The notes beneath the pieces are model-generated. The model was not told the DNA's origin. It worked only from the letters and a program-made list of their open reading frames with translations, and did not search any database. Below are positions 1-64,000 of a stretch of 64,000 bases of DNA, one piece after another. Position numbers and translations under genes: made by a program. The stretch lies in contig JAZOQX010000135.1 of NCBI GenBank assembly GCA_045656325.1, positions 16 to 64,015 on the forward strand, written 5' to 3'. The DNA comes from Eubacteriales bacterium. GTDB lineage: Bacteria > Bacillota > Clostridia > Oscillospirales > CAG-272. Position 1 is the first letter of the stretch; each line of letters starts with the position of its first letter.

Positions 1-1950
1 GATCCACTGATAAGGAGTTGCGCTTTGCTTTGCAGCATCCATGCCGCCGTTGGTCATAACCTCGGAGATGTTCAGGGCGCCTGTGTACTCCGCGATCTTG
101 ATATCATCAACCGTTACGTCCATACCGGGCTTTACTACCACACCGATGGTATCGGTGATGAAGCGATCCCAGCCGTTGTTACGGTAGTTGAGCACATTGA
201 CATCGGGATCCATAACCTCAACGAGAATGCCGTCCACGAAAACGCTCTGACGGAGTGCCAGAGGCTCGACGATGATCTTAACCGTATACTCTCTGTTCAA
301 GTATTCGGAAATATTCATCTGCTGTCCGACGGGCTTTGCGCCGCCGATGGCTCTGACGCTGCTGGCGCCGATGAAGTAATCATTCTGCTTCCAAGAATCG
401 TAGTACTCCAGCGTTGCGGTGTCACCCTTGGCAAGATACTGCAATCTCTTCATGGTCGTGGTCTTCCACCATACTGCGTTGCTGGTGGTGGAGTCGGGAC
501 CCTTGATGACGTTTTCATGACCGTTTCCAGCCATGTTGAAGCGGAAGAGCATATTATCGGTACCGATATCGGAACCTGCGTCATCACCCTCAGCTCTCAT
601 GGGTCCGTTCAGGTAGGTGAAGGCAAATGCCTGATAGCCACCCTGACCGTCTGCCTTGATAGACTTGGGTTTTCCGTTTGCGTCCGTGACCTCGATGGCC
701 GCGGAGCCTGCGGGTCTTCTGTTATAAGTAAACTTGTACTCTACGACGATAGAGTTCTTGGCAATATCCTCGTCCTGTACGACGGTGGGGGCCCATCCCG
801 CGTAGCTCATCGTGGCTTCGGGAGGATATACACCCTGCTGAGAATACTGAGAAACGAGACGGAGCTTACCGTCCTGGGTCATCAGCGCGGTCGCGTACTT
901 GTTAGGAGCGGACCAGCCGATGGCATCGGTCAGCGCAGCGTCCTCAAGACCCTGCAGAGCGGGATCGTTGAAGTCGTTCTCGTAGTAAACTCTGCCGTAG
1001 GAGCCTGTAGGAGCGGTATCGTTGCCGAGAGTAGAGTTGTAACCCCAGATCTTGATATTGTCAACGAGAGCGTCAAGACCGGGCTTGTTCTCTACTCCAA
1101 TGTATCCGAAATCGTTGGTCTTTGCCCAAGCGACCAGCGCAGCGTTCAGTGCGTCGGTGGACTTGAGAACCAGGGTATCGTTTACCCACAGCTCAACGTC
1201 ACCGTTAACGACGTCGATAACCTGCTTGATATGCATCTTCTGATCCATAACGGTAGAGGTTATGTTCTGAACACCGGAAACCTGATTGTTAAACTCGATG
1301 GTGGTGCTTCCATTAGAGGGAACGGGATTTACCTGAGTAAATCCACCACCACCCCAACCAACAGTTCCAATTGCCTGGTTGGCACTGGGGTTTAGATCGC
1401 CCGATACGTTGACACGCTGGTGGAGATAACCGCTCTTATTACCTCTGAAGGAGAGAGAGAGGAACTGCCAGCCTGCCTGACCGTCGGCCTTGATGGTCTT
1501 GTCGTACTCTTTCTTGTTGGTGGCATCGTAACCCTTAACGGTAACGGACTCGCCGCCCATCGCACGTCTTTGATAGGTCAAATCATACTCGATGACGGTG
1601 GTAGAATGCATCATTCTCTCATCGTTTCCGAAAATGGTGCCGGGACCGGTTATACTGGCGTAGCTACCGTTGGCACCATTCGCCGAAAGATGGTTGAGGA
1701 TACGGAGCTGACCGTCTCCAGTGATCATGAAGGTGTTGTTAGCACCGGGTCTGGTCCAGCCCATTGCGTCTGCCAGCTTGTAGTCCTCAAGACCCTTCAG
1801 GCTATTCCCGTTAAAGTCCTGCTCATAATAGATCCAAGAGTCCTGCGTGTTCTCTTGAACTACGTTTGCAGCAGAAGCGGTAGGTATCAGCATGGCGGCG
1901 ACAGGCAACATCATCACCAATGCCAATACGATGGAAATTACTTTTTTCAT
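1..1950 (-). CDS. Secreted repeat protein. The C-terminus runs off the window start. It has an internally duplicated module of roughly 280 aa. A LamG/concanavalin-like fold and a C-terminal lamin-tail-like segment are possible.
   Basis: Reading the reverse complement from the ATG at 1950 gives 650 open codons down to position 1. The ORF is absent from the supplied track because no stop lies in the window. The N-terminus MKKVISIVLALVMMLPVAAMLIPTASA/ANV is a Sec signal peptide. The motif YYEQDFNGNSLKGLEDYKLADAMGWTRPG (about 1744-1830) recurs as YYENDFNDPALQGLEDAALTDAIGWSAPN (about 901-987). The fold guess is pattern recognition only. Confidence 0.8.
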   Translation of the reverse strand, partial: MKKVISIVLALVMMLPVAAMLIPTASAANVVQENTQDSWIYYEQDFNGNSLKGLEDYKLADAMGWTRPGANNTFMITGDGQLRILNHLSANGANGSYASITGPGTIFGNDERMMHSTTVIEYDLTYQRRAMGGESVTVKGYDATNKKEYDKTIKADGQAGWQFLSLSFRGNKSGYLHQRVNVSGDLNPSANQAIGTVGWGGGGFTQVNPVPSNGSTTIEFNNQVSGVQNITSTVMDQKMHIKQVIDVVNGDVELWVNDTLVLKSTDALNAALVAWAKTNDFGYIGVENKPGLDALVDNIKIWGYNSTLGNDTAPTGSYGRVYYENDFNDPALQGLEDAALTDAIGWSAPNKYATALMTQDGKLRLVSQYSQQGVYPPEATMSYAGWAPTVVQDEDIAKNSIVVEYKFTYNRRPAGSAAIEVTDANGKPKSIKADGQGGYQAFAFTYLNGPMRAEGDDAGSDIGTDNMLFRFNMAGNGHENVIKGPDSTTSNAVWWKTTTMKRLQYLAKGDTATLEYYDSWKQNDYFIGASSVRAIGGAKPVGQQMNISEYLNREYTVKIIVEPLALRQSVFVDGILVEVMDPDVNVLNYRNNGWDRFITDTIGVVVKPGMDVTVDDIKIAEYTGALNISEVMTNGGMDAAKQSATPYQWI

Positions 1951-2127
1951 AAGCTTTTTCCTGTTCATGCTTGTGCATGATTCCTTTCTAAAAATTTTTA
2001 AATTTTAGAGTTTCGTACCTGTTTTTGACCGATACAGATACGGATTCGTACCATTATTATATCACTTCTGTCAAGTCGTGACAATTCATTATTAGCCCAA
2101 AATTTAGAAATTTAGTTCGATATCCGC

Positions 2128-2355
2128 TCAATTTTGGCAAAGTGATGAAAATGGAAAAAAGATTGTAAATTTTTTGTTTATTTTGACAAATTTCGCGGGT
2201 GCGGGGGCAAGCGGGGCGTCGAGGACGTCGCCCCCTACGATTTGAGATAAAATTTTGCGGCTTTGTTCCGTACATACGGTTACGAAGTACGCGCCGCAGG
2301 AATTGTAATCGTAATTCTCCAAACGGGTTTTCTTTCTTTTCTTCCATTCGGTCAT
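2128..2355 (-). pseudogene. N-terminal remnant of a COG1943/RAYT-type (IS200-like, Y1) transposase
   Basis: This is a 75-aa ORF. Its segment RLENYDYNSCGAYFVTVCTEQSRKILSQIVGGDVLDAP matches the characteristic N-terminus of this family (YDYSxxGAYFVT[IV]CT). The HUH and catalytic-Tyr regions that should follow are missing, and the ORF tail is unrelated sequence. The match was recognised from memory, not searched. Confidence 0.5.
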
Positions 2356-2404
2356 TCCATCACCCCCCGTTTTATTGTACCGCGGTTTCGGCGTATTGTA
2401 AAGA

Positions 2405-2430
2405 AAATCCCCCCTCGAGAGGGGGGATTT
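2405..2430 (-). terminator. Intrinsic terminator after the SDR gene
   Basis: The stem is AAATCCCCCC (2405-2414) paired with GGGGGGATTT (2421-2430). It lies 10 nt past the stop at 2440. A T-rich run follows on the minus strand. Confidence 0.7.
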
Positions 2431-2439
2431 GGGTTTGTC

Positions 2440-3186
2440 TTAGTTGCAAACGGCTCCGCCGCTTGCGAAAATGGTCTGTCCCGATACCCAGCTGGAATCA
2501 TCGGTGGACAGGAAGACCGCGATGGACGCGATCTCTTCGGGATCACCCAGTCTCTGGGCGGGAAGTCCCTTAATCATTCTTCCGAGGATCTCCTCGCCGA
2601 CGGCGCGCATCATGTCGGTGTCAATGTAACCGGGGGCGATGCAGTTCATGCGGACGTTCTTTCTGGCAAGCTCCTTTGCCATGGTTCTGGTAAAGCCCTG
2701 CAACGCTGCCTTGGTTGCCGCGTAGTTTGCCTGACCGGGGTTGCCCATCAGGGACGTGGAGGACAGGTTGACGATGGAGCCGCTCTCCTGCTCACGCATC
2801 AGCGGAACTACGTACTTGCAAAGATTGTAAACACCGTTGAGGTTTACGTTGACAACGGCATACCAATCATCGTCGGTCATCTTGTGGAAGATCTTGTCTC
2901 TGGTGATGCCTGCGTTATTGATCAGAACGTCTACGCGTCCGAAGGTAGCCACTACCTCGTCCACTGCCGTCTTGACCATGTCGCCGTCCGCAATGTTGCA
3001 ACGGACAGCCAAAACTCTCTTGCCCGTGGGATCCAGCTCCTCGGCGGTTGCCTTTGCCAGCTCATAGTCGTATTCAAGAATGGCAACGCCTGCCGCTTCC
3101 TCTTCCAAAAATTTCTTGGCAATCGCTTTACCGATTCCCTTGCCTGCGCCCGTTACGATGCAATATTTTCCTGCTAAGTTTCTCAT
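2440..3186 (-). CDS. Short-chain dehydrogenase/reductase (3-oxoacyl reductase-like)
   Basis: The protein is 248 aa. It has the cofactor motif TGAGKGIG, NNAG, and the catalytic YxxxK (YAATK). A GGAG SD lies upstream of the ATG at 3186. Confidence 0.85.
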   Translation of the reverse strand: MRNLAGKYCIVTGAGKGIGKAIAKKFLEEEAAGVAILEYDYELAKATAEELDPTGKRVLAVRCNIADGDMVKTAVDEVVATFGRVDVLINNAGITRDKIFHKMTDDDWYAVVNVNLNGVYNLCKYVVPLMREQESGSIVNLSSTSLMGNPGQANYAATKAALQGFTRTMAKELARKNVRMNCIAPGYIDTDMMRAVGEEILGRMIKGLPAQRLGDPEEIASIAVFLSTDDSSWVSGQTIFASGGAVCN

Positions 3187-3204
3187 AATTCGTCTCCTAT
3201 ATTT

Positions 3205-4413
3205 TTATTTACGAAGATTTTCGATCAGTGTGGTAACGCCCTGTCCGCCGCCGCAGCAGGAGGAGAACAGACCGTATCTGCCGCCTCTGCGAGCCAGCTC
3301 CTTCATACAGAAGATACCGATTCTCGCGCCCGACGCGCCGTTGGGGTGTCCGAATGCGATGGCTCCGCCGTTGGGGTTCCACTTCTCTTGGTCGATCTTC
3401 TTGCCGGAGAGATTCTCCATCTCCTTGATAACACCCAGGTTCTGTGCGGCAAATGCCTCGTTACACTCGAATACGTCGATGACATCCATGGTCAGTCCTG
3501 CACGCTCGATTGCCATGAGGTTGGAGTATGCGGGGCCGATGCCCATGAGTCTGGGCTCTACGCCAATATCGGTTCCTACGACCCAACGGGCAAAGGGCTC
3601 ATAGCCCAGCTCCTTCGCCTTGTCTGCCGTCATCATCATGACGAACGCCGCGCCGTCGTTCAATCCCGACGCGTTTCCTGCGGTGGTTACGGCGTTGGGC
3701 GCGTTTCTTACGAGACGCAGTCCTGCCAGCGCTTCCATGGTGGTGGTGGGACGGAGATGCTCGTCCTTATCAAACACGATCTCGGGAGTCTTCTTGGTGG
3801 CGGGGATCACTACGGGAACAATCTCCTCCTTGAAATATCCCTTTTCCACAGCGGCTGCCGCGCGCATCTGGCTGCGGTACGCAAACGCGTCGCAATCCTC
3901 GCGGGTGATGCCCCACTTTTCTGCCATGATGTCAGCGATCTCGATCATGGAAGCGCGCTGTACGGGGTCTGCATGGATAATGGGAATGAGGACCTGAGGT
4001 CCGATGCCCTTGTAGGGCTCAACGGTGGTGGAGAATCTTACCACACCGTTGCTGTGAGACTCCATACCGCCGGCGATGACAACGTCAGCCGCGCCTGCAA
4101 GGATCTTCCATGCGGCATGGTTGATGGAATCGATTGCCGAGCCGCACTGCTTCTCTACGAAGGAGGTGCTGGTCTCGAAGGGCAGACCTGCTGCCATGGA
4201 AATGTAACGGGCAGGGCTCCAGCTCTTAGAGGAAACGGCTGCCGCGCCGCACATGACCGAGTCAACCTTGCCGCCGCGCTCGAGAATTCCCGTCTTTTCA
4301 ACCAAAGCCTTTACCGTCAGAGCCGCCAGATCATCAGCGGCGAAGGTCTTGATGGTACCGCCCATCTTTCCGATGGCTGTACGCATTCCGTCTACAAATA
4401 CTACTTCACGCAT
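3205..4413 (-). CDS. Acetyl-CoA C-acetyltransferase (thiolase)
   Basis: The protein is 402 aa. It has a thiolase-type N-terminus (VVFVDGMRTAIGKMGG) and the C-terminal signature NPNGGAIAFGHPNGASG...SCCGGGQG. Confidence 0.9.
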   Translation of the reverse strand: MREVVFVDGMRTAIGKMGGTIKTFAADDLAALTVKALVEKTGILERGGKVDSVMCGAAAVSSKSWSPARYISMAAGLPFETSTSFVEKQCGSAIDSINHAAWKILAGAADVVIAGGMESHSNGVVRFSTTVEPYKGIGPQVLIPIIHADPVQRASMIEIADIMAEKWGITREDCDAFAYRSQMRAAAAVEKGYFKEEIVPVVIPATKKTPEIVFDKDEHLRPTTTMEALAGLRLVRNAPNAVTTAGNASGLNDGAAFVMMMTADKAKELGYEPFARWVVGTDIGVEPRLMGIGPAYSNLMAIERAGLTMDVIDVFECNEAFAAQNLGVIKEMENLSGKKIDQEKWNPNGGAIAFGHPNGASGARIGIFCMKELARRGGRYGLFSSCCGGGQGVTTLIENLRK

Positions 4414-4451
4414 TGTTTTGTTCTCCTTTAATGTTTATTTGATAAAAATTT

Positions 4452-5678
4452 TTATTTTGCCGTGTGGATTGCGCCACTCTCCTCGAGGCGCTCGATCTCC
4501 CGATCGGTATAGCCGAGCCGACGAAGCACCTCGGCGGTGTCCGCACCGCAGGGGGGCGCGGGACGGGTTTTGACCTTCCCTACCGATCCCATTTGAATGG
4601 GGCTGGCGGGAACGGTGTCCTCGTGTCCGTTGGGGAAGGTAACACGCTCTAAATATCCGTTTTCCCATGCCTGAGGATCCTCGGAAACCTCCTTGAAGTG
4701 GGCTACGCGCACCAAGGGTACGTCATATTCGTCGCCAAGGCGGAGCCATTCATCCACGGGCTTTTCTAAAAATGCATCCCGAAAATATCCGTATAATTCA
4801 TATCGGTATTCCCAGCGATTTGCGGGCGTGAAACGGGGATCATCCACCAGCTCGGGGTGTCCGACCAGCCTCATCAGCCTTGGCAGGTTGACCGTGGGAT
4901 CGCCCAGCGCGAAATATACCCATTCTCCGTCGGCGCATTGGTAGCTTCCCTCGGGCGCGCCGTGATCTACCCGATTGTAGGGGTAGCATCTGCCAAAGGG
5001 GGGCTGCGCCATGGTGATCATGGTGCCCATGCAGAAGATGGCGTTTTGATAGAGTCCCGAGCTGACGTTGTCGCCAACGCCCGTTTGCTCTCTGCGATAG
5101 AGAGCCGCGTTGATCTCCGCCGCCAAAAGAAACGCCGTGGCGGTATCACCCACACCGATGGGGGAGAGGACGGGCTCATAGTCTTCCTTCATTGCCGACA
5201 TATCCCGAATAAAGCCGCTTCTTGCCCAAAAGGCGGTGGTATCGAAGGCGGGCTTATGGGCATCGGGTCCCTTTTCTCCGTAGCCGACCACCGAGGCGTA
5301 GATCAGTCGGGGGTGGGTCTTTTTCAGGTCCTCATAGGAGAGTCCCAGCTTCTTGAGAGACGCGGCGCGAACGTTGGTGATCAGTACGTCCGCTTCCGAC
5401 AAAAGCCTTCGAAAGACCTCCATTCCCTCGGGGGTCTTCAGGTTCAGCGATACGTGCTTTTTTCCCGAATTGCATAGGTCGAAAATGGGGTTTTCCTTTT
5501 CCTCAAAGCGGTACGGCAGGAAGCTGACGCCTGATTTTCGCCAGCTGTCACCCGTCAGCGATTCTACCTTGACCACGTCGGCTCCCATATCCGAGAGCAG
5601 ACGGGCGACGGTGGGACCGCATACGAAGGTGGAAAGCTCCAAGATCTTGATTCCCGACAGGGGAGCTTGACTGTTCAT
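4452..5678 (-). CDS. Family III CoA-transferase (CaiB/BaiF family), paralogue 1
   Basis: The protein is 408 aa. It has the typical N-terminus PLSGIKILELSTFVCGP...LSDMGADVVKVE and a VGDTAT segment. Confidence 0.85.
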   Translation of the reverse strand: MNSQAPLSGIKILELSTFVCGPTVARLLSDMGADVVKVESLTGDSWRKSGVSFLPYRFEEKENPIFDLCNSGKKHVSLNLKTPEGMEVFRRLLSEADVLITNVRAASLKKLGLSYEDLKKTHPRLIYASVVGYGEKGPDAHKPAFDTTAFWARSGFIRDMSAMKEDYEPVLSPIGVGDTATAFLLAAEINAALYRREQTGVGDNVSSGLYQNAIFCMGTMITMAQPPFGRCYPYNRVDHGAPEGSYQCADGEWVYFALGDPTVNLPRLMRLVGHPELVDDPRFTPANRWEYRYELYGYFRDAFLEKPVDEWLRLGDEYDVPLVRVAHFKEVSEDPQAWENGYLERVTFPNGHEDTVPASPIQMGSVGKVKTRPAPPCGADTAEVLRRLGYTDREIERLEESGAIHTAK

Positions 5679-5689
5679 AAAACACTCCT

Positions 5690-6907
5690 TTATTTCGCGA
5701 CGATTGCCGCACCCGCTTCGATCATGGCATTGATCTGCTCCTCGGTATAGCCGAGGGTTCGAAGGATCTCTACGGTATGCGCGCCAACGGGGGGAGCGGG
5801 CTTGGTGGGAGGCGGTGTGAAGGACTCCATTTCAATGGGGCTGGCGGGCATGATATCCACGTTGCCGTTACGAAATTCCACGTGCTCCAGATATCCGTTC
5901 TCCCATGCCTGCGGATCCTTGGAAACGTCCTTGAAATGCGCCATGTGGGCAATGGGCAGACCGTGCTCGCGTCCGTAATTCACCCAATATTCGTGGGGAT
6001 GCTTGAGAACGCCCTCGCGGAAATAATTATATAATGCCTCGCGGTTCTCCCATCGTTTCGCGGGTACGAAGCGAGGATCATCGATCAGCTCGGGGTGACC
6101 GATCATGGCGAGATATTCGGGATAGTCCTTGGGCATTCCCGCAGGAAAATAGATCCATTCGCCATCGGAGCACTCAAAGCTTCCGTAAATCCCGTGATCG
6201 GTTCGCTTGGAGGGGTAGGATCTTCCAAACGGCTCTTGGGTCATGATGATCATGGTACCCATGCAGAATACGCCGTTGTGGAACAGGGTGGAGGTGACGT
6301 AGTCGCCCTCGCCCGTTACCGTGCGGCGGTAGAGCGCGGCGCAGATCTCACCCATCAGGAGATAGCCCGTAGCCGTGTCACCCACGCTGGAGGGGGCGGT
6401 GACGGGAAAATAGGTGCCGTCCGATAGCGTTGTCATATCACGCAGAAATCCGCTTCTTGGCCAGAACGCCGTGGTATCGTAGGCGGGCATATCGGCATCG
6501 GGACCCGTTTTTCCGAAGCCAAGAACAGCCGCGTAAATAAGAGAAGGAAACCGCTCCTTCAGATCCTCGTAGGCAAGCCCCAGTCGCTTTAGCGCCGCGG
6601 GGCGAAGGTTGGTAACGAATACGTCGGCATCCTCCAGAAGCTTCATAAAGGCTTCCTTTCCCTCGGGTGTTTTGAGGTTCAGGGAAACGTGCTTCTTTCC
6701 CGTATTATAAATATCGAAAATGGGGTTTTCGTCCTTGCTGAAGCGGGGGAGATAGCCTATGCCCGCGCCTCGCCAGCCGTCACCCGTGGGTGCTTCGACC
6801 TTAATGACCTCCGCACCCATGTCCGCCAAAATTCTCGCGCAGACGGGAGCGGCAACGTAGACCGACATTTCAACTACCTTTACTCCCGACAATGGTCCTT
6901 GATTCAT
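5690..6907 (-). CDS. Family III CoA-transferase (CaiB/BaiF family), paralogue 2
   Basis: The protein is 405 aa and is colinear with the neighbouring paralogue. Shared runs include GKKHVSLNLKTPEG, GHPEL[VI]DDPRF and DPQAWENGYLE. Confidence 0.85.
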   Translation of the reverse strand: MNQGPLSGVKVVEMSVYVAAPVCARILADMGAEVIKVEAPTGDGWRGAGIGYLPRFSKDENPIFDIYNTGKKHVSLNLKTPEGKEAFMKLLEDADVFVTNLRPAALKRLGLAYEDLKERFPSLIYAAVLGFGKTGPDADMPAYDTTAFWPRSGFLRDMTTLSDGTYFPVTAPSSVGDTATGYLLMGEICAALYRRTVTGEGDYVTSTLFHNGVFCMGTMIIMTQEPFGRSYPSKRTDHGIYGSFECSDGEWIYFPAGMPKDYPEYLAMIGHPELIDDPRFVPAKRWENREALYNYFREGVLKHPHEYWVNYGREHGLPIAHMAHFKDVSKDPQAWENGYLEHVEFRNGNVDIMPASPIEMESFTPPPTKPAPPVGAHTVEILRTLGYTEEQINAMIEAGAAIVAK

Positions 6908-6934
6908 GTATGTTCTCCTTTTTGCCGTTACTCT

Positions 6935-7789
6935 TTATTCGTAGTCGTAGAAGCCATGTCCCGACTTTCTGCCGAGTCTGCCTTCCTTGACCATCTGCTC
7001 GTAATAATCGAGCATATCGGGCTTCTTGCCTGTCTTCTCGTAGATTCCCTTGAGAATGGTATAGGTCAGGTCAACACCCGTCAAATCACCCGTACGGAAT
7101 ACGCCCATCTTATGACCGAATCCCTTTTCCAGAGCAATGTCTACCTCCTGAGGGGTGCAGTAGCCGTTTTCGACCAAATATCTTGCTCTCTCGCTCAGTC
7201 CGCTGAACAGGTAGTTACCCGCAAAGCCGGGGATTTCCTTCTTCTGCCAGATGGGACTCTTTCCGATCGCCTTACAGAAGTTGTATGCCGCAGCGGCAGT
7301 CTCCTCGCTTGTGTGAGGACCTTGAACCACCTCCACGAACTCCATCACGAGGGCGGGGTTGAAGAAGTGCATATTGCAAAGACGAGAGGGATTCTTGACA
7401 CAGTCGGCAAAGAGAGAGGAAACCATGTAGCTGGAGTTGGTACAAAGGATGACGTCCTCGCCTACCAGATCGGAGAGCTGACGGAAAAGATTTGCTTTTA
7501 CGTCCTGAATCTCAACGATACACTCGATCACGCAGTCCACGCCCTCTACAGCCTTTTCCAAGGAGGATGCCAGATGGAAACGCTCGCGGGTTGCGGCGAC
7601 CTGCTCCTCGGTCATACGGCCCTTCTTGATACGGCCTGCCAGATATTCGTCCTCCCAAGCCGCAATGTTTTCCAAAACCTCGGGCTTCAGATCATACACG
7701 GTAGCGTCAAAGCCGTGGATCGAAGCGCACAGAGCGATCTGACGACCCATCAGTCCGCCACCCACAACACAAATTCTTTTAATTTCCAT
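6935..7789 (-). CDS. 3-hydroxyacyl-CoA dehydrogenase family protein (Hbd-like)
   Basis: The protein is 284 aa. It has a Rossmann motif VVGGGLMG at the N-terminus, HFFNPA, and a C-terminal GRLGRKSGHGFYDY typical of the HADH family. Confidence 0.88.
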   Translation of the reverse strand: MEIKRICVVGGGLMGRQIALCASIHGFDATVYDLKPEVLENIAAWEDEYLAGRIKKGRMTEEQVAATRERFHLASSLEKAVEGVDCVIECIVEIQDVKANLFRQLSDLVGEDVILCTNSSYMVSSLFADCVKNPSRLCNMHFFNPALVMEFVEVVQGPHTSEETAAAAYNFCKAIGKSPIWQKKEIPGFAGNYLFSGLSERARYLVENGYCTPQEVDIALEKGFGHKMGVFRTGDLTGVDLTYTILKGIYEKTGKKPDMLDYYEQMVKEGRLGRKSGHGFYDYE

Positions 7790-7950
7790 TTTCTTCTCCT
7801 TATTTCTTGCTTTATTTTTGTTGAACTACAAAGGGGCATTTGTCTTCAAGGTCATTATATCGTACAAAAAAGTCAAAATCATGTCAAAAAAACAAAAATA
7901 TGTGACGGATTTATACCTCTTTGCTCCAAAATGTTTCGCATAGGGCAAAT

Positions 7951-7984
7951 AAAAAAGAAGGACGGACCGTTTTGTCCGTCCTTC
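7951..7984 (-). terminator. Intrinsic terminator after the ThuA-like gene
   Basis: The stem is GAAGGACGGAC (7957-7967) paired with GTCCGTCCTTC (7974-7984). On the minus strand a T6 tract follows (plus-strand A6 at 7951-7956). Confidence 0.8.
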
Positions 7985-7992
7985 CCTTGAAA

Positions 7993-8700
7993 TCAGTCCT
8001 CCAAAGGGCTTACCTGTATGCAATCAACCGCAATATTTTTTTCCTCGGGACAAGCCCACCTGACCGCGTTTCTGAGAATCGTTTGGATATTTTCGTTGCA
8101 GAAGGTGGGGTAATCCTCATGACCCGGCTGGAAATAAAAGATTTTTCCATGTCCGCGCCGCCACGTGCATCCGCTTCGGAAAACCTCGCCTCCCTTAAAC
8201 CACCCGAGAAAGATCAGCTCCTCCGGCGCGGGAATATCAAACCTCTCACCATACATTTCCTCGGGATCGAGAGAGAAGCTTTCGGGCACTCCCTTGGCGA
8301 TGGGATGCTCGGGCATAACCGTCCAAACGCGCTCCCTGTCTTTTGCTCTCCATTTGAGCGTGCAGGAGGTACCCATGAGCCTTCTGAAAATTTTTGAGAA
8401 ATGACCCGAATGAAGTACAATGAGTCCCATTCCCGCGATTACGTGCTTGTAAACCCGTTCCACGACCTCGTCGGGAACTAAGTGATGCTTTGCGTGTCCC
8501 CACCAGACCAACACGTCGGTTTGATCAAGCGTCTCATCGGTCAGACCGCATTCGGGATCATCCAGCGTGGCGGTGGAAACCTCAACGTCATCACATTCAA
8601 GGACGCTTTGGAGGTATCCGTGGATGCCGCCCGGATAAAATTCACAGATCTCGGGATGCCTTCTTTCATGATAGTACTCGTTCCAAACTATGACCTTCAT
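7993..8700 (-). CDS. ThuA-like (trehalose utilisation, class I glutamine amidotransferase-like) protein
   Basis: The protein is 235 aa. It shows the ThuA-domain pattern VLVWWGH...LIVLHSGH...HPIAKG...MYGERFDIP...FYFQPGHE. Confidence 0.75.
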
Positions 8701-8718
8701 TTTTTCCTCCCTTGCCGA

Positions 8719-9789
8719 TTAAAGTCTGACTTCCATGCCCGTTTCCGCGGAGCGGTACATAGCTTCCAAAATTTTTATCATATTGACACCTTGCTCGGGG
8801 GTAAAATCGGGCTTGGCGTTCTTTTTCAGAACGTTCGCGAAGTGTTTAATGTTGTCACCGTGAATTTGGCTTGTATCCGTAAGCCTTGGGTGAATATCCT
8901 CAAGAACACCGTCGTTCTCGGTGAAAATCTTGAGAATGCCGTCCTTTAGCTCTGCCCCTGCCTTGTCTCCGCGCAGCTCAACGAAAATGGTTTCCTTTTC
9001 CACGTTGGATGCCCAAGAAAATTCGATTTGCAGGCAGGCTCCGTTGTCAAATCGGATGAAGCCCATGGCAAGATCCTCAACGTCAAAGATGCCGTCCTCC
9101 TTCTTATCCCCGAAGGAGGAGTTGACGGAGTCGGATACGTCGTTGTCTGCGAATTTCGTGTAGGCGCAGCCCGATACCGCGACGGGGGTAGGATTGCCCA
9201 TCAGCCAAATGGAAAGGTCGATCATGTGTACGCCGAGGTCGATCAGGGGTCCGCCGCCCGACTGCTCCTTGGTCGTAAACCAGCCGCCCTTGCCGGGGAT
9301 TCCGCGGCGTCGCTGCCAACCGCATCTGCCGCAATAAATATCGCCCATTTTCCCTTCCTCTATGTATTTTTTGAGATACTGAGCGGTGTGGCGATAGCGA
9401 TTGTTTCTCATGACCATCAGATGCCTGTCGTTTTTCTCGGCTGCCGCCTTCATTTTGAGTGCCTCCTGCACGGAAACGGCATCGGGCTTTTCACAAAAAA
9501 CGTGAAGCCCGCGGTTCAACGCGTCCACGGCAATGACAGAGTGGAGATAATTGGGGGTGCAGATATCCACGTAGTCAAGATCCTCAACGCAAAGAAGCTC
9601 CTTATAATCGGTAAAGGAAGGGACGCTTTCCATATCAAAAGCCTTTTTAAAAGCCTCAAGCTTTTCGGGGAGAATATCGCAGATTGCGGCAATTTCAATA
9701 ATGTCCTCCATTCTCTTGTACCCCTTCATGTGAGCGTTTGTCATAATTCCGCCCAGACCGATCAGACCTACTCTCAGTTTTTTACTCAT
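8719..9789 (-). CDS. Gfo/Idh/MocA family oxidoreductase
   Basis: The protein is 356 aa. It has the N-terminal Rossmann motif LRVGLIGLGGI and the EKP motif (FCEKP). Confidence 0.88.
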   Translation of the reverse strand: MSKKLRVGLIGLGGIMTNAHMKGYKRMEDIIEIAAICDILPEKLEAFKKAFDMESVPSFTDYKELLCVEDLDYVDICTPNYLHSVIAVDALNRGLHVFCEKPDAVSVQEALKMKAAAEKNDRHLMVMRNNRYRHTAQYLKKYIEEGKMGDIYCGRCGWQRRRGIPGKGGWFTTKEQSGGGPLIDLGVHMIDLSIWLMGNPTPVAVSGCAYTKFADNDVSDSVNSSFGDKKEDGIFDVEDLAMGFIRFDNGACLQIEFSWASNVEKETIFVELRGDKAGAELKDGILKIFTENDGVLEDIHPRLTDTSQIHGDNIKHFANVLKKNAKPDFTPEQGVNMIKILEAMYRSAETGMEVRL

Positions 9790-9909
9790 GTTAATTTCCT
9801 CCGATTTAAAAATTTGAAATTTAACAATAAAAGTATAGCATTTACTTGGAGAATGTGCTATAATTCATTTATTGAAAAATATCGTTTTTTTACGGTGGGA
9901 GGGTTTTTT

Positions 9910-10773
9910 ATGAATTCCTATGCGGAGAGGCCGTTCAGGATCAATGGAGTGAAAAGCTGGATGCACTGCTTGGACTGCCAAGGCAAGCCATCCTCTGACG
10001 CGAGAGGGGAAAAGCGGTATCACTATCATGATTATATAGAATTTATTTATGCTTTGGATGCGGATATGGAGGTCTGGATGGCGGGTGTTCCCCATCAAAT
10101 GGTAACGGGCGAGCTGCTGATTATCAATTCGGGCGAACCTCATACCTTTACTTTTCGCCGCGACTCTCGGTATATCTGCGTGAAGTTTTCCCCTCGGGTG
10201 CTGTATTTTGATGATAATACCCTGTTTGAATTTAAATACGTGATGCCCTTCGTGTCGGATGAAAGCCATAAAAGACTGTTTGGCAAGGAAGACCTTGAGG
10301 GTGTGGATGTTCACGCGCTTTGCGTGGAGATGCTAAATGAATGGAATGAGCGCCGTCCCGCATTTGAACTACTGATCAGAGCCAATATATTGAAAATATT
10401 TACGGGAATCTTCCGCTATTGGGAGAGAGAACATCTGTTTTACACCGAAACGATCATTCCCGAGCCGATCAAGCGCGCGCTGCGGTATATTTTAGAGCAT
10501 TTTGATACGGTGACGGAAAGGGAGGTATCTGCGGTGTGCGGCTTGAGCTACCATCATTTTTCCGCAGCCTTTAAGAAATCCGTAGGAAGAAACTTTTATG
10601 AATACGTTACGCTTCTGCGTCTGAACGAGGCGGAAAGGCTCATCATTTCCGACGACAGGAGTATAACCGAGATTGCGTATGCCTGCGGTTTTTCCTCCAC
10701 CAGTCATTTTATTGCCCGATTCAAATCGCAAAAAGGAGTGACACCCGGTCAGCTCAGAAAAAGGGTGCGGTGA
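9910..10773 (+). CDS. AraC family transcriptional regulator (cupin N-domain plus AraC HTH)
   Basis: I place the start at the ATG at 9910 (MNSYAERPF...). The upstream part of track ORF 9028..10773 is antisense to the oxidoreductase gene. The C-terminus has AraC-type HTH segments (SAVCGLSYHHFSAAFKK..., ITEIAYACGFSSTSHFIARFK). Confidence 0.85.
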   Translation: MNSYAERPFRINGVKSWMHCLDCQGKPSSDARGEKRYHYHDYIEFIYALDADMEVWMAGVPHQMVTGELLIINSGEPHTFTFRRDSRYICVKFSPRVLYFDDNTLFEFKYVMPFVSDESHKRLFGKEDLEGVDVHALCVEMLNEWNERRPAFELLIRANILKIFTGIFRYWEREHLFYTETIIPEPIKRALRYILEHFDTVTEREVSAVCGLSYHHFSAAFKKSVGRNFYEYVTLLRLNEAERLIISDDRSITEIAYACGFSSTSHFIARFKSQKGVTPGQLRKRVR

Positions 10774-10798
10774 GGATTTCCAATAGGCAATAAAAAAC

Positions 10799-10829
10799 AG
10801 GACAGACCAATTGGTCTGTCCTATTTTTT
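10799..10829. terminator. Bidirectional hairpin terminator after the AraC gene
   Basis: The stem is AGGACAGACC (10799-10808) paired with GGTCTGTCCT (10813-10822). It is flanked by A6 upstream and T6 downstream. Confidence 0.8.
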
Positions 10830-10851
10830 GGCGGAGAAGGAGAGATTTGAA
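10823..10851 (-). repeat. 29-nt perfect direct repeat of the tRNA-Ser 3' end plus flanking nucleotides. This is copy 1; copy 2 is at 11052-11080.
   Basis: ATTTTTTGGCGGAGAAGGAGAGATTTGAA occurs identically at 10823-10851 and at 11052-11080. The second copy is the genuine 3' end of the tRNA gene. Confidence 0.9.
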
Positions 10852-11057
10852 GCGGCTTTGCCGCCCACTCGCGTCGCATAGTCGCCCTGTGTCGCTCGAT
10901 ACACTCGCTCCTTGGGCTTCTTGCTTTGGCTCCTTCGCTTCGCAAAAACGATATTTCATCGTTTTTGCTTGCTCGCCCTTGCCGATAACCGGCAAGGCGC
11001 AAATCTCTCTTCGTCGGAGCAAAAAATAAAACCACCCTGATGGGTGGTTTCATTTTT

Positions 11058-11151
11058 TGGCGGAGAAGGAGAGATTTGAACTCTCGCGCCGGTTAATCCC
11101 GACCTACACCCTTAGCAGGGGCGCCTCTTCGGCCAACTTGAGTACTTCTCC
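11058..11151 (-). tRNA. tRNA-Ser (anticodon GCU)
   Basis: The reverse complement is GGAGAAGTACTCAAGTTGGCCGAAGAGGCGCCCCTGCTAAGGGTGTAGGTCGGGATTAACCGGCGCGAGAGTTCAAATCTCTCCTTCTCCGCCA. It has a 7-bp acceptor stem, an anticodon loop CT-GCT-AA, a long variable arm, a T-arm GAGAG/TTCAAAT/CTCTC and an encoded CCA. A terminator hairpin follows at 11021-11058. Confidence 0.93.
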
Positions 11152-11243
11152 GTACGCGCAGATTCGCCGTTTCTCCAAATCTGCCCTACTATTATACCCC
11201 ATTTCTTGGGGTTTGTCAATATCTTTTTTATCTTTTTTTCCGC

Positions 11244-11771
11244 TTATTTTGCTTTCCGTTTCGGATCCTTTCTTTTGATCCGAAATACGAAGATCTTACT
11301 AATAAAGTAATTGGTGAAAACAATGATCACCGACGAGATTACCTTTGCCCAAAGCCGCGCGTCCACGTCGAAGCCGTGAGAGAATACGTTCAGCGTAAAG
11401 GAGGGACAATTCAGGGACTCCAGCGCTTCAATCGCCCCCAGATTGATGACGACCTCTAAAAAGTAGGTGAGAAGCCGCGAGCTGATGAAGGCGGTAAACT
11501 GTCTGAGCGACACCCGCCAGCCCTTATCCGCCTCGGTGAACACCCAAAGCTTACTGGTAACAAAGGAAACCAAAACGCCCGACACCCATTGAGAGGTGCT
11601 TCCCAAAATGTCCAGAAACGGCGTAGGATCCCCGTTTTCATCTGCCCAGATCGCCACACCGTAGTGCAGCGTCAGATACCATGCCAGCAGGGAAACCACG
11701 GTCGTTACCAAGCCGAAAAGCAAATAGCAGATCAGCTGCTTTTCTTTTTTCAGAAATGCTTTCAGCTTCAT
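11244..11771 (-). CDS. GtrA family membrane protein
   Basis: The protein is 175 aa with four hydrophobic segments. The N-terminus (LICYLLFGLVTTVVSLLAWYL) and the basic C-terminal tail are typical of GtrA-like proteins. Confidence 0.7.
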   Translation of the reverse strand: MKLKAFLKKEKQLICYLLFGLVTTVVSLLAWYLTLHYGVAIWADENGDPTPFLDILGSTSQWVSGVLVSFVTSKLWVFTEADKGWRVSLRQFTAFISSRLLTYFLEVVINLGAIEALESLNCPSFTLNVFSHGFDVDARLWAKVISSVIIVFTNYFISKIFVFRIKRKDPKRKAK

Positions 11772-11806
11772 TCCGTTTTTCCTCCCTTCGGTATCGGTAC
11801 TTTCCC

Positions 11807-13030
11807 TTATTTTTTAATGCGCTCCGCATACTGGCGGGCGGCATCCTCGGTCTTGTTTTCTCCGTAGCGGTAATATTGCTTGTCCTTGAGGTCATCGGGC
11901 AGATAGGTCTGCTTCACGTAGTGGGCGGGGTAATCGTGGGGGTATTTATAGCCCTTGAAAAGGGGGCTTTGCAGATGCTTTGGAATATTTCTTCCGCTTC
12001 CCTTTTCCACGTCCTCCATGGCTTCATTGACCGCCATATATGCCGAATTGGACTTGGGCGCGGTTGCCAGCAGCATGGCGGCGTGCGCCAAGGGGATCCT
12101 TGCCTCGGGCATTCCCAGCTCCTTTGCCGATTCGCAGCAGGCTCTCGTCACCACTGCCGCCATGGGATACGCCAGTCCCACGTCCTCCGAGGCGATGACC
12201 TGCAGCCGTCGGCAGACCGAGATCAGCTCGCCCACCGACAAAAGCTTTGCCAGATAAAACGCCGTAGCGTCGGGATCCGACCCGCGAATCGATTTCTGCA
12301 AGCAGGACAGAAGGTCGTAATGGGTGTCCTCATCAAAGTTTCCCACGGGAACGTGGAAGCTATCCACGTCTTCCTTGGTAATCTTCTCCTCCGAGGCAAA
12401 ATAGGCGTTTTCCATCAGCACAATGGCGTGGCGAACGTCTCCCGAGGTAGTACGGGCGATATAAAGAAGCACCTCGTCCTCCACGGTCTTGCTCTTCCCC
12501 ATTTCTCCGTTCAGGTAGTCAAGGGCGCGCTTGAGGGCGATTTTCACGTCCTCGGGCGCCACGGGCTTAAACTCAAAGAGTGAGGAGCGGGAAAGAATGG
12601 CGTTATAGATATAAAAATGAGGGTTTTCGGTGGTTGACGCGATCAGGGTCACCCGACCGTCCTCGATATACTCGAGGAGTGCCTGCTGTTGCTTTTTGTT
12701 GAAATACTGGATCTCATCGATATACAAAAGGATCCCGCCCGTGGCGAACACGCTGTTGGTACCCGAGAGAATGTCCTTCACGTCCGACAGAGACGCCGTG
12801 GTGGCGTTCAGCCGATGGAACACCATGTTCGATTCTCTTGCGATGATTTCGGCGGCGGTGGTCTTTCCCGTGCCGGGAGGACCGTAGAAGATCATATTGG
12901 TGATTCGCCCGCTTGCCAGCATCTTGCGAATCACGCCCCGTTCGCCGAACAGGTGCTTTTGTCCTACGATTTGGTCAATGGTTTTCGGACGGAGCGCTTC
13001 GGCGGTCCGTATATTCATCATGCCTGACAC
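11807..13030 (-). CDS. rarA: Replication-associated recombination protein A (AAA+ ATPase)
   Basis: The protein is 407 aa. It has Walker A FYGPPGTGKTT, Walker B LLYIDEIQ, and a MgsA-type C-terminal domain (HYDLLSCLQKSIRGSDPDA). Confidence 0.92.
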   Translation of the reverse strand: MSGMMNIRTAEALRPKTIDQIVGQKHLFGERGVIRKMLASGRITNMIFYGPPGTGKTTAAEIIARESNMVFHRLNATTASLSDVKDILSGTNSVFATGGILLYIDEIQYFNKKQQQALLEYIEDGRVTLIASTTENPHFYIYNAILSRSSLFEFKPVAPEDVKIALKRALDYLNGEMGKSKTVEDEVLLYIARTTSGDVRHAIVLMENAYFASEEKITKEDVDSFHVPVGNFDEDTHYDLLSCLQKSIRGSDPDATAFYLAKLLSVGELISVCRRLQVIASEDVGLAYPMAAVVTRACCESAKELGMPEARIPLAHAAMLLATAPKSNSAYMAVNEAMEDVEKGSGRNIPKHLQSPLFKGYKYPHDYPAHYVKQTYLPDDLKDKQYYRYGENKTEDAARQYAERIKK

Positions 13031-13091
13031 GAAACGTCCAAGCCTCCCTTTCTTCGTTTATCGGATATTCGGTAGATCTGCTTCTCGTTCT

Positions 13092-13742
13092 TTACTGATT
13101 GAACATCTCCAAAAAATCGTTGAGCAGAGAGAGCAGAAACGGAAGAAATCCAAGGACCGTCAGCATCACGGCAAGGATGACGACGGCAAAAACGACGGCT
13201 CCGCCCAAGGTACTTCCCTTTCCCTCGAATTTGATATCCGCCATGTATTTCATATCCTCGGGAATATAGAAATGGTGATGATCGGGGTCCACGCGGAAGT
13301 CGGCTCTCGCCTTCTTTCCTTTTCCCTTTCTTCCCTTCTCCGCGTATGTTTGCCAATACGCTTCCTCCTCGGCGCAGCGAACCACGCGGCGCAGGGACAG
13401 GCTCTTCCGAACCGCCCTTCGGATCATAAGCTTGTCCGCGTAATTCAGCTCGGGCAGCGTTTTCCCGCTTTCGGGGGACAGACATTCCTCCGCAAGGAGG
13501 TGTCGGACGAATCTTCCGAGGATCTGCTTGTTGTAGACCGCCACGAAGCCGCCCAGCGCCAATCCCAAAAAGATTCCGATGATGATCAGACGCAGGGAGA
13601 GGGCTCCCATGACGCTCAGGTTGATATTGGAATATTCGGGAAGATCCCCGAAAAATGTTTGATAAAGATTGTCCCAGATGCCCTCAGAGGAGGAAGGCAC
13701 CTCTGCCGATGCGGTCAAGGCGTATATCCATCTACCCTTCAT
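13092..13742 (-). CDS. Hypothetical membrane protein
   Basis: The protein is 216 aa with two clear hydrophobic helices flanking a Lys/Gly-rich loop. It sits in a tight operon context between rarA and serS. I recognise no family. Confidence 0.55.
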   Translation of the reverse strand: MKGRWIYALTASAEVPSSSEGIWDNLYQTFFGDLPEYSNINLSVMGALSLRLIIIGIFLGLALGGFVAVYNKQILGRFVRHLLAEECLSPESGKTLPELNYADKLMIRRAVRKSLSLRRVVRCAEEEAYWQTYAEKGRKGKGKKARADFRVDPDHHHFYIPEDMKYMADIKFEGKGSTLGGAVVFAVVILAVMLTVLGFLPFLLSLLNDFLEMFNQ

Positions 13743-13757
13743 GGGCTCCTCCGATTT

Positions 13758-15038
13758 TTATTTTTTAATGATCTCCGCGCCTACGTACTTGCGGAGAACC
13801 TCGGGGACGACCACAGAGCCGTCTGCCAACTGGTTCTGCTCCACGAGGGCAGGAAGAATGCGGCTGGTTGCCAGACCCGATCCGTTCAGGGTGTGGACAA
13901 ATTCGGTCTTTCCGTCGGCTCTCTTGACGCGCATCATGCCGCGGCGCGCCTGATAATCGCGGGCGTTGGATACGGAGGATACCTCCTTGTATCCGTTCAT
14001 GGAGGGAATATTGATCTCAATGTCGTAGGTCCGCGCCATGGATGCCGAGCAGTCCTCAGCCGCCAGCTTGACCGTGCGGAAGTGGAAGCCAAGTCCCTTG
14101 ACGAGGTTCTCCGCATTGGCTACCAGCTCCTCAAACGCCTCGTCGCTCTTTTCGGGCAGAGTGTACTGAACCATTTCCACCTTGTTGAACTGGTGTCCTC
14201 TGACCATTCCTCGCTCGTCGGCGCGGTAGCTGCCCGCCTCGCGGCGGAAGCAGGGGGTGTAGCTGATATATTTACGGGGCAGATCTGCCTCGGTAAGGAT
14301 CTCGTCTCTGTGCAGAGAAACCAAGGCGGTCTCCGCAGTGGGAAGCATAAAGCGGCGGCGCTCGTCCTCGGCGGTTTCCAGCCAATAAACGTCATCGGCA
14401 AATTTGGGGAACTGACCCGCAGTCAGACCGCACTCGTAGCCCAGCATATGGGGGACCAGCACCAGCTCGTAGCCGTTGCCGATGTGGGTATCCACAAAGT
14501 AATTCAGGAGCGCCCACTCAAGACGCGCGCCCATTCCGCGGTAGATCCAGAAGCCCGCGCCAGAAAGCTTGGTTCCTCTCTTGTAGTCGATCAGACCCAA
14601 ATCGGTGCAAAGATCCACGTGGTTCTTAGGCTCGAAATCAAAGACCTTCGGCTCGCCGAAGAAGCGCAGAGGTTCGTTGTTTTCCTTTCCGCCGGGCAAA
14701 AGATCCTCATCGGGCAGATTGGGAAGACCCAGCATGACCGACTGGAACTGCGTTTCCACGGACTTGAGCTTCTCATCGATCTCCTTGGTTTTGGCGCTCA
14801 TTTCCTTCATCTGAACGAAGATAGCGGAAACGTCCTTTCCCTCCTTCTTGTAGGCGGGGATCAGTTTGTTCATTTTGTTCTGCTCTGCCTTGATCGACTC
14901 GGTTTCGGCGATCAGGTTTCTTCTTTCGGCATCCAGCGACAAAATCTGCGCGATTTCTTCCTTGGCATCCTTGCCCTTCTTGGCAAGTCTGGCGATTACT
15001 TCCTCGGGTTTTTCCTTGATATATTTGATATCTAACAT
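13758..15038 (-). CDS. serS: Seryl-tRNA synthetase
   Basis: I place the start at the ATG at 15038 (MLDIKYIKEKPEEV), preceded by AGGAGA. The protein has class II aaRS motifs, a coiled-coil N-terminal arm, and TLNGSGLATSR near the C-terminus. Confidence 0.93.
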   Translation of the reverse strand: MLDIKYIKEKPEEVIARLAKKGKDAKEEIAQILSLDAERRNLIAETESIKAEQNKMNKLIPAYKKEGKDVSAIFVQMKEMSAKTKEIDEKLKSVETQFQSVMLGLPNLPDEDLLPGGKENNEPLRFFGEPKVFDFEPKNHVDLCTDLGLIDYKRGTKLSGAGFWIYRGMGARLEWALLNYFVDTHIGNGYELVLVPHMLGYECGLTAGQFPKFADDVYWLETAEDERRRFMLPTAETALVSLHRDEILTEADLPRKYISYTPCFRREAGSYRADERGMVRGHQFNKVEMVQYTLPEKSDEAFEELVANAENLVKGLGFHFRTVKLAAEDCSASMARTYDIEINIPSMNGYKEVSSVSNARDYQARRGMMRVKRADGKTEFVHTLNGSGLATSRILPALVEQNQLADGSVVVPEVLRKYVGAEIIKK

Positions 15039-15072
15039 GACTTTTCTCCTAATTTCCAATTATTTCCAATTT

Positions 15073-15969
15073 TTAGTTTGCGGTTTCGTTAAAAATGTCG
15101 TTTCCGCAGAGCATCTGAAGCAGAGCCTCCAGATCCTCGTCGTTATCATAGCTCAGCTCAACCACTTTCTTTCTGGCGGAGCGAGAGATCCGTACCTTTC
15201 TTCCCAAGGTAGAGGTGGCGCGATGCTCCAGCTCCTTCATGTGTACCTTTACCTGTGTGGGAACCGTTTCCTCTTTTCCCTCGATGGATTGCAGATTCTT
15301 GATGCGGTTGACCAATGCCTCGACCTCTCGGACCGAAAGGTTTCTCTGCAGAATGCGCTGGGCGATCTCCAGCATACTTTCCTCGGTGGGAAGTCCGAGA
15401 AGGGCTCTTGCGTGTCCCGCGCTCAGATCTCCCGAACGGAGCATTTCCAATACCTCGGCGGGCAGGTCCAGAAGGCGAAGCATATTGGCAACGGCAGAAC
15501 GGCTCTTCCCTACCTGCTTTGCCACCTCTTCCTGTGTCATACCGAATTTCTCAATCAGAGAGCCGTATCCCATGGCTTCCTCCACGGGGTTGAGGTCCTC
15601 TCGCTGAATATTTTCGATCAGAGCCACCTGAGCTGCCTTCAGCTCGTCCCCGTCAAATACTACCGCGGGGATCTCGGTAAGACCTGCCATCTTGGCAGCG
15701 CGCCAACGGCGCTCTCCCGCAATGATCTCGTAGAGTCCGGGAATGTCGCTGTTTTCCTTGACGATGATGGGCTGCAGCACGCCGTACTCGGCAATCGAGT
15801 CTGCCAGCGCCTCCAACGCCTCTTTTTCAAAGGTTTTTCTGGGCTGATCCCGTCTTGGTTCAATGTCGGACAGGCGGATGCTCTTGCCCGAGCCGCTTCC
15901 CAAGGAATTATCATCCAGAATATCGTAGAACTGTCTTCCAAGTCCTCTTTCTTCAATTTTTCTTGCCAT
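15073..15969 (-). CDS. spo0J: Chromosome partitioning protein ParB/Spo0J
   Basis: The protein is 298 aa. It has the ParB-box/CTPase motif IIAGERRWRAA, the HTH segment TQEEVAKQVGKSRSAVANMLRLL, and the N-terminal RGLGRQF motif. Confidence 0.92.
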   Translation of the reverse strand: MARKIEERGLGRQFYDILDDNSLGSGSGKSIRLSDIEPRRDQPRKTFEKEALEALADSIAEYGVLQPIIVKENSDIPGLYEIIAGERRWRAAKMAGLTEIPAVVFDGDELKAAQVALIENIQREDLNPVEEAMGYGSLIEKFGMTQEEVAKQVGKSRSAVANMLRLLDLPAEVLEMLRSGDLSAGHARALLGLPTEESMLEIAQRILQRNLSVREVEALVNRIKNLQSIEGKEETVPTQVKVHMKELEHRATSTLGRKVRISRSARKKVVELSYDNDEDLEALLQMLCGNDIFNETAN

Positions 15970-15989
15970 AATTTTCCATTCCTGCTTCT

Positions 15990-16217
15990 TTACTTGAAAT
16001 TTTTGAAGTTTGCGCGCACACTTCTGTTTTTGTGCTTGGTCTCATACAGGCTTTTGGTTTCCCGAGGGGGATTTGGATCGTTGGCGGAGGGGGCGATATG
16101 GATCGTCTCGTCACCCTGCCGCAGCGATGCGCTTCCCTTCCCGCTTCGGATCTGAGGTGTGTTGTCCTCCAACAGCTCGCCAAGGCTTCTGCCGAGTCCT
16201 GACGGTTTCTTTGCCAT
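15990..16217 (-). CDS. Small protein carrying a ParB N-terminal-like motif only
   Basis: This is a 75-aa ORF. The SD AAGGAGGAG lies 6 nt upstream of the ATG and overlaps the soj stop codon. The N-terminus MAKKPSGLGRSLGELLED resembles ParB N-termini. No ParB-box or HTH follows. Confidence 0.6.
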   Translation of the reverse strand: MAKKPSGLGRSLGELLEDNTPQIRSGKGSASLRQGDETIHIAPSANDPNPPRETKSLYETKHKNRSVRANFKNFK

Positions 16218-16228
16218 GGCTCTCCTCC

Positions 16229-16990
16229 TTATATTCTGGTTGCCAATTCCTTGGCGACCTCAAGATATTCCTTGGCTCCCTTGGAATTTTTATCGTGGTA
16301 ATACGCGGGCTTTCCAAAGCCGGGCGCCTCGGTCAGCTTGACGTTTCTGGAGATCTTCGTCTCAAAGAGACGATCCGAATAATGCTTCTCCAATTCGGCA
16401 ATGACCTGCATGGAAAGAAGAAGTCTGCCGTTATACATGGTGATGAGAATGCCGCTCAAGGTCAGGTCGGGATTATACAAGCGCTTGATGCGGTTGATCG
16501 TCACCATCAGCTGAGAAAGTCCCTCCAGCGCGTAAAATTCGCACTGCATCGGCACGATAACGCCATCGCTGGCGGCAAACGCGTTGATGGTCAGCATACC
16601 CAAGGATGGCGGGCAGTCGATCAAAATGTAATCGTAGGTATCCTTCACCTCTGCCAACGCGGTTTTCATGCGAAATTCGCTGTCCTCGAAGTCAAACAGA
16701 TCAAATTCCGCTCCTGCTAATGCGGTATTGGTGGGAATCACCGACAGATTTTGATAGGGTGTTTCTACGGCAATCTCCGACGCGGGCTTTTCTCCTGTCA
16801 GCAGATCGCGGGTGGATGCCTTCAGCCCCTTCTTGGAAATTCCCACGCCGCTGGTGGTATTTCCCTGAGGATCGAGGTCAACGATCAATACTTTATGTCC
16901 CAGCAAACCGAGGGATGCGGCAATATTCACGCAGGAGGTGGTTTTTCCCACTCCGCCCTTTTGGTTTGCGAATGCGATAATCTTTCCCAT
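16229..16990 (-). CDS. soj: ParA/Soj family chromosome partitioning ATPase
   Basis: The protein is 253 aa. It has the deviant Walker A motif KGGVGKTT at the N-terminus and a typical Soj length and organisation. Confidence 0.93.
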   Translation of the reverse strand: MGKIIAFANQKGGVGKTTSCVNIAASLGLLGHKVLIVDLDPQGNTTSGVGISKKGLKASTRDLLTGEKPASEIAVETPYQNLSVIPTNTALAGAEFDLFDFEDSEFRMKTALAEVKDTYDYILIDCPPSLGMLTINAFAASDGVIVPMQCEFYALEGLSQLMVTINRIKRLYNPDLTLSGILITMYNGRLLLSMQVIAELEKHYSDRLFETKISRNVKLTEAPGFGKPAYYHDKNSKGAKEYLEVAKELATRI

Positions 16991-17052
16991 AAGTGTCCTT
17001 TCTTTTGTGTTTTTCTATAATTTTGTAAATTGATTTCAGTTTTGCATTCTAT

Positions 17053-17081
17053 ATTATAGCATAGTCTCATCAATTTTGCAA
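17053..17081 (-). promoter_or_regulatory. Sigma-70-type promoter for the soj operon
   Basis: On the minus strand the -35 is TTGCAA (17076-17081), followed by a 17-nt spacer and a -10 TATAAT (17053-17058). Confidence 0.6.
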
Positions 17082-17146
17082 GGGCTATCCACAATAAATT
17101 TTGAAAAATAACGGGAGAAACGCGGTTTTCCGCATTTCTCCCTGTT

Positions 17147-17162
17147 TGTTTCACGTGAAACG
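17147..17162. promoter_or_regulatory. parS centromere-like site (15/16 match to the palindrome)
   Basis: The sequence is TGTTTCACGTGAAACG, against the consensus TGTTNCACGTGAAACA. It abuts the stop codon of the ParB paralogue at 17163. Confidence 0.85.
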
Positions 17163-18029
17163 TTACTTATTCAACCGAATAACCACCTCTAAAGCCTTCG
17201 TTCCGTTTGCGACGTTCATGGATATGTCCTTGCCTTCTCTGCGCCAACTTTCCATTTTTCGGCGCAAATGGCGAAGAACCTCCATTGCCTCGTCCTCGGA
17301 GTCCGTAAATTCAAAGCCCGCGATCCGCATTGGCTCCTCGATTGAAATTGCGGAGCTTTCGGGGGTATTTAACAGTGCCTCTACGTACCGTTCGGTTTCC
17401 TGCACGTTCATTTTCTCGTCGGAAACCTTCTGTATCGCCGTTTTTCTTGCGTCAGCTGAACCAAGACGCAGCATGGCTCGGGCGTGCCGCTCTGACAAGC
17501 CCATTTCCAAAATCATGCATTGCTCCTCATAGGATAGCTTCAGGAGTCGCAATTTGTTGGCAACGGCGGACTGACTCATGGACATTCGCCTCGCAACCTC
17601 ATCCTGCGTCAGCTTATGGCGGTCGATCAGCTTTTTGAAGCCGTATGCCTGCTCGAACATATTCAGATCTTCTCGCAGTAAATTTTCTATAATTGCTAAT
17701 TCGGCGGAAATTTGCTCGGTTGCTTCCATTACAATGCACGGAACGGTCAGATATCCCAATAATTTGGACGCGCGCAATCGCCGTTCTCCCGCAATCAGCT
17801 CGTAAGAATAGCTGTCGTCCTCGTCCTCGGTGCGCCGAACGGTCAGAGGTTGGAGGATTCCGTATCGGCGGATGGAGTCGGCGAGTCGAATGATTGCGTT
17901 TTGATCAAATTCGGCACGGGGCTGCGCACGGTTGGGACGAATGTCGTCGGTTTTAATCTGCACGATCTGGGCGGATATCTCCTCGGGTAATTCCTGCTTT
18001 TGCCGTCGAAAATACTTTAAGTCGGTCAT
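17163..18029 (-). CDS. ParB/Spo0J-family paralogue in the Noc-like genomic position
   Basis: The protein is 288 aa. It has LIAGERRLRAS and the HTH segment TQDEVARRMSMSQSAVANKLRLL. It lacks the GLGRGL-type N-terminal motif. Confidence 0.85.
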   Translation of the reverse strand: MTDLKYFRRQKQELPEEISAQIVQIKTDDIRPNRAQPRAEFDQNAIIRLADSIRRYGILQPLTVRRTEDEDDSYSYELIAGERRLRASKLLGYLTVPCIVMEATEQISAELAIIENLLREDLNMFEQAYGFKKLIDRHKLTQDEVARRMSMSQSAVANKLRLLKLSYEEQCMILEMGLSERHARAMLRLGSADARKTAIQKVSDEKMNVQETERYVEALLNTPESSAISIEEPMRIAGFEFTDSEDEAMEVLRHLRRKMESWRREGKDISMNVANGTKALEVVIRLNK

Positions 18030-18065
18030 TTTTCGTTTTCCTTTCTGATTTTTCTTGTTTTCCCG

Positions 18066-18081
18066 TGTTTCACGTGAAACA
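18066..18081. promoter_or_regulatory. parS centromere-like site (perfect)
   Basis: The sequence is TGTTTCACGTGAAACA. It lies in the 5' region of the ParB paralogue, whose start codon is at 18029. An extended -10-like TGATATAAT sits at 18099-18107 on the minus strand. Confidence 0.9.
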
Positions 18082-18228
18082 TATCTTGGCTCAAATGTAT
18101 TATATCATGGACCAAACGAAAAAATTATCAAAAAACGTATGCAATATTTTGACGGAATTGGCGGATTGTTTGCCGTAAAAAATGGGATATAGGGTATCGT
18201 GTCAAAGGAAAGAAAGAAAAAACCGCTT

Positions 18229-18957
18229 TCAAAGCGGTTTTTTTGATATTTTGGAGAAATGTCTCGGATAAATTTTTGGAGTGGTTTTTTTCTTTTGGAT
18301 AATAATTAATTTTCTTTCCTCGATATTTCCGTTCTGATCGATCAAGCTGCAAGGGATCCGATCGGCAACCTTTCCACCACATAGTGAAATACAGTTGGCG
18401 GCCTCGGTCAATTCTTCCTCGGCTTGCTGCGATTTCATGGAGATCATAGAGCCTCCGACCTTAACAAAGGGGAGGCAAAGCTCGCTAAGCATTCGCAGGT
18501 TGGCCACCGCTCGCGCGGTGGCTACGTCAAATTGCTCGCGAAATTCCTGTTTTGCGCCATATTCCTCAGCACGTCCCGCAATGGCGGTTACGTTGCCAAG
18601 CCCGAGCATAGAAGCGGTTTCTTCTACGTAGCGGATGCGCTTTGCCGTTCCGTCCAAAGCCACGATGCGAAGATCGGGGCGAAAGATTGCCAAAGGAAGG
18701 GAGGGGAAGCCCGCTCCGCAGCCGACGTCGATCACGGAGGCGTTTTGAGGGATAGATGCGGATATCATCAAGGAATCGACGTAATGCTTTAAAATAATTG
18801 CGTTTTCTTCGGTGATAGCCGTTAAATTCATAGATTGGTTGACGAAAAGCATTTTTTCGGTCAGCTTGTATAGCGATTGCGCCTGAGATTCATTACATTC
18901 CAAGCCGTTTTTGGAAAAGGTGTCTTGGCACGCTCTTGTAAATTCGGATAAGGTCAT
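18229..18957 (-). CDS. rsmG: 16S rRNA (guanine527-N7)-methyltransferase
   Basis: The protein is 242 aa. It has the SAM-binding segment VIDVGCGAGFPSLPLAI and the canonical position between mnmG and the par genes. Confidence 0.9.
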   Translation of the reverse strand: MTLSEFTRACQDTFSKNGLECNESQAQSLYKLTEKMLFVNQSMNLTAITEENAIILKHYVDSLMISASIPQNASVIDVGCGAGFPSLPLAIFRPDLRIVALDGTAKRIRYVEETASMLGLGNVTAIAGRAEEYGAKQEFREQFDVATARAVANLRMLSELCLPFVKVGGSMISMKSQQAEEELTEAANCISLCGGKVADRIPCSLIDQNGNIEERKLIIIQKKKTTPKIYPRHFSKISKKPL

Positions 18958-18974
18958 AGGATATCCTTTCTGTG

Positions 18975-18990
18975 TGTTTCACGTGAAACA
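18975..18990. promoter_or_regulatory. parS centromere-like site (perfect)
   Basis: The sequence is TGTTTCACGTGAAACA. It lies in the 34-nt gap between the mnmG stop (18992) and the rsmG start (18957). Confidence 0.9.
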
Positions 18991-18991
18991 A

Positions 18992-20854
18992 TTATTTCAT
19001 GCCCAGATAAATCAGTAAAACAGAAATATCCGCGGGATTTACTCCACTGATTCTCGATGCCTGCCCGATGGTGGCGGGGCGGATCTTGTCAAGCTTTTGC
19101 GCCGCCTCAATGCGAAGTCCTTTTATGGAGAGATAATCCAAATCCTCGGGAAGTCGTTTCGTTTCCAAGCGTTCGTGGCGTTCCACCTCTCGCAGCTGCC
19201 TTTTGATATATCCCTCGTATTTAATGGAAACCTCGGCTGTCTGTATAACGCGAAGGGGAAGGGAAGGGCGATGAGGATCTACCTCGGCGAGCATTTCGTA
19301 GGTGATATCGGGTCTGCGTAACAGATCGGCAAGGGATGCGCCGCTATTCAAGGGCTGCATTCCATATTTTTCCAAAAATGCCCGATAATATTCGGGGGAG
19401 CCATGGGTGGACTCCAAACGCTCGATCTCGGCTTTGATCTGCTCCTGCTTCTTCAAAAATTGTTGATAGCGCTCCTCCGAAATCAAGCCCGCAGCATATC
19501 CCTTGGGGGTCAGTCGGGCATCGGCGTTGTCCTGTCTGAGAAGAAGACGGTATTCCGAGCGGGAGGTCATCATGCGATACGGCTCGTTGGTTCCCTTGGT
19601 TACCAGATCGTCAATGAGGGTGCCGATATAGCTTTCCGAGCGGGAAAGGATCAAGGAGTCCCTGCCGTGAAGCTTTAAGGAGGCGTTCAGCCCCGCGATC
19701 AAGCCCTGCGCCGCCGCTTCCTCGTAGCCCGAGGTGCCGTTAAACTGTCCCGCGCCGTACAGTCCTTCCAAAAATTTACATTCCAAGGTGGGATAAAGCT
19801 GGGTGGGGTCCATGCAGTCGTATTCAATGGCATAAGCGTAGCGCATTACCTCTGCCTTTTCGAAGCCCTGCAGAGAGCGGAGCATCTTGTGCTGAACGTC
19901 CACGGGAAGGGAGGTGGAAAAGCCTTGAATATACATTTCCTCGGTGTCCGCTCCCACGGGCTCCACAAAGAGCTGGTGGCGTTCCTTGTCCGAAAAACGA
20001 ACCAGCTTGTCCTCGATGGAGGGGCAGTATCGGGGACCTGTGCCGTGAATTTGTCCCGAATACATGGCAGAGCGCGTAATATTCTCCCGAATGATCCGAT
20101 GGGTGTCGGCGTGGGTATACACCACGTGGCAGGGAATCTGCTCTTTTTCGTCAAAATCGGATTCCCTTGTCAGGGAGGAGTAGGGAATGATGGGCGCTTC
20201 GCCGTCCTGACGCTCCAATCCGTCAAAATCAATGGAACGTCGGTTGACGCGGGCGGGCGTTCCCGTTTTGAAGCGCATCAAGCGAATGCCGAGACGGGAA
20301 AGAGAATCCGAAAGTCCCTTGGCGGCAAGAAATCCGTCGGGACCGCTTTCATAGTTGACGTCTCCCACGAAAATGCGACTTTCCAAATAGGTTCCCGTAC
20401 AAATGATGGCGGCGCGGCACTGCCAAACCTCCCCAAGGCGGGTGGTAACCGAGCATACCTTGCCGTTTTCGGTACCGATATCTACGATCTCTGCTTGAAT
20501 CAAACGAAGATTGGAAATTTTTTCCAATCTTTCCTTCATCAAGCGGTGATATTCCTTTCGGTCGGCTTGAATACGCTTGGAGTGAACCGCCGCTCCCTTG
20601 CCGAGGTTCAGGGTTCGGGATTGGAGCGTGACCAGATCGGCGACCCGACCCATTTCACCGCCCAACGCGTCGATTTCATAAACCAGATGCCCCTTTCCCG
20701 TACCGCCGATGGAGGGATTACAGGGCATATTGGCGATGGATTCCAAGGACATGGTAAAAAGGACCGTATCCGAACCCGTTCTTGCTGCCGCCAGCGCGGC
20801 TTCGATTCCCGCGTGACCCGCGCCGATAACGGCGACCTCTGTAGTTGCTGACAT
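18992..20854 (-). CDS. mnmG: tRNA uridine 5-carboxymethylaminomethyl modification enzyme MnmG (GidA)
   Basis: I place the start at the ATG at 20854 (MSATTEVAVIGAGHAGIEA, FAD-binding GxGxxG). The track ORF begins 17 codons upstream at a TTG. Typical MnmG motifs run throughout (GTTPARV, GPRYCPSIEDK). Confidence 0.93.
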   Translation of the reverse strand: MSATTEVAVIGAGHAGIEAALAAARTGSDTVLFTMSLESIANMPCNPSIGGTGKGHLVYEIDALGGEMGRVADLVTLQSRTLNLGKGAAVHSKRIQADRKEYHRLMKERLEKISNLRLIQAEIVDIGTENGKVCSVTTRLGEVWQCRAAIICTGTYLESRIFVGDVNYESGPDGFLAAKGLSDSLSRLGIRLMRFKTGTPARVNRRSIDFDGLERQDGEAPIIPYSSLTRESDFDEKEQIPCHVVYTHADTHRIIRENITRSAMYSGQIHGTGPRYCPSIEDKLVRFSDKERHQLFVEPVGADTEEMYIQGFSTSLPVDVQHKMLRSLQGFEKAEVMRYAYAIEYDCMDPTQLYPTLECKFLEGLYGAGQFNGTSGYEEAAAQGLIAGLNASLKLHGRDSLILSRSESYIGTLIDDLVTKGTNEPYRMMTSRSEYRLLLRQDNADARLTPKGYAAGLISEERYQQFLKKQEQIKAEIERLESTHGSPEYYRAFLEKYGMQPLNSGASLADLLRRPDITYEMLAEVDPHRPSLPLRVIQTAEVSIKYEGYIKRQLREVERHERLETKRLPEDLDYLSIKGLRIEAAQKLDKIRPATIGQASRISGVNPADISVLLIYLGMK

Positions 20855-21163
20855 TTTTATATTCCTTTCAAGCGAAGGGGATTTCGCTCCGCTGAGAATT
20901 ATCAATCTTTCATATGTTTTTTTCGATTTTCCCTTGCCAAGGGCGTATGATTATGCTACAATAGAAGCAGAATCAAGAGAAGCGTCTCTCTACCTTCGGG
21001 GACCTTGATGCGCGCGCCTGCGAACCGATGGAAAAAAGATCCCAAGTTAGGGAGAGGCAACGGGAGAGATCGATTACTGCTATTATACCAAATTCTCTCT
21101 TGCTTTTCAAGAGGGAGAAGAAATTTTCGCGCGAAAATGATATGTAAAAAAGGAGATACGAAA

Positions 21164-22852
21164 ATGCCATGTGTTGATATGAAGCTGATGTCTTCCTTGG
21201 AAAAATGCTTTTTGGACGAGGAATTGGAAGCGAAACCCGAAACAAATGACTTTGTGATCTTCCGAAACGAGCGGCTTTCCTTTCAGCTTGGCGTTCGCCA
21301 CGAGGATCCGACGCAGGTCAGGCGGTTGCGTGTTCGGCTTTCGGGACCTTTAGCCGACTTCGTGACGGTCAAAAGAGTAGTCCATATCCCCTCGACCTTC
21401 CCCTACAACCCCAAATTGGCGGACGGGGATTATCTGAGATACACCCCCGGGGTATATCCGGATCTGATTGCCCCGTTGCATTATCGGGAAAGTCTGCTTT
21501 TGCCTTGCGGACAGCTTCAAACCCTTTGGTTCACGCTATCCTTGCCCGAGGATTATGCGGACGGGGACTATGATTTGGGAGTGACCTTGACCGCTGAGGG
21601 CCTGATTGAAAAGGGGACCGAAGAGGTAGGTACAAGGACCGTCCGTATTCGGGTATTGTCCGCCGCTCTTCCGCCCCAAAAGCTCATTCGTACCGAATGG
21701 TTTTACACCGATTGCCTTGCCAACTATTACGGTGTTTCCGCGTTTTCCGAGGAGCATTGGCGTATCATTGAGTCTTTTGTGAAGAAGGCGGCAGAGGGAG
21801 GGATCAATATGATCCTCACGCCTGTGTTTACGCCCGAGCTGGATACCTACGTGGGCGGTGAGCGCTTGACCACTCAGCTCGTGGAGATTTTCGTGAGGGA
21901 GGACGGATCCTATGCCTTTGATTTTGAAAGGCTGGATCGCTGGATCGACCTTTGCCGTGGGGCGGGGATTGAATATTTTGAGATCCCCCATTTCTTTACC
22001 CAATGGGGAGCGGCGCACGCCCCAAAATTCGTTGCGAAAACGGGCGGGAAGGAGGAGCGGATCTTCGGCTGGGATACCGATGCTATGGGAGAGGAGTACC
22101 GAGCGTTTCTCGGACGGTTTATTCCCGCCCTTTTAGATGCCCTTCGCAAAAAGGGAGTGGACAGAAAATGCTTCTTCCACGTGTCAGACGAGCCTCGCCT
22201 TGCCGATCTTGCCCATTATAAGGCGTGCAAGGAGCTGATCGGTCAGTATCTTAAGGGCTATCCGATCATCGACGCTCTGTCTGATTATGAATTCTACGCC
22301 ACAGGAGCGCTGGAGAAGCCCGTGCCTGCTACCCAGAAAATCGAACCGTTTCTCGCCGAGCGCATTGACGGTCTTTGGGCGTACTATTGCGGCGCCAGCG
22401 GCGCGAAAGACGTGTCGAACCGATTTTTCTCTCTGTCTCAGGCGAGAGTGCGGATCATAGGCGTTCAGCTTTGGTACTACCGTATAGAGGGCTTCCTCCA
22501 TTGGGGATATAATTTTTATAACAACCGCCATTCCTACGATGCGATCAATCCCTTTGCCGTTTCGGACGGAGAGGGCTTTGCTCCCTCGGGAGATACCTAT
22601 TTGGTATATCCCGGCGAGGGAGGGGAGGCGTGGGAGTCCTTACGCTTTTGCGCCATGAAGGAGGCGATGGACGATATTCGGGCGTTGGAGCTTTGTGAAT
22701 CGATCTATGGCAGGGAATTTACCGAACGCCTTTTGCTGGAGGATACAGATGGGATTCTGACCTTTGCCCATTATCCCAAAAACGCCGAATATTTGATCAA
22801 TTTACGAAGGAAGCTTGCCCTCGCCATTGAGGAGGGAAAAACGAAGGAATGA
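21164..22852 (+). CDS. DUF4091-type glycoside hydrolase-like protein
   Basis: I place the start at the ATG at 21164, preceded by AAAGGAGA. The N-terminus ...MKLMSSLEKCFLDE... and the overall length are typical of DUF4091 proteins. The family assignment is from memory. Confidence 0.65.
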   Translation: MPCVDMKLMSSLEKCFLDEELEAKPETNDFVIFRNERLSFQLGVRHEDPTQVRRLRVRLSGPLADFVTVKRVVHIPSTFPYNPKLADGDYLRYTPGVYPDLIAPLHYRESLLLPCGQLQTLWFTLSLPEDYADGDYDLGVTLTAEGLIEKGTEEVGTRTVRIRVLSAALPPQKLIRTEWFYTDCLANYYGVSAFSEEHWRIIESFVKKAAEGGINMILTPVFTPELDTYVGGERLTTQLVEIFVREDGSYAFDFERLDRWIDLCRGAGIEYFEIPHFFTQWGAAHAPKFVAKTGGKEERIFGWDTDAMGEEYRAFLGRFIPALLDALRKKGVDRKCFFHVSDEPRLADLAHYKACKELIGQYLKGYPIIDALSDYEFYATGALEKPVPATQKIEPFLAERIDGLWAYYCGASGAKDVSNRFFSLSQARVRIIGVQLWYYRIEGFLHWGYNFYNNRHSYDAINPFAVSDGEGFAPSGDTYLVYPGEGGEAWESLRFCAMKEAMDDIRALELCESIYGREFTERLLLEDTDGILTFAHYPKNAEYLINLRRKLALAIEEGKTKE

Positions 22853-22885
22853 ATTTACCATATTTCAAAAGCTGCCCCTGCGCGT

Positions 22886-22933
22886 AAAAAACGAGAAGCT
22901 CCGTTCAAGCCTTGAACGGAGCTTCTCGTTTTA
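22886..22933. terminator. Bidirectional terminator between convergent genes
   Basis: An 18-bp perfect stem pairs ACGAGAAGCTCCGTTCAA (22891-22908) with TTGAACGGAGCTTCTCGT (22912-22929). An A-tract lies upstream and a T-tract downstream. Confidence 0.85.
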
Positions 22934-24025
22934 TTCAAATTCAAAATGCTTTAGCGTGGCAAGCACTTTTTCCGCCATGTACATGAATCCAAGATCGTTG
23001 GGGTGGGTGCCGTCTACGGTACAAGCATCCTCCCACGTTCCGTGGAAGTAGCTTTCGCCGTCGATGTAATAGACGTTTTCGTCACCTTGAGCCCTTGCGT
23101 AGCGGAAGGTGTCAATGATTACGTCGCGGCGAGCAGCGCTGTCCTTGATTCTGCTCGGGTGGCCGATAAAATCGGGGCGGGACATCATAAGGTAGGGAAT
23201 GGAGGGATGCTTTTCTCGGATCTTTTGATACATTTTGCAATGGCTTGCACGCAGGTGTTCTGCGTTGGGGGCGTTGTGATCGTAGTCCGAGATAAAGGCG
23301 GACATTTCAAGATCTGCCATGTAGTCCACGATAAGATCCTCCGCCTTTCCGCTTCCCGAGAAACCGAGATTGACGTAGTCCAGATTCAGACGGCGGCAAA
23401 CGAGAGAAATGTAGTTGTTGCCAGGACGGGACGCGCAGCCGCCCTGTGTAATTGAGCTGCCGTAAAATACGAAGGGCTTCTTGTTGCGGTAGGGCAACCC
23501 TCTGCCTACCGATGCTGATTCCTGCAAGCCGATTTCCAGTCGATCTACGTTGCTGTACGTGGGGAAATTGATGGTCAGATGACGGAGCTGCTTGTCCCTT
23601 TTGAAATGGAAGATTGAAATATAACCGTTCGTCATGTGATAGGGAGGGCGGAAGGAGTTCGCATAGGTGCTTGTGCCTGTGACGGGATCGTCTATGTACA
23701 GGTCAAAGCCGGAGCCTCCCAAAAGGGACATATGGTTGTGGTGACCGATATGCGGCATATAGGCACGAAGCACGATGTAGTCAGAATCGGTGGAAAAGCG
23801 GACACGGCCGCCCGCCGTGTTCAGATAGAGCTGAGCCACGCCCTCATTGGTATGCAAGCCGATCTCGTCGGGCAAACGCTTGAAGACGTTTTCGTTTTTG
23901 TAATCGTAAAGCCCGTACACACGGAAGGGTTCGTCCTTTACGTCGTAAAATTTTACGTCAAGGCTGTCAAGGCTTACGTCCTCGTCGCACATTAGCTTGT
24001 CGGGTGTAAATTTTTCTTCACTCAT
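22931..24025 (-). CDS. SGNH/GDSL hydrolase family protein (carbohydrate esterase-like)
   Basis: The protein is 364 aa. Block I is FYGSSITQG and block V is DGTHPNDLGF. An N-terminal beta-sandwich-like extension is present. Confidence 0.78.
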   Translation of the reverse strand: MSEEKFTPDKLMCDEDVSLDSLDVKFYDVKDEPFRVYGLYDYKNENVFKRLPDEIGLHTNEGVAQLYLNTAGGRVRFSTDSDYIVLRAYMPHIGHHNHMSLLGGSGFDLYIDDPVTGTSTYANSFRPPYHMTNGYISIFHFKRDKQLRHLTINFPTYSNVDRLEIGLQESASVGRGLPYRNKKPFVFYGSSITQGGCASRPGNNYISLVCRRLNLDYVNLGFSGSGKAEDLIVDYMADLEMSAFISDYDHNAPNAEHLRASHCKMYQKIREKHPSIPYLMMSRPDFIGHPSRIKDSAARRDVIIDTFRYARAQGDENVYYIDGESYFHGTWEDACTVDGTHPNDLGFMYMAEKVLATLKHFEFE

Positions 24026-24051
24026 GTTCCGTCCCTCTCTTTTGAAGTAAT

Positions 24052-24088
24052 AAAAAGCGGAGAGCCCTTGCAGAAAAGGTCTCTCCGC
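24052..24088 (-). terminator. Intrinsic terminator after prfB
   Basis: The stem is GCGGAGAG (24057-24064) paired with CTCTCCGC (24081-24088). On the minus strand a T5 tract follows (plus-strand A5 at 24052-24056). Confidence 0.75.
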
Positions 24089-24094
24089 AAAAGC

Positions 24095-25207
24095 TTACGC
24101 CTGTTTTGCGTTCATCTTCAGATATTCGTTGATAAAGCCGTCGATCTCGCCATCCATCACGGCGGAGATATTTCCGTCCTCAAAGCCCGTACGGGTGTCC
24201 TTCGCCAACGTGTAGGGCATGAATACGTAGGAGCAGATCTGCGCGCCCCACTCAATGTTGGTTTTGTTACCCTGAATATCCTCAATGGTATCCAACCGCT
24301 CACGGAGCTTGATCTCCATCAGCTTCGCCTTCAGCATCTTCATGGCAGTCTCCTTGTTCTGGAGCTGAGAACGCTCGGTCTGACAGCCTACCACGATGCC
24401 CGTGGGCTTGTGGAGAATACGGATGGCGGAGTCGGTCTTGTTGATATGCTGACCGCCCGCGCCGCTGGAGCGATGCGCCGTGACCTCGATATCCTCGTCA
24501 CGGATCTCGACCTTGTCAATGTTGTCAAATTCGGGCATGACCTCAATGGAAGCAAAGGAGGTCTGCCGTCTGCCCGCCGCGTCAAAGGGAGAAACGCGGA
24601 CCAGGCGGTGTACGCCGTTTTCCGCCTTCAGGTATCCGTAGGCATTGAGTCCCTCCACCATGATGGTGGCGCTCTTGATGCCTGCGGCATCTCCGTCCAG
24701 CCAGTCGAGAAGCTTATATTTGTAGCCCCTGCGCTCTGCCCAGCGGGTAATCATGCGGTAGAGCATCTGCGCCCAGTCCTGCGCCTCGGTTCCGCCCGCT
24801 CCGGGGTGGAAGGAAACGATGGCGTTATTCTTGTCATATTCGCCCGACAGAAGGATCTCGATGCGCTTCTCCTCCGCTTCCTTGGCGATGGCATCCAGCT
24901 CACCCTGAACCTCCTCTACGTAGCCCTCCTCGTTTTCCTCGATCGCCATTTCCGCCAAGGTAATGGCATCCTCCAGACGGCTTGCCAAAGCCTCGTAGCC
25001 CTCAATGGTATCCTTGGTCTGCTTCAGCTTCTGCAGGACCTTCGAGGAATTTTCCTGATTCCCCCAGAAATTGGGGTCCAGCGTCTCGGCATCCAGCTTT
25101 TCCGCCAGCTCCTTCAGCTCGGCGATTCGCAGAGCGGAGCCGAGGTCGGCAATATCCTCTCTCATGCCGATCAGCTTATATTTTGCGTCTTCTAATGCGA
25201 TAATCAA
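24095..25207 (-). CDS. prfB: Peptide chain release factor 2, encoded as a single uninterrupted frame
   Basis: The protein has the SPF tripeptide (RVSPFDAAG) and the GGQ motif (SGAGGQHINKT). I prefer the TTG at 25207 as the start, because it lies 5 nt after GGGAGG. The ATG at 25225 has no SD. No CTTTGAC-type frameshift site is visible. Confidence 0.88.
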   Translation of the reverse strand: MIIALEDAKYKLIGMREDIADLGSALRIAELKELAEKLDAETLDPNFWGNQENSSKVLQKLKQTKDTIEGYEALASRLEDAITLAEMAIEENEEGYVEEVQGELDAIAKEAEEKRIEILLSGEYDKNNAIVSFHPGAGGTEAQDWAQMLYRMITRWAERRGYKYKLLDWLDGDAAGIKSATIMVEGLNAYGYLKAENGVHRLVRVSPFDAAGRRQTSFASIEVMPEFDNIDKVEIRDEDIEVTAHRSSGAGGQHINKTDSAIRILHKPTGIVVGCQTERSQLQNKETAMKMLKAKLMEIKLRERLDTIEDIQGNKTNIEWGAQICSYVFMPYTLAKDTRTGFEDGNISAVMDGEIDGFINEYLKMNAKQA

Positions 25208-25339
25208 AAAAACCTCCCGCAACATTCGTTGCTTCGTATCTAAAATTTGTCATATTCCATAATATTATACCACGGGAGAGGAAGGATTGTCAAGAGATTT
25301 TCCAACATGGATCTGGCGAAGTTCAAAAACATGATCATA

Positions 25340-25368
25340 TTGACAAAAACAGAAAAATATGCTATAAT
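25340..25368 (+). promoter_or_regulatory. Consensus sigma-70 promoter
   Basis: The -35 is TTGACA (25340-25345), followed by a 17-nt spacer and a -10 TATAAT (25363-25368). Both hexamers are perfect. Confidence 0.7.
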
Positions 25369-25430
25369 ATAAGCAAAGAGGTTGACGCGCACCACGTTCT
25401 AATGCCGATCTTTGTGAATAGTGCATACTA

Positions 25431-25466
25431 AAAAAAACGTGCGGCAACATTTCGTTGCCGCTTTTT
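25431..25466 (+). terminator. Intrinsic terminator about 70-100 nt downstream of the consensus promoter
   Basis: The stem is GCGGCAAC (25441-25448) paired with GTTGCCGC (25454-25461), with a 5-nt loop and a T5 tract at 25462-25466. An A8 tract lies upstream. Confidence 0.7.
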
Positions 25467-25573
25467 GCTTCCTTGATTTTTGAACGGAGGAATAGCAATG
25501 AACAAATTTGATTAAGAAGGTTAATTTTTCTTTATTATATTCGTTCTATCCAAAAAAGAAAAGGAGAAATTTT

Positions 25574-27589
25574 ATGAAAAAAAACTACGCAAAGCAATTC
25601 ATATCTTTTATTTTGAGTATAGTTCTTATCATAGTTTTTGTTATTTCGTCGAGCGCAAGCGCGCCTCTTGATACATATTATGGAATAATAGAAATGGACA
25701 GCAATTCACCAAATAGAGATTTGTCGGGTATTGAGATAAAAGTATTTTCCGCTGAACCTATTTACGATGAAGAAAGTCACGAGCTTTTATATTATGGTGA
25801 AACCTATGCCTTTTCTGTGTTTACGGAAATGGATGGAAGCTTTTCCTTTATAAAACCTACAGCCTTTTGCTCAGTTACGATAGATCTTCAATCTCTTCCT
25901 GTCGGGTATGGCATCAATCGTCAAGTGCAGTTTATTGCCGATGGGGTCACGTCCCACACTTTTGTTCTTTCAGAAGTAGAGGACATTGACGTGTATATGG
26001 AATACGGCCAAATTATGGTGGATTTTTATGGGGATGATAATCAGTACCTCCATGTTGACTATCAAATTGAAGAAACGCCTTTGAGCATGGAGGGACTTTC
26101 CAGTCACGAAATAAAACAGTTGACCTCTTATGATGTAATCGGCAAAGTAATTACACCTCATGGAGAAACCCCGTACGCCATCCCGGTTAATCTCTCTGAA
26201 TATTCTCTGCAAGAAAAAACCGATTATTTTTACTCAGAGGGATTGATTTCGGAGGAAAAGAAGATTGAGGTGTACTGTGATATTTTGTTGGACGAGACAT
26301 TGGATATTCAACTGCAAAGCGGTACTACGATAATTAATGAAGTTCTCTCTTATAAGAAGAATGTTTTGGAATCAAGTGAGGACATTTCCGTAATTAAAAG
26401 GGCAGATAAATCTGTGGCTGTCAACGCCCCTTTCATTACAAAAGTCGAAAATATTTGGGAGATGGTAAACAGAAGCGATTCAAGTGATTCGGCATATTAT
26501 CAGCGCACCATGGAGGATGGCTTTGTTTTTCGAATTCTCTACGATCCAAATGATTCAGATATAATACCGTACTATATCAATGAACTGGCCGACAATTTCG
26601 AAAATCATTACAATCAAATGGTAACAGGATTAGATTTCAATGCACCTATATCGCATATAGGAGGTTATTACGAGATAACGATGATAAATGATGGTACAGA
26701 ATCGAGTAAAGGCTTTACAACATATGAATCTTTGCCTGGTTCTTCAAAAATTACAATTAATTTTGCGGAATATGAAGGCGAAAACCAGGTTTCCTTTACT
26801 GTGGCGCATGAATTACACCATGCAATTATGGTAACGTATGGATTTAACACATCCTCGTGCGATAAATGGGTGCGGGAAGGATTTGCAAATATGGCGGCAA
26901 CAATCTGCACAACATCTCCACTTCCACCGCAAAACCCCATTATTATAGTGCGCTCTGCTCAAGGACAAATCAAAGAGTATTTGGAGAAAAGCTATCTTAG
27001 CATTTTTGATGAAGGTAATGGAGTATACGGAACTACACTCTATCCACTGTACATTTACGAAAATTTGGGTGGTTGGAACACCATAAAGGAAATTTATACT
27101 AATTTCAACACCACAAACGATATATACACGGCAATTTCAAGCGCTCGCCATATTACGTGTTATGATTACGCCTTTGTTGGAATGTTTTCAAATAACTACA
27201 AGCCACGTCTTTTTTATACAAGCTTAGCTTCGGCGAGTTCTGATTTAGATAATTCTGTTCCAATTCAGAATCTCGGCGTGGGGACATCTTCGTTACGTAC
27301 CCTTCCTCCAATGTCGGGACATTATTTGCAGCTTTCAAGCACAAGCAATATAGGTACGATATATGTTACGTGTACTGTTACGAGTGGGAATGAAAATGGA
27401 TTTTTTCTGTACAAAATAACGGAAACAAGCAGCGGGTTGCCACATATTGTAACCGAAAACTTTGATGTCACACAAATTACCTTTTCCCAGTCTAATTTTG
27501 GAGATACTGTTAAAAAGCTTACGTTGGTTCCTATGAATTCCAAGGCGACCAATGAGGAAATTTCTTATCGTGTCAGCGTAAGTAATTGA
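25574..27589 (+). CDS. Secreted zinc-metallopeptidase-like protein (gluzincin-type HExxH-x18-E)
   Basis: I place the start at the ATG at 25574, preceded by AAAAGGAGA. An N-terminal signal/anchor helix is present (FISFILSIVLIIVFVISSSASA). HELHH lies at 26807-26821, and a Glu within WVREGFAN at 26876-26878 follows with 18 residues between. The gene is AT-rich relative to its flanks. Confidence 0.6.
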   Translation: MKKNYAKQFISFILSIVLIIVFVISSSASAPLDTYYGIIEMDSNSPNRDLSGIEIKVFSAEPIYDEESHELLYYGETYAFSVFTEMDGSFSFIKPTAFCSVTIDLQSLPVGYGINRQVQFIADGVTSHTFVLSEVEDIDVYMEYGQIMVDFYGDDNQYLHVDYQIEETPLSMEGLSSHEIKQLTSYDVIGKVITPHGETPYAIPVNLSEYSLQEKTDYFYSEGLISEEKKIEVYCDILLDETLDIQLQSGTTIINEVLSYKKNVLESSEDISVIKRADKSVAVNAPFITKVENIWEMVNRSDSSDSAYYQRTMEDGFVFRILYDPNDSDIIPYYINELADNFENHYNQMVTGLDFNAPISHIGGYYEITMINDGTESSKGFTTYESLPGSSKITINFAEYEGENQVSFTVAHELHHAIMVTYGFNTSSCDKWVREGFANMAATICTTSPLPPQNPIIIVRSAQGQIKEYLEKSYLSIFDEGNGVYGTTLYPLYIYENLGGWNTIKEIYTNFNTTNDIYTAISSARHITCYDYAFVGMFSNNYKPRLFYTSLASASSDLDNSVPIQNLGVGTSSLRTLPPMSGHYLQLSSTSNIGTIYVTCTVTSGNENGFFLYKITETSSGLPHIVTENFDVTQITFSQSNFGDTVKKLTLVPMNSKATNEEISYRVSVSN

Positions 27590-27607
27590 TAGAAAGGAAA
27601 TAAGCGT

Positions 27608-28351
27608 ATGTTAAAACGAATAGCTTTTTTGTTAGTCCTGCTTCTTTTATTTCCGTTGCTTTTTGTCGGGTGCCGAGAGGCGGAAGAGAATATATCCAAC
27701 TCGGATACAAAAGAAGATGAACCAAACTTGCAGGCGGTAGACAACTCTAATATCGAACCGATTCAATCGGACGCGGACGAAAAGAAGGAAGAAGATTGTG
27801 CCGATTACGATTATGTTTCTGCTGATGGTAATGTTTCAGACTTTACCCCAATAGTGGTTCGGTGGGGCAGTGTAGTCGAAAATATAGTGTATGGAGATAA
27901 AAAACTTGTCGTGGTAAATGTGGAAGTGCTTGACGTGGCAAAGTATGCATGGGACTACGATGATGTGTGTGCCTTGGATGCGATTTATCTGCCTGAGAAT
28001 GCGCTAAAATATGTGGCGGAGGGAGAGGAATCTTTGGTGTTTGCCTTCTGCGAGTTTGGGAGAATCAATGAAGAGGGGGAGTACGTATACGTAGCATACA
28101 TGGATACTATTCCTGATGAGGTGGATTGGCCCTATGCCATCTTTCGATTTGAGGACAACCGCATGATTATGGATGAGGTGCAAATGGAAGCACTGGAGAC
28201 CGGTTATTGTGTAATATTCTTTAAAATTATGCACGCGATAAATAATTATAGGTTTGCGGAGTATGGAATAGACGAAAAATATCATTTCCGTAACGAAATG
28301 ACCATAGAGGACTTAGAGGAGTTTTACGAAGTGGTTAAAAGTCTGCCTTGA
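27608..28351 (+). CDS. Lipoprotein of unknown function
   Basis: The protein is 247 aa. It has a signal peptide with lipobox LFVGC, followed by an acidic linker. I recognise no family. It is AT-rich and lies 18 nt downstream of the metallopeptidase-like gene. Confidence 0.65.
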   Translation: MLKRIAFLLVLLLLFPLLFVGCREAEENISNSDTKEDEPNLQAVDNSNIEPIQSDADEKKEEDCADYDYVSADGNVSDFTPIVVRWGSVVENIVYGDKKLVVVNVEVLDVAKYAWDYDDVCALDAIYLPENALKYVAEGEESLVFAFCEFGRINEEGEYVYVAYMDTIPDEVDWPYAIFRFEDNRMIMDEVQMEALETGYCVIFFKIMHAINNYRFAEYGIDEKYHFRNEMTIEDLEEFYEVVKSLP

Positions 28352-28393
28352 CCGAAGATTTTTCGTCCGCAGAAGCTATGAAATCTATGAAAA

Positions 28394-28434
28394 ACAGACC
28401 GAATCTGCGTTATGCGGGTTCGATCTGTTTTTTT
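28394..28434 (+). terminator. Probable terminator of the AT-rich two-gene unit
   Basis: An imperfect stem pairs CAGACCGAA (28395-28403) with TTCGATCTG (28419-28427). A T7 tract follows. Confidence 0.55.
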
Positions 28435-28442
28435 GTAGAGTA

Positions 28443-29129
28443 TTATTTTTGTATTCCCAATTCCTCTGCAAACAGGGAAAAGGGGCTTGTCCGTGGGTCT
28501 GTGGCTTTTTCGCCGGGCAAATAGGAAAAACGCAGGGGTTGTCCGTTTCTTGGATGGGGAAAGGCGAGAAGGACCGAGCAAAGTCCCAAGGAAAACTCCG
28601 AGGCAGGCGCGCCGTAGCGGCGATCTCCGCAGAGGGGAAGTCCTCGGCTGCCGAATTGCACGCGGATCTGGTGGGTGCGTCCCGTATGAAGACGGATTCG
28701 AACAAGGGAATACCCCTCCCTCGATGCCAAGGTCTTGTAGTCCAGTATCGCTTCCTTGACCCCCTTTCGGCTTCGGGCCACCACAAAGGATTTGCTTCGC
28801 TGACGGTCATAGAAAAGAAGATCCCGAAGGGTCCCCTCGGTCTGCTCGGGCGTTCCGCAAACCACGGCAAGATACTCCTTTTTCATGGCTCCCTCGGCAA
28901 TGGCGCGGGAAAGCGCCGCCGCCCCCTGCGGGGTGCGGGCGTAGACCATCAGTCCCTCGGTTTCTCTGTCCAGTCTATGTACGGGGAGGATGGTATTCTT
29001 TTCGCTTCGCTCTCCAAGAGCTTGGGCAAGCAGGGAAGGGAAGCAATCGGGTCCCTCTCCCTCGGAGAGAAGCCCTTGCGGCTTGACCGAGACCAAAAGA
29101 TCTCGGTCAAGATAGTAAAAATCAGTCAT
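28443..29129 (-). CDS. RluA family pseudouridine synthase
   Basis: I place the start at the ATG at 29129 (MTDFYYLDRDLLVSVKP). The catalytic motif is HRLDRETEGLMV, and HTGRTHQIRVQF is also present. The upstream part of the track ORF is not supported. Confidence 0.85.
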   Translation of the reverse strand: MTDFYYLDRDLLVSVKPQGLLSEGEGPDCFPSLLAQALGERSEKNTILPVHRLDRETEGLMVYARTPQGAAALSRAIAEGAMKKEYLAVVCGTPEQTEGTLRDLLFYDRQRSKSFVVARSRKGVKEAILDYKTLASREGYSLVRIRLHTGRTHQIRVQFGSRGLPLCGDRRYGAPASEFSLGLCSVLLAFPHPRNGQPLRFSYLPGEKATDPRTSPFSLFAEELGIQK

Positions 29130-29152
29130 ATTGTCCTCGTTTCTGTCCGAGA

Positions 29153-29410
29153 TCATACCCTGCGCGCAAGACGGCAAAGGGCGCGGACCAGCCCCCAAAA
29201 CAGGAGGATCCCTCCAAGAAGCGCCACGATCTTCCAGATATGGTGTCGAGAATCCCCCGTAAAACGGTGGGTACATTCGGGCGTATCGGATTGCTCGTCG
29301 GGGTAGACCCAAAAGGACATATCGTACTTGTGACGGAGCTGAAGCCCGAATAGGGAGCGGCATTTTTCGGAGAGGGCGCGCCATAGGGTGGTATCGGAGA
29401 ATTTCTTCAT
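29153..29410 (-). CDS. Small membrane-anchored hypothetical protein
   Basis: I place the start at the ATG at 29410 (MKKFSDTTLW...). The protein is 85 aa with a C-terminal TM helix (IWKIVALLGGILLFWGLV). An AAGGA-like SD is present. The call is weak. Confidence 0.4.
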   Translation of the reverse strand: MKKFSDTTLWRALSEKCRSLFGLQLRHKYDMSFWVYPDEQSDTPECTHRFTGDSRHHIWKIVALLGGILLFWGLVRALCRLARRV

Positions 29411-29501
29411 GTGTTTCCATCCTTTCGTGAAAGAACTGTGTAAGGGTAGTATGCACGTTCGGAAAGGATCCCATTCATTGTAACATAAAACGCTGATTTT
29501 T

Positions 29502-30377
29502 TCAAGAGGGGATGGGAGGAAAGCTTCCACCCGTTTGGAGGATGGTTCCCTTGACGGCTTTTCCGTTTTCCTCGTGCTCGCATTGATAGGCGGCGGGACA
29601 GTCAAAGCTGCCCGATCCACCCGCCAGAAGGATCATGCCGTGTGCCGAAAGAGCCGCCTCGGAGCAGACCGCCGTCAGCGCTCCGCCATATACGAAAATG
29701 CCGCCAAGGGAGGAGGACTCCCTTGTGGCGTATCCGAATTTTGCGGCGTTGATCGCTGCCGTTCCGCCCCGTATCTCTATCCGTTTTTCGGAAAGGAAGC
29801 CGTATTCCGAGGCGGTGGCGCGGAGAGTCCCGTCCTCCATGGCAAGCGTCCCCGACGCGCTGACGGCGGTTTCGGCACCGCTGAGAGAAAGGCTTCCCTT
29901 GCCGCAAAGGACAAGATTGGTGTCCGCCTCCATGACCGAGTGACTCTCGGAAAACAGAAGATTGACCGAATCGGCGGCGGTTTCTATGACGACTGCCGCG
30001 GCAGAGATCACCGAAAGCGCGGGACGCTTGGAGGAACGGATCGAGACTCCGTCAAGGATCAGACGTACCGTCTCTCCCCAGCCCACCTCCACCGCAAGAC
30101 CGCCCTCCGTAAGCTCTCCCGTCAGTCGGTACGCGCCCGCCTCCTTGATGGTCAGCAGATCGTCCTTTGCCGTGATCGCTTCCTCGTCCCCCGTAAAGGA
30201 ATACCGCCGTCCGTCCAAGGAAAGAAGAGGGAGGAGGGGAGCCTCCTCTCGGTCGGGAGAGGATTCCGCCCCATCCTCCTCCGTGTCAAACGGGTCAAAG
30301 GGCGGAACCGCGGGACTGCACCCCGCCAAGCATAAGACCGTCAAGAGAGCGCAAAAGGCAAAGCAAAGCCGTTTCAT
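29502..30377 (-). CDS. Lipoprotein resembling the Cthe_2159-like carbohydrate-binding (beta-helix) family
   Basis: I place the start at the ATG at 30377, preceded by GGAAGGAGA. The lipobox is LAGC. The segment LLTIKEAGAYRLTGELTEGGLAVEV...LILDGVSIRSS matches the family pattern as I remember it. Confidence 0.6.
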   Translation of the reverse strand: MKRLCFAFCALLTVLCLAGCSPAVPPFDPFDTEEDGAESSPDREEAPLLPLLSLDGRRYSFTGDEEAITAKDDLLTIKEAGAYRLTGELTEGGLAVEVGWGETVRLILDGVSIRSSKRPALSVISAAAVVIETAADSVNLLFSESHSVMEADTNLVLCGKGSLSLSGAETAVSASGTLAMEDGTLRATASEYGFLSEKRIEIRGGTAAINAAKFGYATRESSSLGGIFVYGGALTAVCSEAALSAHGMILLAGGSGSFDCPAAYQCEHEENGKAVKGTILQTGGSFPPIPS

Positions 30378-30539
30378 AAAATCTCCTTCCTTTTTCAAAA
30401 ACCGCCGATTTCACGTATAAGTATAATAAAAGTATTGTAAAATCAGTAAAAATGTGGTACAATAAAGAGCAGTTGTTTTATTTTATGTATGGGATCATGC
30501 GATTAGACCGAACCCGCATGACCGTGGAAAGGAACACGT

Positions 30540-32087
30540 ATGCTTTCGACCGTTTTCAGCGCAGGACTTTTTGGGATTGACGGGTATATCGTCACCGTGG
30601 AATGTAACGCCCAATCGAGGATTCCGAGCTTTGAGCTGGTAGGGCTTCCCGATCTTGCCGTAAAGGAGGCAAAGGAACGGGTCAGAACTGCCTGTGAAAA
30701 CAGCGGATACCGCTTTCCGTCTCTGTCGCTGACGCTGAATCTGGCGCCCGCCGACCGCCGCAAGGAGGGATCGGGCTTTGATACCGCCATTCTTCTCGGG
30801 ATCCTCCGCAACGGAGGGATCCTGCGGACCACGGTGGATTTTTCCGATAAATGCTTTGTGGGAGAGCTGTCGCTTTCGGGCAAGCTTCGTCCCGTGCATG
30901 GAATCCTTTGTATGTGCGTTGCCGCCAAGGAGGCGGGCTTTGCCGAGTTTTACGCTCCCGCCGAAAACGCCAAGGAGGCGGCTGCGGTGAAGGGGATCCG
31001 CGTGTATGCCGTGGATAACGTCCGTCAGCTTGTGTGCCACCTGAACGGAGAGGCGCCTATCCCTCCCGTGGAATTTGACCGAACGGCGTTTTCAAGAGAA
31101 ATGGATCGCTCCTCTCTTGATTTTTCGGACGTGCGCGGACAGAAAATGGCAAAGAGAGCGATGGAGATTGCCGCGGCGGGCGGTCATAACGTGCTGCTCA
31201 TCGGACCTCCCGGTACGGGAAAATCCATGCTTGCCAAGCGGATTCCCTCGATTCTTCCGCCCATGACCTTTGAGGAGGCGATCGAAGCTACCAAGGTCCA
31301 CTCGGTGGCGGGAACCCTTCCCGAGGAGGTTTCTCTTTTGTCCCACCGTCCCTTCCGCTCTCCCCATCATACCATGAGCGCGGTCAGCTTGGTGGGAGGC
31401 GGGACCACGCCGAAGCCGGGAGAGGTGTCCTTGGCGCACAACGGCGTGTTGTTTCTTGACGAGCTTGCCGAATTTCCCAAGCAGGTCACCGATGCGCTCC
31501 GTCAGCCTTTGGAGGACCGTCGGGTTACCATCACCCGCGCGGCGGGACGGTTGACCTATCCCTGCTCCTTTATGCTGGTGGCGGCAATGAACCCCTGCCG
31601 TTGCGGAAATTTCGGGCATCCCACCAAGCCCTGCACCTGTAAGCCAAGGGACGTTAAAAATTATCTTGCAAAAATCAGCGGTCCCGTTTTGGACCGATTT
31701 GATATACAGATCGAGCTGCCCGCCCTCTCCTACGAGGAGCTGGCGACCCGAAGCGGGACCGAGGAGCCGTCCGCGGCGATCCGTCAACGCGTAACCGCCG
31801 CCAGAGAGCGGGCAGCCCTTCGAATGAAGGATGAGGAGGGCATCTATTGCAACGCCCAGTTGACCTCCGCCTCGCTTCGCGTCTACTGCCGTCTTGACCC
31901 CTCGGCGGATAAGCTGCTTCACGCCGCCTACGACCGCATGGGACTTTCGGCAAGAGGATACGACAGGATCCTTCGCGTGGCGAGGACCATTGCCGATCTG
32001 GACGGAGCCGAGGAGATCGGTGCTAAGCATATTGCCGAGGCGATCCAATATCGCTCTCTTGATAAAAAATATTGGGGCAACCAATAA
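30540..32087 (+). CDS. comM: YifB/ComM family Mg-chelatase-like AAA+ ATPase
   Basis: The protein is 515 aa. It has an N-terminal Lon-like domain (GIDGYIVTVECN), Walker A GPPGTGKS, VLFLDELAEF, and the C-terminal GARGYDRILRVARTIADL. Confidence 0.9.
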   Translation: MLSTVFSAGLFGIDGYIVTVECNAQSRIPSFELVGLPDLAVKEAKERVRTACENSGYRFPSLSLTLNLAPADRRKEGSGFDTAILLGILRNGGILRTTVDFSDKCFVGELSLSGKLRPVHGILCMCVAAKEAGFAEFYAPAENAKEAAAVKGIRVYAVDNVRQLVCHLNGEAPIPPVEFDRTAFSREMDRSSLDFSDVRGQKMAKRAMEIAAAGGHNVLLIGPPGTGKSMLAKRIPSILPPMTFEEAIEATKVHSVAGTLPEEVSLLSHRPFRSPHHTMSAVSLVGGGTTPKPGEVSLAHNGVLFLDELAEFPKQVTDALRQPLEDRRVTITRAAGRLTYPCSFMLVAAMNPCRCGNFGHPTKPCTCKPRDVKNYLAKISGPVLDRFDIQIELPALSYEELATRSGTEEPSAAIRQRVTAARERAALRMKDEEGIYCNAQLTSASLRVYCRLDPSADKLLHAAYDRMGLSARGYDRILRVARTIADLDGAEEIGAKHIAEAIQYRSLDKKYWGNQ

Positions 32088-32116
32088 TTCTACATCAACC
32101 GTAAAGGAGAAAAAAC

Positions 32117-33205
32117 GTGAACCGCGAGGATTTGAACGATTTGAAAAATACCATCGTTTCCCTTTGCTCGGTCATGTCGGTGTCGGGATACGAAACCCGT
32201 TATGCCGACGCTTTGCATAAAATGATCGCGCCCTTTTTCGATGAGAGCCGTACCGATGCGGTGGGCAATCATTTGTTTATCCGCCGATGCGGAAGGGAGA
32301 ACGTTCCCCTCGTCATGATCGATACGCACTACGACGAGATCGGTATGCTGGTGACCGACGTGACCGAGGGCGGATTTTTGAAATTTACCTCGGTGGGAGG
32401 ACTGTCTCCCTCTGTGCTTCAGGGCGCCGACGTGGTGATCTACGGAAAAAAGGTCATTCGCGGCGTGATTAGCTCTACGCCTCCCCACCTGAAAACGGGA
32501 TCGGATGAATCTCTTTCCGACCCCGAGGAGCTTCTCATTGATACGGGATACGACAAGGATACGCTTGCAAAGCTTTGTCCCATCGGAACGCCCGTCGGCT
32601 TCTCCCCCTGCTACGGGGAGCTGAAAAACGATCGGCTGGTGGGAAAGAGCTTTGATAATAAGGCGTGCGCCGCGGTGGCGATCTGTGCCATTGCCGCCAC
32701 ACCAAGGGAGAAGATGGCGGCGGACGTGGCGCTCTGCCTTTCCTGCTATGAGGAGACCTCGGCGCTGGGGGGGATCGCTCCCGCTGTGTATGATCTTCGT
32801 CCCGATTATGCCATGGTGGTGGACGTGAATCTGGCAAGAGTCCCCGATACTCCAAAGCGGGAAACGGTTCCCCTCGGAGAGGGAGTTTCTCTGTCGGTCT
32901 CCGCGGCGACTGATCGCAGACTCACCGCCATGACCCAAGCCCTCTGCCGCGAGAGGGAGATCCCTCACTGCATGATTGCCGCGCCCTCGTCTACGGGAAC
33001 CAACGCCGCTACGGTCCAGCTGATCGGAAAGGGTGTCCCCGTGGTGGACGTGGGCTTACCCCTTGCGTCGATGCACACCTACAACGAGGTCATCAGCCTT
33101 GCCGATGCGGAGTCGCTCCTTCGGTTGATTGGCGAATTTATCTCCTCGGACACCATTGCCGCCGCCTTTGCGGAATCCGACGTAATAGAAAAGGAGGAAG
33201 CGTGA
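32117..33205 (+). CDS. M42 family metallopeptidase (TET/FrvX-like), paralogue 1
   Basis: The protein is 362 aa. It has the THYDEIGMLV metal-ligand segment, FDNKA, and overall M42 architecture. Confidence 0.82.
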   Translation: MNREDLNDLKNTIVSLCSVMSVSGYETRYADALHKMIAPFFDESRTDAVGNHLFIRRCGRENVPLVMIDTHYDEIGMLVTDVTEGGFLKFTSVGGLSPSVLQGADVVIYGKKVIRGVISSTPPHLKTGSDESLSDPEELLIDTGYDKDTLAKLCPIGTPVGFSPCYGELKNDRLVGKSFDNKACAAVAICAIAATPREKMAADVALCLSCYEETSALGGIAPAVYDLRPDYAMVVDVNLARVPDTPKRETVPLGEGVSLSVSAATDRRLTAMTQALCREREIPHCMIAAPSSTGTNAATVQLIGKGVPVVDVGLPLASMHTYNEVISLADAESLLRLIGEFISSDTIAAAFAESDVIEKEEA

Positions 33206-34323
33206 TGAAGCCGATTTTGTTTGAAAATCCCGCCCTGCCTGAGGGCTTTTCTCCTCTGCCGGAGGAGGAGCTGATCTACACCCTCTGCGGCGCGTTCGGT
33301 CCTACGGGCTGTGAAGCCCCTGTCCGAGAAACGATCCTGCCCCTTGTCCGCCCCTTTGCCGATTCGATCCTCAGGGATTCTATGGGGAATCTCATTTGCC
33401 TTTGTCGGTTCGGTGAGGGTGAGGATAGACAAAAGATTATGATCTCCGCGCATATGGACGAGGTGGGCATGATGGTTACCGAGATCACCGAGGACGGCTA
33501 TTGCCGCTTCGATACGGTAGGTGGGATCATGCTTTCGGTCATGGAGGGAAGAAGGGTTACTCTCGGAGACGAGAACCGACAAATCTCGGGTGTGATCGCG
33601 TCTAAAGCCATCCACCACAAAAAGCCGAAGGACCGAAAGAAGCCGACGGATATCGAAAAGCTTTATATTGATATCGGCGCGAAAAATCGGGAGGAAGCCG
33701 AGGCGTTGGTTTCAGTGGGAACGCTTGCTACCTTTGATTCCGAGGCCTATCGCTTCGGAGAGGGAGGTATGCAGATCAAGGCGAAGGCGCTGGACGACCG
33801 TCTGGGCTGCGCCGTTATGATCCGCGCCATGGAGTCGCTTCGCAAACATCCCCCCGAAGGGGACGTGGATCTCTATTTCTGCTTCACCGTGCGGGAGGAG
33901 ATCGGACGTTCGGGCGCCAAGGTGGTCGCCAATCGACTTGCCCCCGACGCGGCGCTGGTGCTGGAGTGTACCGCCGTTTCCGATCTTTCCGAGGTGCCCG
34001 AGCATCGCCGCGTGGCGATCCAGGGCAAGGGAGGCGCGATCTCGTTGATGGACCGCGCTACGGTCTATGACCGAGCCTTTGTGGACTTTGCGCTGGAAAC
34101 CGCCCGACGGGATGGGATCCCCGTACAGGTCAAAAAATTTGTTTCGGGAGGAAACGACGCGGGCTCGATCCATAAATCGGGCGAGGGGGTCAAGACCCTT
34201 GCGCTGTCGGTTCCCACCCGCTATCTCCATTCTCCCGCCTCGGTGGCAAATCTCAACGATTTTCGCAGTGTGACGGCGCTTTGCGAGGCTCTACTTCGCC
34301 GTCTGTCCACGGAAAGGATCTAA
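33205..34323 (+). CDS. M42 family metallopeptidase, paralogue 2
   Basis: The ATG at 33205 overlaps the upstream stop (TGATG), and AAGGAGGA lies 6 nt upstream. The protein has AHMDEVGMMV and LDDRLGC. Confidence 0.82.
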   Translation: MKPILFENPALPEGFSPLPEEELIYTLCGAFGPTGCEAPVRETILPLVRPFADSILRDSMGNLICLCRFGEGEDRQKIMISAHMDEVGMMVTEITEDGYCRFDTVGGIMLSVMEGRRVTLGDENRQISGVIASKAIHHKKPKDRKKPTDIEKLYIDIGAKNREEAEALVSVGTLATFDSEAYRFGEGGMQIKAKALDDRLGCAVMIRAMESLRKHPPEGDVDLYFCFTVREEIGRSGAKVVANRLAPDAALVLECTAVSDLSEVPEHRRVAIQGKGGAISLMDRATVYDRAFVDFALETARRDGIPVQVKKFVSGGNDAGSIHKSGEGVKTLALSVPTRYLHSPASVANLNDFRSVTALCEALLRRLSTERI

Positions 34324-34327
34324 CCCT

Positions 34328-35344
34328 ATGAAGAAAAGAAATTTATATGCTCTTTTATCCGAGCTTTGCGCGCCCGTTTCCGTGTCGGGCAGAGAGGACG
34401 GCGTTCGCTCTCTTTTGGCGGAAAAAATTCTCCCCTATGCCCATGAGGTACGGATCGACAGTCTGGGCAACCTGATTGCCAAGAAGAAGGGCGAGGGAAA
34501 CGCTCCCTCGGTCATGCTTTGCGCCCATATGGATGAGATCGGCTTTCTCGTCACCTTTATCGAGGAAAACGGAATGCTTCGCATTGCGCCCGTGGGAGGA
34601 ATCCATTTTTCTGCCTCTGCCTACTGCGAGGTCGTTTCCGAAAAGGGAATCGCGGGCGTGCTGGTTCCCGAGGCAAAGACCAAGCCCGAGGAATACGGCG
34701 CGTTGAAATTCTATATTGATATCGGAGCCAAGGACCGTAAGGATGCCGAACGGAAGGTATCGGTGGGAGACTGCTTCGTACAGAGAGGCGGTGTTCGCCG
34801 CCTGATGCACCGCCGTGTGGCGGGCAGACCCTTGGATGACCGCGTAGGCTGCGCGATTCTTCTTTCCTTGGCGGAGGAGCTTTGGGAGGAGAAGACGGCA
34901 GGGGACGTATATTACGTATTCTCGGTTCAGGAGGAGGTCGGATGCCGCGGGGCAATGACCGCCGCCTTTGGGCTTGCTCCCGACTACGGTCTTTGCTTTG
35001 ACGTGACCCTGACGGGTGACGTTCCCAACGCCTCTCCCATGGCGTGCAAGCTGGGAGACGGCGCGGCAATCAAGATCAAGGATCGCTCCGTGATCTGCCA
35101 CGAGGAGGTGGTGGCAACCCTTTGCCGCCTTGCCGAGGGGCAGAGGATCCCTCATCAGAGGGAGATCCTTCTGGCGGGAGGCACGGACACCTCGTCCATG
35201 CAGCTGGCGGGAAGCGGATGCCGCGTGGGCGCGCTGTCGGTTCCCAGCCGTTATATCCATTCGGGCGTTGAGACCTGCGACCTCGGAGACGCGGATGCCT
35301 GCGCCGAGCTTGCTCTTGCCTTTGTCAAGCAGCTTGCCGAATAA
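34328..35344 (+). CDS. M42 family metallopeptidase, paralogue 3
   Basis: The protein is 338 aa. It has AHMDEIGFLV, LDDRVGC and VQEEVGCRGA. Confidence 0.82.
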   Translation: MKKRNLYALLSELCAPVSVSGREDGVRSLLAEKILPYAHEVRIDSLGNLIAKKKGEGNAPSVMLCAHMDEIGFLVTFIEENGMLRIAPVGGIHFSASAYCEVVSEKGIAGVLVPEAKTKPEEYGALKFYIDIGAKDRKDAERKVSVGDCFVQRGGVRRLMHRRVAGRPLDDRVGCAILLSLAEELWEEKTAGDVYYVFSVQEEVGCRGAMTAAFGLAPDYGLCFDVTLTGDVPNASPMACKLGDGAAIKIKDRSVICHEEVVATLCRLAEGQRIPHQREILLAGGTDTSSMQLAGSGCRVGALSVPSRYIHSGVETCDLGDADACAELALAFVKQLAE

Positions 35345-35367
35345 AAAAACAAGTAAGGAAGAAAGCA

Positions 35368-36642
35368 ATGGAATTTTCCAAAAGAACGCTGGAGCTGGTC
35401 AAGGAGGCGGAGGAGGCTCTTTCCGAGCGCTTTGCCCATATCGATCGAGTCTCCTTTGAAAATACGAAAAAAATTATGAATGCCTTCCGCAACCATCGGG
35501 TCAGCGAGGCAATGTTCAATCCCACCAGCGGCTACGGCTATGACGACCGCGGCAGAGACACGCTGGACGCGATCTGGGCAGAGGTCATGGATGCCGAGGC
35601 GGCGTTTGTCCGCCATCAGATCGTCAACGGAACGCAAGCCCTTACCATCGGTCTTTTCGGGCTTTTGCGTCCCAACGATATTCTCTTTTCGGTAGCGGGA
35701 AAGCCCTACGATACTCTGGATGAGGTTATCGGAAATTCGGGGACCCCAGGCAACGGCTCCCTTAAGGATTTCGGCGTGGAGTACCGTCAGGCAGATCTTT
35801 TGCCCAACGGATGCTTTGACGAGGAGAAGATCCGCCGTGTGCTGACCGAGGAGGGAGCGCGTATTAAAGTGGTGTTTATCCAGCGCTCCAAGGGGTATCT
35901 GAACCGAAAGACGCTTAGCGTAGACGAGATCGGCGCCCTGATCCCCATGGTCAGAGAGCTGACACCCCACGCCTTCGTGGTAGTGGATAACTGCTACGGT
36001 GAGTTTGTGGAGACCCGTGAGCCGACCGCCGTGGGCGCGGACTTGATTATCGGCTCGCTTATTAAGAATCCCGGCGGCGGCATGGCAGAGACGGGAGGAT
36101 ACGTGGCGGGAACGGCGCGCGCCGTAGAGCTGGCATCCTACCGTCTGACCTCCGTGGGATGCGGCTTGGAGGTGGGAGCCTCCTTGGGACAGAACAAGAG
36201 CCTTTTCAAGGGACTCTTTTACGCGCCCCATACCACGGCGCAGGCACTCAAGACCGCGCACCTTGCGGCATATCTCTTTGGCGAGCGGGGACTTGGCTTT
36301 GAGGTGGAGCCAAAATGGGACGAGGAGCGGCACGATATCATTCAATCGGTCATTACCCGAAGCCCCGAGGGGCTGTGCGCCTTCTGTCGGGGGATTCAGG
36401 CAGGCTCGCCCATTGATTCCTTTGTAACGCCCGAGCCTTGGGAAATGCCGGGCTACGGCGATAAGGTCATTATGGCGGCGGGTGCCTTTACCCAAGGAGC
36501 ATCCATCGAGCTGTCTGCGGACGGACCTCTCCGCGAGCCGTATACCGCCTTCTTTCAGGGCGGATTGACCTACGAAAGCGGCAAGATCGGAATTATGAGT
36601 GCCGCAGAGGAGGTACAGAGAGCGGGACTCGGGAAAAAATAA
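35368..36642 (+). CDS. YnbB-like PLP-dependent (methionine gamma-lyase family) protein
   Basis: The protein is 424 aa. The N-terminal pattern ...NTKKIMNAFRNHRVSEAMFNPTSGYGYDDRGRDTLD... is typical of the family annotated as aluminium-resistance/YnbB. The call is from memory. Confidence 0.65.
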   Translation: MEFSKRTLELVKEAEEALSERFAHIDRVSFENTKKIMNAFRNHRVSEAMFNPTSGYGYDDRGRDTLDAIWAEVMDAEAAFVRHQIVNGTQALTIGLFGLLRPNDILFSVAGKPYDTLDEVIGNSGTPGNGSLKDFGVEYRQADLLPNGCFDEEKIRRVLTEEGARIKVVFIQRSKGYLNRKTLSVDEIGALIPMVRELTPHAFVVVDNCYGEFVETREPTAVGADLIIGSLIKNPGGGMAETGGYVAGTARAVELASYRLTSVGCGLEVGASLGQNKSLFKGLFYAPHTTAQALKTAHLAAYLFGERGLGFEVEPKWDEERHDIIQSVITRSPEGLCAFCRGIQAGSPIDSFVTPEPWEMPGYGDKVIMAAGAFTQGASIELSADGPLREPYTAFFQGGLTYESGKIGIMSAAEEVQRAGLGKK

Positions 36643-36684
36643 AAGAGGAGAAAACGGCTACATATCACCCGAAAGGATGCCAAT

Positions 36685-38031
36685 ATGCTGTTTTCTTCAC
36701 TTGAATTTCTTTACGTGTTTCTCCCGTTGACCCTTTTTCTCTATTTTCTTTCTCCGAGACGACTAAAAAATCTGACTCTGCTTTTGTTCAGTCTTTTGTT
36801 TTACGCGTACGGAGAGCCGATCTACGTGTTTTTAATGATCGCCACCATTGCCGCGAACTACCTGTTTGGCAGGTTTCTTTGTCGGTGGAGCTGCCGACGG
36901 GCGCTTCTTTGCGCGGCGGTGGCGCTCAACGTGGGACTCCTCTTCTTTTTCAAGTATGCGGGGGTGCTTTTTCCCATTCTCGGAAGCATTCCTCTGCCCG
37001 TAGGGATTTCCTTTTATACCTTTCAAGCCCTTTCCTACGTGGCGGACGTATATCGGGGAGAGGTTGCCGCGTCCAAAAGCCCCGTGGCGTTTGGCGCGTA
37101 TATTACCATGTTTCCCCAGCTTATCGCGGGTCCTATCGTCCGTTACAGCGACGTGGAGCGTCAATTAAGAGATAGAATCCATACGTCGGAGCGGATCGCC
37201 TCGGGGATCGCCACCTTTACGGCGGGACTTTCGAAAAAGGTTCTCCTTGCCAATCCCGCGGGAGCCCTTGCCGATTCGATCCAGGCAGAAGCCGATACGA
37301 TCCTTTGCGTCGTTTTTTGGCTGCTTCTGTTTTCCTTTCAGATTTACTTTGATTTTTCTGGCTACTCGGATATGGCGGTGGGGCTTGGACGCATTCTCGG
37401 CTTCGACTTTCCCGAAAATTTCCGCTATCCCTATACTGCCAAAAGCATTACCGATTTCTGGCGCAGGTGGCATATCACCCTTTCCTCCTTTTTTCGGGAG
37501 TACGTGTATATTCCCTTGGGAGGGAACCGACGGGGGAAGGGAAGAACCTATCTCAATCTTCTGATTGTCTGGAGCCTGACGGGGCTTTGGCACGGGGCTT
37601 CCCTGAATTTCCTTTTGTGGGGACTTTACTTTTTTGTCATACTTTGCGCGGAAAAACGGTTTTTCAGTCACTTTTTTGATCGGATTCCTTCCTTTTTCCG
37701 TCATGTGTATGCCATCTCTCTGATCCTTTTCGGATGGCTTATTTTTGCCGCGGACGGAACGAGAGAAACGCTGTCTCTGCTGTCTCTGCTTGGCAAAGCC
37801 CCTCTCCTTGACGGTTGGATCCTATACGAGCTTCGAAGAAACGCGCTCTTTTTGGGTGTGTTGATCCTTGGCTGCACGCCGCTTCCCAAGCGCCTGTACG
37901 AGGAGGCGGAGCGCCGTATCCCCCGTGTTTTTTATCCCTTGCGTATCGCGCTGAGCCTTGGCTCGCTGATCCTTTGCACCGCATATCTTGCTTCCTCGGG
38001 ATATAATCCCTTTCTATATTTCAGATTTTAA
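36685..38031 (+). CDS. MBOAT family O-acyltransferase (AlgI/DltB/PatA-like)
   Basis: The protein is 448 aa and polytopic. The N-terminus MLFSSLEFLYVFLP and the conserved-His region FWRRWHITLSSFFREYVYIPLGG are present. Confidence 0.88.
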   Translation: MLFSSLEFLYVFLPLTLFLYFLSPRRLKNLTLLLFSLLFYAYGEPIYVFLMIATIAANYLFGRFLCRWSCRRALLCAAVALNVGLLFFFKYAGVLFPILGSIPLPVGISFYTFQALSYVADVYRGEVAASKSPVAFGAYITMFPQLIAGPIVRYSDVERQLRDRIHTSERIASGIATFTAGLSKKVLLANPAGALADSIQAEADTILCVVFWLLLFSFQIYFDFSGYSDMAVGLGRILGFDFPENFRYPYTAKSITDFWRRWHITLSSFFREYVYIPLGGNRRGKGRTYLNLLIVWSLTGLWHGASLNFLLWGLYFFVILCAEKRFFSHFFDRIPSFFRHVYAISLILFGWLIFAADGTRETLSLLSLLGKAPLLDGWILYELRRNALFLGVLILGCTPLPKRLYEEAERRIPRVFYPLRIALSLGSLILCTAYLASSGYNPFLYFRF

Positions 38032-38045
38032 TTTGGGAGAATCTT

Positions 38046-39209
38046 ATGACTGCATTACTAATCAAGCTGTTTGTCAAAAACCCCTCCGACACGAAGGATC
38101 CTGCCGTCCGCCGGGCATACGGAACCATGTCGGGCATGGTGGGAATTGCCCTCAATCTGTTCCTTTCCGCCATCAAGCTCTTGGCGGGACTCCTTTCGGG
38201 GTCTATCGCTATCACGGCGGATGCGTTGAACAACCTGTCCGATGCGGGATCGCAGGTCATTACCCTCATCAGCTTTAAAATGGCATCCAAGCCCGCGGAT
38301 CGCGACCATCCCTTCGGTCACGCGCGAATGGAGTATATCGCCTCCATGATCGTTTCCTTTTTGATCCTCATGGTAGGCGCGGAGCTGTTCCGCGAATCCC
38401 TGCGGGGGATTTTTAACCCCGATGCCGACGCGGTGTTCAGCGATCTGACGCTGGTCATTCTCGGTATCTCCATCGTTGCCAAACTCTGGCTCTTCTTTTT
38501 TAACCGATCGGTGGGAAAGAAGATTGATTCCTCGGTGATGATCGCCACCGCCACGGACAGTATTTCGGACGCGAGCGCGACGGCGGCAGTTCTTGTGTCC
38601 GCCCTCATCAGCCGCTTTTTCGGCATTCGTACCGACGCGTATATGGGTATCTTCGTATCCATCCTTATTTTCGTGGCGGGTATTCGGATTTTGAATGAAA
38701 CCAAAAATTCGCTTCTCGGCTCTGCGCCAGACCCCGAGGTCGTGGGGAGTATCGAGGCGATCTGCGGGGAATATACCGAGATTCTCGGTATTCACGACAT
38801 GGTGGTGCATAATTACGGACCGAGCAATACCGTCGCCTCCTTCCACGCCGAGGTGGACGGAAGCGCCAACGTCTTTGACACTCACGACGTGATCGATACC
38901 GTAGAGCGGCGGCTCTGGGAGGAGCTGAAGGTTCGGGCTACGGTACATATGGATCCCATCGTCACCGACGACGAACGGGTCAACGCCTTGCGGGCGGCGA
39001 CTGCCGAGGCGGTGCGGGGGATCGACGAGAGACTGACCATTCATGACTTCCGCTTCGTGGAGGGACCCAGCCATACCAATTTGATCTTTGACGTGTGCGC
39101 TCCCTTTGAACTGGAACTGAGAGATTCCGAGCTGAAGGACCGTGTAGCCGATGCGGTCTCGGAGATTGACCCCAAATATTACGTCGTAATTACCATTGAC
39201 AGACAGTGA
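38046..39209 (+). CDS. Cation diffusion facilitator family transporter
   Basis: The protein is 387 aa. It has the TM2/TM5 Asp/His motifs (ITADALNNLSDAG; DSISDASAT) and a C-terminal cytoplasmic domain. Confidence 0.85.
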   Translation: MTALLIKLFVKNPSDTKDPAVRRAYGTMSGMVGIALNLFLSAIKLLAGLLSGSIAITADALNNLSDAGSQVITLISFKMASKPADRDHPFGHARMEYIASMIVSFLILMVGAELFRESLRGIFNPDADAVFSDLTLVILGISIVAKLWLFFFNRSVGKKIDSSVMIATATDSISDASATAAVLVSALISRFFGIRTDAYMGIFVSILIFVAGIRILNETKNSLLGSAPDPEVVGSIEAICGEYTEILGIHDMVVHNYGPSNTVASFHAEVDGSANVFDTHDVIDTVERRLWEELKVRATVHMDPIVTDDERVNALRAATAEAVRGIDERLTIHDFRFVEGPSHTNLIFDVCAPFELELRDSELKDRVADAVSEIDPKYYVVITIDRQ

Positions 39210-39229
39210 CACCCATAGGAGGTAATGCC

Positions 39230-41128
39230 ATGTATAAAATTTCCGTACCGATCATCTACGATATCCTTGACCGTCAAGGAAGAGACGGAATCGTAAAAAA
39301 GCTGCGGGAGCTGGATGCCGAGCGAGTCTTTCTTGCCCTTGGCGTGCGCTCTACAGACAAGGAGAAAAACAATAAGGAATTTGAGATCCTGAAGAGAGAG
39401 ACCGAATATTTCCATGGACTCGGTTACGAGGTGGGGGTTTGGCTCTGGACCTTTATGGTGGAGGGCGAGCACTCCTTTACCAACATGAGCGCGGTTACCG
39501 TGGAGGAGAACGTAATCAACGCGATGATTTGTCCCCTTGATCGGAGCTATGTGGAGGACACCGCCGCGTATATGGCGGGTGTGGCAGCCACGGGTGTGGA
39601 TCTGATTATGTTTGACGATGACTTCCGCTTTGGGTGCATCGGAGACAATCAAGTGGGATGCCTCTGCGCTCACCACGTCGAAAATATCAACGAAAGGCTC
39701 GGAAGGAGTCTCAGCCGCGGAGCGCTTGCGGAAAAAATTCTGACGGGAAGCAAAAACAAATATCGCGACGCGTGGATCGAAGCCAACGGAGACGCGCTGC
39801 GCGGCTTTGCGAGAGCGGTCAGGGCGGCGGTGGATTCGGTGAATCCCAACATTCGAATGGGCGCCTGCGCCTGCCTGTCATCTTGGGATCTGGACGGGGT
39901 GGATGCCTACGAGCTGGCAACGATTCTCGCGGGAGATACCAAGCCCTTCGTCCGTTTGATCGGCGCGGCATACTGGCCCGCCAGAGCAAGCTGGGGAACC
40001 CGTATCGGAGACGTGATTGAGCAAGAGAGAATGGAGGAGGTCTGGACCCGCAAGGGAGAGATTGAGATATTTTCCGAGGGAGATGCCTTCCCGCGTCCGA
40101 GAACGGTTTGCCCTGCGGCATACCTGGAGGGACTGGATACCGCTCTTCGCGCGGACGGACGAACCGACGGGATGCTGAAATACGCCATCGACTATACCTC
40201 CTCGGCAGACTATGAAAACGGATACGTAGAGCGTCACGTGAGAAATAAGCCCCTTTACGAGGGGATCGAGAAAATGTTTTCGGGCAAGACGGCGGTGGGA
40301 GTACGCAACTATTCCGAGGGGCGGAAGATCTCCTATATGGAGCTTGGTGACGTGCCTAAGGACGGCACATATCTTTACTATTCCTACTTTTCCTCGGCGG
40401 CTCGCTCCTTTGCGGCGACCTCGATTCCCACCTGCTACGACGGAGAGGGAGTTGCGGGCGCGTGTTTTGGCGAGGCGGGCTGGGAACTTCCCCTTGAGGC
40501 GACGAAGAGGGGATTGATCCTCGATGCCGTTGCCGCAAAGGCGTTAAACGAGCGGGGCGTGGACGTGGGAATCCGTGCCTATGGCAAGGCGATATCCGTT
40601 GCTTCGGAAATATTCACGGTGGACAACGAGCAGATTGATACCTATAAGTCCCGTCCCTTCGATCATGTCTTCTCGGAGGCGATTCGGGTGGAAAGCTTTG
40701 GCGAGTACGAGGGGCGGAGAATACCCATGAGTTATACCTACGAAAACGCCGACGGCGATCGCTTCTTGGTGTTGAACGTCGATACCCGTATTACCGACAA
40801 GGGACTGTACGCTCCCACCACCCGCCACTACGTGCGCTCCCGACAGTATGCCGAGGCGGTCAAGTGGCTTTCGCGGGGAGAAAGGAGTCTGCCCGCGTAT
40901 TCCTACGGCAATCCCGACCTTTATATTCTTTCCAAGAAGGACGAAAAGGGAGTAATGGCAGTAGGGCTTTGGAATTTCTGTATCGACTGGGTCTTTGCCC
41001 CCAAGATCGTGCTGGATCGGGAGTATAAGGAGATCACGTTTTTAAATTGCGAGGGAACCCTTTCGGGGAATACCGTCACCCTCTCCGACCTCTCTCCTTA
41101 CGGCTTCTGCGCCTTTGAGGTGAAATAA
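39230..41128 (+). CDS. Hypothetical protein, possibly a TIM-barrel glycoside-hydrolase-like fold
   Basis: I place the start at the ATG at 39230, preceded by TAGGAGG. The ORF is 632 aa with host-like composition. I recognise no family. The fold suggestion is weak. Confidence 0.5.
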   Translation: MYKISVPIIYDILDRQGRDGIVKKLRELDAERVFLALGVRSTDKEKNNKEFEILKRETEYFHGLGYEVGVWLWTFMVEGEHSFTNMSAVTVEENVINAMICPLDRSYVEDTAAYMAGVAATGVDLIMFDDDFRFGCIGDNQVGCLCAHHVENINERLGRSLSRGALAEKILTGSKNKYRDAWIEANGDALRGFARAVRAAVDSVNPNIRMGACACLSSWDLDGVDAYELATILAGDTKPFVRLIGAAYWPARASWGTRIGDVIEQERMEEVWTRKGEIEIFSEGDAFPRPRTVCPAAYLEGLDTALRADGRTDGMLKYAIDYTSSADYENGYVERHVRNKPLYEGIEKMFSGKTAVGVRNYSEGRKISYMELGDVPKDGTYLYYSYFSSAARSFAATSIPTCYDGEGVAGACFGEAGWELPLEATKRGLILDAVAAKALNERGVDVGIRAYGKAISVASEIFTVDNEQIDTYKSRPFDHVFSEAIRVESFGEYEGRRIPMSYTYENADGDRFLVLNVDTRITDKGLYAPTTRHYVRSRQYAEAVKWLSRGERSLPAYSYGNPDLYILSKKDEKGVMAVGLWNFCIDWVFAPKIVLDREYKEITFLNCEGTLSGNTVTLSDLSPYGFCAFEVK

Positions 41129-41132
41129 AAAG

Positions 41133-41166
41133 AAAAAATCCATCGGAATGTCCCGATGGATTTTTT
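41133..41166. terminator. Bidirectional terminator between convergent genes
   Basis: The stem is TCCATCGG (41139-41146) paired with CCGATGGA (41153-41160). It is flanked by A6 and T6 tracts. Confidence 0.8.
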
Positions 41167-41175
41167 GTTTTTTTC

Positions 41176-41874
41176 TTATCTGTTGAGGATCAGCTTCGTG
41201 AGATCCACGGGAGCAACGATCTTACCGTCCTTGTAGACGCGCATATTGCCCGAGGCGATCTCGTCGATGAGGATGACCTCGCCGTTGTGATAGCCGAACT
41301 CAAACTTGATATCCCAAAGATCCAGACCGATGGACTTGAGGTCGTCGGCGACGATCTTGGTGATCTTCAGAGTCTGCTCCTTCATGGACTCAAAGAGAGC
41401 GGGGGACATAATGCCGAGAGCCGCAAGACCCTCGCCGGTAACCAGCGGGTCGCCCTTTTCGTCATTCTTAAAGGTGCACTCCACGTAACCGCCCTCCAGA
41501 ACGGTTCCGTCCTTAATATATTCGCCGTAGCGGCGGATAAAGCTGCCCGTAGCGACCAAACGGCAAATAACCTCCAAGCCGTTTCCGCCCTGTGCCTTTC
41601 CAAAGTTCTCTGCGGGAAGAACCTCCATGGTTGCTTCCTCCACGTTTGCGCTGACGTAGTGGGTCTTGATGCCCGCCTTCTTCAGAAGCTCAAAATAGAG
41701 AACCGAGGTCTCCAGATTTGCGCGTCCGATTCCGTCAATGGTGAGACCTACCGAGTTCTCACCGGGATCAAACACGCCGTCCTTGCCCGTGCAGTCGTCC
41801 TTGAACTTCAACAGCACGTTGCCGTTATCGAGGGCGTAAACATCCTTGGTCTTACCGGTATAAAGCTTTTTCAT
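41176..41874 (-). CDS. purC: Phosphoribosylaminoimidazole-succinocarboxamide synthase
   Basis: I prefer the ATG at 41874 as the start, 6 nt after AAGGAGT. The N-terminus is [12 protein letters not shown], and the length and C-terminal region are SAICAR-synthetase-like. Confidence 0.9.
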
Positions 41875-41978
41875 AACCATACTCCTTTATGTTGAGAATC
41901 ATATAACACAAATATTTTATCACTTTTTTCGGCATTTGTACAGTATTTTTTCAAAAAAATCGAAAAAATTCACATTTT

Positions 41979-42146
41979 TTATTTGACGAGGGTATATTCA
42001 AGCATTTCAAAATGCAAGAGAGCGCCGACGTCGGTGCCAAGGGGAAGAAGCGCCATGGCAATAAACAGGTCCTCTCCGCTGACCGTGTCGCGGAGCGTAG
42101 CATATTCTCCCTCGATTTTTATGACGGTATAATCCTTGGGTTCCAT
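41979..42146 (-). CDS. DUF3006-like small protein (55 aa, below the track's size cut-off)
   Basis: My own translation is MEPKDYTVIKIEGEYATLRDTVSGEDLFIAMALLPLGTDVGALLHFEMLEYTLVK. The ATG lies 3 nt after the antiporter stop. The pattern (IEGEYA...LP.G...G..L) resembles DUF3006. Confidence 0.6.
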   Translation of the reverse strand: MEPKDYTVIKIEGEYATLRDTVSGEDLFIAMALLPLGTDVGALLHFEMLEYTLVK

Positions 42147-42149
42147 GTT

Positions 42150-43466
42150 TTATTTCGTGTCGGGGTGATGATCGTGACGGTGCAGACGCACGTGCTTCTG
42201 ACGGGCGCTGGTTTTTTCGTGGGGAATGATCTCTCCCGCCTTGGTGAGCGCGATCTTGGTGAGCAGAGGTCCGACCAGCTCATAGACCAATACGGCAAAG
42301 AGGGTAATGTTGCTGACGATATTTCCGATGGCGGGGTCGATCAAGGCAAATTCCTCCTTGGTTTTGATCGCCATACCGAGTGCCACACCTGCTTGGGGGA
42401 GCAGGGTGATGCCGAGGAATTTTACGATTGTGGGGCAGCAATGGGTTGCCTTCGAGCTGATAAAAGCGCCCGACATCTTGCCCACCGAACGGGTCAGGAT
42501 ATAAACCAAGCCGATGATGACCACCGTCAGGCTGGTAAATACGCTCAGATCAAGCTCCGCGCCGCTGATAACGAAGAAGAGAATGAGAATGGGCGCTACC
42601 CAACGGTCCATGCGGTCCATCAGCTCCTCGGAGAAATCACAGATATTGCAGAAGATGGTTCCTAGCATCATGCAGGACAGAAGAGAGGAGAAGGCGATAT
42701 GAACGCCGAGGATCTCAAATTTCAGCATGGAGACGGCGACCGTGAAGAAGATAAACGCCACCGACATAGCAAGACGCTTGGAGCGGGAATGGAAGAAGCG
42801 CTCGCAGAAGTTGAAGATCACGCCTACGACCGTACCCAGCGCAAGGGACAGAACGACCTCAAGAATGGGTTCTACGACCACCGAAAGGATACTGATCGCC
42901 GCGCCCGATGCCAGCGCCTTGGCAATGCCGAAGGATACCGAAAACAGAACCAGACCCACCGCATCGTCCAACGCGACCACGGGCAACAGGATATCGGTTA
43001 CGGGACCCTTTGCCTTATACTGCTTGACGACCATCAGGGTCGCCGCGGGCGCGGTTGCCGATGCCACGGCACCGAGAAGAATGGCGGCGGGCAGAGGAAG
43101 CGCCTCGGGGAAGGCAAAATGCAGACCGATGAGAGCGGCGTCTACCAAGAGCGTCGCTACCACTGCCTGAAAGATTCCCACGATGGTTGCCTGCTTACCG
43201 ATTTTCTTCAGCTGTGAAATGCGAAATTCGTTACCGATAGAGAATGCGATAAAGCCGAGAGCCACGTTGGAGATCAGAGAAAGACCCTCCAGACTCTCCT
43301 TTTGAAATCCGATTCCGCCCACGCCCAGCTTGCCGAGCAGAAAGGGACCCACCACGATACCCGCCACAAGATAGGCGGTAACGGCGGGGAGCTTGCAGAT
43401 CTTTGCCAAACGGGAAAGCATCAGACCCGCAAACAACGCGATAGATAGGGAAAGTATAATTTCCAT
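42150..43466 (-). CDS. Cation:proton antiporter (CPA family)
   Basis: I place the start at the ATG at 43466, preceded by GGAGG (MEIILSLSIALFAGLMLSRL). The protein has about 12 hydrophobic segments and typical Na+/H+ exchanger family sequence. Confidence 0.82.
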   Translation of the reverse strand: MEIILSLSIALFAGLMLSRLAKICKLPAVTAYLVAGIVVGPFLLGKLGVGGIGFQKESLEGLSLISNVALGFIAFSIGNEFRISQLKKIGKQATIVGIFQAVVATLLVDAALIGLHFAFPEALPLPAAILLGAVASATAPAATLMVVKQYKAKGPVTDILLPVVALDDAVGLVLFSVSFGIAKALASGAAISILSVVVEPILEVVLSLALGTVVGVIFNFCERFFHSRSKRLAMSVAFIFFTVAVSMLKFEILGVHIAFSSLLSCMMLGTIFCNICDFSEELMDRMDRWVAPILILFFVISGAELDLSVFTSLTVVIIGLVYILTRSVGKMSGAFISSKATHCCPTIVKFLGITLLPQAGVALGMAIKTKEEFALIDPAIGNIVSNITLFAVLVYELVGPLLTKIALTKAGEIIPHEKTSARQKHVRLHRHDHHPDTK

Positions 43467-43594
43467 AACAGCCTCCGAGGAGTAACAATATAAATAGGTA
43501 GACTTGCAAAAACGCAAGCCTACCTATTATAGCACTAACCCCTTGGGTTGTCAAGGGAATTTTTGATTTTTTTTGAGGGAGACGCAAGGAATGC

Positions 43595-44413
43595 TCAGGT
43601 CCTTCCCGCAAGCTCCTTTTCCTTTGAGGATTCGGATTCGGGTGCGGCGGAATCCAAGGAAGATTTTCCCTTGCCGCCCACGCGGCGCGCGATGCCCCGT
43701 ACGCCGTAGAAGGCGCAATAGACGAGGAAGCAGGTCCCGAATACGCAGAACACCACCACGGGAGGCATGATCTCGTCGGTCAGGAAGGGGAAGATGCTAT
43801 ACTCCACGAAGAACCAGTTCTGCGCGTCGTAAAGCGTATTTCCGAGGGTTGCCCAAACAAGAATGATCAGCACGGCGGCAAGCTCCATCCAGATCTTGCG
43901 GAAGCTGAGAACGGTCTTGCCCAGCGCCAGATGCAAAAAGCCCCAGGAAAAGAGAAGACCGTGGTAGATAAAGGTTTGGAAAATGATATAGCTGAACGGC
44001 GGCTGTCCTCCCAGTGCCGAGCCGGGATAGCACATCCACATCATGGAGGAGGCTATGGCAAGGGTAACGATCACCGAACGGATTTTTGCAAATTTCGGAT
44101 TGAACTGTACGAAGGGGACGAAGACGCCCGCCAGCGTGCAGACGTGAAAGGGAAGCTTGTCAACGGAAATCCGATCGTAGCTGTCCGACAGGGGCACCAG
44201 GAAGAAATCGGCGATATAGAAGCCAATGACGAGATAGGCGTAGATCCTGAGTACCTTGTCCTTCGCTTCCGAGGATTTCTTTCGCATCAGCACCGCGACC
44301 AGAATCGCGCTGAAGAAAATCACGAACAGGTATAAAAAGTGCCAAACGTCAAACAGTCCGATTTGCAGAGAAGAAATTTCTTCGCCTAACAGGTATCTGA
44401 CAAATTCTTTCAT
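43595..44413 (-). CDS. Integral membrane protein (YwaF/TIGR02206-like)
   Basis: The protein is 272 aa and polytopic. The segment DKLPFHVCTLAGVF resembles this family. The assignment is from memory. Confidence 0.5.
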   Translation of the reverse strand: MKEFVRYLLGEEISSLQIGLFDVWHFLYLFVIFFSAILVAVLMRKKSSEAKDKVLRIYAYLVIGFYIADFFLVPLSDSYDRISVDKLPFHVCTLAGVFVPFVQFNPKFAKIRSVIVTLAIASSMMWMCYPGSALGGQPPFSYIIFQTFIYHGLLFSWGFLHLALGKTVLSFRKIWMELAAVLIILVWATLGNTLYDAQNWFFVEYSIFPFLTDEIMPPVVVFCVFGTCFLVYCAFYGVRGIARRVGGKGKSSLDSAAPESESSKEKELAGRT

Positions 44414-44550
44414 GAAAATTACCTCCTGATAAAGTCAAAGCTGAAAAAGTGTATTCTCAAAACAAATTTATTATAACACAATCCCTCCGAAAAAGCAACC
44501 TTTTTTATCATGGAAAATGTTACTTAAACTTGAAAACGGGGGCAAATAAC

Positions 44551-44579
44551 TTGACAAAACGCGCAAAATCATGTATAAT
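44551..44579 (+). promoter_or_regulatory. Consensus sigma-70 promoter of the rnf operon
   Basis: The -35 is TTGACA (44551-44556), followed by a 17-nt spacer and a -10 TATAAT (44574-44579). It lies about 90 nt upstream of rnfC. Confidence 0.7.
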
Positions 44580-44667
44580 AAATTGTTAAATATAAAATTT
44601 GATTTTCGCGTGCGGGGGGATTTGAAAAAATCCTGCCGCAGATCATCTTTGGAAAGGTAGTTGGATT

Positions 44668-45990
44668 ATGGCTTTTTCTCTTCACGGGGTTCACGTACCC
44701 CATCGAAAGAATACCCAAAACAAGGAAGCCGTTTTTATGGATCCTCCGAAAACGGTAACGATTCCCATGTCCATGCATATCGGCGCGCCCGCCCGTCCCA
44801 TCGTGAAGGTGGGTGACGCGGTCCGTGTCGGTACCAAAATCGCGGAGGCGGGGGGAGCTGTTTCGGTTCCCATGCACGCGTCGGTTTCGGGAACGGTGAA
44901 AAAAATTACGGATTTCCCGCTTTCAAACGGCGGCATGACCTCTGCGGTGGTCATTGAGTCCGACGGGGAAATGACGCTCGACGAGTCTCTCGCTCCTCCC
45001 TCGGTGGAATCCAGAGAGGACCTCGTTCGCGCCATTCTGGAAAGCGGCGTGGTGGGACTTGGCGGAGCGGGCTTCCCGACTCATATTAAATTCAACGCGG
45101 ATCCCGCCCGCATGGAGGTTCTGGTGGTCAACGGAGCGGAATGTGAGCCCTACATTACCAGCGATACATACACCATGAATACCAAGGGCGCGGAGATTGC
45201 CGCCGCCTTGCGCGCGCTGTCCGCTTACCTGGGAATCAAGAACGTGATTTTTGGCATTGAATCCAATAAAAAAACCGCCATTGCCGCGATGAAGCGGTTG
45301 GCGGAGGAGCTTCGTGAGGCTTGCTCGGTTCAGGTGAAGGTCCTTCCCGCCGTATACCCTCAGGGCGGCGAAAAGGTGCTGATTTATCACACCACGGGGC
45401 GGGTGGTTCCCGTAGGAAAGCTTCCCATTGATGCGGGATGCATCGTGGTCAACTGTACCACTTTGGCAGCCATCGGCGGATACCTGACCACGGGAAAGCC
45501 CTTGGTCAATAAGTGCGTGACGGTGGACGGCGGCGCGGTCAGGGAGCCGAAGAACGTGATCGTTCCCATCGGAAGTGCGTTCTCGGACGTGCTTGATTTT
45601 TGCGGCGGATTGTCGGAGGAGCCCGAGAGAGTGCTTTACGGCGGGCCGATGATGGGAATTTCGGTTCCCGACACGAGCGTTCCCGTTTTGAAGAATACCA
45701 ACGCGATTTTGGCTCTTACCGCAGGGGAGACCCGCGAGCCGAAGCAAACGGCTTGTATTCGCTGCGGCACCTGCGCCAACGCCTGCCCCTTTGGGCTTTC
45801 CCCCGCGGAGATTGCGAGGGCGTATGAAAAGAAGGACGCAGAGGGACTTCGCAAGCTGTCCCTGAATGCCTGCATGGAGTGCGGCTGCTGCAGCTTCGGC
45901 TGCCCCGCGGCGCGTCCCTTGGTGCAGACCAATAAGCTGGCGAAAGCATTTTTGCGCGAAGAATCGGCAAAGGAGGAGAAAAAGGCATGA
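44668..45990 (+). CDS. rnfC: Rnf complex subunit C
   Basis: The protein is 440 aa. It has an NADH/FMN-binding region (GLGGAGFPTHIKF) and two 4Fe-4S motifs (CIRCGTCANACP, CMECGCCSFGCP). Confidence 0.92.
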   Translation: MAFSLHGVHVPHRKNTQNKEAVFMDPPKTVTIPMSMHIGAPARPIVKVGDAVRVGTKIAEAGGAVSVPMHASVSGTVKKITDFPLSNGGMTSAVVIESDGEMTLDESLAPPSVESREDLVRAILESGVVGLGGAGFPTHIKFNADPARMEVLVVNGAECEPYITSDTYTMNTKGAEIAAALRALSAYLGIKNVIFGIESNKKTAIAAMKRLAEELREACSVQVKVLPAVYPQGGEKVLIYHTTGRVVPVGKLPIDAGCIVVNCTTLAAIGGYLTTGKPLVNKCVTVDGGAVREPKNVIVPIGSAFSDVLDFCGGLSEEPERVLYGGPMMGISVPDTSVPVLKNTNAILALTAGETREPKQTACIRCGTCANACPFGLSPAEIARAYEKKDAEGLRKLSLNACMECGCCSFGCPAARPLVQTNKLAKAFLREESAKEEKKA

Positions 45991-46919
45991 GTCGATTGAC
46001 CCTTTCGGTGTCCCCGCATATTCATAGCGGACGCTCAACCGCGGCGATCATGGGCGACGTGCTGATCGCGCTGATTCCCGCCGTCATGGCGGGCGTGGCG
46101 ATCTTCGGATGGCGGGCGCTTTTGGTGATTGCCGTTTGTCTTGCTTCCTCTGTGGGATTCGAGGCGTTGTTTAATTTGATCGTAAAAAAGGAACAGACCG
46201 TCGGCGATCTGAGCGCCGCCGTTACGGGACTGCTTTTGGCGCTTAATCTGCCTGCGGGGATTCCCCTCTGGCAGTGCGCTATCGGTTCGCTTTTTGCCAT
46301 CGTCGTGGTAAAGGGACTGTTTGGCGGACTTGGCTGTAATCCCGTCAATCCCGCCATTACCGCCCGTGTCTTCATGCTGGTGGCGTTTGGCTCTATGACC
46401 GTACAATCTCTTCCCGTGATCGTGGACACGGTTTCGAGCGCGACTCCCTTAGCGGTGGAGAGCGTAGATCAAATGCCCTCCCTTTGGACGCTGTTTCGGG
46501 GAACCTACGGCGGTGCCATCGGTGAGACCTCGGCAGTCGCTCTGTTGATCGGATTTTTGTATTTGTTGGTTCGTCGGGTGATCAGCTGGCATATTCCCGT
46601 TGCCTTTGTGGGAACGGTTTACGTTGCCTCCTTCTTTATGGAGGGAATGGCACCCTTGACGGCACTTTCCATGATCCTTTCGGGCGGTCTGCTTCTCGGC
46701 GCCATCTTTATGGCGACCGATTACGTGACCTCCCCCACCACCCCTTGGGGCAAGGTGATTTTCGGTATCGGCGCGGGACTGATTACCTTCCTCATCCGCT
46801 ATTTCGGATCCTATCCCGAGGGAGTGTCCTTCGCGATCCTCATTATGAACATTTTGACTCCCTACATTGACTCTTGGACTCGCCGCAGGGTGTTCGGAAC
46901 AGGAGGCAAGCAGGCATGA
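45987..46919 (+). CDS. rnfD: Rnf complex subunit D
   Basis: The protein is 310 aa and polytopic. It has the flavinylation-type motif DTVSSATPL. Its start overlaps the rnfC stop. Confidence 0.9.
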   Translation: MSRLTLSVSPHIHSGRSTAAIMGDVLIALIPAVMAGVAIFGWRALLVIAVCLASSVGFEALFNLIVKKEQTVGDLSAAVTGLLLALNLPAGIPLWQCAIGSLFAIVVVKGLFGGLGCNPVNPAITARVFMLVAFGSMTVQSLPVIVDTVSSATPLAVESVDQMPSLWTLFRGTYGGAIGETSAVALLIGFLYLLVRRVISWHIPVAFVGTVYVASFFMEGMAPLTALSMILSGGLLLGAIFMATDYVTSPTTPWGKVIFGIGAGLITFLIRYFGSYPEGVSFAILIMNILTPYIDSWTRRRVFGTGGKQA

Positions 46920-47437
46920 AGAAATCGATGAAGAGTATCGTCGTGTTGGTGTCGATCTGCGGCGTAATCGCGCTGCTGCTGGCGCTGACCAATATGATCA
47001 CGGCACCCTTGGTGGAGGAAAATCAAAGGATTGCCACCGAGAAGGCGCTCAAGGAGGTCATGCCCGAGGGAGAGGGCTTTGAAAAGGTGGAGAGCGAGCT
47101 GACTCTGCCCGAAACCGTGACCGAGGCTTATCGGGAGCAGGGCGGCGGCTACGTTATCAAGCTGAAGACGGCGGGCTACGGCTCGGATTTTGTGATTCTG
47201 TGCGGTGTCCGAGCCGACGGAACGGTGAGCGGTACGGTCTGCCTGTCCTCCAACGAGACCCTCGGATTTGAAAAGACCTACGGAGAGAATTTCACGAATC
47301 TCAATCAGACGGGTGTCCTTGGCGTGGATACCGTTTCGGGCGCAACCAAAACGACGGAGGCATATCGCTCTGCCGTAGCGGATGCGATCAATGCCGCGGA
47401 AGCGTTGAGAGCGGCGGAGAGGGGGACGAACGAATGA
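46916..47437 (+). CDS. rnfG: Rnf complex subunit G
   Basis: The ATG at 46916 forms an ATGA overlap with the rnfD stop, and AGGAGG lies upstream. It has an N-terminal anchor and the FMN-attachment motif DTVSGATKT. Confidence 0.9.
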   Translation: MKKSMKSIVVLVSICGVIALLLALTNMITAPLVEENQRIATEKALKEVMPEGEGFEKVESELTLPETVTEAYREQGGGYVIKLKTAGYGSDFVILCGVRADGTVSGTVCLSSNETLGFEKTYGENFTNLNQTGVLGVDTVSGATKTTEAYRSAVADAINAAEALRAAERGTNE

Positions 47438-48123
47438 AGAAAAACGGAAACAACTCGGTTCTTCTTCGGGGAATTTTAAAGGAAAACCCCGTCTTTGTGC
47501 TGGTTCTCGGAACCTGTCCCACCTTGGCGGTCACCAACAATCTGGTGGGCGCGTTCGGAATGGGAATTGCGGCGCTGGTGGTGCTGCTTTGCTCCAACGT
47601 GTTGGTTTCTCTGCTTCGTCGGGTGATCCCCGATAGCGTGAGAATCCCTTGCTATATCGTCATCATTGCGGGCTTCGTTACCATCGTGCAGATGCTGGTG
47701 CAGGCATTTTTCCCTGCCCTCTACGAAATGCTCGGTGTCTATTTGGCGCTGATCACGGTCAACTGCATCATTCTCGGCCGCGCCGAAATGTTTGCGGGTA
47801 AGAATTCCGTAGGAAAATCTGCGCTGGACGGAATCGGAATGGGACTGGGCTTTACGCTGGCGCTTTGCGCCATGGCTTTGGTGAGAGAGGTGTTCGGAAA
47901 CGCTTCCTTTGCGGGGATTCCGATCCCGTTCCTTGAGCCGTATAAGATTGCGTTTCTTGTGAAAGCGCCGGGAGGTATGCTGGTTTACGGACTTCTCATT
48001 GCGCTGGTTTACGTCATCACCCGCGGCCGCGCGCCTCGGAAAAGCTCGTTTTCCTGCGAGGGCTGTCCCTCGGCAGGTCATTGCCACGCAGGCGCGTGCG
48101 CTGAGAAAGGAGAGGAAGCTTAA
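47434..48123 (+). CDS. rnfE: Rnf complex subunit E
   Basis: The protein is 229 aa and polytopic, with an RnfE/NqrD-like sequence (NPVFVLVLGTCPTLAVT). Confidence 0.9.
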   Translation: MKKNGNNSVLLRGILKENPVFVLVLGTCPTLAVTNNLVGAFGMGIAALVVLLCSNVLVSLLRRVIPDSVRIPCYIVIIAGFVTIVQMLVQAFFPALYEMLGVYLALITVNCIILGRAEMFAGKNSVGKSALDGIGMGLGFTLALCAMALVREVFGNASFAGIPIPFLEPYKIAFLVKAPGGMLVYGLLIALVYVITRGRAPRKSSFSCEGCPSAGHCHAGACAEKGEEA

Positions 48124-48722
48124 TGGATCTTTTTAAAACGCTTATCGTTATTCTCCTTTCCTCCGTGTTGGTCAATAACTACGTGCTTAGCCGATTCCTC
48201 GGCATATGTCCCTTCCTTGGCGTATCCAAAAAGCTGGATCAAGCGACGGGCATGGGCATTTCCGTAACGGCGGTCATGCTTTTGGCGACGGCGGTTACCT
48301 GGCCCATTCAGTATCTGCTTCTCGACCGAGTAGGACTCGGTTATATGCAGACCATTGTGTTTATTTTGGTCATTGCGGCTCTGGTGCAGATGTTAGAGCT
48401 GATTATCAAGCGCTTTTCTCCCTCCCTGCACAAGGGGCTGGGTGTGTATTTGCCCCTGATTACGACCAACTGCGCCGTGCTGGGCGTAGCCATCAACAAC
48501 ATTACCGACGGCTACGGATTTCTTGAGTCCATGGTAAGCTCCCTTGGATGTGGACTCGGCTTCCTTTTGGCAATGGTGCTGTTTTCGGGTCTGCGGTCCC
48601 GTATTGACGAGAGCCGCGTTCCCGCGCCCTTCCGTGGACTTGCCGTGACTCTGATCGCCGCTTCCTTTATTTCCCTTGCTTTTATGGGATTTGCGGGAAT
48701 CGTGGATCGGCTCTTCGCATAA
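48123..48722 (+). CDS. rnfA: Rnf complex subunit A
   Basis: The protein is 199 aa and polytopic, with an RnfA/NqrE-like sequence (NNYVLSRFLGICPFLGVS). Confidence 0.9.
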   Translation: MDLFKTLIVILLSSVLVNNYVLSRFLGICPFLGVSKKLDQATGMGISVTAVMLLATAVTWPIQYLLLDRVGLGYMQTIVFILVIAALVQMLELIIKRFSPSLHKGLGVYLPLITTNCAVLGVAINNITDGYGFLESMVSSLGCGLGFLLAMVLFSGLRSRIDESRVPAPFRGLAVTLIAASFISLAFMGFAGIVDRLFA

Positions 48723-48732
48723 GGAGGAACCC

Positions 48733-49536
48733 ATGAATATTTTACTTGCTTTTTTGGTGGTTGCCGCCGTCGGATTGGTGGCGGGAATCCTCTTGGCGCT
48801 GATCTCCCGCTTTTTCGGAGTAGAGGAGGACGAGCGTGTTAAGGCAGTCCGCGCCTGTCTTCCCGGTGCCAATTGCGGTGCTTGCGGATACAAGGGCTGC
48901 GATGATTACGCTTCGGCGCTTGCCGAGGGAAAAGCTGCCGCGAATCTGTGTATTCCCGGCTCGGACGCTACGGCGGCAGAGCTTGGAGCCGTCCTCGGAA
49001 TCGAGGTCGAGCCTCCGAAGAACGCCACGGCGTTCGTGCATTGCAGAGGAAACTGTACGGTTACGGAAAAGAGAGCCGACTATGAGGGCGTGCAAAGCTG
49101 CCGCGCCGCGGCAATGCTTTTCGGCGGACCCGAGGCCTGCCGCTTCGGATGCTTGGGACTTGGCGATTGCGTCAAGGTGTGTCCCGCGGATGCCATTTGT
49201 CTGAAGGACGGGATCGCCCACGTCAATCCCTCGCTTTGCAAGGGATGCGGTCTGTGCGCCTCTGCCTGCCCCAAGGGGATCATTTCCGTGATTCCCAAGG
49301 AAGCGTCGGCGGTGGTTCTTTGCAGTAACAAGGATAAGGGTGCCGATGCCCGCAAGGCGTGCAAGAGCGCGTGTATCGGATGCAAAAAATGTGAAAAGCT
49401 GTGTCCCTCCGAGGCGATCAAGGTAGTGGATCAGCTGGCAAGAGTGGACTATGATAAGTGTACGGGCTGCGGCGCGTGCATAGAGGGATGCCCGATGGGG
49501 TGTCTGGACGCTCTTTCGTTTGCCAAATATGTCTGA
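48733..49536 (+). CDS. rnfB: Rnf complex subunit B
   Basis: The ATG at 48733 follows AAGGAGGA. It has an N-terminal anchor, CLPGANCGACGYKGCDDYA, and several ferredoxin-type CxxCxxCxxxCP motifs. Confidence 0.9.
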   Translation: MNILLAFLVVAAVGLVAGILLALISRFFGVEEDERVKAVRACLPGANCGACGYKGCDDYASALAEGKAAANLCIPGSDATAAELGAVLGIEVEPPKNATAFVHCRGNCTVTEKRADYEGVQSCRAAAMLFGGPEACRFGCLGLGDCVKVCPADAICLKDGIAHVNPSLCKGCGLCASACPKGIISVIPKEASAVVLCSNKDKGADARKACKSACIGCKKCEKLCPSEAIKVVDQLARVDYDKCTGCGACIEGCPMGCLDALSFAKYV

Positions 49537-49924
49537 CCGATCGGCTGCAGGGTCCCCCAAAAGACTCCGCAACGACTTGATCTTGATTCTTCTTCTTTTG
49601 TCCGTGGCAATTGCCGCAGGTCTTTCCTTCTATCTTCTTCGCGAGGAGGGAGCAGAGGTGCGGGTCACGGTGGACGGAGAGACGTGGGGCAGCTATTCCC
49701 TCGCGGAGGATCGAGAGGTGGAGATCCGTACGGAGAAGGGAGTTAATCGCTTGGTCATTCGGGACGGCGAGGCCTACGTGGAATTTGCGGATTGCCCCGA
49801 CGGCATCTGTGCCGACCATAAGCCGATCTCCCGTACGAAGGAAAGCATCGTGTGCTTGCCTCACGGCGTGGTCATTACGGTGCGCGGGGGAGAGAGCGAG
49901 GATGGTGTCGATCTCATCGCTTGA
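49529..49924 (+). CDS. NusG domain II-containing protein
   Basis: The ATG at 49529 overlaps the rnfB end by 8 nt. It has a TM anchor followed by ...EFADCPDGICADHKPISRTKESIVCLPHGVVITV, typical of NusG_II/DUF1312. Confidence 0.75.
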   Translation: MSDRSAAGSPKRLRNDLILILLLLSVAIAAGLSFYLLREEGAEVRVTVDGETWGSYSLAEDREVEIRTEKGVNRLVIRDGEAYVEFADCPDGICADHKPISRTKESIVCLPHGVVITVRGGESEDGVDLIA

Positions 49925-49951
49925 TCCCGTTTTCGAAAAAGGAGAGAGGGT

Positions 49952-50455
49952 ATGAAGGGAAAAACCGAAAAAACAGCCCTTTTGGGGCTTTGCGTGGCGC
50001 TTGCCATGCTCCTTTCCTACGTGGAGCTTTTGATCCCTCCTCTTTATGCGGCGGTTCCGGGGATCAAATTGGGACTTCCCAACGTGGTGATCCTTTTCGC
50101 CTTGTACCGTCTTGGGGCTGGGTCCGCGGCGGCGGTTTCCCTTTGCCGAATCGGAGCGGTGTCGCTGCTCTTCGGAAACGTGATGGCGCTGGCGTACAGT
50201 CTGGTCGGCGGAATCCTCAGCCTTCTTGCCATGTACCTGCTTCGGAAAAGCGGCCGCTTTTCCATCGTGGGGGTCAGCGCGGCGGGGGGCGTGCTTCATA
50301 ACGTAGGGCAGATTCTTTGCGCCATATGGCTGTTGGGAACGGCGGAGATCGGATATTATCTTGCCGTTTTGGCGGTCACGGGAACCATATCGGGAGTTCT
50401 TGTGGGGCTTCTTGGCGGATTCGTTCTTCGTCGGATCTGCGCGGACGCGAAATAA
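49952..50455 (+). CDS. Gx transporter family protein (heptaprenyl diphosphate synthase component I-like)
   Basis: The protein is 167 aa with five hydrophobic segments. The N-terminus KTALLGLCVALAMLLSYVE and the pairing with NusG_II and ApbE are typical. Confidence 0.7.
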   Translation: MKGKTEKTALLGLCVALAMLLSYVELLIPPLYAAVPGIKLGLPNVVILFALYRLGAGSAAAVSLCRIGAVSLLFGNVMALAYSLVGGILSLLAMYLLRKSGRFSIVGVSAAGGVLHNVGQILCAIWLLGTAEIGYYLAVLAVTGTISGVLVGLLGGFVLRRICADAK

Positions 50456-50518
50456 TACGAAAGGGGCGCTTTTCTGCGCCCCTTGCTTCGATTTACTTAT
50501 GAGAAAAGGAGAGATGGT

Positions 50519-51562
50519 ATGAAGAAACGGCTTTTGAGCGCGCTTGTGCTGCTCGGACTCGTGCTTTCCGTGGGGAGTGTCGTCTCCTGCGGCAGAGCGG
50601 GGGAGCTATATTCCGTCGAATCCTTTGAATCCTTTGACACCGTTACCACCGTGATGGGATATGCCGATTCCCGCGAGACGTTTGACGGGGTGGCGGAGGA
50701 AATCCTTCAAATGCTGGCAGAGTACCACCGCCTGTTTGATATTTATCACACCTACGAGGGCATGGAGAATCTCTGTACCCTGAACCGTGGGGCGGCCGCC
50801 TCTCCCGTTCGGGTGGATGGACGCGTCATGGAGCTTTTGCTCTACGGAAAAGAAATGTACGCTCTGACCGAGGGACAGGTAAATATTGCCATGGGAAGCG
50901 TTTTGTCTCTGTGGCACGACTGTCGGGAAAGGGCAGAGACAGATCCCGAGGGGGCGGCTCTTCCCGACGGGAAGGCGCTTGCCGATGCGGGAGGGCATAC
51001 CGATATAGAGGATCTCCTTCTGGACGAGGAAAAGGGAACGGTGTTCTTTTCCGATCCTCTTCTCAAGCTGGACATAGGGGCAATCGCCAAGGGCTACGCC
51101 GTGGAGCGGGTCGCTCAGGCAATGGAGGCAAAGGGAATCACGGGCTACGTGATCAACGCGGGAGGAAACGTCCGTGTGATCGGACCCAAAGCCGACGGAT
51201 CTCCTTGGACGGTAGGCGTGGATTATCCCGAATCGAAGGAGAGCTACCTTGCCCGTCTGTCTCTTTCGGAGGAATCCTTGGTGACCAGCGGATCCTATCA
51301 GCGGTACTATACGGTAGACGGAGAGAGATACCACCATATCATCGACCCCGACACGGGAATGCCCGCGGAGGGCTTTTCCTCGGTTTCGGTGGTCTGTCCC
51401 GACTCCGCCCTTGCCGATGCCCTTTCCACGGCGCTCTTCTGTATGAGCCTTGAGGAGGGACGGGATTTGATCGAATCGATTCCCGATGCCGAGGCAATGT
51501 GGCTTTGCGAGGACGGAACCATCGTCGTTTCCCTCGGCTTTGAGAAATATTCCCTGCCGTAA
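50519..51562 (+). CDS. apbE: FAD:protein FMN transferase (ApbE), lipoprotein
   Basis: I place the start at the ATG at 50519 after AAAGGAGAG. The lipobox is VVSC. ApbE motifs are present (DIGAIAKGYAVERV, VINAGGNV, GERYHHIIDPDTG). Confidence 0.88.
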   Translation: MKKRLLSALVLLGLVLSVGSVVSCGRAGELYSVESFESFDTVTTVMGYADSRETFDGVAEEILQMLAEYHRLFDIYHTYEGMENLCTLNRGAAASPVRVDGRVMELLLYGKEMYALTEGQVNIAMGSVLSLWHDCRERAETDPEGAALPDGKALADAGGHTDIEDLLLDEEKGTVFFSDPLLKLDIGAIAKGYAVERVAQAMEAKGITGYVINAGGNVRVIGPKADGSPWTVGVDYPESKESYLARLSLSEESLVTSGSYQRYYTVDGERYHHIIDPDTGMPAEGFSSVSVVCPDSALADALSTALFCMSLEEGRDLIESIPDAEAMWLCEDGTIVVSLGFEKYSLP

Positions 51563-51641
51563 AAAAACTTTACAAAAGCCTTCAAACGTGGTATACTGTA
51601 AATGAGGATAGAACCATTAAGCAAAGCGAGGGAGGAAGGAT

Positions 51642-53243
51642 ATGAGGATTCAGTTTATCGGCGCGGCGCAGGAAGTGACGGGAAGCTGTACGCTCCTTTG
51701 TGTGGGTGAAAGATACTATCTGGTGGACTGCGGAATGGAGCAGGGGATCGACGTGTTTCAGAACGTCTCTCTGCCCGTCAGTCCCCGACAGATCGAGGCG
51801 GTCTTTCTGACCCATGCCCATATCGATCACTCGGGAATGCTTCCGAGACTGTATAAGGACGGCTTTCGGGGCATCATCTTTGCCACCGAGGCAACGGCGA
51901 AGCTGTGCGATATCATGCTTCGCGATAGCGCCCATATTCAAATGACCGAGGCGCTTTGGAAAAACAAACGGGCGGAGCGCGCGGGCGAGGAGCCCGAGGA
52001 GCCCACCTACGATATGGCGGATGCCGAGGGCGCGATTCGGCTCTTCCGAGGGCTTCCTTACGGAAAACGGATTCCCGTTTCGGCAGACGTAGAGCTTCGT
52101 TTTACCGATATCGGGCATTTGCTCGGCTCAGCCGCCGTGGAACTTTGGCTTCGGGAGGACGGCGAGGAGCGAAAGATCGTATTCAGCGGAGACGTGGGAA
52201 ATCTGGATCAACCGATCATTAAAAACCCCCTTCCCATCGCGGAGACCGATTATCTGGTGTTGGAGTCTACCTACGGAAATCGGCTTCACGATACCCCCGA
52301 GGACGCGGTCGCCATGCTTGCCGAGGTGCTCGAGAAAACGCTGAAGAGAGGCGGAAACGTGATCATTCCCTCCTTTGCGGTGGGACGGACGCAGGAACTT
52401 TTGTATGCCATTCGCGAGATCAAGGAAAGAGGCTTGATGAGCGACGTGAACTTTCCCGTATACGTGGATAGCCCCTTGGCGGTGGAAGCGACGAGGATTT
52501 TTGGAAGATGCGATCCCTCCTGCTTTGACGAGGAGACCAACCGTCTGCTGGCAGCGGGGATCGATCCCCTGCAGTTCGAGGGGCTTCGTCTGTCGGTAAC
52601 GGTGGAGGAGTCCAAAGCGATCAATGAAAATCCCGAGCCAAAGGTGATCCTGTCCGCCAGCGGAATGTGCGAGGCGGGACGGATCCGACACCATTTGAAG
52701 CATAACCTGTGGAAGAAGGAAAACCTGATCCTTTTCGTAGGCTATCAAGCCGAGGGGACACTGGGAAGAGCCCTTGTGGAGGGGGCGGATCACGTGCATC
52801 TCTTCGGAGAGGAGATCGCCGTTGCGGCAGAGATCAAATCCCTCAAGGGAACCAGCGGACACGCCGACCAAAAGGGTCTGATCCATTGGCTGTCCCGATT
52901 CAGGAAAAAGCCGAGGACCGTGTATCTGAATCATGGAAGCGAGGAAGCCATCGCCGAGCTTTCCCAACGGCTTCAGGATCGGGGATACGCGGTGGAAACA
53001 CCGTATAGCGGAACCGAATACGACCTTGTAAGCGGTGCCATGACCGCCTACGCCGAGAAGAAGCGGGTAGACCGCAGCGCGGCGGCAAAGGCGCAGTCCA
53101 GAAAATCCTCGGTGTATCGGAATCTGGTGGCGGCGGCAGAGGCGCTTCTTTCCCTTGCCAAGCGGTCGGATTCGAGGACCAACAAGGATAACGCAAAATT
53201 GACTGCCCAGATCAGAGCCCTGATCGATAAATGGGAGAAATAA
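51642..53243 (+). CDS. MBL-fold beta-CASP family ribonuclease-like hydrolase
   Basis: The protein is 533 aa. It has the metallo-beta-lactamase motif THAHIDHSG, beta-CASP segments, and a C-terminal SGHAD. Confidence 0.82.
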   Translation: MRIQFIGAAQEVTGSCTLLCVGERYYLVDCGMEQGIDVFQNVSLPVSPRQIEAVFLTHAHIDHSGMLPRLYKDGFRGIIFATEATAKLCDIMLRDSAHIQMTEALWKNKRAERAGEEPEEPTYDMADAEGAIRLFRGLPYGKRIPVSADVELRFTDIGHLLGSAAVELWLREDGEERKIVFSGDVGNLDQPIIKNPLPIAETDYLVLESTYGNRLHDTPEDAVAMLAEVLEKTLKRGGNVIIPSFAVGRTQELLYAIREIKERGLMSDVNFPVYVDSPLAVEATRIFGRCDPSCFDEETNRLLAAGIDPLQFEGLRLSVTVEESKAINENPEPKVILSASGMCEAGRIRHHLKHNLWKKENLILFVGYQAEGTLGRALVEGADHVHLFGEEIAVAAEIKSLKGTSGHADQKGLIHWLSRFRKKPRTVYLNHGSEEAIAELSQRLQDRGYAVETPYSGTEYDLVSGAMTAYAEKKRVDRSAAAKAQSRKSSVYRNLVAAAEALLSLAKRSDSRTNKDNAKLTAQIRALIDKWEK

Positions 53244-53282
53244 AAAAAGAACGGCAATGCCCAAGGCATTGCCGTTCTTTTT
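53242..53282. terminator. Bidirectional terminator between convergent genes
   Basis: A 13-bp stem pairs GAACGGCAATGCC (53249-53261) with GGCATTGCCGTTC (53265-53277). It is flanked by A7 and T5 tracts. Confidence 0.85.
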
Positions 53283-55230
53283 AGCTTTTGCGGTTCCATT
53301 GATCCATGAGAACCCGCATATAAAGTCCTCCTTGAACCGTTCGGTTCTGGAAGCCGACGATCCGTCCACTGACCACGTCGTACCAGTCGGTCATGGGGAT
53401 GCGGGAGGGGGATTCGTTGTAGGCGTTCCAAAGAGGAGCGATATAGCTCATAAAGGATTTTTTGGAGGTTGCCAGAGAAGCGGTCCATACCATCCAGTCG
53501 GACTTCGTGTATTCCGCGCGGTTGTCCAAGGGCATACCGTATTTGGCGAAATGCTTGCGGTTGTGGGCGATCTCGGCATCCATGAATTTGCGGGAGAAGA
53601 TTTTGGTTCCCCAAACCTTGTCCCAAATCATATTGTATTTCATGGAGTAGGTGTCGGGCTGATCGAAGGCGAGACGGGTGCTTCCGTCCTCGTTGAGGGC
53701 GGTACTCATCCAGGTCCTTGCCATCTTTCGAGCCTTTCGCATATAGCTTGCCGCTTGGGCGGTCTTTCCCATCATTTCGCAAAGAATCGACATACCCGCG
53801 ATGCCCATAACCGCCTTCAAGGAGAGATTGCAGTTGTGCGCCAGATGGCCGGCAAAGTCGTCGGTGCAGAGCTGATTTTCGGGGTCGGTTCCGTACTTTA
53901 AGAGGTATTTGCACCAGCCCTCCAGAACGTCAAAATGGGCGGCAGCAAAGTCGGCAGAGCCCGTTACCATGGCGACGTTTGCCTCCATAATCAGCATATT
54001 GCCGCATTCCTCTACGGGCATCTGCTTCTCATAGGCAAGAGGACCGTCCTCATATTCGTTTGTTTGGGGATCGCGCTTCTTTCCGTAGACCTGACCGTTC
54101 AGGATCGGGTAGCGTCCTACGTCGTGGGGAGCGAAGTCGTATTTCAGGTCCTCCTTCCACTCCTTGGAATCGGCGTAGCGATAGATGGGGCGCATCATAC
54201 CCTTGACCAGCTCGGGGTTGTAAAGGAGGAAGAGAGGAATGGAGGGGTAGCTTACGTCCACGGTGGCGGCGCATCCGTTGGAGAAGCATTCCTTGGAAAT
54301 AAAGAGGATCTCCCCGTTTTCGTCCAATACCAGCTTGTGAGCGGCAACGACCTGACGGTATGCCAGAGAGAGAAGCTCCGCGTATTTCTCACCGCCCGCT
54401 TCCATAGCGTCGTCGTAAAGCTTCTTGGAAAAGGCATCGCAACGGGGCATCAGAGCCTCGTATTCTCTTGCCGCCTCGCAGATGGCTTGCTCTACGGTCT
54501 GTCCATCCTTGTTCCAGTAGGATTTCAGGTGCTTTCCGAAATATTCAATGCTCACCACGTCGTCGTAGGCAAAGAGCCAAAGCAGATTCTTTCCCTCCTC
54601 CATGGGGGCGGAGACGCGGATCATGGTTTGCCTGTGATCGTTCTTGATCATAGCGGAAGCCTCGGCGCTCTTTACGGTCAGATAGAAATATCCCCAGTCA
54701 ATTCTGTGGTCGTCACCGCTTCGGTTCAGGGGATTCTGCACGGAGTTGCCCATTTTCATACCGCGCACGCAGGAGCAGGGAGCAACCTCCTCGGTGATCA
54801 CGGGGCTTTGGAACTTTTTGTCCAGACAAAGCTCCTCCGTGGCAGTCACCGTGACGTTGACCGTGTGCGCCTGTCCGTCTACCGATTCATAGGAAAGAGC
54901 CATGTAGGAAACGGGACGGGTCAGAAGGCGGTAATCGTCGGGGAGCAGAGGGGTGGTAAAGGTTGCCGTCAAGCGGATTTTTTCGTTTTCAAAAACCGCC
55001 TTCGTGGTGAGCGCGTCTATATCCAGAGCGATCTGAGGAAGCTTGGGGAGATTCATGTTGAAGCCGAGGAAGGAGTACTCCTTGCCGTCTATGGCAATCC
55101 TGCCAAAGAGACGGTTGGGCTTTCCCGTCCAGTGCATGGTGTTGGCAAAGTTTAGCGTGGTGTCGGGGGACCATACCGAGAAAAAGGGATCCACCGTAAT
55201 CAAGGGAACTGCGGGCGCTCTCAGTTTCAT
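53281..55230 (-). CDS. Glutaminase A-like / DUF4965-DUF1793 family protein (glycoside-hydrolase-like)
   Basis: The protein is 649 aa. The N-terminus LRAPAVPLITVDPFFSVWSP...HWTGK is typical of this family. The assignment is from memory. Confidence 0.7.
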   Translation of the reverse strand: MKLRAPAVPLITVDPFFSVWSPDTTLNFANTMHWTGKPNRLFGRIAIDGKEYSFLGFNMNLPKLPQIALDIDALTTKAVFENEKIRLTATFTTPLLPDDYRLLTRPVSYMALSYESVDGQAHTVNVTVTATEELCLDKKFQSPVITEEVAPCSCVRGMKMGNSVQNPLNRSGDDHRIDWGYFYLTVKSAEASAMIKNDHRQTMIRVSAPMEEGKNLLWLFAYDDVVSIEYFGKHLKSYWNKDGQTVEQAICEAAREYEALMPRCDAFSKKLYDDAMEAGGEKYAELLSLAYRQVVAAHKLVLDENGEILFISKECFSNGCAATVDVSYPSIPLFLLYNPELVKGMMRPIYRYADSKEWKEDLKYDFAPHDVGRYPILNGQVYGKKRDPQTNEYEDGPLAYEKQMPVEECGNMLIMEANVAMVTGSADFAAAHFDVLEGWCKYLLKYGTDPENQLCTDDFAGHLAHNCNLSLKAVMGIAGMSILCEMMGKTAQAASYMRKARKMARTWMSTALNEDGSTRLAFDQPDTYSMKYNMIWDKVWGTKIFSRKFMDAEIAHNRKHFAKYGMPLDNRAEYTKSDWMVWTASLATSKKSFMSYIAPLWNAYNESPSRIPMTDWYDVVSGRIVGFQNRTVQGGLYMRVLMDQWNRKS

Positions 55231-55431
55231 AAAAATTACCTCGTTTTTCTTTTTTCGTCCGATGGGAACTGTGACCTTATTATACTATGAATATAACAAA
55301 TTTCAAGTGTTTTATGAAAAATTGAATGATTTATCCACTATTTTCGTTTCATTATACATGAAAATAAAAAAACCAAGTCTAAGTTTTTTACATAGACATG
55401 GCCTTTTTATAAAAACGAATACGCAATGGAT

Positions 55432-56802
55432 TTACAATTCATCCGCCAGGGTTCTGCGTTTTTTCCAGATACCCGAAAGGAAATAGAGCATACTGGGAAC
55501 GGCGTACCCGTAGGGTGCCAAGGCATAGCCGAGGACAAAGCCAAAGAAGCCCCAGCCAAAGACGATGCCAAAGAGCCAGCTAAGTCCGATGCGAAGCACC
55601 ACTCCGTCAAGAAGCGCCAAAACCATGCAAAGCTTGGCGTTTCCGATGCCTTGAATAAAGGCGCCGCTTCCCCTCATGATCGCGAAGGCGGGGAACATCC
55701 AGAGAATGGCGGAAATAAAGGTGTCCGACATTTCGTGTACCGCAGGGTCATCGGAGAACAGACGGAAGAGGGGAAGCCCGAAGCATACGTAAAGCAAAAG
55801 GAAGAAAACGGTGAGGATGCTCGAGAAGATCACCGCGCTCCATACCACGTGCTTGGCGCGCTTCTGCTGACCCGCGCCGATATTTTGGCTGACCATCGGC
55901 ATGGCGGCATACTGAATCCCCTGACAGATCTTGTTGATGATATCGTCAATGCGGCAGCCCACGCCAAAGGTAGCCGAGGCGACCACGCCCGCGCTGTTGA
56001 TCATCGCGTTGACGAACAGCATGGAAATGTTGATAAAGCCCGATTGGATCGCCATGGGCGTTCCGAGGGAAACGATCATGCCCGTATATTTGCGGTTGGG
56101 CAGAAAGCTCTTCTTCTGAAAATCAAAGCCAAACTGCTCCCGACGGCGGAAGAGATAGAAAAGAGAGAAGAGGAAGGAAACCCCCTGACCGATAATGGTC
56201 GCCCATGCCGCTCCCGCAACGCCCCATCCGAAGATTCCCGTAAAGAGAATGTCGAGCACAAGATTGACCACCGAAGCGATGCCGATGAAGAGAAAGGGGC
56301 GCTTTGCGTCTCCCATACCTCGCAAAATTGCCGAGATCAGATTATAGCCCGCCGTAAAGATCAAGCCCGCTCCGCAGACGATCATGTAATCCTTTGCCAT
56401 GTCGTAGGATTCGGCGGGTACCTGAATGACCGACAGGATCGGGTTGCAAAAGAGAAGAACCAAGGCGGTCAGCACCACCGAAAGAATAGCGATAAAGCTG
56501 AAGAGCGTGCCGATCACGTCGTTCATCTCTTTTCTTTTTCTTGCGCCCAATGCTTGGGAAATCAGGATCTGTCCGCCGTTGGAGAAGCCGAGACAGAGCA
56601 TGGTGGCAAAGTTCATGATCTGACTGCTCTGTGCCACCGCCGAAAGTCCCGCCGTTCCCACGTACTTTCCAACGATCAGCATATCAATGGTACTGTAAAG
56701 AACCTGCAAGGCGTTGGATGCCATAAAGGGCAGGGAAAAGAGGATCAGCTGCCGCCATATATTTCCTTTTGTAAAATCCTTGGAAAGGCTCTTTTGACTC
56801 AC
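55432..56802 (-). CDS. MATE family efflux transporter
   Basis: I prefer the GTG at 56802 as the start (VSQKSLSKDFTKGNIWRQLILFSLPFM). The ATG at 56874 in the track lies upstream of the predicted promoter. The protein is a 12-TM MATE-type sequence. Confidence 0.85.
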   Translation of the reverse strand: MSQKSLSKDFTKGNIWRQLILFSLPFMASNALQVLYSTIDMLIVGKYVGTAGLSAVAQSSQIMNFATMLCLGFSNGGQILISQALGARKRKEMNDVIGTLFSFIAILSVVLTALVLLFCNPILSVIQVPAESYDMAKDYMIVCGAGLIFTAGYNLISAILRGMGDAKRPFLFIGIASVVNLVLDILFTGIFGWGVAGAAWATIIGQGVSFLFSLFYLFRRREQFGFDFQKKSFLPNRKYTGMIVSLGTPMAIQSGFINISMLFVNAMINSAGVVASATFGVGCRIDDIINKICQGIQYAAMPMVSQNIGAGQQKRAKHVVWSAVIFSSILTVFFLLLYVCFGLPLFRLFSDDPAVHEMSDTFISAILWMFPAFAIMRGSGAFIQGIGNAKLCMVLALLDGVVLRIGLSWLFGIVFGWGFFGFVLGYALAPYGYAVPSMLYFLSGIWKKRRTLADEL

Positions 56803-56835
56803 GGTATATAACCTCGATTTGTAGAATATGGTATC

Positions 56836-56864
56836 ATTATAGCACAAAATTCGCCCTTTTTCAA
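56836..56864 (-). promoter_or_regulatory. Sigma-70 promoter of the MATE gene
   Basis: On the minus strand the -35 is TTGAAA (56859-56864), followed by a 17-nt spacer and an extended -10 TGTGCTATAAT (TATAAT at 56836-56841). Confidence 0.65.
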
Positions 56865-56927
56865 GGGCATCCATCAGAAAAGGGACTGAGAAATCTCAGT
56901 CCCTTTATTTGTGGAGTCGGAATAGGA

Positions 56928-58127
56928 TTACGCGTCCTTTTCCTCGTCCTTCTTGCAGTTCTCCATCTTTTCGTCAACCTTATCCAGCGTCTTCTTCGCA
57001 AAATCCTTGCCGCCAAGACCAAATGCCAAAGCAAAGGAAACGGCAACGGCGGAGATGGTAACGATGAACGCGGTGTTGACGATGGTAGAAGCGATCTCCA
57101 GCTGAGAAAGGATCATGAAGCCGGCAACGGTGAAGATGCCAACCTTGACGATCTTCGCAAGACCTGCGGCCTTGGGATTCGCCTTGGTGATCACGTTCTC
57201 GAGGAGGTTTGCGCCGATGAAGGCAACCAAAAGCACCACGGCAGCCTTGATAACCAAGGGCAGGTAAGCAACCAAAGCGGTTACGATCATGGTCAGAACC
57301 GAGAGGTTCAGCGCCTCAACGCCCTGTGCGGCAACAAAGATGATGATGATGGTTCTTACGAGATTTACAACGATCTTGGTAGCGGAGATCTTCAGCTGAG
57401 GAATGACCTTCAGAACCACGTTGTCAAAGTTGGTGGCAACGAGAACGTTGTAGAGCAGTCCGCAAGCGAGGCTTGCAACGAAAATACCAACGGTAACCAC
57501 AACCACAGCCAGAATAATGGAGGGGATTGCGCCGAAGATGGCGTTGACGATGCCTGCGGCGGGAGCGGAGATCGCCTCAATGCCAAGCACGCCGAGGGCG
57601 GCGGCAATGGTTACGAGGATGATCACACCCATGAGGATCTTTACCAGAATGTCGGAGAGAAGAACAACCTTCTTGTCCTCCGCATCGGTTCTCTTTACGA
57701 GATTGTCAATCTTGGTCTTCTTGAGAAGAACCAGAACGACCTGACCCAGAATCTGCGCGACCAAAATCCCTACGTAAACGAGGATCACAGCCGCAATAAT
57801 ATTGGGCAGGTAGTTGATGAAGGCGTTAACGAAGCCGTGGATCGGGGTGGATACCGAGGAAATTCCGATTGCCTCCAGCGCGTTGGGAAGGAACAACAGG
57901 AAAACGATCAGGTAAACGAGCTTTCCGACGAACTTCATGGACGTGCCGAGAGCGCCTTCGTTTACGCCCCACTTGTCCAGCTTCTTGTCCAGCTTGCAGA
58001 GCTTGAGCAGCTTGGTAACGAGCCAGCTTGCAAGAGCGGCAGCCACGAACGCGACGGCAAGGTACACGATGAAGCGAACCACGCCGATCGACCATACCTG
58101 ATTGATGACGTCAAGAATTTTTTGCAT
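56928..58127 (-). CDS. Membrane protein with repeated conserved-TM-helix motifs (mechanosensitive-channel-associated type)
   Basis: The protein is 399 aa. The pattern LP-x-I-I-x-A-x-x-[IV]-L-x-V-G recurs (YLPNIIAAVILVYVG, AIPSIILAVVVVTVG, YLPLVIKAAVVLLVA). Confidence 0.55.
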   Translation of the reverse strand: MQKILDVINQVWSIGVVRFIVYLAVAFVAAALASWLVTKLLKLCKLDKKLDKWGVNEGALGTSMKFVGKLVYLIVFLLFLPNALEAIGISSVSTPIHGFVNAFINYLPNIIAAVILVYVGILVAQILGQVVLVLLKKTKIDNLVKRTDAEDKKVVLLSDILVKILMGVIILVTIAAALGVLGIEAISAPAAGIVNAIFGAIPSIILAVVVVTVGIFVASLACGLLYNVLVATNFDNVVLKVIPQLKISATKIVVNLVRTIIIIFVAAQGVEALNLSVLTMIVTALVAYLPLVIKAAVVLLVAFIGANLLENVITKANPKAAGLAKIVKVGIFTVAGFMILSQLEIASTIVNTAFIVTISAVAVSFALAFGLGGKDFAKKTLDKVDEKMENCKKDEEKDA

Positions 58128-58252
58128 AATAAAATCTCCTTTTCAGTATATTTTTGACATTGTTATTGTAGCATATTTTGAAGGCTACTGCAAGGAAAAA
58201 ACATATTTGTTCACACTTTCTTTACAGCAATTTCCATATTACTTTCTATGGA

Positions 58253-59068
58253 TTACACATATCGCTTGGGCGGGATAGGTTCCTCCCCCTCCAAGGGATC
58301 GTCGCTTCCGCTCAGAAAGATCTTTTCCATGACCTCCTTCATGATTCTCGCGTCACAGGCTTGCGTGGGAGCACCACCCAAAAAGCCGTCGGTGATGGCG
58401 CCGTGGTAGCGGAAGGGAAGCTCGTATTTAGGAAAACGCAGGGAAATGTCGTCGGTAAAATCGCAGCCCATAAATCGAATCGACCGTGGAATGACCTCGC
58501 CCGTTTTGCGCTTGACGGTCAGCGCTTTGATCTTGTCGGACATACGGTTGGGAATGGAAAGCATCTCGTCCACGCAATGCAGATAGGTGTTCCGATTGTG
58601 CGAGACGCCTGCCAGAAGGATGAAGCCGCCCATTTCGTAAATCTTGCCGTAGCAGCCGTTTGCGGGAGTGCAGGAGGTAACGAACTGCTCGTCTTTTACA
58701 AACTCCCGTACACGCTCCTCCTCGCCGAAAACTGCCATGGAATGGGTGGGATGCTCGGTGCGGACTCCGCGGGGATCGGCGGCGCACAGGTCCGAGAAGG
58801 CACCAAGACAGGTGGCGGGATCGGACAGATCCAGCGTGATCTCCTTCTTAAGATTGGTCCAGGTATGGGTGGGAACACAAAACAGCCCGCCCTTGGCAGT
58901 AAAGTATTCGATCAGATAATCAAGAAGCCCCTGCGCACCTCCCTCTACCGAGCCGATAAGGCGTAGAGAGGAGTGCATCAGTACCACGCGATCGCGGGGA
59001 ATCCTCATGGCGTCCAGCTGGGCAAAAATGTCGGCTCTTGTGTAAATCTTCTGCATGAGTATGGTCAC
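58253..59068 (-). CDS. AAC(3) family (aminoglycoside N3-acetyltransferase-like) protein
   Basis: The protein is 271 aa. The pattern VVLMHSSLRLIGSVEGGAQGLLDYL...GGLFCVPTHTW is typical of the Antibiotic_NAT fold. The substrate is not inferable. Confidence 0.72.
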   Translation of the reverse strand: MTILMQKIYTRADIFAQLDAMRIPRDRVVLMHSSLRLIGSVEGGAQGLLDYLIEYFTAKGGLFCVPTHTWTNLKKEITLDLSDPATCLGAFSDLCAADPRGVRTEHPTHSMAVFGEEERVREFVKDEQFVTSCTPANGCYGKIYEMGGFILLAGVSHNRNTYLHCVDEMLSIPNRMSDKIKALTVKRKTGEVIPRSIRFMGCDFTDDISLRFPKYELPFRYHGAITDGFLGGAPTQACDARIMKEVMEKIFLSGSDDPLEGEEPIPPKRYV

Positions 59069-59080
59069 TTCCTTTTTGAT

Positions 59081-59803
59081 TTATGCTTGAAACATGGTGG
59101 ATTCGTCATTTGCGTGATTTTCCGCGTGTCCTATGATCTGTGCGTAGAGACTGTCGGCAAACAACTCGTGCATCTCGGGGACGGGATGATTGATGCGGTT
59201 GGCGAGCAGGGAAGTAATGTCCCGTGTTTTTGCCAGCTCCTTCCATTTTGCGTAGCAGTCGCAGACCGAAACGCCTTCCCGCATGGCGGTGGCAATGGCT
59301 GCGGCAACGTACGCGTCCATTCTGCCGCTGTTTTGCATATCGGCGGTCTTTTTCGCGTAGTCCAAATCCTTTTCGGGTGTGTCATCGGCAACGCGGGTAT
59401 TCAGCATATTGGGGGTCATAAAGATGACCTCCGCGCCTGCTTCCCGACACCGACGGAAAATGATTTCCAAAGAGCCGACGTAGTCCTCCAAGGTCCCGTT
59501 GACGTCGTTCAGCCCAAAGCAGACGATCACCAAATCGGGCTCGTGCTTGAGCACCTGACGCTCCAAGCGGTCAAGCGAGCGCTTGGCGGTGGTTCCGCCG
59601 ATGGAGGCGTTGATCATATTGACGGGCATATAATCCCGAAAGGCATTCAGCTTTTTCTTGAGCTGATTCCAGTAGACGTTTTCGTAGTCAATGTAGCCGA
59701 CCACCGCTCCGTGGGAAACGCTGTCGCCGAATACGACGATATTGATGGGACCGTATTCCGTCAGTCCCTTTCTGTCCAATAGGATTTTTTCTCTGATTTT
59801 CAT
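59081..59803 (-). CDS. SGNH/GDSL hydrolase family protein
   Basis: The protein is 240 aa. Block I is VVFGDSVSHG, and GLNDVN is also present. Confidence 0.78.
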   Translation of the reverse strand: MKIREKILLDRKGLTEYGPINIVVFGDSVSHGAVVGYIDYENVYWNQLKKKLNAFRDYMPVNMINASIGGTTAKRSLDRLERQVLKHEPDLVIVCFGLNDVNGTLEDYVGSLEIIFRRCREAGAEVIFMTPNMLNTRVADDTPEKDLDYAKKTADMQNSGRMDAYVAAAIATAMREGVSVCDCYAKWKELAKTRDITSLLANRINHPVPEMHELFADSLYAQIIGHAENHANDESTMFQA

Positions 59804-59971
59804 GGTAACACCGCCTTTCTGCGTTTATTATATCATACCTTTGCGAGGATGTAAAGGCTTTTCGCGGGGACAGATGCTCCTGCCCACCGAAAAAACGGCA
59901 AACAAAAACGGCGGGAGTAACCCCCCGCCTACGAGGAGAATTTTGCTTTTCTCTTTCATGCATCCAAAGAC

Positions 59972-60000
59972 TTGACATAGTATCCAAGAGATGCTATAAT
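59972..60000 (+). promoter_or_regulatory. Consensus sigma-70 promoter of the SGNH lipoprotein gene
   Basis: The -35 is TTGACA (59972-59977), followed by a 17-nt spacer and a -10 TATAAT (59995-60000). Confidence 0.7.
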
Positions 60001-60030
60001 GAAATAGTACAAAAGTTTATAAAAGGAGTT

Positions 60031-61383
60031 ATGATGAAAAGACTTTTTTTTGCGGCGATTCTCTGTTTTTTGTTTTCCTTGACAGGATGCAAAACGGATT
60101 CCGCCCCACAGGATTCCGACGTAACGGTGACGGACCCCCTCCAAGGAAATGAGATCGAGACGGAGAACAACACGGAAAGCGGGACCAAGACGGAGAACGA
60201 ATCTGAAGAAAGTACAGAACCGGAGGAAGAAATGAAGCGGATTGATCTGATGGATTATATCAATTGTCGTGCCGCATTGAGCCATACCTATAAAAAACTG
60301 ACGGAAGACAAAGAACTGACCGTGGTTTATTTTGGCGGCTCGGTTACCGCAGGCCATGGATCTTCCAGCCCCGAGAAGTATTCCTGGCGCGCGCGGATCG
60401 GAAAGTGGATTGCCGAGAGCTTTCCCGATGCTAAGGTGACCAACATTAACCGCGCCCTTGGTGAGTCGGGAACCTATCTGGGTGCCTACCGTGTGCAGAC
60501 CGATGTGATTTCGGCAGAGCCCGATCTGCTGTTTTTGGAGTATTCCATTAACGACTATTACTATAAGTCTACCTATGAGCAGGCGGCATCTCAGTATGAA
60601 ACCATTATACGCGAAGTCAAAACCGCCCTGCCCGATACGGACATTGTGACGGTATTGGTTACCGATGAGACCCGTATGTGGAGCTACAACAAGGTGGGGA
60701 TGCTTCATACGCAGGCTCAGGCTCATGAGGATATTGCCAAAGCATATAATATCCCCACGCTTCACGTGGGACGGTACCTTGTCGCGCAAATCGATTATTG
60801 GTCCTCCATGTGGTCAAACTACGCGATCGATGGGGTTCATCCTAACGATCAGGGCTATGAGGTGTACTACGAGTTGATCCGCGAATATCTGCGGATGAGC
60901 CTGTTCGAGACCGATTATACGAAGCCCTTGGAGAAATTCGTCATGGTGCCCGTGATCAGCGCGACCCTGTTTGACGGAGACCGTCAAGGAATTCTGCCTA
61001 CGCAGAGTCTGGTGGAGCTCTCTGAGTCCATGGGGGGACGGGGGGTTACCTTTGCGGAGGAAAGTAGCTTTAATAACCCCGTGATCAGTGATGCCGTGGG
61101 GCAGCTGTTGTTCGATTGTACTGACGATGAGTTGGTGATCCGATTTACGGGAACAGAACTGTCGGCATATGTGGTGCAGAAGAATGTGTCCTGGCAGGTT
61201 TCAGTGGATGGTGGCGAGTACGTCCTTCTTGAGGGAAGCGCCCACAATCCTGTTATCTTTGCCAAGGATCTGCCTTCGGGCGAGCACGTCGTACGCGTGA
61301 GACTCCATAAGGATGCAAGCGTGAGCATGGGTATGCTCTTTGCGAGAGACGCCACCAAGGCAACCCCGAAGGGAAGCAATTGA
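60031..61383 (+). CDS. SGNH/GDSL hydrolase family lipoprotein
   Basis: The protein is 450 aa. The lipobox is LTGC, followed by an acidic linker. Block I is VYFGGSVTAG and block V is DGVHPNDQGY. A C-terminal beta-sandwich-like domain is present. Confidence 0.78.
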   Translation: MMKRLFFAAILCFLFSLTGCKTDSAPQDSDVTVTDPLQGNEIETENNTESGTKTENESEESTEPEEEMKRIDLMDYINCRAALSHTYKKLTEDKELTVVYFGGSVTAGHGSSSPEKYSWRARIGKWIAESFPDAKVTNINRALGESGTYLGAYRVQTDVISAEPDLLFLEYSINDYYYKSTYEQAASQYETIIREVKTALPDTDIVTVLVTDETRMWSYNKVGMLHTQAQAHEDIAKAYNIPTLHVGRYLVAQIDYWSSMWSNYAIDGVHPNDQGYEVYYELIREYLRMSLFETDYTKPLEKFVMVPVISATLFDGDRQGILPTQSLVELSESMGGRGVTFAEESSFNNPVISDAVGQLLFDCTDDELVIRFTGTELSAYVVQKNVSWQVSVDGGEYVLLEGSAHNPVIFAKDLPSGEHVVRVRLHKDASVSMGMLFARDATKATPKGSN

Positions 61384-61414
61384 ACAAAGAGAGCCCAAAT
61401 GGCTCAGGCGTGTG

Positions 61415-61452
61415 AAAAAAGGACAGAGAACGTAACATTCTCTGTCCTTTTT
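61415..61452. terminator. Bidirectional terminator between convergent genes
   Basis: The stem is AGGACAGAGAA (61420-61430) paired with TTCTCTGTCCT (61438-61448). It is flanked by A6 and T5 tracts. Confidence 0.85.
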
Positions 61453-61466
61453 ACCGTAGGGCGAAC

Positions 61467-62123
61467 CTAATTTCGCTCCGCTTCGCTGGCAGCGCAAGCA
61501 TTCGTTTTTTCTTTTCTGGCGGATTTTATTTTTTTGATGATCCATATAACAAGATCGATCCCCAAGGTTTTTGCCAAAAGTCCCAAAAACGAGCTGATCA
61601 AAATTGTAATTCCTCCCAGAGCGCTGCCAACGATCACGATGAGAATGTCGGTCAGCAAAAGCGCCCGTCCGATCTGTATGCCGGAAAATTTTTTCACTAT
61701 CAGCGCAATAATATCGGTTCCGCCCGAGCTTGAATCAACGTAGAACATGATCCCGCTGGCAATAGCAATGATAGCCGCCCCCAAAAGCGCGGAAACGTAA
61801 ATGCTGTCGATCAAAGGGGTATCAAAGGTAAGCGGCTTTTCAAGTACTCCTATAAACACCGTGGTCAAGACCGAACCGACCAGCGTTTTGATTGCCATAC
61901 CCTTTCCAAGCACCACAAACGCTAAAACGATCAACGCAAAATTGATGATCATCAAAATAGCTCCGGGAGAAAATGGCAAAAAGGCGGTCAATATCACCGA
62001 AATGCCGCTTGTTCCGCCAAGCAAAAGCCCACTCGGAAAAATAAACAAAACCGTGCTGACGGCATATAACACGCTTCCCACAAAAATGAGGATGAAATTC
62101 AAAATAGTCCTTTTTATATTCAT
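61467..62123 (-). CDS. YitT family membrane protein (short form, no C-terminal DUF2179 domain)
   Basis: The protein is 218 aa. It shows the YitT/DUF161 pattern (ILIFVGSVLYAVSTVLFIFPSGLLLGGTSG). A promoter lies upstream: TTGCAA, 17-nt spacer, TGCTATACT. Confidence 0.72.
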   Translation of the reverse strand: MNIKRTILNFILIFVGSVLYAVSTVLFIFPSGLLLGGTSGISVILTAFLPFSPGAILMIINFALIVLAFVVLGKGMAIKTLVGSVLTTVFIGVLEKPLTFDTPLIDSIYVSALLGAAIIAIASGIMFYVDSSSGGTDIIALIVKKFSGIQIGRALLLTDILIVIVGSALGGITILISSFLGLLAKTLGIDLVIWIIKKIKSARKEKTNACAASEAERN

Positions 62124-62392
62124 CGAAAAGCCCCCACCAAAAACGGTTTAAAAGTTGTAACGGTCTGCGTTCTGTCCTGCAGAGATTAGTATAGCATAAA
62201 ATGGTGGGGATTGCAAGGCGTTTGCGGGAAATTGCGGGGCACTAGGGTACTCGCATTTGCTTCGCAAATACGAGAATTCTTCGCCGAGCCTCTCGTGAGC
62301 AAGCTCCCGTCTGCTTTCGGCTCGAATGCGAACCTAATTCCGCTACGGCTACGCCTTGCGGAGCAGGGCGCGAAGCGCCGATGCTCCGAGGC

Positions 62393-62430
62393 AAAAAGAA
62401 ACACCACCCAACAGGGTGGTGTTTCTTTTT
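62393..62430. terminator. Strong bidirectional hairpin at the GC-rich/AT-rich boundary
   Basis: A 12-bp stem pairs GAAACACCACCC (62398-62409) with GGGTGGTGTTTC (62414-62425). It is flanked by A5 and T5 tracts. Confidence 0.75.
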
Positions 62431-62438
62431 GTGATTGG

Positions 62439-62580
62439 TGACCGTTTTAGATGACATGGCTAAAACGTAGTGATTTCAAGGGGTTTCGGCGTTTTTTTCT
62501 GTTTTTACCCCTTTTTTATGATTATTTTTCTGTTTTTTCTTATTTTTTTGAAAATCCCAAATGACCGAAATAGATGACAT
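62439..62580 (+). repeat. Pair of 19-nt direct repeats, TGACCG(TTT/AAA)TAGATGACAT
   Basis: The copies are at 62439-62457 and 62562-62580, with 16/19 identity. The differences are confined to the central triplet. The repeats lie in a T-rich, AT-rich spacer. Confidence 0.8.
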
Positions 62581-62701
62581 AACTTTTTTGCTCAAAACCA
62601 TACTTTTTTATCTTAGTTGATAAGTGCCTTTTCTCTAATCAATTCATAATATTTTGATATAATATATAACATCAAAATTAAAATTGAGAGGAAAATAAAA
62701 A

Positions 62702-62905
62702 ATGAAATCTCTGGAATATGATCCAATAATTATTCAAGAATGCTGTTATAGCTATGCAAATGGAATTCCTGCAAAACAAATATGCGAAGAGAAAGGCATT
62801 TCCCGCAGTACGCTATATTACTGGCTAAAAAAGTACAGCCACATTGATTCCAAGGAAGATATTGAATTGACTTCTCCCGATTGTTATTTTGCTCGTTTGT
62901 TATAA
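62702..62905 (+). CDS. Small helix-turn-helix protein (IS3-type transposase OrfA-like HTH)
   Basis: The protein is 67 aa. The segment GIPAKQICEEKGISRSTLYYWLKKY is the typical HTH of transposase OrfA and resolvase-like proteins. No transposase catalytic ORF follows. The gene is AT-rich. Confidence 0.6.
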   Translation: MKSLEYDPIIIQECCYSYANGIPAKQICEEKGISRSTLYYWLKKYSHIDSKEDIELTSPDCYFARLL

Positions 62906-63007
62906 CATATTTTTCCTCGCTTGCAATAATGATTATTGATAATGTCGGGAAAATCGTACAGGATTTTTCGACAAAAAGCGGCAGGCTTTTCAGCCCACCG
63001 CTTTATC

Positions 63008-64000
63008 TTATCCTGCGGATATATCATCCATTATACTTTTCTCACCATCGAAATAAACGATGGCGGTCATTCCATAGTGAACGTTTCCGTAAATATCAAT
63101 GACATACTGAATGTACTGGTAGTATCCCACGTCAACCTTTTTAATGGAAAATTCCACGTCCTCGCCCCATATTAGCGTTCCTTCCTCGTAGTAGAGTTGA
63201 CCATCTTCGGGGACGGGATCTTCGTATATAACCGTAATTTCCGTTCCCTCGGTCAATTCGTGTACACGTGAGGTGAGGTCGCCCTCTATCACATATCCCT
63301 CAACCGTGATGGTTTGCGTTGGCTTGAAATAGGTGAATAGGAGTTGGCAAATTTCACCGTCTATTTTCACGATAGCCGAGAAAACTGCGTGTGATTCCTT
63401 CGCTTCATATATGTTCGTATGAAGAAGAATATCGTTCACGAAAATCCAATTTCCTTCAAAGTTAACGGTATAAACGCCGTTTTCGTAGGATATATCGTTA
63501 TCCGTACCTACACAATAGAGCTTTTGCGTTTCCTCGCTGCCTGCAAAGCTATGTAGCTCGTAGCCAACCGATTGCACGTATTTTTGAGAAAACTCCGTCA
63601 GAGTAAAGGACAGACAACCGTTGTTATTGTATCCGCTATTATCAAACACAATCGGATCTAACGGTCTATAATTGAAGTAATCGACCAAGAACTGCATATA
63701 GAGTTCATTTTGGCAGATAGCGCGGTATTCCTCGATCAGCTTCTCTTGCTCGGTTGGGAAATAGAGGCTCATTCCCGTTGCATCCTCGTGAGCCGTGCCG
63801 TTGACGGTTGTAATAAAGCCGTCAAAATTGTACTCGATTTCAAAGGCTTCTGCCATTAAGCCGAGGTCAAAAAGGTTGCTACCGCTACCGCCTGTGCCTT
63901 TTGAGCCAAACTCCTTGCCCTCGGACAAGGCTTTACCAACGCATCCCACATTATAGTGTATTTGCTGTGTAATCACGGCAACCACGTCGTCCGCTTTTAC
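63008..64000 (-). CDS. Hypothetical protein, N-terminus beyond the window end
   Basis: The frame stays open upstream of the track's GTG at 63985 through position 64000 (…VKADD-VVAVITQQ…), so the gene is partial. It is AT-rich and Tyr/Asn/Glu-rich. I recognise no family. Confidence 0.6.
   Translation of the reverse strand, partial: VKADDVVAVITQQIHYNVGCVGKALSEGKEFGSKGTGGSGSNLFDLGLMAEAFEIEYNFDGFITTVNGTAHEDATGMSLYFPTEQEKLIEEYRAICQNELYMQFLVDYFNYRPLDPIVFDNSGYNNNGCLSFTLTEFSQKYVQSVGYELHSFAGSEETQKLYCVGTDNDISYENGVYTVNFEGNWIFVNDILLHTNIYEAKESHAVFSAIVKIDGEICQLLFTYFKPTQTITVEGYVIEGDLTSRVHELTEGTEITVIYEDPVPEDGQLYYEEGTLIWGEDVEFSIKKVDVGYYQYIQYVIDIYGNVHYGMTAIVYFDGEKSIMDDISAG

Follow-up and report, generated by a model that had tools for sequence, protein, structure and literature searches.

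Within the window, the whole 64,000-nucleotide stretch of DNA that was analysed, the chromosome-segregation genes soj (parA) and spo0J (parB) lie on the minus strand and enclose a small open reading frame. The soj gene (16229-16990, minus strand) encodes a 253-residue ATPase with a deviant Walker A motif and matches to the Pfam families AAA_31, CbiA and ParA, and parB (15073-15969, minus strand) encodes a 298-residue protein with a ParB_N domain (GERRWRA), a helix-turn-helix (HTH) and a C-terminal domain, headed by its own N-terminal peptide, MARKIEERGLGRQFYDILDDN (15907-15969, minus strand). The small ORF occupies 15990-16217 on the same strand, begins with ATG, comprises 75 codons and a stop, and belongs to an unannotated family. 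These coordinates agree with an earlier note on this DNA, which had placed a 75-codon ORF in the 259-nt gap between soj and spo0J. Neighbouring genes, all on the minus strand, are serS (13758-15059), a noc-like gene for a ParB paralogue of 288 residues (17163-18029), rsmG (18229-18957) and mnmG (18992-20905). The motif GLG[RK]x[LFI] occurs within the 64-kb window in the small ORF and in ParB only.

Signals around the three genes are compact. A sigma-70 type promoter close to consensus (TTGCAA-17-TATAAT plus TG, 10 of 12 matches; 17053-17081, minus strand), called by consensus match only, lies upstream of soj, and the stretch from soj to parB yielded no terminator on the minus strand. With a promoter ahead of soj and no internal terminator, soj, the small ORF and parB look like a single transcription unit from which the small ORF would be co-transcribed with its neighbours. 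An intrinsic-terminator-like hairpin of 13 bp (8 GC) followed by a T run (17113-17142, minus strand) stands 3′ of the noc-like gene and sets it apart from this unit. Rfam gave no match anywhere in the window, and hence no RNA element in the gap between soj and parB. The small ORF starts 11 nt past the soj stop codon and ends 20 nt ahead of the parB ATG. On the minus strand, its junction with soj reads ...ATA TAA GGAGGAGAGCC ATG, and the Shine-Dalgarno sequence AAGGAGGAG (16222-16230, minus strand), with GGAGG spaced 6 nt from the ATG, shares two bases with the soj TAA (16229-16231), an overlap that the earlier note had also described. Translation of the small ORF is probably coupled with that of soj and parB.

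Homologues are numerous. A single-sequence search returned 48 of them, 57-113 aa long. A profile search of 1.84 billion representative proteins returned 71 representatives at 50% identity, all of 39-160 aa and none ParB-sized, and a separate profile search of 90%-identity clusters returned 430 family clusters. The best 120 of the 430 clusters contain proteins of 61-174 aa without a Pfam domain, named "hypothetical protein" at most. No description of the family was found in the literature. In all 35 species-representative genomes with a homologue, soj and parB flank the gene in the same orientation, and the order (rsmG)-(noc)-soj-X-parB-serS is shared around it. All 35 carrier loci are from uncultured metagenome-assembled genomes (MAGs) of animal guts and carry the labels Eubacteriales, Oscillospiraceae or Clostridia. 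Thirty-six species-level genomes have an intact ORF, every length difference among homologues (61-174 aa) is in frame, and GGAG or GGAGG stands 5-9 nt upstream of the ATG in almost all of 34 listed relatives. Soj is 74-99% identical among the genomes that bear the small gene. Judged by these sequence comparisons, the small ORF is a genuine conserved gene, restricted to uncultured Clostridia of the gut.

Three subtypes can be distinguished: a short one of 60-80 aa, to which the window copy belongs, a long one of 100-174 aa with an acidic, disordered linker, and a distant one with an N-terminal extension. The long subtype is found between soj and parB on every contig that reaches the upstream gene, and so is the distant subtype on upstream-reaching contigs carrying P0113, a member whose gene overlaps the soj stop codon (ATGA) and, by 32 nt, the parB start. 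The gene is also directly 3′ of soj and co-oriented with it in loci L036 and L038-L044. The exception is L037, a short contig with the distant subtype, where the gene adjoins parB and no soj lies upstream. An association of the small gene with noc was considered and rejected, because about ten genomes with the small gene lack the noc-like paralogue.

The small protein has conserved ends and a variable middle, with mean pairwise identities of 80% over residues 1-21, 19% over residues 22-54 and 54% over residues 55-72. Codons 1-21, MAKKPSGLGRSLGELLEDNTP (16155-16217, minus strand), encode an N-terminal ParB-type ParA(Soj)-binding motif recognised from alignments and from homology to ParB. The protein begins with MAKKPSGLGRSLGELLED, and the family consensus is M-[AS]-K-K-x-S-G-L-G-R-G-L-G-[DE]-L-L-[ED]-D-N-x-P, in which the LG(R/K)GL motif is preceded by basic residues. 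G7, L8, G9, R10, L12, L15, D18, N19 and P21 are invariant in 45 homologues, and K3 and K4 are nearly so. R10 corresponds to the central arginine of the ParB-type ParA-binding motif.

The linker, codons 22-54 (16056-16154, minus strand), includes IAPSANDPNPPRE, in which the earlier note had seen a faint echo of the ParB box I-x-P-x-x-x-QPRK. That proposal was not borne out: the stretch falls in the least conserved region of the protein, and the profile alignment with ParB given below ends at residue 35. Relatives carry in their linker a weakly conserved hairpin, V-x-V/I-R ... I-x-I-T/S-P, followed by 0-100 disordered residues. Codons 55-75, KSLYETKHKNRSVRANFKNFK (15993-16055, minus strand), form a basic, aromatic C-terminal tail that is conserved in the alignments, with the consensus L-[YF]-[ED]-x-K-P-K-N-[RK]-S-[VL]-K-[AS]-N-F-[KR] in short forms and R-S-L-K-A-[LV]-F-R-x-[YF]-K in long forms (for example, RSLKALFRSYK). 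Scans of the small protein and 39 family members against Pfam, NCBIfam and PHROGs gave no match, in keeping with the earlier statement that the ORF has neither a ParB-box/CTPase motif nor an HTH. Pfam and NCBIfam scans and AlphaFold2 (AF2) models showed no CTPase box (GERRxR), HTH or dimerisation domain in the small protein, which is not a ParB, as it is without the defining domain features of the ParB/Spo0J family as represented by Pfam ParB_N (PF02195), HTH_ParB (PF17762) and TIGR00180.

The relationship to ParB is confined to the N-terminus. BLASTP against the adjacent ParB aligned residues 1-57 of the small protein with ParB residues 1-52 at 36% identity, and hhalign of the family against the first 110 residues of the cognate ParBs gave a probability of 96.7% (E 3.4e-10), with a 35-column alignment that pairs residues 1-35 of the family with ParB residues 1-35. 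The homology is thus to the flexible N-terminal peptide of ParB and does not reach the CTPase domain; nothing in ParB corresponds to the C-terminal tail. The outgroups were 80 metagenome loci fetched via the ParB N-domain at 38-66% identity. None of these 80 loci contained a stand-alone homologue, and the family HMM matched only the N-termini of full-length ParBs there. In the outgroups, soj is mostly next to parB, the gap usually measuring -10 to +60 nt, and the long-gap loci L055, L063 and L090 held AT-rich or repeat sequence or unrelated frames and no ORF resembling the small gene. Homology to ParB residues 1-35, together with absence from the outgroups, points to a clade-specific insertion from a duplicated parB 5′ end. 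The gene appears to have arisen by duplication of the first ∼35 parB codons in an ancestor of this clade of uncultured animal-gut Clostridia and to have been retained since. A frameshifted or split ParB was also considered; it was rejected because the ParB of every genome has a complete N-terminus and the small ORF has a conserved tail and its own stop codon.

Selection on the small gene was estimated as dN/dS by the Nei-Gojobori method in close pairs of genomes; a serS value for the window and L002 was an alignment artefact and was left out. The small gene had dN/dS of 0.010-0.083 in seven of eight close pairs, with a full range of 0.01-0.25, and soj and parB had 0.010-0.057 in the same pairs. 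The window copy and its counterpart in L001 gave 0.010 at a dS of 1.14, and other pairs gave 0.05 (L004 and L007), 0.056 (L012 and L013), 0.06 (L021 and L027), 0.065 (L025 and L026), 0.083 (L013 and L029) and 0.25 (L006 and L008). Where dN/dS was 0.01-0.08, dS was 0.3-1.7. The look for conservation and purifying selection in relatives that the earlier note had recommended thus found both, and by these measures the small ORF is protein-coding and under purifying selection, not a decaying fragment.

The note had also offered a second reading, in which the ORF is what remains of a partially duplicated parB 5′ end. Its first half stands, as the homology to ParB residues 1-35 shows a duplication origin, and the lack of any recognised domain might likewise be expected of a non-functional remnant or a spurious ORF. 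The second half does not: the ORF is intact across species, almost always carries a Shine-Dalgarno sequence, has low dN/dS at substantial dS, and ends in a conserved motif unrelated to ParB in a family that spans 71 clusters at 50% identity. The conservation data refute the remnant reading, which keeps a vanishingly small probability. Scarcely more credible is the idea that the ORF acts as a leader, through its translation and not through its product, coupling ribosomes from soj to parB and setting the Soj:ParB ratio. The tight spacing on both sides, with overlap of both neighbours in some members, would suit such a role, and a preprint reports post-transcriptional control of ParB levels in Caulobacter (bioRxiv 10.64898/2026.07.07.737113). 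However, it is the amino-acid sequence that is under purifying selection, with high N-terminal identity and invariant motif residues, and the outgroups couple the two genes by direct soj-parB overlap without such an ORF.

Comparison with the outgroups also indicates which copy carries the canonical motif. Outgroup ParB N-termini follow the pattern GLG[KR]GL[DG][AS]L[FIL], and a position weight matrix (PWM) was built from 56 such motifs, with the outgroup ParBs themselves scored leave-one-out. The outgroup ParBs scored 37.1 bits (SD 6.5) and the small protein 29.5 bits, compared with 6.6 bits for the ParB of the same genome, and the small protein outscored its same-genome ParB in every one of 34 genomes. 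The score and the invariant motif residues support the earlier description of MAKKPSGLGRSLGELLED as a canonical ParB-type N-terminus. The same description had called the motif of the adjacent ParB degenerate, which is right in that it departs from the canonical form but overstated in that it is strongly conserved in the clade. The cognate ParBs have the motif GLGR[GDSQ]FY[DSE]I[FLMY]xDN within the N-terminus MAKKxGGLGR[GD]FY[DS]I[FLM]xDN, with L10, G11, R12, F14, I17, D20 and N21 invariant in the clade and K3 and K4 kept. From this pattern, the cognate ParB peptide is diverged yet constrained, not decayed.

A strict tie between the FY-type ParB peptide and the small gene was entertained and is weakened by the nearest outgroup contig, L045. 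This contig (Soj 74% identical) has an FY-type ParB, a soj-parB gap of 15 nt and no small gene, so an FY-type ParB does not always go with the small gene. Among structures in the PDB, the best sequence match to the small protein is residues 1-16 of Thermus thermophilus Spo0J, with MSRKPSGLGRGLEALL aligned to makkpSGLGRgLgdLL; the match is marginal (E 0.032) and, at 16 residues, serves as an illustration and not as proof.

Chromosomal ParABS is usually regarded as a closed two-protein system, and in the usual view the ParA-activating peptide acts only when closed ParB clamps juxtapose two copies of it. A peptide of ParB residues 1-20 is sufficient to bind ParA and, with DNA, to stimulate its ATPase, although the free 20-residue peptide is about tenfold less potent than closed ParB clamps, and both sites on the ParA dimer probably must be filled (PMC12462528). 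ParA is contacted by hydrophobic residues and a central R/K of the ParB peptide, which is described as a short helix when bound (PMC12462528). The small protein resembles the chromosomal ParB/Spo0J peptides (T. thermophilus Spo0J 1-20 and Myxococcus xanthus ParB 1-20) in its homology over residues 1-35, in its basic residues, central arginine, hydrophobic spacing and predicted short helix, and in a family consensus, MAKKPSGLGRGLGDLL, that matches MSRKPSGLGRGLEALL of T. thermophilus. Unlike ParB/Spo0J, it bears this peptide without a CTPase clamp, HTH or dimerisation domain, at the head of a disordered protein of 60-170 aa that ends in a separate conserved motif, and the same genomes also encode a full-length ParB with a peptide of its own.

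A stand-alone modulator or activator that binds Soj and has a separate anchoring tail, acting as an added third Par component, is the favoured explanation and is held to be somewhat more probable than its negation. Soj is the presumed target, and the invariant ParA-binding determinants make binding to Soj-ATP dimers at the ParB site the best-supported step. The small protein would occupy this docking site without involvement of the ParB clamp and would modulate Soj turnover, most probably by stimulation; both Soj binding and the direction of the effect (activation or competition) are read from motif identity. The C-terminal tail would anchor or concentrate the protein on a second surface, either the membrane or a partner protein, and such concentration could compensate for weak activation by a lone monovalent peptide. 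The small protein may possibly share the ParA-contact role with ParB. Because ParB retains its conserved peptide, the small protein would be an addition and not a replacement.

The first reading in the earlier note, a separately encoded ParA-activating peptide, is plausible, and it fits a canonical motif better retained than in the cognate ParB and a short helix in the AF2 models. The accompanying suggestion that ParA stimulation is uncoupled from DNA binding is incomplete, since ParB keeps a peptide of its own. Counted against the favoured explanation were this same ParB peptide, with which the system has no obvious need for a second, the FY-type ParB of L045 without the small gene, and the gene of L037 without soj upstream.

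The motif evidence that favours an activator, namely the invariant residues, the hhalign result and the PWM scores, would serve equally for a competitive buffer or inhibitor. The small protein would then fill the ParB pocket of Soj as a monovalent ligand and a poor trigger of hydrolysis, either creating a threshold that only the peptides of closed-clamp ParB overcome or lengthening the lifetime of Soj dimers on the nucleoid. In its favour, a lone peptide is much less effective than a pair brought together by the clamp, and both dimer sites may need filling (PMC12462528); the diverged ParB peptide could have evolved to out-compete the small protein or to differ from it. Yet a canonical peptide alone stimulates ParA elsewhere at saturating concentration (PMC12462528), the central arginine and the hydrophobic positions have not been lost (R10 is invariant), and a pure competitor would have no need of a conserved C-terminal tail. 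A competitive role is accordingly rated as unlikely, if worth keeping in view.

The conserved tail suggests that the small protein does more than diffuse freely. Its hydrophobic moment is the highest in the protein (0.68 in the window copy and 0.78 in long forms), its net charge is +3 to +4, and aromatic or aliphatic residues fall at positions i, i+3/4 and i+7. AF2 modelled a short form from the family alignment as mostly disordered, with one helix at residues 12-18 and none in the tail (pTM 0.22), whereas in its model of a long member a helix spans residues 12-19, residues 29-40 form a hairpin (pLDDT 75-80), and the disordered linker leads to a helix at 112-118 in the C-terminal tail (pLDDT ∼82); both models are of low confidence (pTM 0.22-0.23). 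The tail would suit membrane targeting by a terminal helix and could equally be a short protein-binding motif; given the strongly acidic linker of the long forms, non-specific binding to DNA is a less likely role for it. Like the C-termini of MinD and FtsA and the N-terminus of Noc, it is at the extreme terminus, about 10 residues long and basic, with a hydrophobic moment of 0.68-0.78 compared with 0.81 for the FtsA membrane helix. Unlike MinD and FtsA, it is lower in mean hydrophobicity, and AF2 predicts its helix in the long form only. Counted against an anchoring tail were the lack of a predicted helix in the short form and an amphipathicity only marginally above that of shuffled sequences, 7% and 1.8% of which reach it.

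The closest precedent is ParZ of Borrelia burgdorferi, compared here by its description in PMC9712426. ParZ is a non-ParB protein whose gene lies directly 3′ of parA; it controls ParA through a ParB-like N-terminal peptide of the LG(R/K)GL type, binds the centromere and spreads, and is proposed to have arisen by fusion of a parB 5′ end to other sequence, and the Borrelia ParB is without its peptide (PMC9712426). The small gene is likewise directly after parA/soj, encodes a ParB-like N-terminal peptide and is derived from a parB 5′ end. In contrast to ParZ, the small protein has no detectable DNA-binding fold, its cognate ParB still has a conserved peptide, and the parA-X-parB operon has not been broken up.

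ParZ also offers a precedent for a split-ParB adaptor, since there the peptide has moved to another centromere-associated protein (PMC9712426). In such an arrangement, the hairpin, the tail or both would dock on ParB or ParB-DNA and supply the canonical Soj-activating peptide in trans, and the altered peptide of ParB would have acquired another role. The position of the gene is suggestive, as it is always immediately upstream of parB, with a 32-nt overlap in some members, and adjoins parB in L037 even without soj; the ParB peptide is moreover diverged in 34 of 34 paired genomes. That peptide is nevertheless under strong constraint, with K3/K4 and GLGR kept, and L045 combines an FY-type ParB with the absence of the small gene. 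These points leave the adaptor improbable, and the stand-alone Soj-binding modulator with an anchoring tail remains the preferred explanation.

A looser resemblance exists to ParG of TP228, the N-terminal peptide of PomX, McdB and MinE. These are small partners encoded beside a ParA/MinD ATPase, in which a flexible, positively charged N-terminal peptide suffices for stimulation and a separate module engages a cargo or surface (PMC12462528, PMC7993993 and PMC13170346). The small gene similarly adjoins the ATPase gene, and its product has an N-terminal peptide plus a second conserved motif. The second module of ParG, PomX, McdB and MinE is, however, a cargo domain that folds or oligomerises (RHH, coiled coil or condensate-forming region), whereas the small protein has only a C-terminal motif of ∼12 residues, and it would work alongside the normal partner ParB and not in its place.

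In a group of uncultured gut Clostridia, the chromosome-segregation operon seems to include a third component not described before, by which an unannotated family without a Pfam or NCBIfam model joins a very well-studied system. It would be the second, independent case in which a parB 5′ end was exapted, after Borrelia ParZ, and could serve as a natural experiment on the effect of a free peptide on ParA uncoupled from clamp closure and on the separability of tethering and ATPase activation. A bolder variant, regarded as doubtful, splits the two jobs of the ParB peptide, with the small protein, anchored through its C-terminal helix to the membrane or the partition complex, as the main trigger of Soj ATP hydrolysis and the FY-type ParB peptide only tethering or serving another partner. 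If this were true, the locus would represent a natural three-component ParABS whose ATPase activation can be separated from the CTP-gated clamp. The locus is also a reminder that domain-based annotation misses short ORFs in the "intergenic" gaps of core operons. The tryptic peptides of the small protein include SLGELLEDNTPQIR and QGDETIHIAPSANDPNPPR.

The arrangement of elements 5′ of soj points to an operon that begins with soj itself. Within positions 17053-17142, a strong terminator-like hairpin of 13 bp lies on the minus strand 3′ of the noc-like gene, followed directly on the same strand by an extended -10 promoter close to consensus (TTGCAA-17-TATAAT with TG) 5′ of soj. Because the hairpin follows the noc-like gene and the promoter precedes soj, noc and soj-small gene-parB look like two separate transcription units. 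At the other end, serS starts 13 nt past parB, and directly 3′ of serS is a 216-aa ORF (13092-13742, minus strand). Counterparts of 208-222 aa occupy the same position in the related loci L038-L042, with no match in Pfam, and this ORF is a conserved neighbor without assigned function. A search of both strands of the 64-kb window (1-64000) against Rfam returned no family at or above the gathering score, including no T-box 5′ of serS.

The nearest outgroup, locus L045 (1-1296), shares 74% identity in Soj and 59% in ParB. The small gene was not found at this locus, where soj and parB are spaced by just 15 nt, and its ParB carries the diverged FY-type N-terminus, MARGGLGRDFYSILDDN, that is typical of ParB in genomes bearing the small gene. 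Either the small gene was lost secondarily in this lineage, or the switch to the FY type is older than the duplication. In locus L037 (1-601), which carries the distant subtype of the small gene (P0112), the small gene overlaps the start of parB and, on this one short contig, an opposite-strand gene and no soj lies upstream, so that soj in this lineage is either located elsewhere or lost.

Repeats occur both at the soj-parB junction of one outgroup and in the small protein. The 444-nt AT-rich spacer of outgroup locus L063 (1912-2357) is built of tandem direct repeats and contains no ORF; this spacer has no relation to the small gene, but its kind is unusual at this junction. In several short-form members (L005, L010, L012, L013, L017, L023, and L029), an SLYD/LYD-T-x-P-[KR] element is duplicated immediately N-terminal to the C-terminal tail, as in SSLYDTTPRSLYDTKPRTKSVKSNFK, which suggests internal repeat expansion in the tail region.

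The N-terminus of the noc-like ParB paralogue (17163-18029, minus strand; loci L001-L041) is conserved in relatives as MT[DE]LKYFK[RK]xK. This short motif, rich in basic and aromatic residues, recalls the membrane helix of Noc. Approximately 10 genomes bearing the small gene lack this paralogue. The motif also bears a loose likeness to the C-terminal tail of the small protein.

Follow-up and report, generated by a model that had tools for sequence, protein, structure and literature searches.

A variable, AT-rich two-gene locus of gut Clostridia encodes a predicted gluzincin-type metallopeptidase and a partner lipoprotein

Between prfB and an RluA-family gene, the genome of an uncultured gut Clostridia member carries two adjacent genes that differ in composition from their surroundings, raising the question of what their products do and whether they belong together. 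We analyzed this locus in a 64,000-nucleotide stretch of DNA from this Eubacteriales bacterium, hereafter called the window, along with related loci from other genomes. A sequence-only reading of the window had pointed to a sharp drop in composition at this place, and the drop was indeed found: positions 25226 to 28440 contain 38.8% G+C compared to a mean of 53.1% for the other 3.2-kb intervals (standard deviation of 2.8, minimum of 44.7), which corresponds to a z-score of -5.1. GC3 is also low in both genes (0.36 for gene 1 and 0.45 for gene 2) compared to six neighboring genes (0.60 to 0.75). The layout described in the same reading, i.e., two co-oriented genes separated by a short gap and followed by a terminator, was recovered from the open reading frames (ORFs) and the predicted hairpin. 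Gene 1 (25574 to 27589, + strand) starts at an ATG with an AAAGGAG ribosome-binding site and encodes 671 residues. It is separated by 18 nt from gene 2 (27608 to 28351, + strand; 247 residues), and an intrinsic terminator composed of a 10-pair stem (hairpin at 28400 to 28422) followed by a T-run closes the operon (28400 to 28432, + strand).

Upstream of gene 1, a promoter with 12/12 matches (25340 to 25368, + strand) combines TTGACA, a 17-nt spacing, and a TG-extended TATAAT, and its hexamers are unchanged across five related loci spread over three different chromosomal sites. It is followed by a conserved leader (25369 to 25471, + strand), for which alignment and consensus folding predict a 5′ hairpin and then a G+C-rich terminator hairpin (25441 to 25461) with its T-run. 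A covariance model of this leader, R1, matches the window (78 bits) as well as loci L008, L002, L017, L010/L011, and L003, and also recognizes a copy outside its training set, located before the second lipoprotein gene of L003 (E = 1e-5). A search of positions 24000 to 29500 against Rfam at E <= 1 returned nothing, and the stability of the window copy taken on its own is not unusual (z = -1.6). The leader is a candidate transcription attenuator. The region is probably a leader-controlled two-gene operon in which gene 2 is co-transcribed with gene 1.

To determine the main features of the gene 1 product, its translation was examined along with a predicted structure. The protein comprises a signal peptide (residues 1 to 31), two beta-sandwich domains (residues 32 to 206), a helical region (residues 207 to 304), a catalytic domain (residues ~305 to 560), and a C-terminal beta domain (residues ~561 to 671). 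The signature noticed in the sequence-only reading, HELHH followed by a glutamate in WVREGFA, was confirmed by translation of positions 26807 to 26878 (+ strand): the predicted active site H412-E413-x-x-H416 lies within HELHH (26807 to 26821), and exactly 18 residues separate the second histidine from E435. HExxH is present in all 53 relatives examined, E435 in 52, and W432 in 49, while Y485 (27026 to 27028), a candidate catalytic tyrosine proposed from the sequence, is kept in 51. An AlphaFold2 (AF2) model of the protein (pLDDT of 88.4, pTM of 0.85) places HExxH on a helix spanning residues 403 to 421 and E435 on a second one spanning residues 431 to 447. When this model was compared to the PDB with Foldseek, the top matches were M1 aminopeptidases (probability of 1.0, E-values down to 5e-7), with TM-scores of only about 0.25. 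A metalloprotease fold, a point singled out for checking, is thus predicted for the HExxH region. The metzincin motif HExxHxxGxxH and its Met-turn are absent, HELHH being followed by AIMVTYGFN, and the model supports a gluzincin-type (clan MA) fold with glutamate as the third zinc ligand. The domains proposed on either side of the catalytic domain were recovered in part. The N-terminal region, suggested to hold a Cna-B/CarboxypepD_reg-like module, is beta-rich in the model, but only one or two of the 53 relatives match CarboxypepD_reg, CarbopepD_reg_2, or SdrD_B in Pfam; as for the suggested PPC-like domain, the model is all beta at the C terminus (residues ~564 to 670). With a weaker AF2 model built from eight sequences (pLDDT of 69), small beta-sandwiches made up most of the Foldseek matches, including ones resembling collagenase collagen-binding domains, the matched beta domain not being specified.

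The resemblance to M1 enzymes such as APN, ERAP1/2, IRAP, and PfA-M1 had been emphasized from the outset and holds for the HExxH-x18-E spacing, for the W-x-x-E-G-F-A context, which is also found in human APN, and for an N-terminal beta domain preceding a thermolysin-like catalytic domain. It does not extend further. The GxMEN exopeptidase motif is absent, the equivalent conserved strand reading G389-x-S391-[Y/K]-I393 without Glu or Asn, and the C-terminal domain of the model is beta rather than the helical ERAP1_C type. In addition, the Pfam M1 family (PF01433) does not match the window protein and matches only 4 of the 53 relatives (best E-value of 6.3e-5), and the protein scores below every curated cutoff. 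Gene 1 is therefore M1-like in active-site spacing and fold only, and these differences lead us to predict an endopeptidase rather than an aminopeptidase.

By sequence, the catalytic domain is instead a divergent relative of NCBIfam NF045524, the “MXAN_6640 family putative metalloprotease.” This profile is matched by 51 of the 53 relatives at E <= 0.01, several of them spanning positions ~15 to 289 of its 290, and one member of A4 reaches E = 2.7e-63. Scores nevertheless remain far from the curated cutoff of 140 bits, with 22.4 bits for the window protein and 25 to 62 bits for ten close and distant relatives. Two other families with a homologous catalytic domain fell below their Pfam gathering scores for gene 1, namely, DUF2268 (22.8 versus 23.6 bits) and DUF6055 (16.2 versus 27 bits); DUF6055 matches 12 of the 53 relatives and is among the precomputed matches of one of them, P0002. 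DUF5700 shares the homologous domain too, and all of these named families are themselves uncharacterized. A profile of the catalytic domain matched the M30-like neutral metalloprotease 7bb8 (E = 2.4e-4), a single-sequence PDB search found nothing, and PHROGs and PADLOC gave weak matches restricted to the HExxH region. The literature search returned no mention of MXAN_6640, nothing useful for 7BB8 or hyicolysin, and DUF6055 in a single paper and DUF2268 in two, each named one to three times and never in a title or abstract. Overall, the gene 1 family comprises 833 representative clusters. No wall-anchoring motif was found in the protease, and searches of Pfam, NCBIfam, and the model revealed no toxin-delivery module (T5/T6/T7SS, RHS, LXG, or similar), only an N-terminal Sec-type signal.

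The gene 2 product begins with MLKRIAFLLVLLLLFPLLFVGC and carries a signal peptide and lipobox, MLKRIAFLLVLLLLFPLLFVG-C22 (residues 1 to 22, with LFVGC as the lipobox), an acidic and variable linker (residues 23 to 77), and a conserved globular domain of about 170 residues (78 to 247) with the motifs VVRWG, EGEESLVF, and FRxGMTxEELExF. Of 11 homologues, 10 have the lipobox cysteine, and the one without it (L005) has a transmembrane anchor instead. By the lipobox criterion gene 2 thus encodes a lipoprotein, and its lipidation is predicted. Database searches retrieved 22 relatives. As anticipated, the protein belongs to no recognizable family: there was no match in Pfam, NCBIfam, or the PDB, a profile of the lipoprotein domain gave only chance-level matches in the PDB and Pfam, and no similarity to any known inhibitor was found by sequence or profile searches.

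We then asked whether the two genes occur together elsewhere. Pattern scans of genomes and metagenomes yielded four loci and one locus, respectively. Co-occurrence was counted over 10 distinct protease loci. A lipoprotein-domain gene lies downstream of the protease gene in nine of them, in the same order, at only 30 to 57% identity, and in unrelated neighborhoods. The remaining locus, L006, encodes two proteases, and no lipoprotein domain could be detected there, not even a degraded one when this was looked for. An ECF sigma factor gene is present in 3 of the 10 loci. At L005, a transmembrane protein in anti-sigma position bears the lipoprotein-type domain, its coding sequence overlapping the end of that of the sigma factor; no anti-sigma Pfam domain was found in the transmembrane proteins following the ECF sigma genes, L005 included. 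Viral contigs scanned with both proteins gave nothing, and the 685-residue products of genes near L018 and L020 proved not to be members of the protease family. Its position downstream in 9 of the 10 loci supports the lipoprotein as a real syntenic partner of the protease.

The lipoprotein also occurs without the protease. A strain 99% identical to the window, represented by two independent assemblies (L008/L009), lacks positions 25632 to 27551 (+ strand) through an in-frame deletion of 1,920 bp with CA microhomology at its junction. What remains is a 31-residue ORF fusing the start of the signal peptide to the last 12 codons, followed by an intact lipoprotein gene. Loci with the lipoprotein only were found at three sites, i.e., prfB (L008 and L017), ileS (L010/L011, with three tandem paralogues), and spoIVA (L019), and lipoproteins without a protease amount to six loci in all. 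Remnants of the protease were searched for in L017, L010, and L019 and none was found; these loci were consequently dropped as cases of protease deletion. The solo lipoproteins are under purifying selection (dN/dS of 0.19). For the lipoprotein, the comparison of the window with L008 gives a pN/pS of about 1, with changes concentrated in the linker. The protease thus appears to be dispensable and to have been lost repeatedly while the lipoprotein was kept, which lends indirect support to an inhibitor or immunity role.

Comparison of L004 with L007 revealed a sharp mosaic, which rests on this one genome pair. Their DNA is 98 to 100% identical up to protease codon ~288, then 41 to 67% identical through the catalytic domain, the C-terminal domain, and the lipoprotein gene, and then 91 to 100% identical again. 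At the protein level, identity is 100% in the signal peptide, 97% in the N-terminal beta domains, and 99% in the helical region, compared to 54% in the catalytic domain, 60% in the C-terminal domain, and 43% in the lipoprotein, with 97 to 99% for the flanking genes; the protease as a whole reaches 74%. The left breakpoint is located at the start of the catalytic domain rather than at a gene boundary, and the right one recurs between L004 and L019. Lipoprotein divergence also tracks the catalytic half of the protease (r = 0.94) more than its N-terminal half (r = 0.87). Even where the flanks of two genomes are 95 to 99% identical, the locus between them is hypervariable, and these sequence data show a hypervariable cassette that recombination exchanges at fixed sites.

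Such exchange bears on the origin of the segment, which had been read as foreign from its composition. The composition shift is significant, but a recent foreign insertion is supported only in part, and we consider it highly improbable that the whole 3-kb segment is an island recently inserted between prfB and the RluA-family gene. Its strong contrast in composition and codon usage would fit such an event, as would the differing neighborhoods of its relatives, two of which adjoin relaxase or Mob genes, and the rarity of the family, with 8 close relatives among 5.8 billion proteins. However, a lipoprotein of the same family and the same leader are present at prfB–rluA in another species (L017, with PrfB 97% identical), indicating that the site has been occupied for a long time, and members of the family have a low G+C content whatever their host. 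The borders showed no integrase, repeats, or tRNA either. In line with the sequence-only reading, no flanking direct repeats of note were found, only short chance-like ones, which were dropped as insertion scars, and none of the ORFs at 22000 to 32000 resembles an integrase.

What, then, could the two proteins do? We tentatively propose, with somewhat less than even confidence, that the locus encodes a secreted endopeptidase and a lipoprotein acting at the surface as its cognate inhibitor or immunity protein, and that the two are exchanged as a single cassette. The gene 1 product would leave the cell through the Sec pathway as a soluble gluzincin-type zinc endopeptidase, in which H412, H416, and E435 would hold the zinc, E413 would act as the general base, and Y485 would probably stabilize the transition state, while the beta-sandwich domains flanking the catalytic domain would probably bind a polymeric or surface substrate. 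The gene 2 product would be lipid-anchored on the outer face of the membrane, its long acidic linker extending the ~170-residue domain into the wall zone. This domain would most likely bind specifically to the catalytic or C-terminal half of the cognate protease and block it, thereby shielding the producer's own surface and protease-less relatives from the enzyme of neighbors. The catalytic half and the lipoprotein would be replaced jointly by homologous recombination, with the conserved N-terminal half of the protease or the leader as left anchor and the final ~140 nt of gene 2, which are conserved, as right anchor. The repeated loss of the protease with the lipoprotein kept, together with this co-replacement, supports an inhibitor or immunity function indirectly. 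On the other hand, the lack of resemblance of gene 2 to any known inhibitor and the two proteases of L006 without a lipoprotein domain count against inhibition, and a single recombination tract could carry both neighbors by linkage alone, which counts against a cognate pair.

The lipoprotein might instead be a substrate or signaling target of the protease, its tethered domain being clipped off the surface, or an anti-sigma-like sensor being degraded so as to activate an ECF sigma regulon or wall remodeling. This is unlikely in our view, although the ECF sigma genes of three loci and the anti-sigma position of the L005 domain fit it better than inhibition, the linker, being long and exposed, offers an evident place to cut, and Listeria Mtz cleaves and releases the adjacent lipoprotein Tim (PMC8235301). 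A sigma factor is missing from the window and from most loci, no anti-sigma domain is recognizable in the L005 protein, and persistence, tandem arrays, and continued constraint after loss of the protease are not what one would expect of a mere substrate. In another explanation, the two proteins would not interact specifically, being extracellular products that share an operon, are diversified by phage, host antibody, or niche, and are co-replaced through adjacency. Surface exposure or secretion of both products, hypervariability between well-conserved flanks, a pN/pS near 1 with changes mostly in the linker, and lone lipoproteins at six loci are all compatible with this explanation, which we nonetheless hold to be improbable given that the protease-lipoprotein order is kept in 9 of 10 divergent loci with unrelated neighborhoods and that the left breakpoint falls inside the protease gene.

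It is very unlikely that the lipoprotein serves the exported protease as a private foldase, maturation factor, or docking partner, comparable to lipase-specific foldases or PrsA. The gene lies immediately downstream, is probably co-transcribed, and encodes a product of the same compartment, and the protease has no wall anchor of its own; but a dedicated helper should vanish with its client, whereas this lipoprotein outlives the protease at three sites, forms arrays, stays constrained, and evolves much faster than the protease (43% versus 74% identity between L004 and L007).

Returning to the secreted endopeptidase and its cognate inhibitor, a broader and rather doubtful extension would be that gut and rumen Clostridia possess a polymorphic protease–immunity system relying on Sec export, in which the gluzincin is freely secreted and targets a surface component of competitors, tethered lipoproteins act as allele-specific inhibitors, cassettes recombine, non-producers carry orphan immunity genes or arrays, and expression is gated by an undescribed terminator-containing leader RNA. 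The presence of a Sec signal only, with no toxin-delivery domain, counts against the inhibitor or immunity reading. If a freely secreted protease is indeed swapped with its lipoprotein partner, uncultured Clostridia of the gut and rumen would have a form of antagonism or self-protection that is directed at the surface and needs no specialized secretion machine. This would provide the first functional handle on a large, uncharacterized group of peptidases, with about 830 clusters and a relationship to the MXAN_6640 family, as well as on an orphan lipoprotein domain and an unclassified leader element. Should the two genes merely encode co-variable surface proteins, the locus would still be a clear case of within-species cassette polymorphism.

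Operons joining a secreted protease to a partner are already known, as are polymorphic toxin–immunity loci. Among co-transcribed protease–inhibitor pairs, serralysin AprA–AprI/Inh, protealysin–emfourin, and staphopain–staphostatin share the order of protease followed by small partner, and the partner protects the producer from its own enzyme. No sequence similarity of gene 2 to AprI/Inh, emfourin, or staphostatin was found, and to our knowledge hypervariability and cassette exchange are not features of these pairs. A close parallel in a Firmicute is Listeria monocytogenes, where the gene of Mtz, a Sec-secreted HExxH metalloprotease, lies beside and is co-expressed with that of the lipoprotein Tim, both products residing outside the membrane (PMC8235301). 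However, Mtz is a metzincin with histidine as third ligand, whereas the gene 1 protease is a predicted gluzincin with glutamate; Tim is TIMP-like and cleaved by Mtz, whereas sequence searches gave no family or fold match for gene 2; and the Listeria locus has a phage-type CI/Cro switch in place of a promoter–hairpin–terminator leader with no phage link.

In polymorphic toxin systems, the C-terminal domain of the toxin and the immunity gene vary in concert, and toxins that act at the surface are countered by immunity proteins that are themselves secreted or located in the membrane. Lipoproteins are exceptional among these, Imm65 being the only one in the polymorphic toxin survey (PMC3482391). 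Gene 1 differs in having a Sec signal only, without a T5-T7SS, RHS, or LXG module. Yet the L004/L007 pair has the conserved N-terminal part and the variable C-terminal enzymatic part replaced with its downstream gene that characterize these toxins, orphan and tandem partner genes are found in both cases, and metallopeptidase toxin domains are known among them (PMC3482391). By analogy, the pattern of swap and loss resembles that of toxin–immunity pairs, and a freely secreted metalloprotease whose catalytic half is swapped alongside a lipoprotein would join both ideas.

The interval 25226-28440 contains 38.8% G+C, a z of -5.1 against all other 3.2-kb windows of the same stretch (mean 53.1%, sd 2.8, minimum 44.7), which confirms the sharp drop in composition claimed by the sequence-only reading. 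GC3 is 0.36 in gene 1 (25574-27589, 671 aa) and 0.45 in gene 2 (27608-28351, 247 aa), with 0.60 to 0.75 in six neighboring genes. As also described in that reading, the two ORFs lie 18 nt apart in a unit that ends in a terminator hairpin (28400-28432; 10-pair stem and T-run), and neither meaningful flanking repeats around the island nor an integrase-like gene among the ORFs read there was found. The sole other region of the window as low in G+C, at ~61750-63500 (36.5 to 41% in 1-kb windows), spans an ORF for a 218-aa multi-pass membrane protein (61467-62123, minus strand) and takes in the end of a 325-aa ORF (63008-63985, minus strand).

In the translation of gene 1, exactly 18 residues separate HELHH from the glutamate of WVREGFA, as had been reported. 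Searches with the single sequence returned only sub-threshold matches clustered at the HExxH motif (DUF2268, DUF6055, DUF5700, flagellinolysin, and MXAN_6640_HExxH) and no match in the PDB, and a word-indexed search, covering 5.8 billion proteins, recovered only 8 relatives. When a profile was run against 1.84 billion cluster representatives, 833 clusters matched at E <= 1e-3, of which 152 reached E <= 1e-30; the majority are ~650 aa long and alignable over their full length. H412, E413, and H416 are invariant in 53/53 diverse family members, while E435, Y485, and W432 are present in 52, 51, and 49 of them, respectively. According to the AlphaFold2 model built from this 53-member alignment (pLDDT 88.4, pTM 0.85), the chain opens with a signal helix and a pair of beta sandwiches (residues ~34-206), continues through a helical stretch into an alpha/beta catalytic domain, in which residues 403-421 and 431-447 form the motif helices, and closes with an all-beta domain at the C terminus. 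Nearly all Foldseek matches of the model in the PDB are M1 aminopeptidases, the best having E = 5e-7 and probability 1.0 over ~400 aligned columns, with TM-scores of only ~0.25; the HExxH region is thus predicted to form a metalloprotease fold. The M1-type likeness proposed earlier holds for active-site spacing and fold only, since the strand carrying GxMEN in M1 aminopeptidases reads G-x-S-[Y/K]-I in gene 1 and the C-terminal domain is beta instead of helical. Because of these differences, gene 1 is, as modeled, M1-like in active-site geometry yet outside the M1 family, and is probably an endopeptidase. Of the 53 relatives, 51 matched NCBIfam NF045524 ("MXAN_6640 family putative metalloprotease"), in many cases over almost its full length; its 140-bit cut-off lies far above the scores of the window protein and of 9/10 relatives checked singly. 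A catalytic-domain profile reached the M30-like neutral metalloprotease 7bb8 (E = 2.4e-4). On its own, the protease belongs, as a new and divergent member, to a known but uncharacterized gluzincin group. In the literature searched, MXAN_6640 was not mentioned at all; DUF6055 was named in one paper and DUF2268 in two, one to three times each and never in a title or abstract.

The product of gene 2 has an N-terminal signal peptide that runs up to LFVG-C, the lipobox previously read. An acidic, variable linker comes next, then a domain of ~170 aa without a match in Pfam, NCBIfam, or the PDB, in keeping with its description as a lipoprotein of no recognizable family. The 22 relatives retrieved by a profile search come without exception from metagenome-assembled genomes of Clostridia or Bacillota. 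In local profile searches over every fetched locus, a lipoprotein-domain gene was found downstream of the protease in 9/10 distinct loci (the window, L002, L003 with two lipoprotein copies, L004, L005, L007, L015, L016, and L021); none was detected in L006. Since this pairing is kept at differing chromosomal sites (among them prfB/rluA, ileS/maf, mfd, and spoIVA/rpiB), the two genes do co-occur. Two family loci, L005/L014 (2055-3403 and 7774-12149) and L006 (11364-12665), adjoin relaxase/MobC or MobA genes. In three loci, L002 (8774-13301), L005 (6184-7678), and L006 (9784-11063), the protease has ECF-type sigma-70 neighbors, each with a gene for a single-pass membrane protein directly behind it; in L005, this membrane protein bears the lipoprotein-type domain in the anti-sigma position, and downstream of the cassette comes a 1,681-aa RHS/YD-shell LRR protein, a typical polymorphic-toxin carrier. 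In L016 (3-847), the protease frame is broken just past HExxH, upstream of two intact lipoprotein-domain genes; contig coverage is only ~4x, and the break reflects either pseudogene formation or misassembly. L004 (8768-9379) and L019 (6827-7450) have an additional lipoprotein 3′ of the cassette, ~205 aa long, assignable to no known family, and 93% identical between the two; L007 lacks it.

A sharp mosaic separates the cassettes of L004 and L007. Their DNA is 98 to 100% identical up to protease codon ~288; identity falls to 41 to 67% over the catalytic domain, the C-terminal domain, and the lipoprotein gene, and recovers to 91 to 100% for the last ~140 nt of that gene and beyond. At the protein level, the signal, N-terminal beta, and helical regions share 100, 97, and 99% identity, the catalytic and C-terminal domains 54 and 60%, the lipoproteins 43%, and the flanking RpiB and TsaD 99 and 97%. 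The right-hand breakpoint recurs in a comparison of L004 with L019. Lipoprotein divergence correlates with that of the catalytic half at r = 0.94 versus r = 0.87 for the N-terminal half, over 7 pairs that are not independent of one another.

The protease can also be lost. Two independent assemblies (L008 and L009) are 99% identical to window positions 17689-36352 yet lack 25632-27551 through an in-frame deletion with CA microhomology at the junction, leaving a residual peptide (MKKNYAKQFISFILSIILI-NEEISYRVSVSN) and an intact lipoprotein gene. Sites that elsewhere hold protease-bearing cassettes also occur in lipoprotein-only versions: prfB-lipoprotein-rluA in L017 (same genome as the L002 pair), ileS-three tandem lipoprotein paralogues-maf in L010/L011, and spoIVA-lipoprotein-rpiB in L019, with no detectable protease remnants in any of them. 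Solo lipoproteins are still under purifying selection, with dN/dS of 0.19 between L018 and L020 (0.04 to 0.09 for their neighbors). Between the window and L008, lipoprotein pN/pS is ~1 on small counts, with changes mostly in the linker. In the same comparison, prfB carries 15 synonymous and 0 nonsynonymous differences, ten of them packed in 250 nt (24250-24500; pS 0.061 versus ~0.01 in other genes), which suggests a small recombination tract adjoining the cassette.

The region upstream of gene 1 has a conserved leader made up of a promoter (a perfect TTGACA-17-TATAAT at 25340-25368), a conserved 5′ hairpin, a terminator with a hairpin at 25441-25461 and a T-run, and a ribosome-binding site. 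This layout precedes cassettes or lipoprotein-only units in the window (25340-25471), L002 (5372-5476), L017 (5866-5970), L010/L011 (3481-3581 in L010), and L003 (5791-5900 and 8998-9121), where a covariance model built from the other copies found the untrained one before the second lipoprotein gene (E = 1e-5). Covariation support is thin (two compensatory pairs in five sequences), the folding z of the window copy is -1.6, and Rfam gave no match. As the start codon in solo loci lies only ~25 to 30 nt past the T-run, expression must read through the terminator, and the leader sequences imply a putative attenuation control. Past the leader terminator of the window, positions 25484-25515 comprise a ribosome-binding site (GGAGG) and a mini-ORF of 5 codons (ATG AAC AAA TTT GAT TAA); comparable ORFs of 3 to 4 codons align with it in L002 and L003, and in solo loci the lipoprotein gene begins at this point. 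The mini-ORF could be what is left of an ancestral leader-lipoprotein junction, or a leader peptide. A second perfect promoter (TTGACA-18-TATAAT; 25264-25293, minus strand) faces prfB, leaving 47 nt between the two divergent consensus promoters.

While the observations of the sequence-only reading were borne out, its interpretation was supported only in part. The strong composition contrast favors foreign origin, but AT-richness relative to the host is found throughout the protease family (GC3 of 0.28 to 0.43 versus locus G+C of 0.43 to 0.53) and in most lipoprotein genes, and the prfB–rluA site is already occupied in another species (L017) by a family lipoprotein of only 37% identity, PrfB and ComM being 97 and 91% identical to those of the window. 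Mobile-element context was seen in two loci besides the window, and viral and phage searches found no viral association of the cassette. The data agree better with a hypervariable site, occupied for a long time and supplied through recombination out of an AT-rich gene pool, than with a recent 3-kb insertion, and recent acquisition of a foreign island seems very improbable.

The population-genetic pattern is striking, in uncultured hosts known solely from metagenome-assembled genomes, and the function of the pair is inferred. Our tentative proposal is that gene 1 would be exported via Sec as a gluzincin endopeptidase and that gene 2, tethered at the surface, would be its cognate inhibitor or immunity protein, the catalytic half and the lipoprotein being swapped together as one cassette in which the protease is dispensable. 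This is argued by synteny conserved across loci, by co-replacement with its left breakpoint at the catalytic-domain boundary (in one mosaic pair), by asymmetric loss leaving orphan and tandem lipoproteins under constraint, and by published polymorphic toxin systems, in which toxins can be metallopeptidases and immunity proteins can act outside the cytoplasm (PMC3482391). The protease locus lacking a lipoprotein domain (L006), the three ECF sigma neighborhoods, and the L005 domain on a transmembrane protein in anti-sigma position count against it. By analogy with Listeria Mtz–Tim, in which the protease cleaves the lipoprotein (PMC8235301), gene 2 could instead be a substrate or signaling partner, a less likely reading, and it is about equally unlikely that the two are co-variable surface proteins without interaction. 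A role of the lipoprotein as a private foldase or anchor for the protease appears highly doubtful. With its cassette polymorphism and leader, the pair adds a variation on two established themes, protease–partner and toxin–immunity systems.
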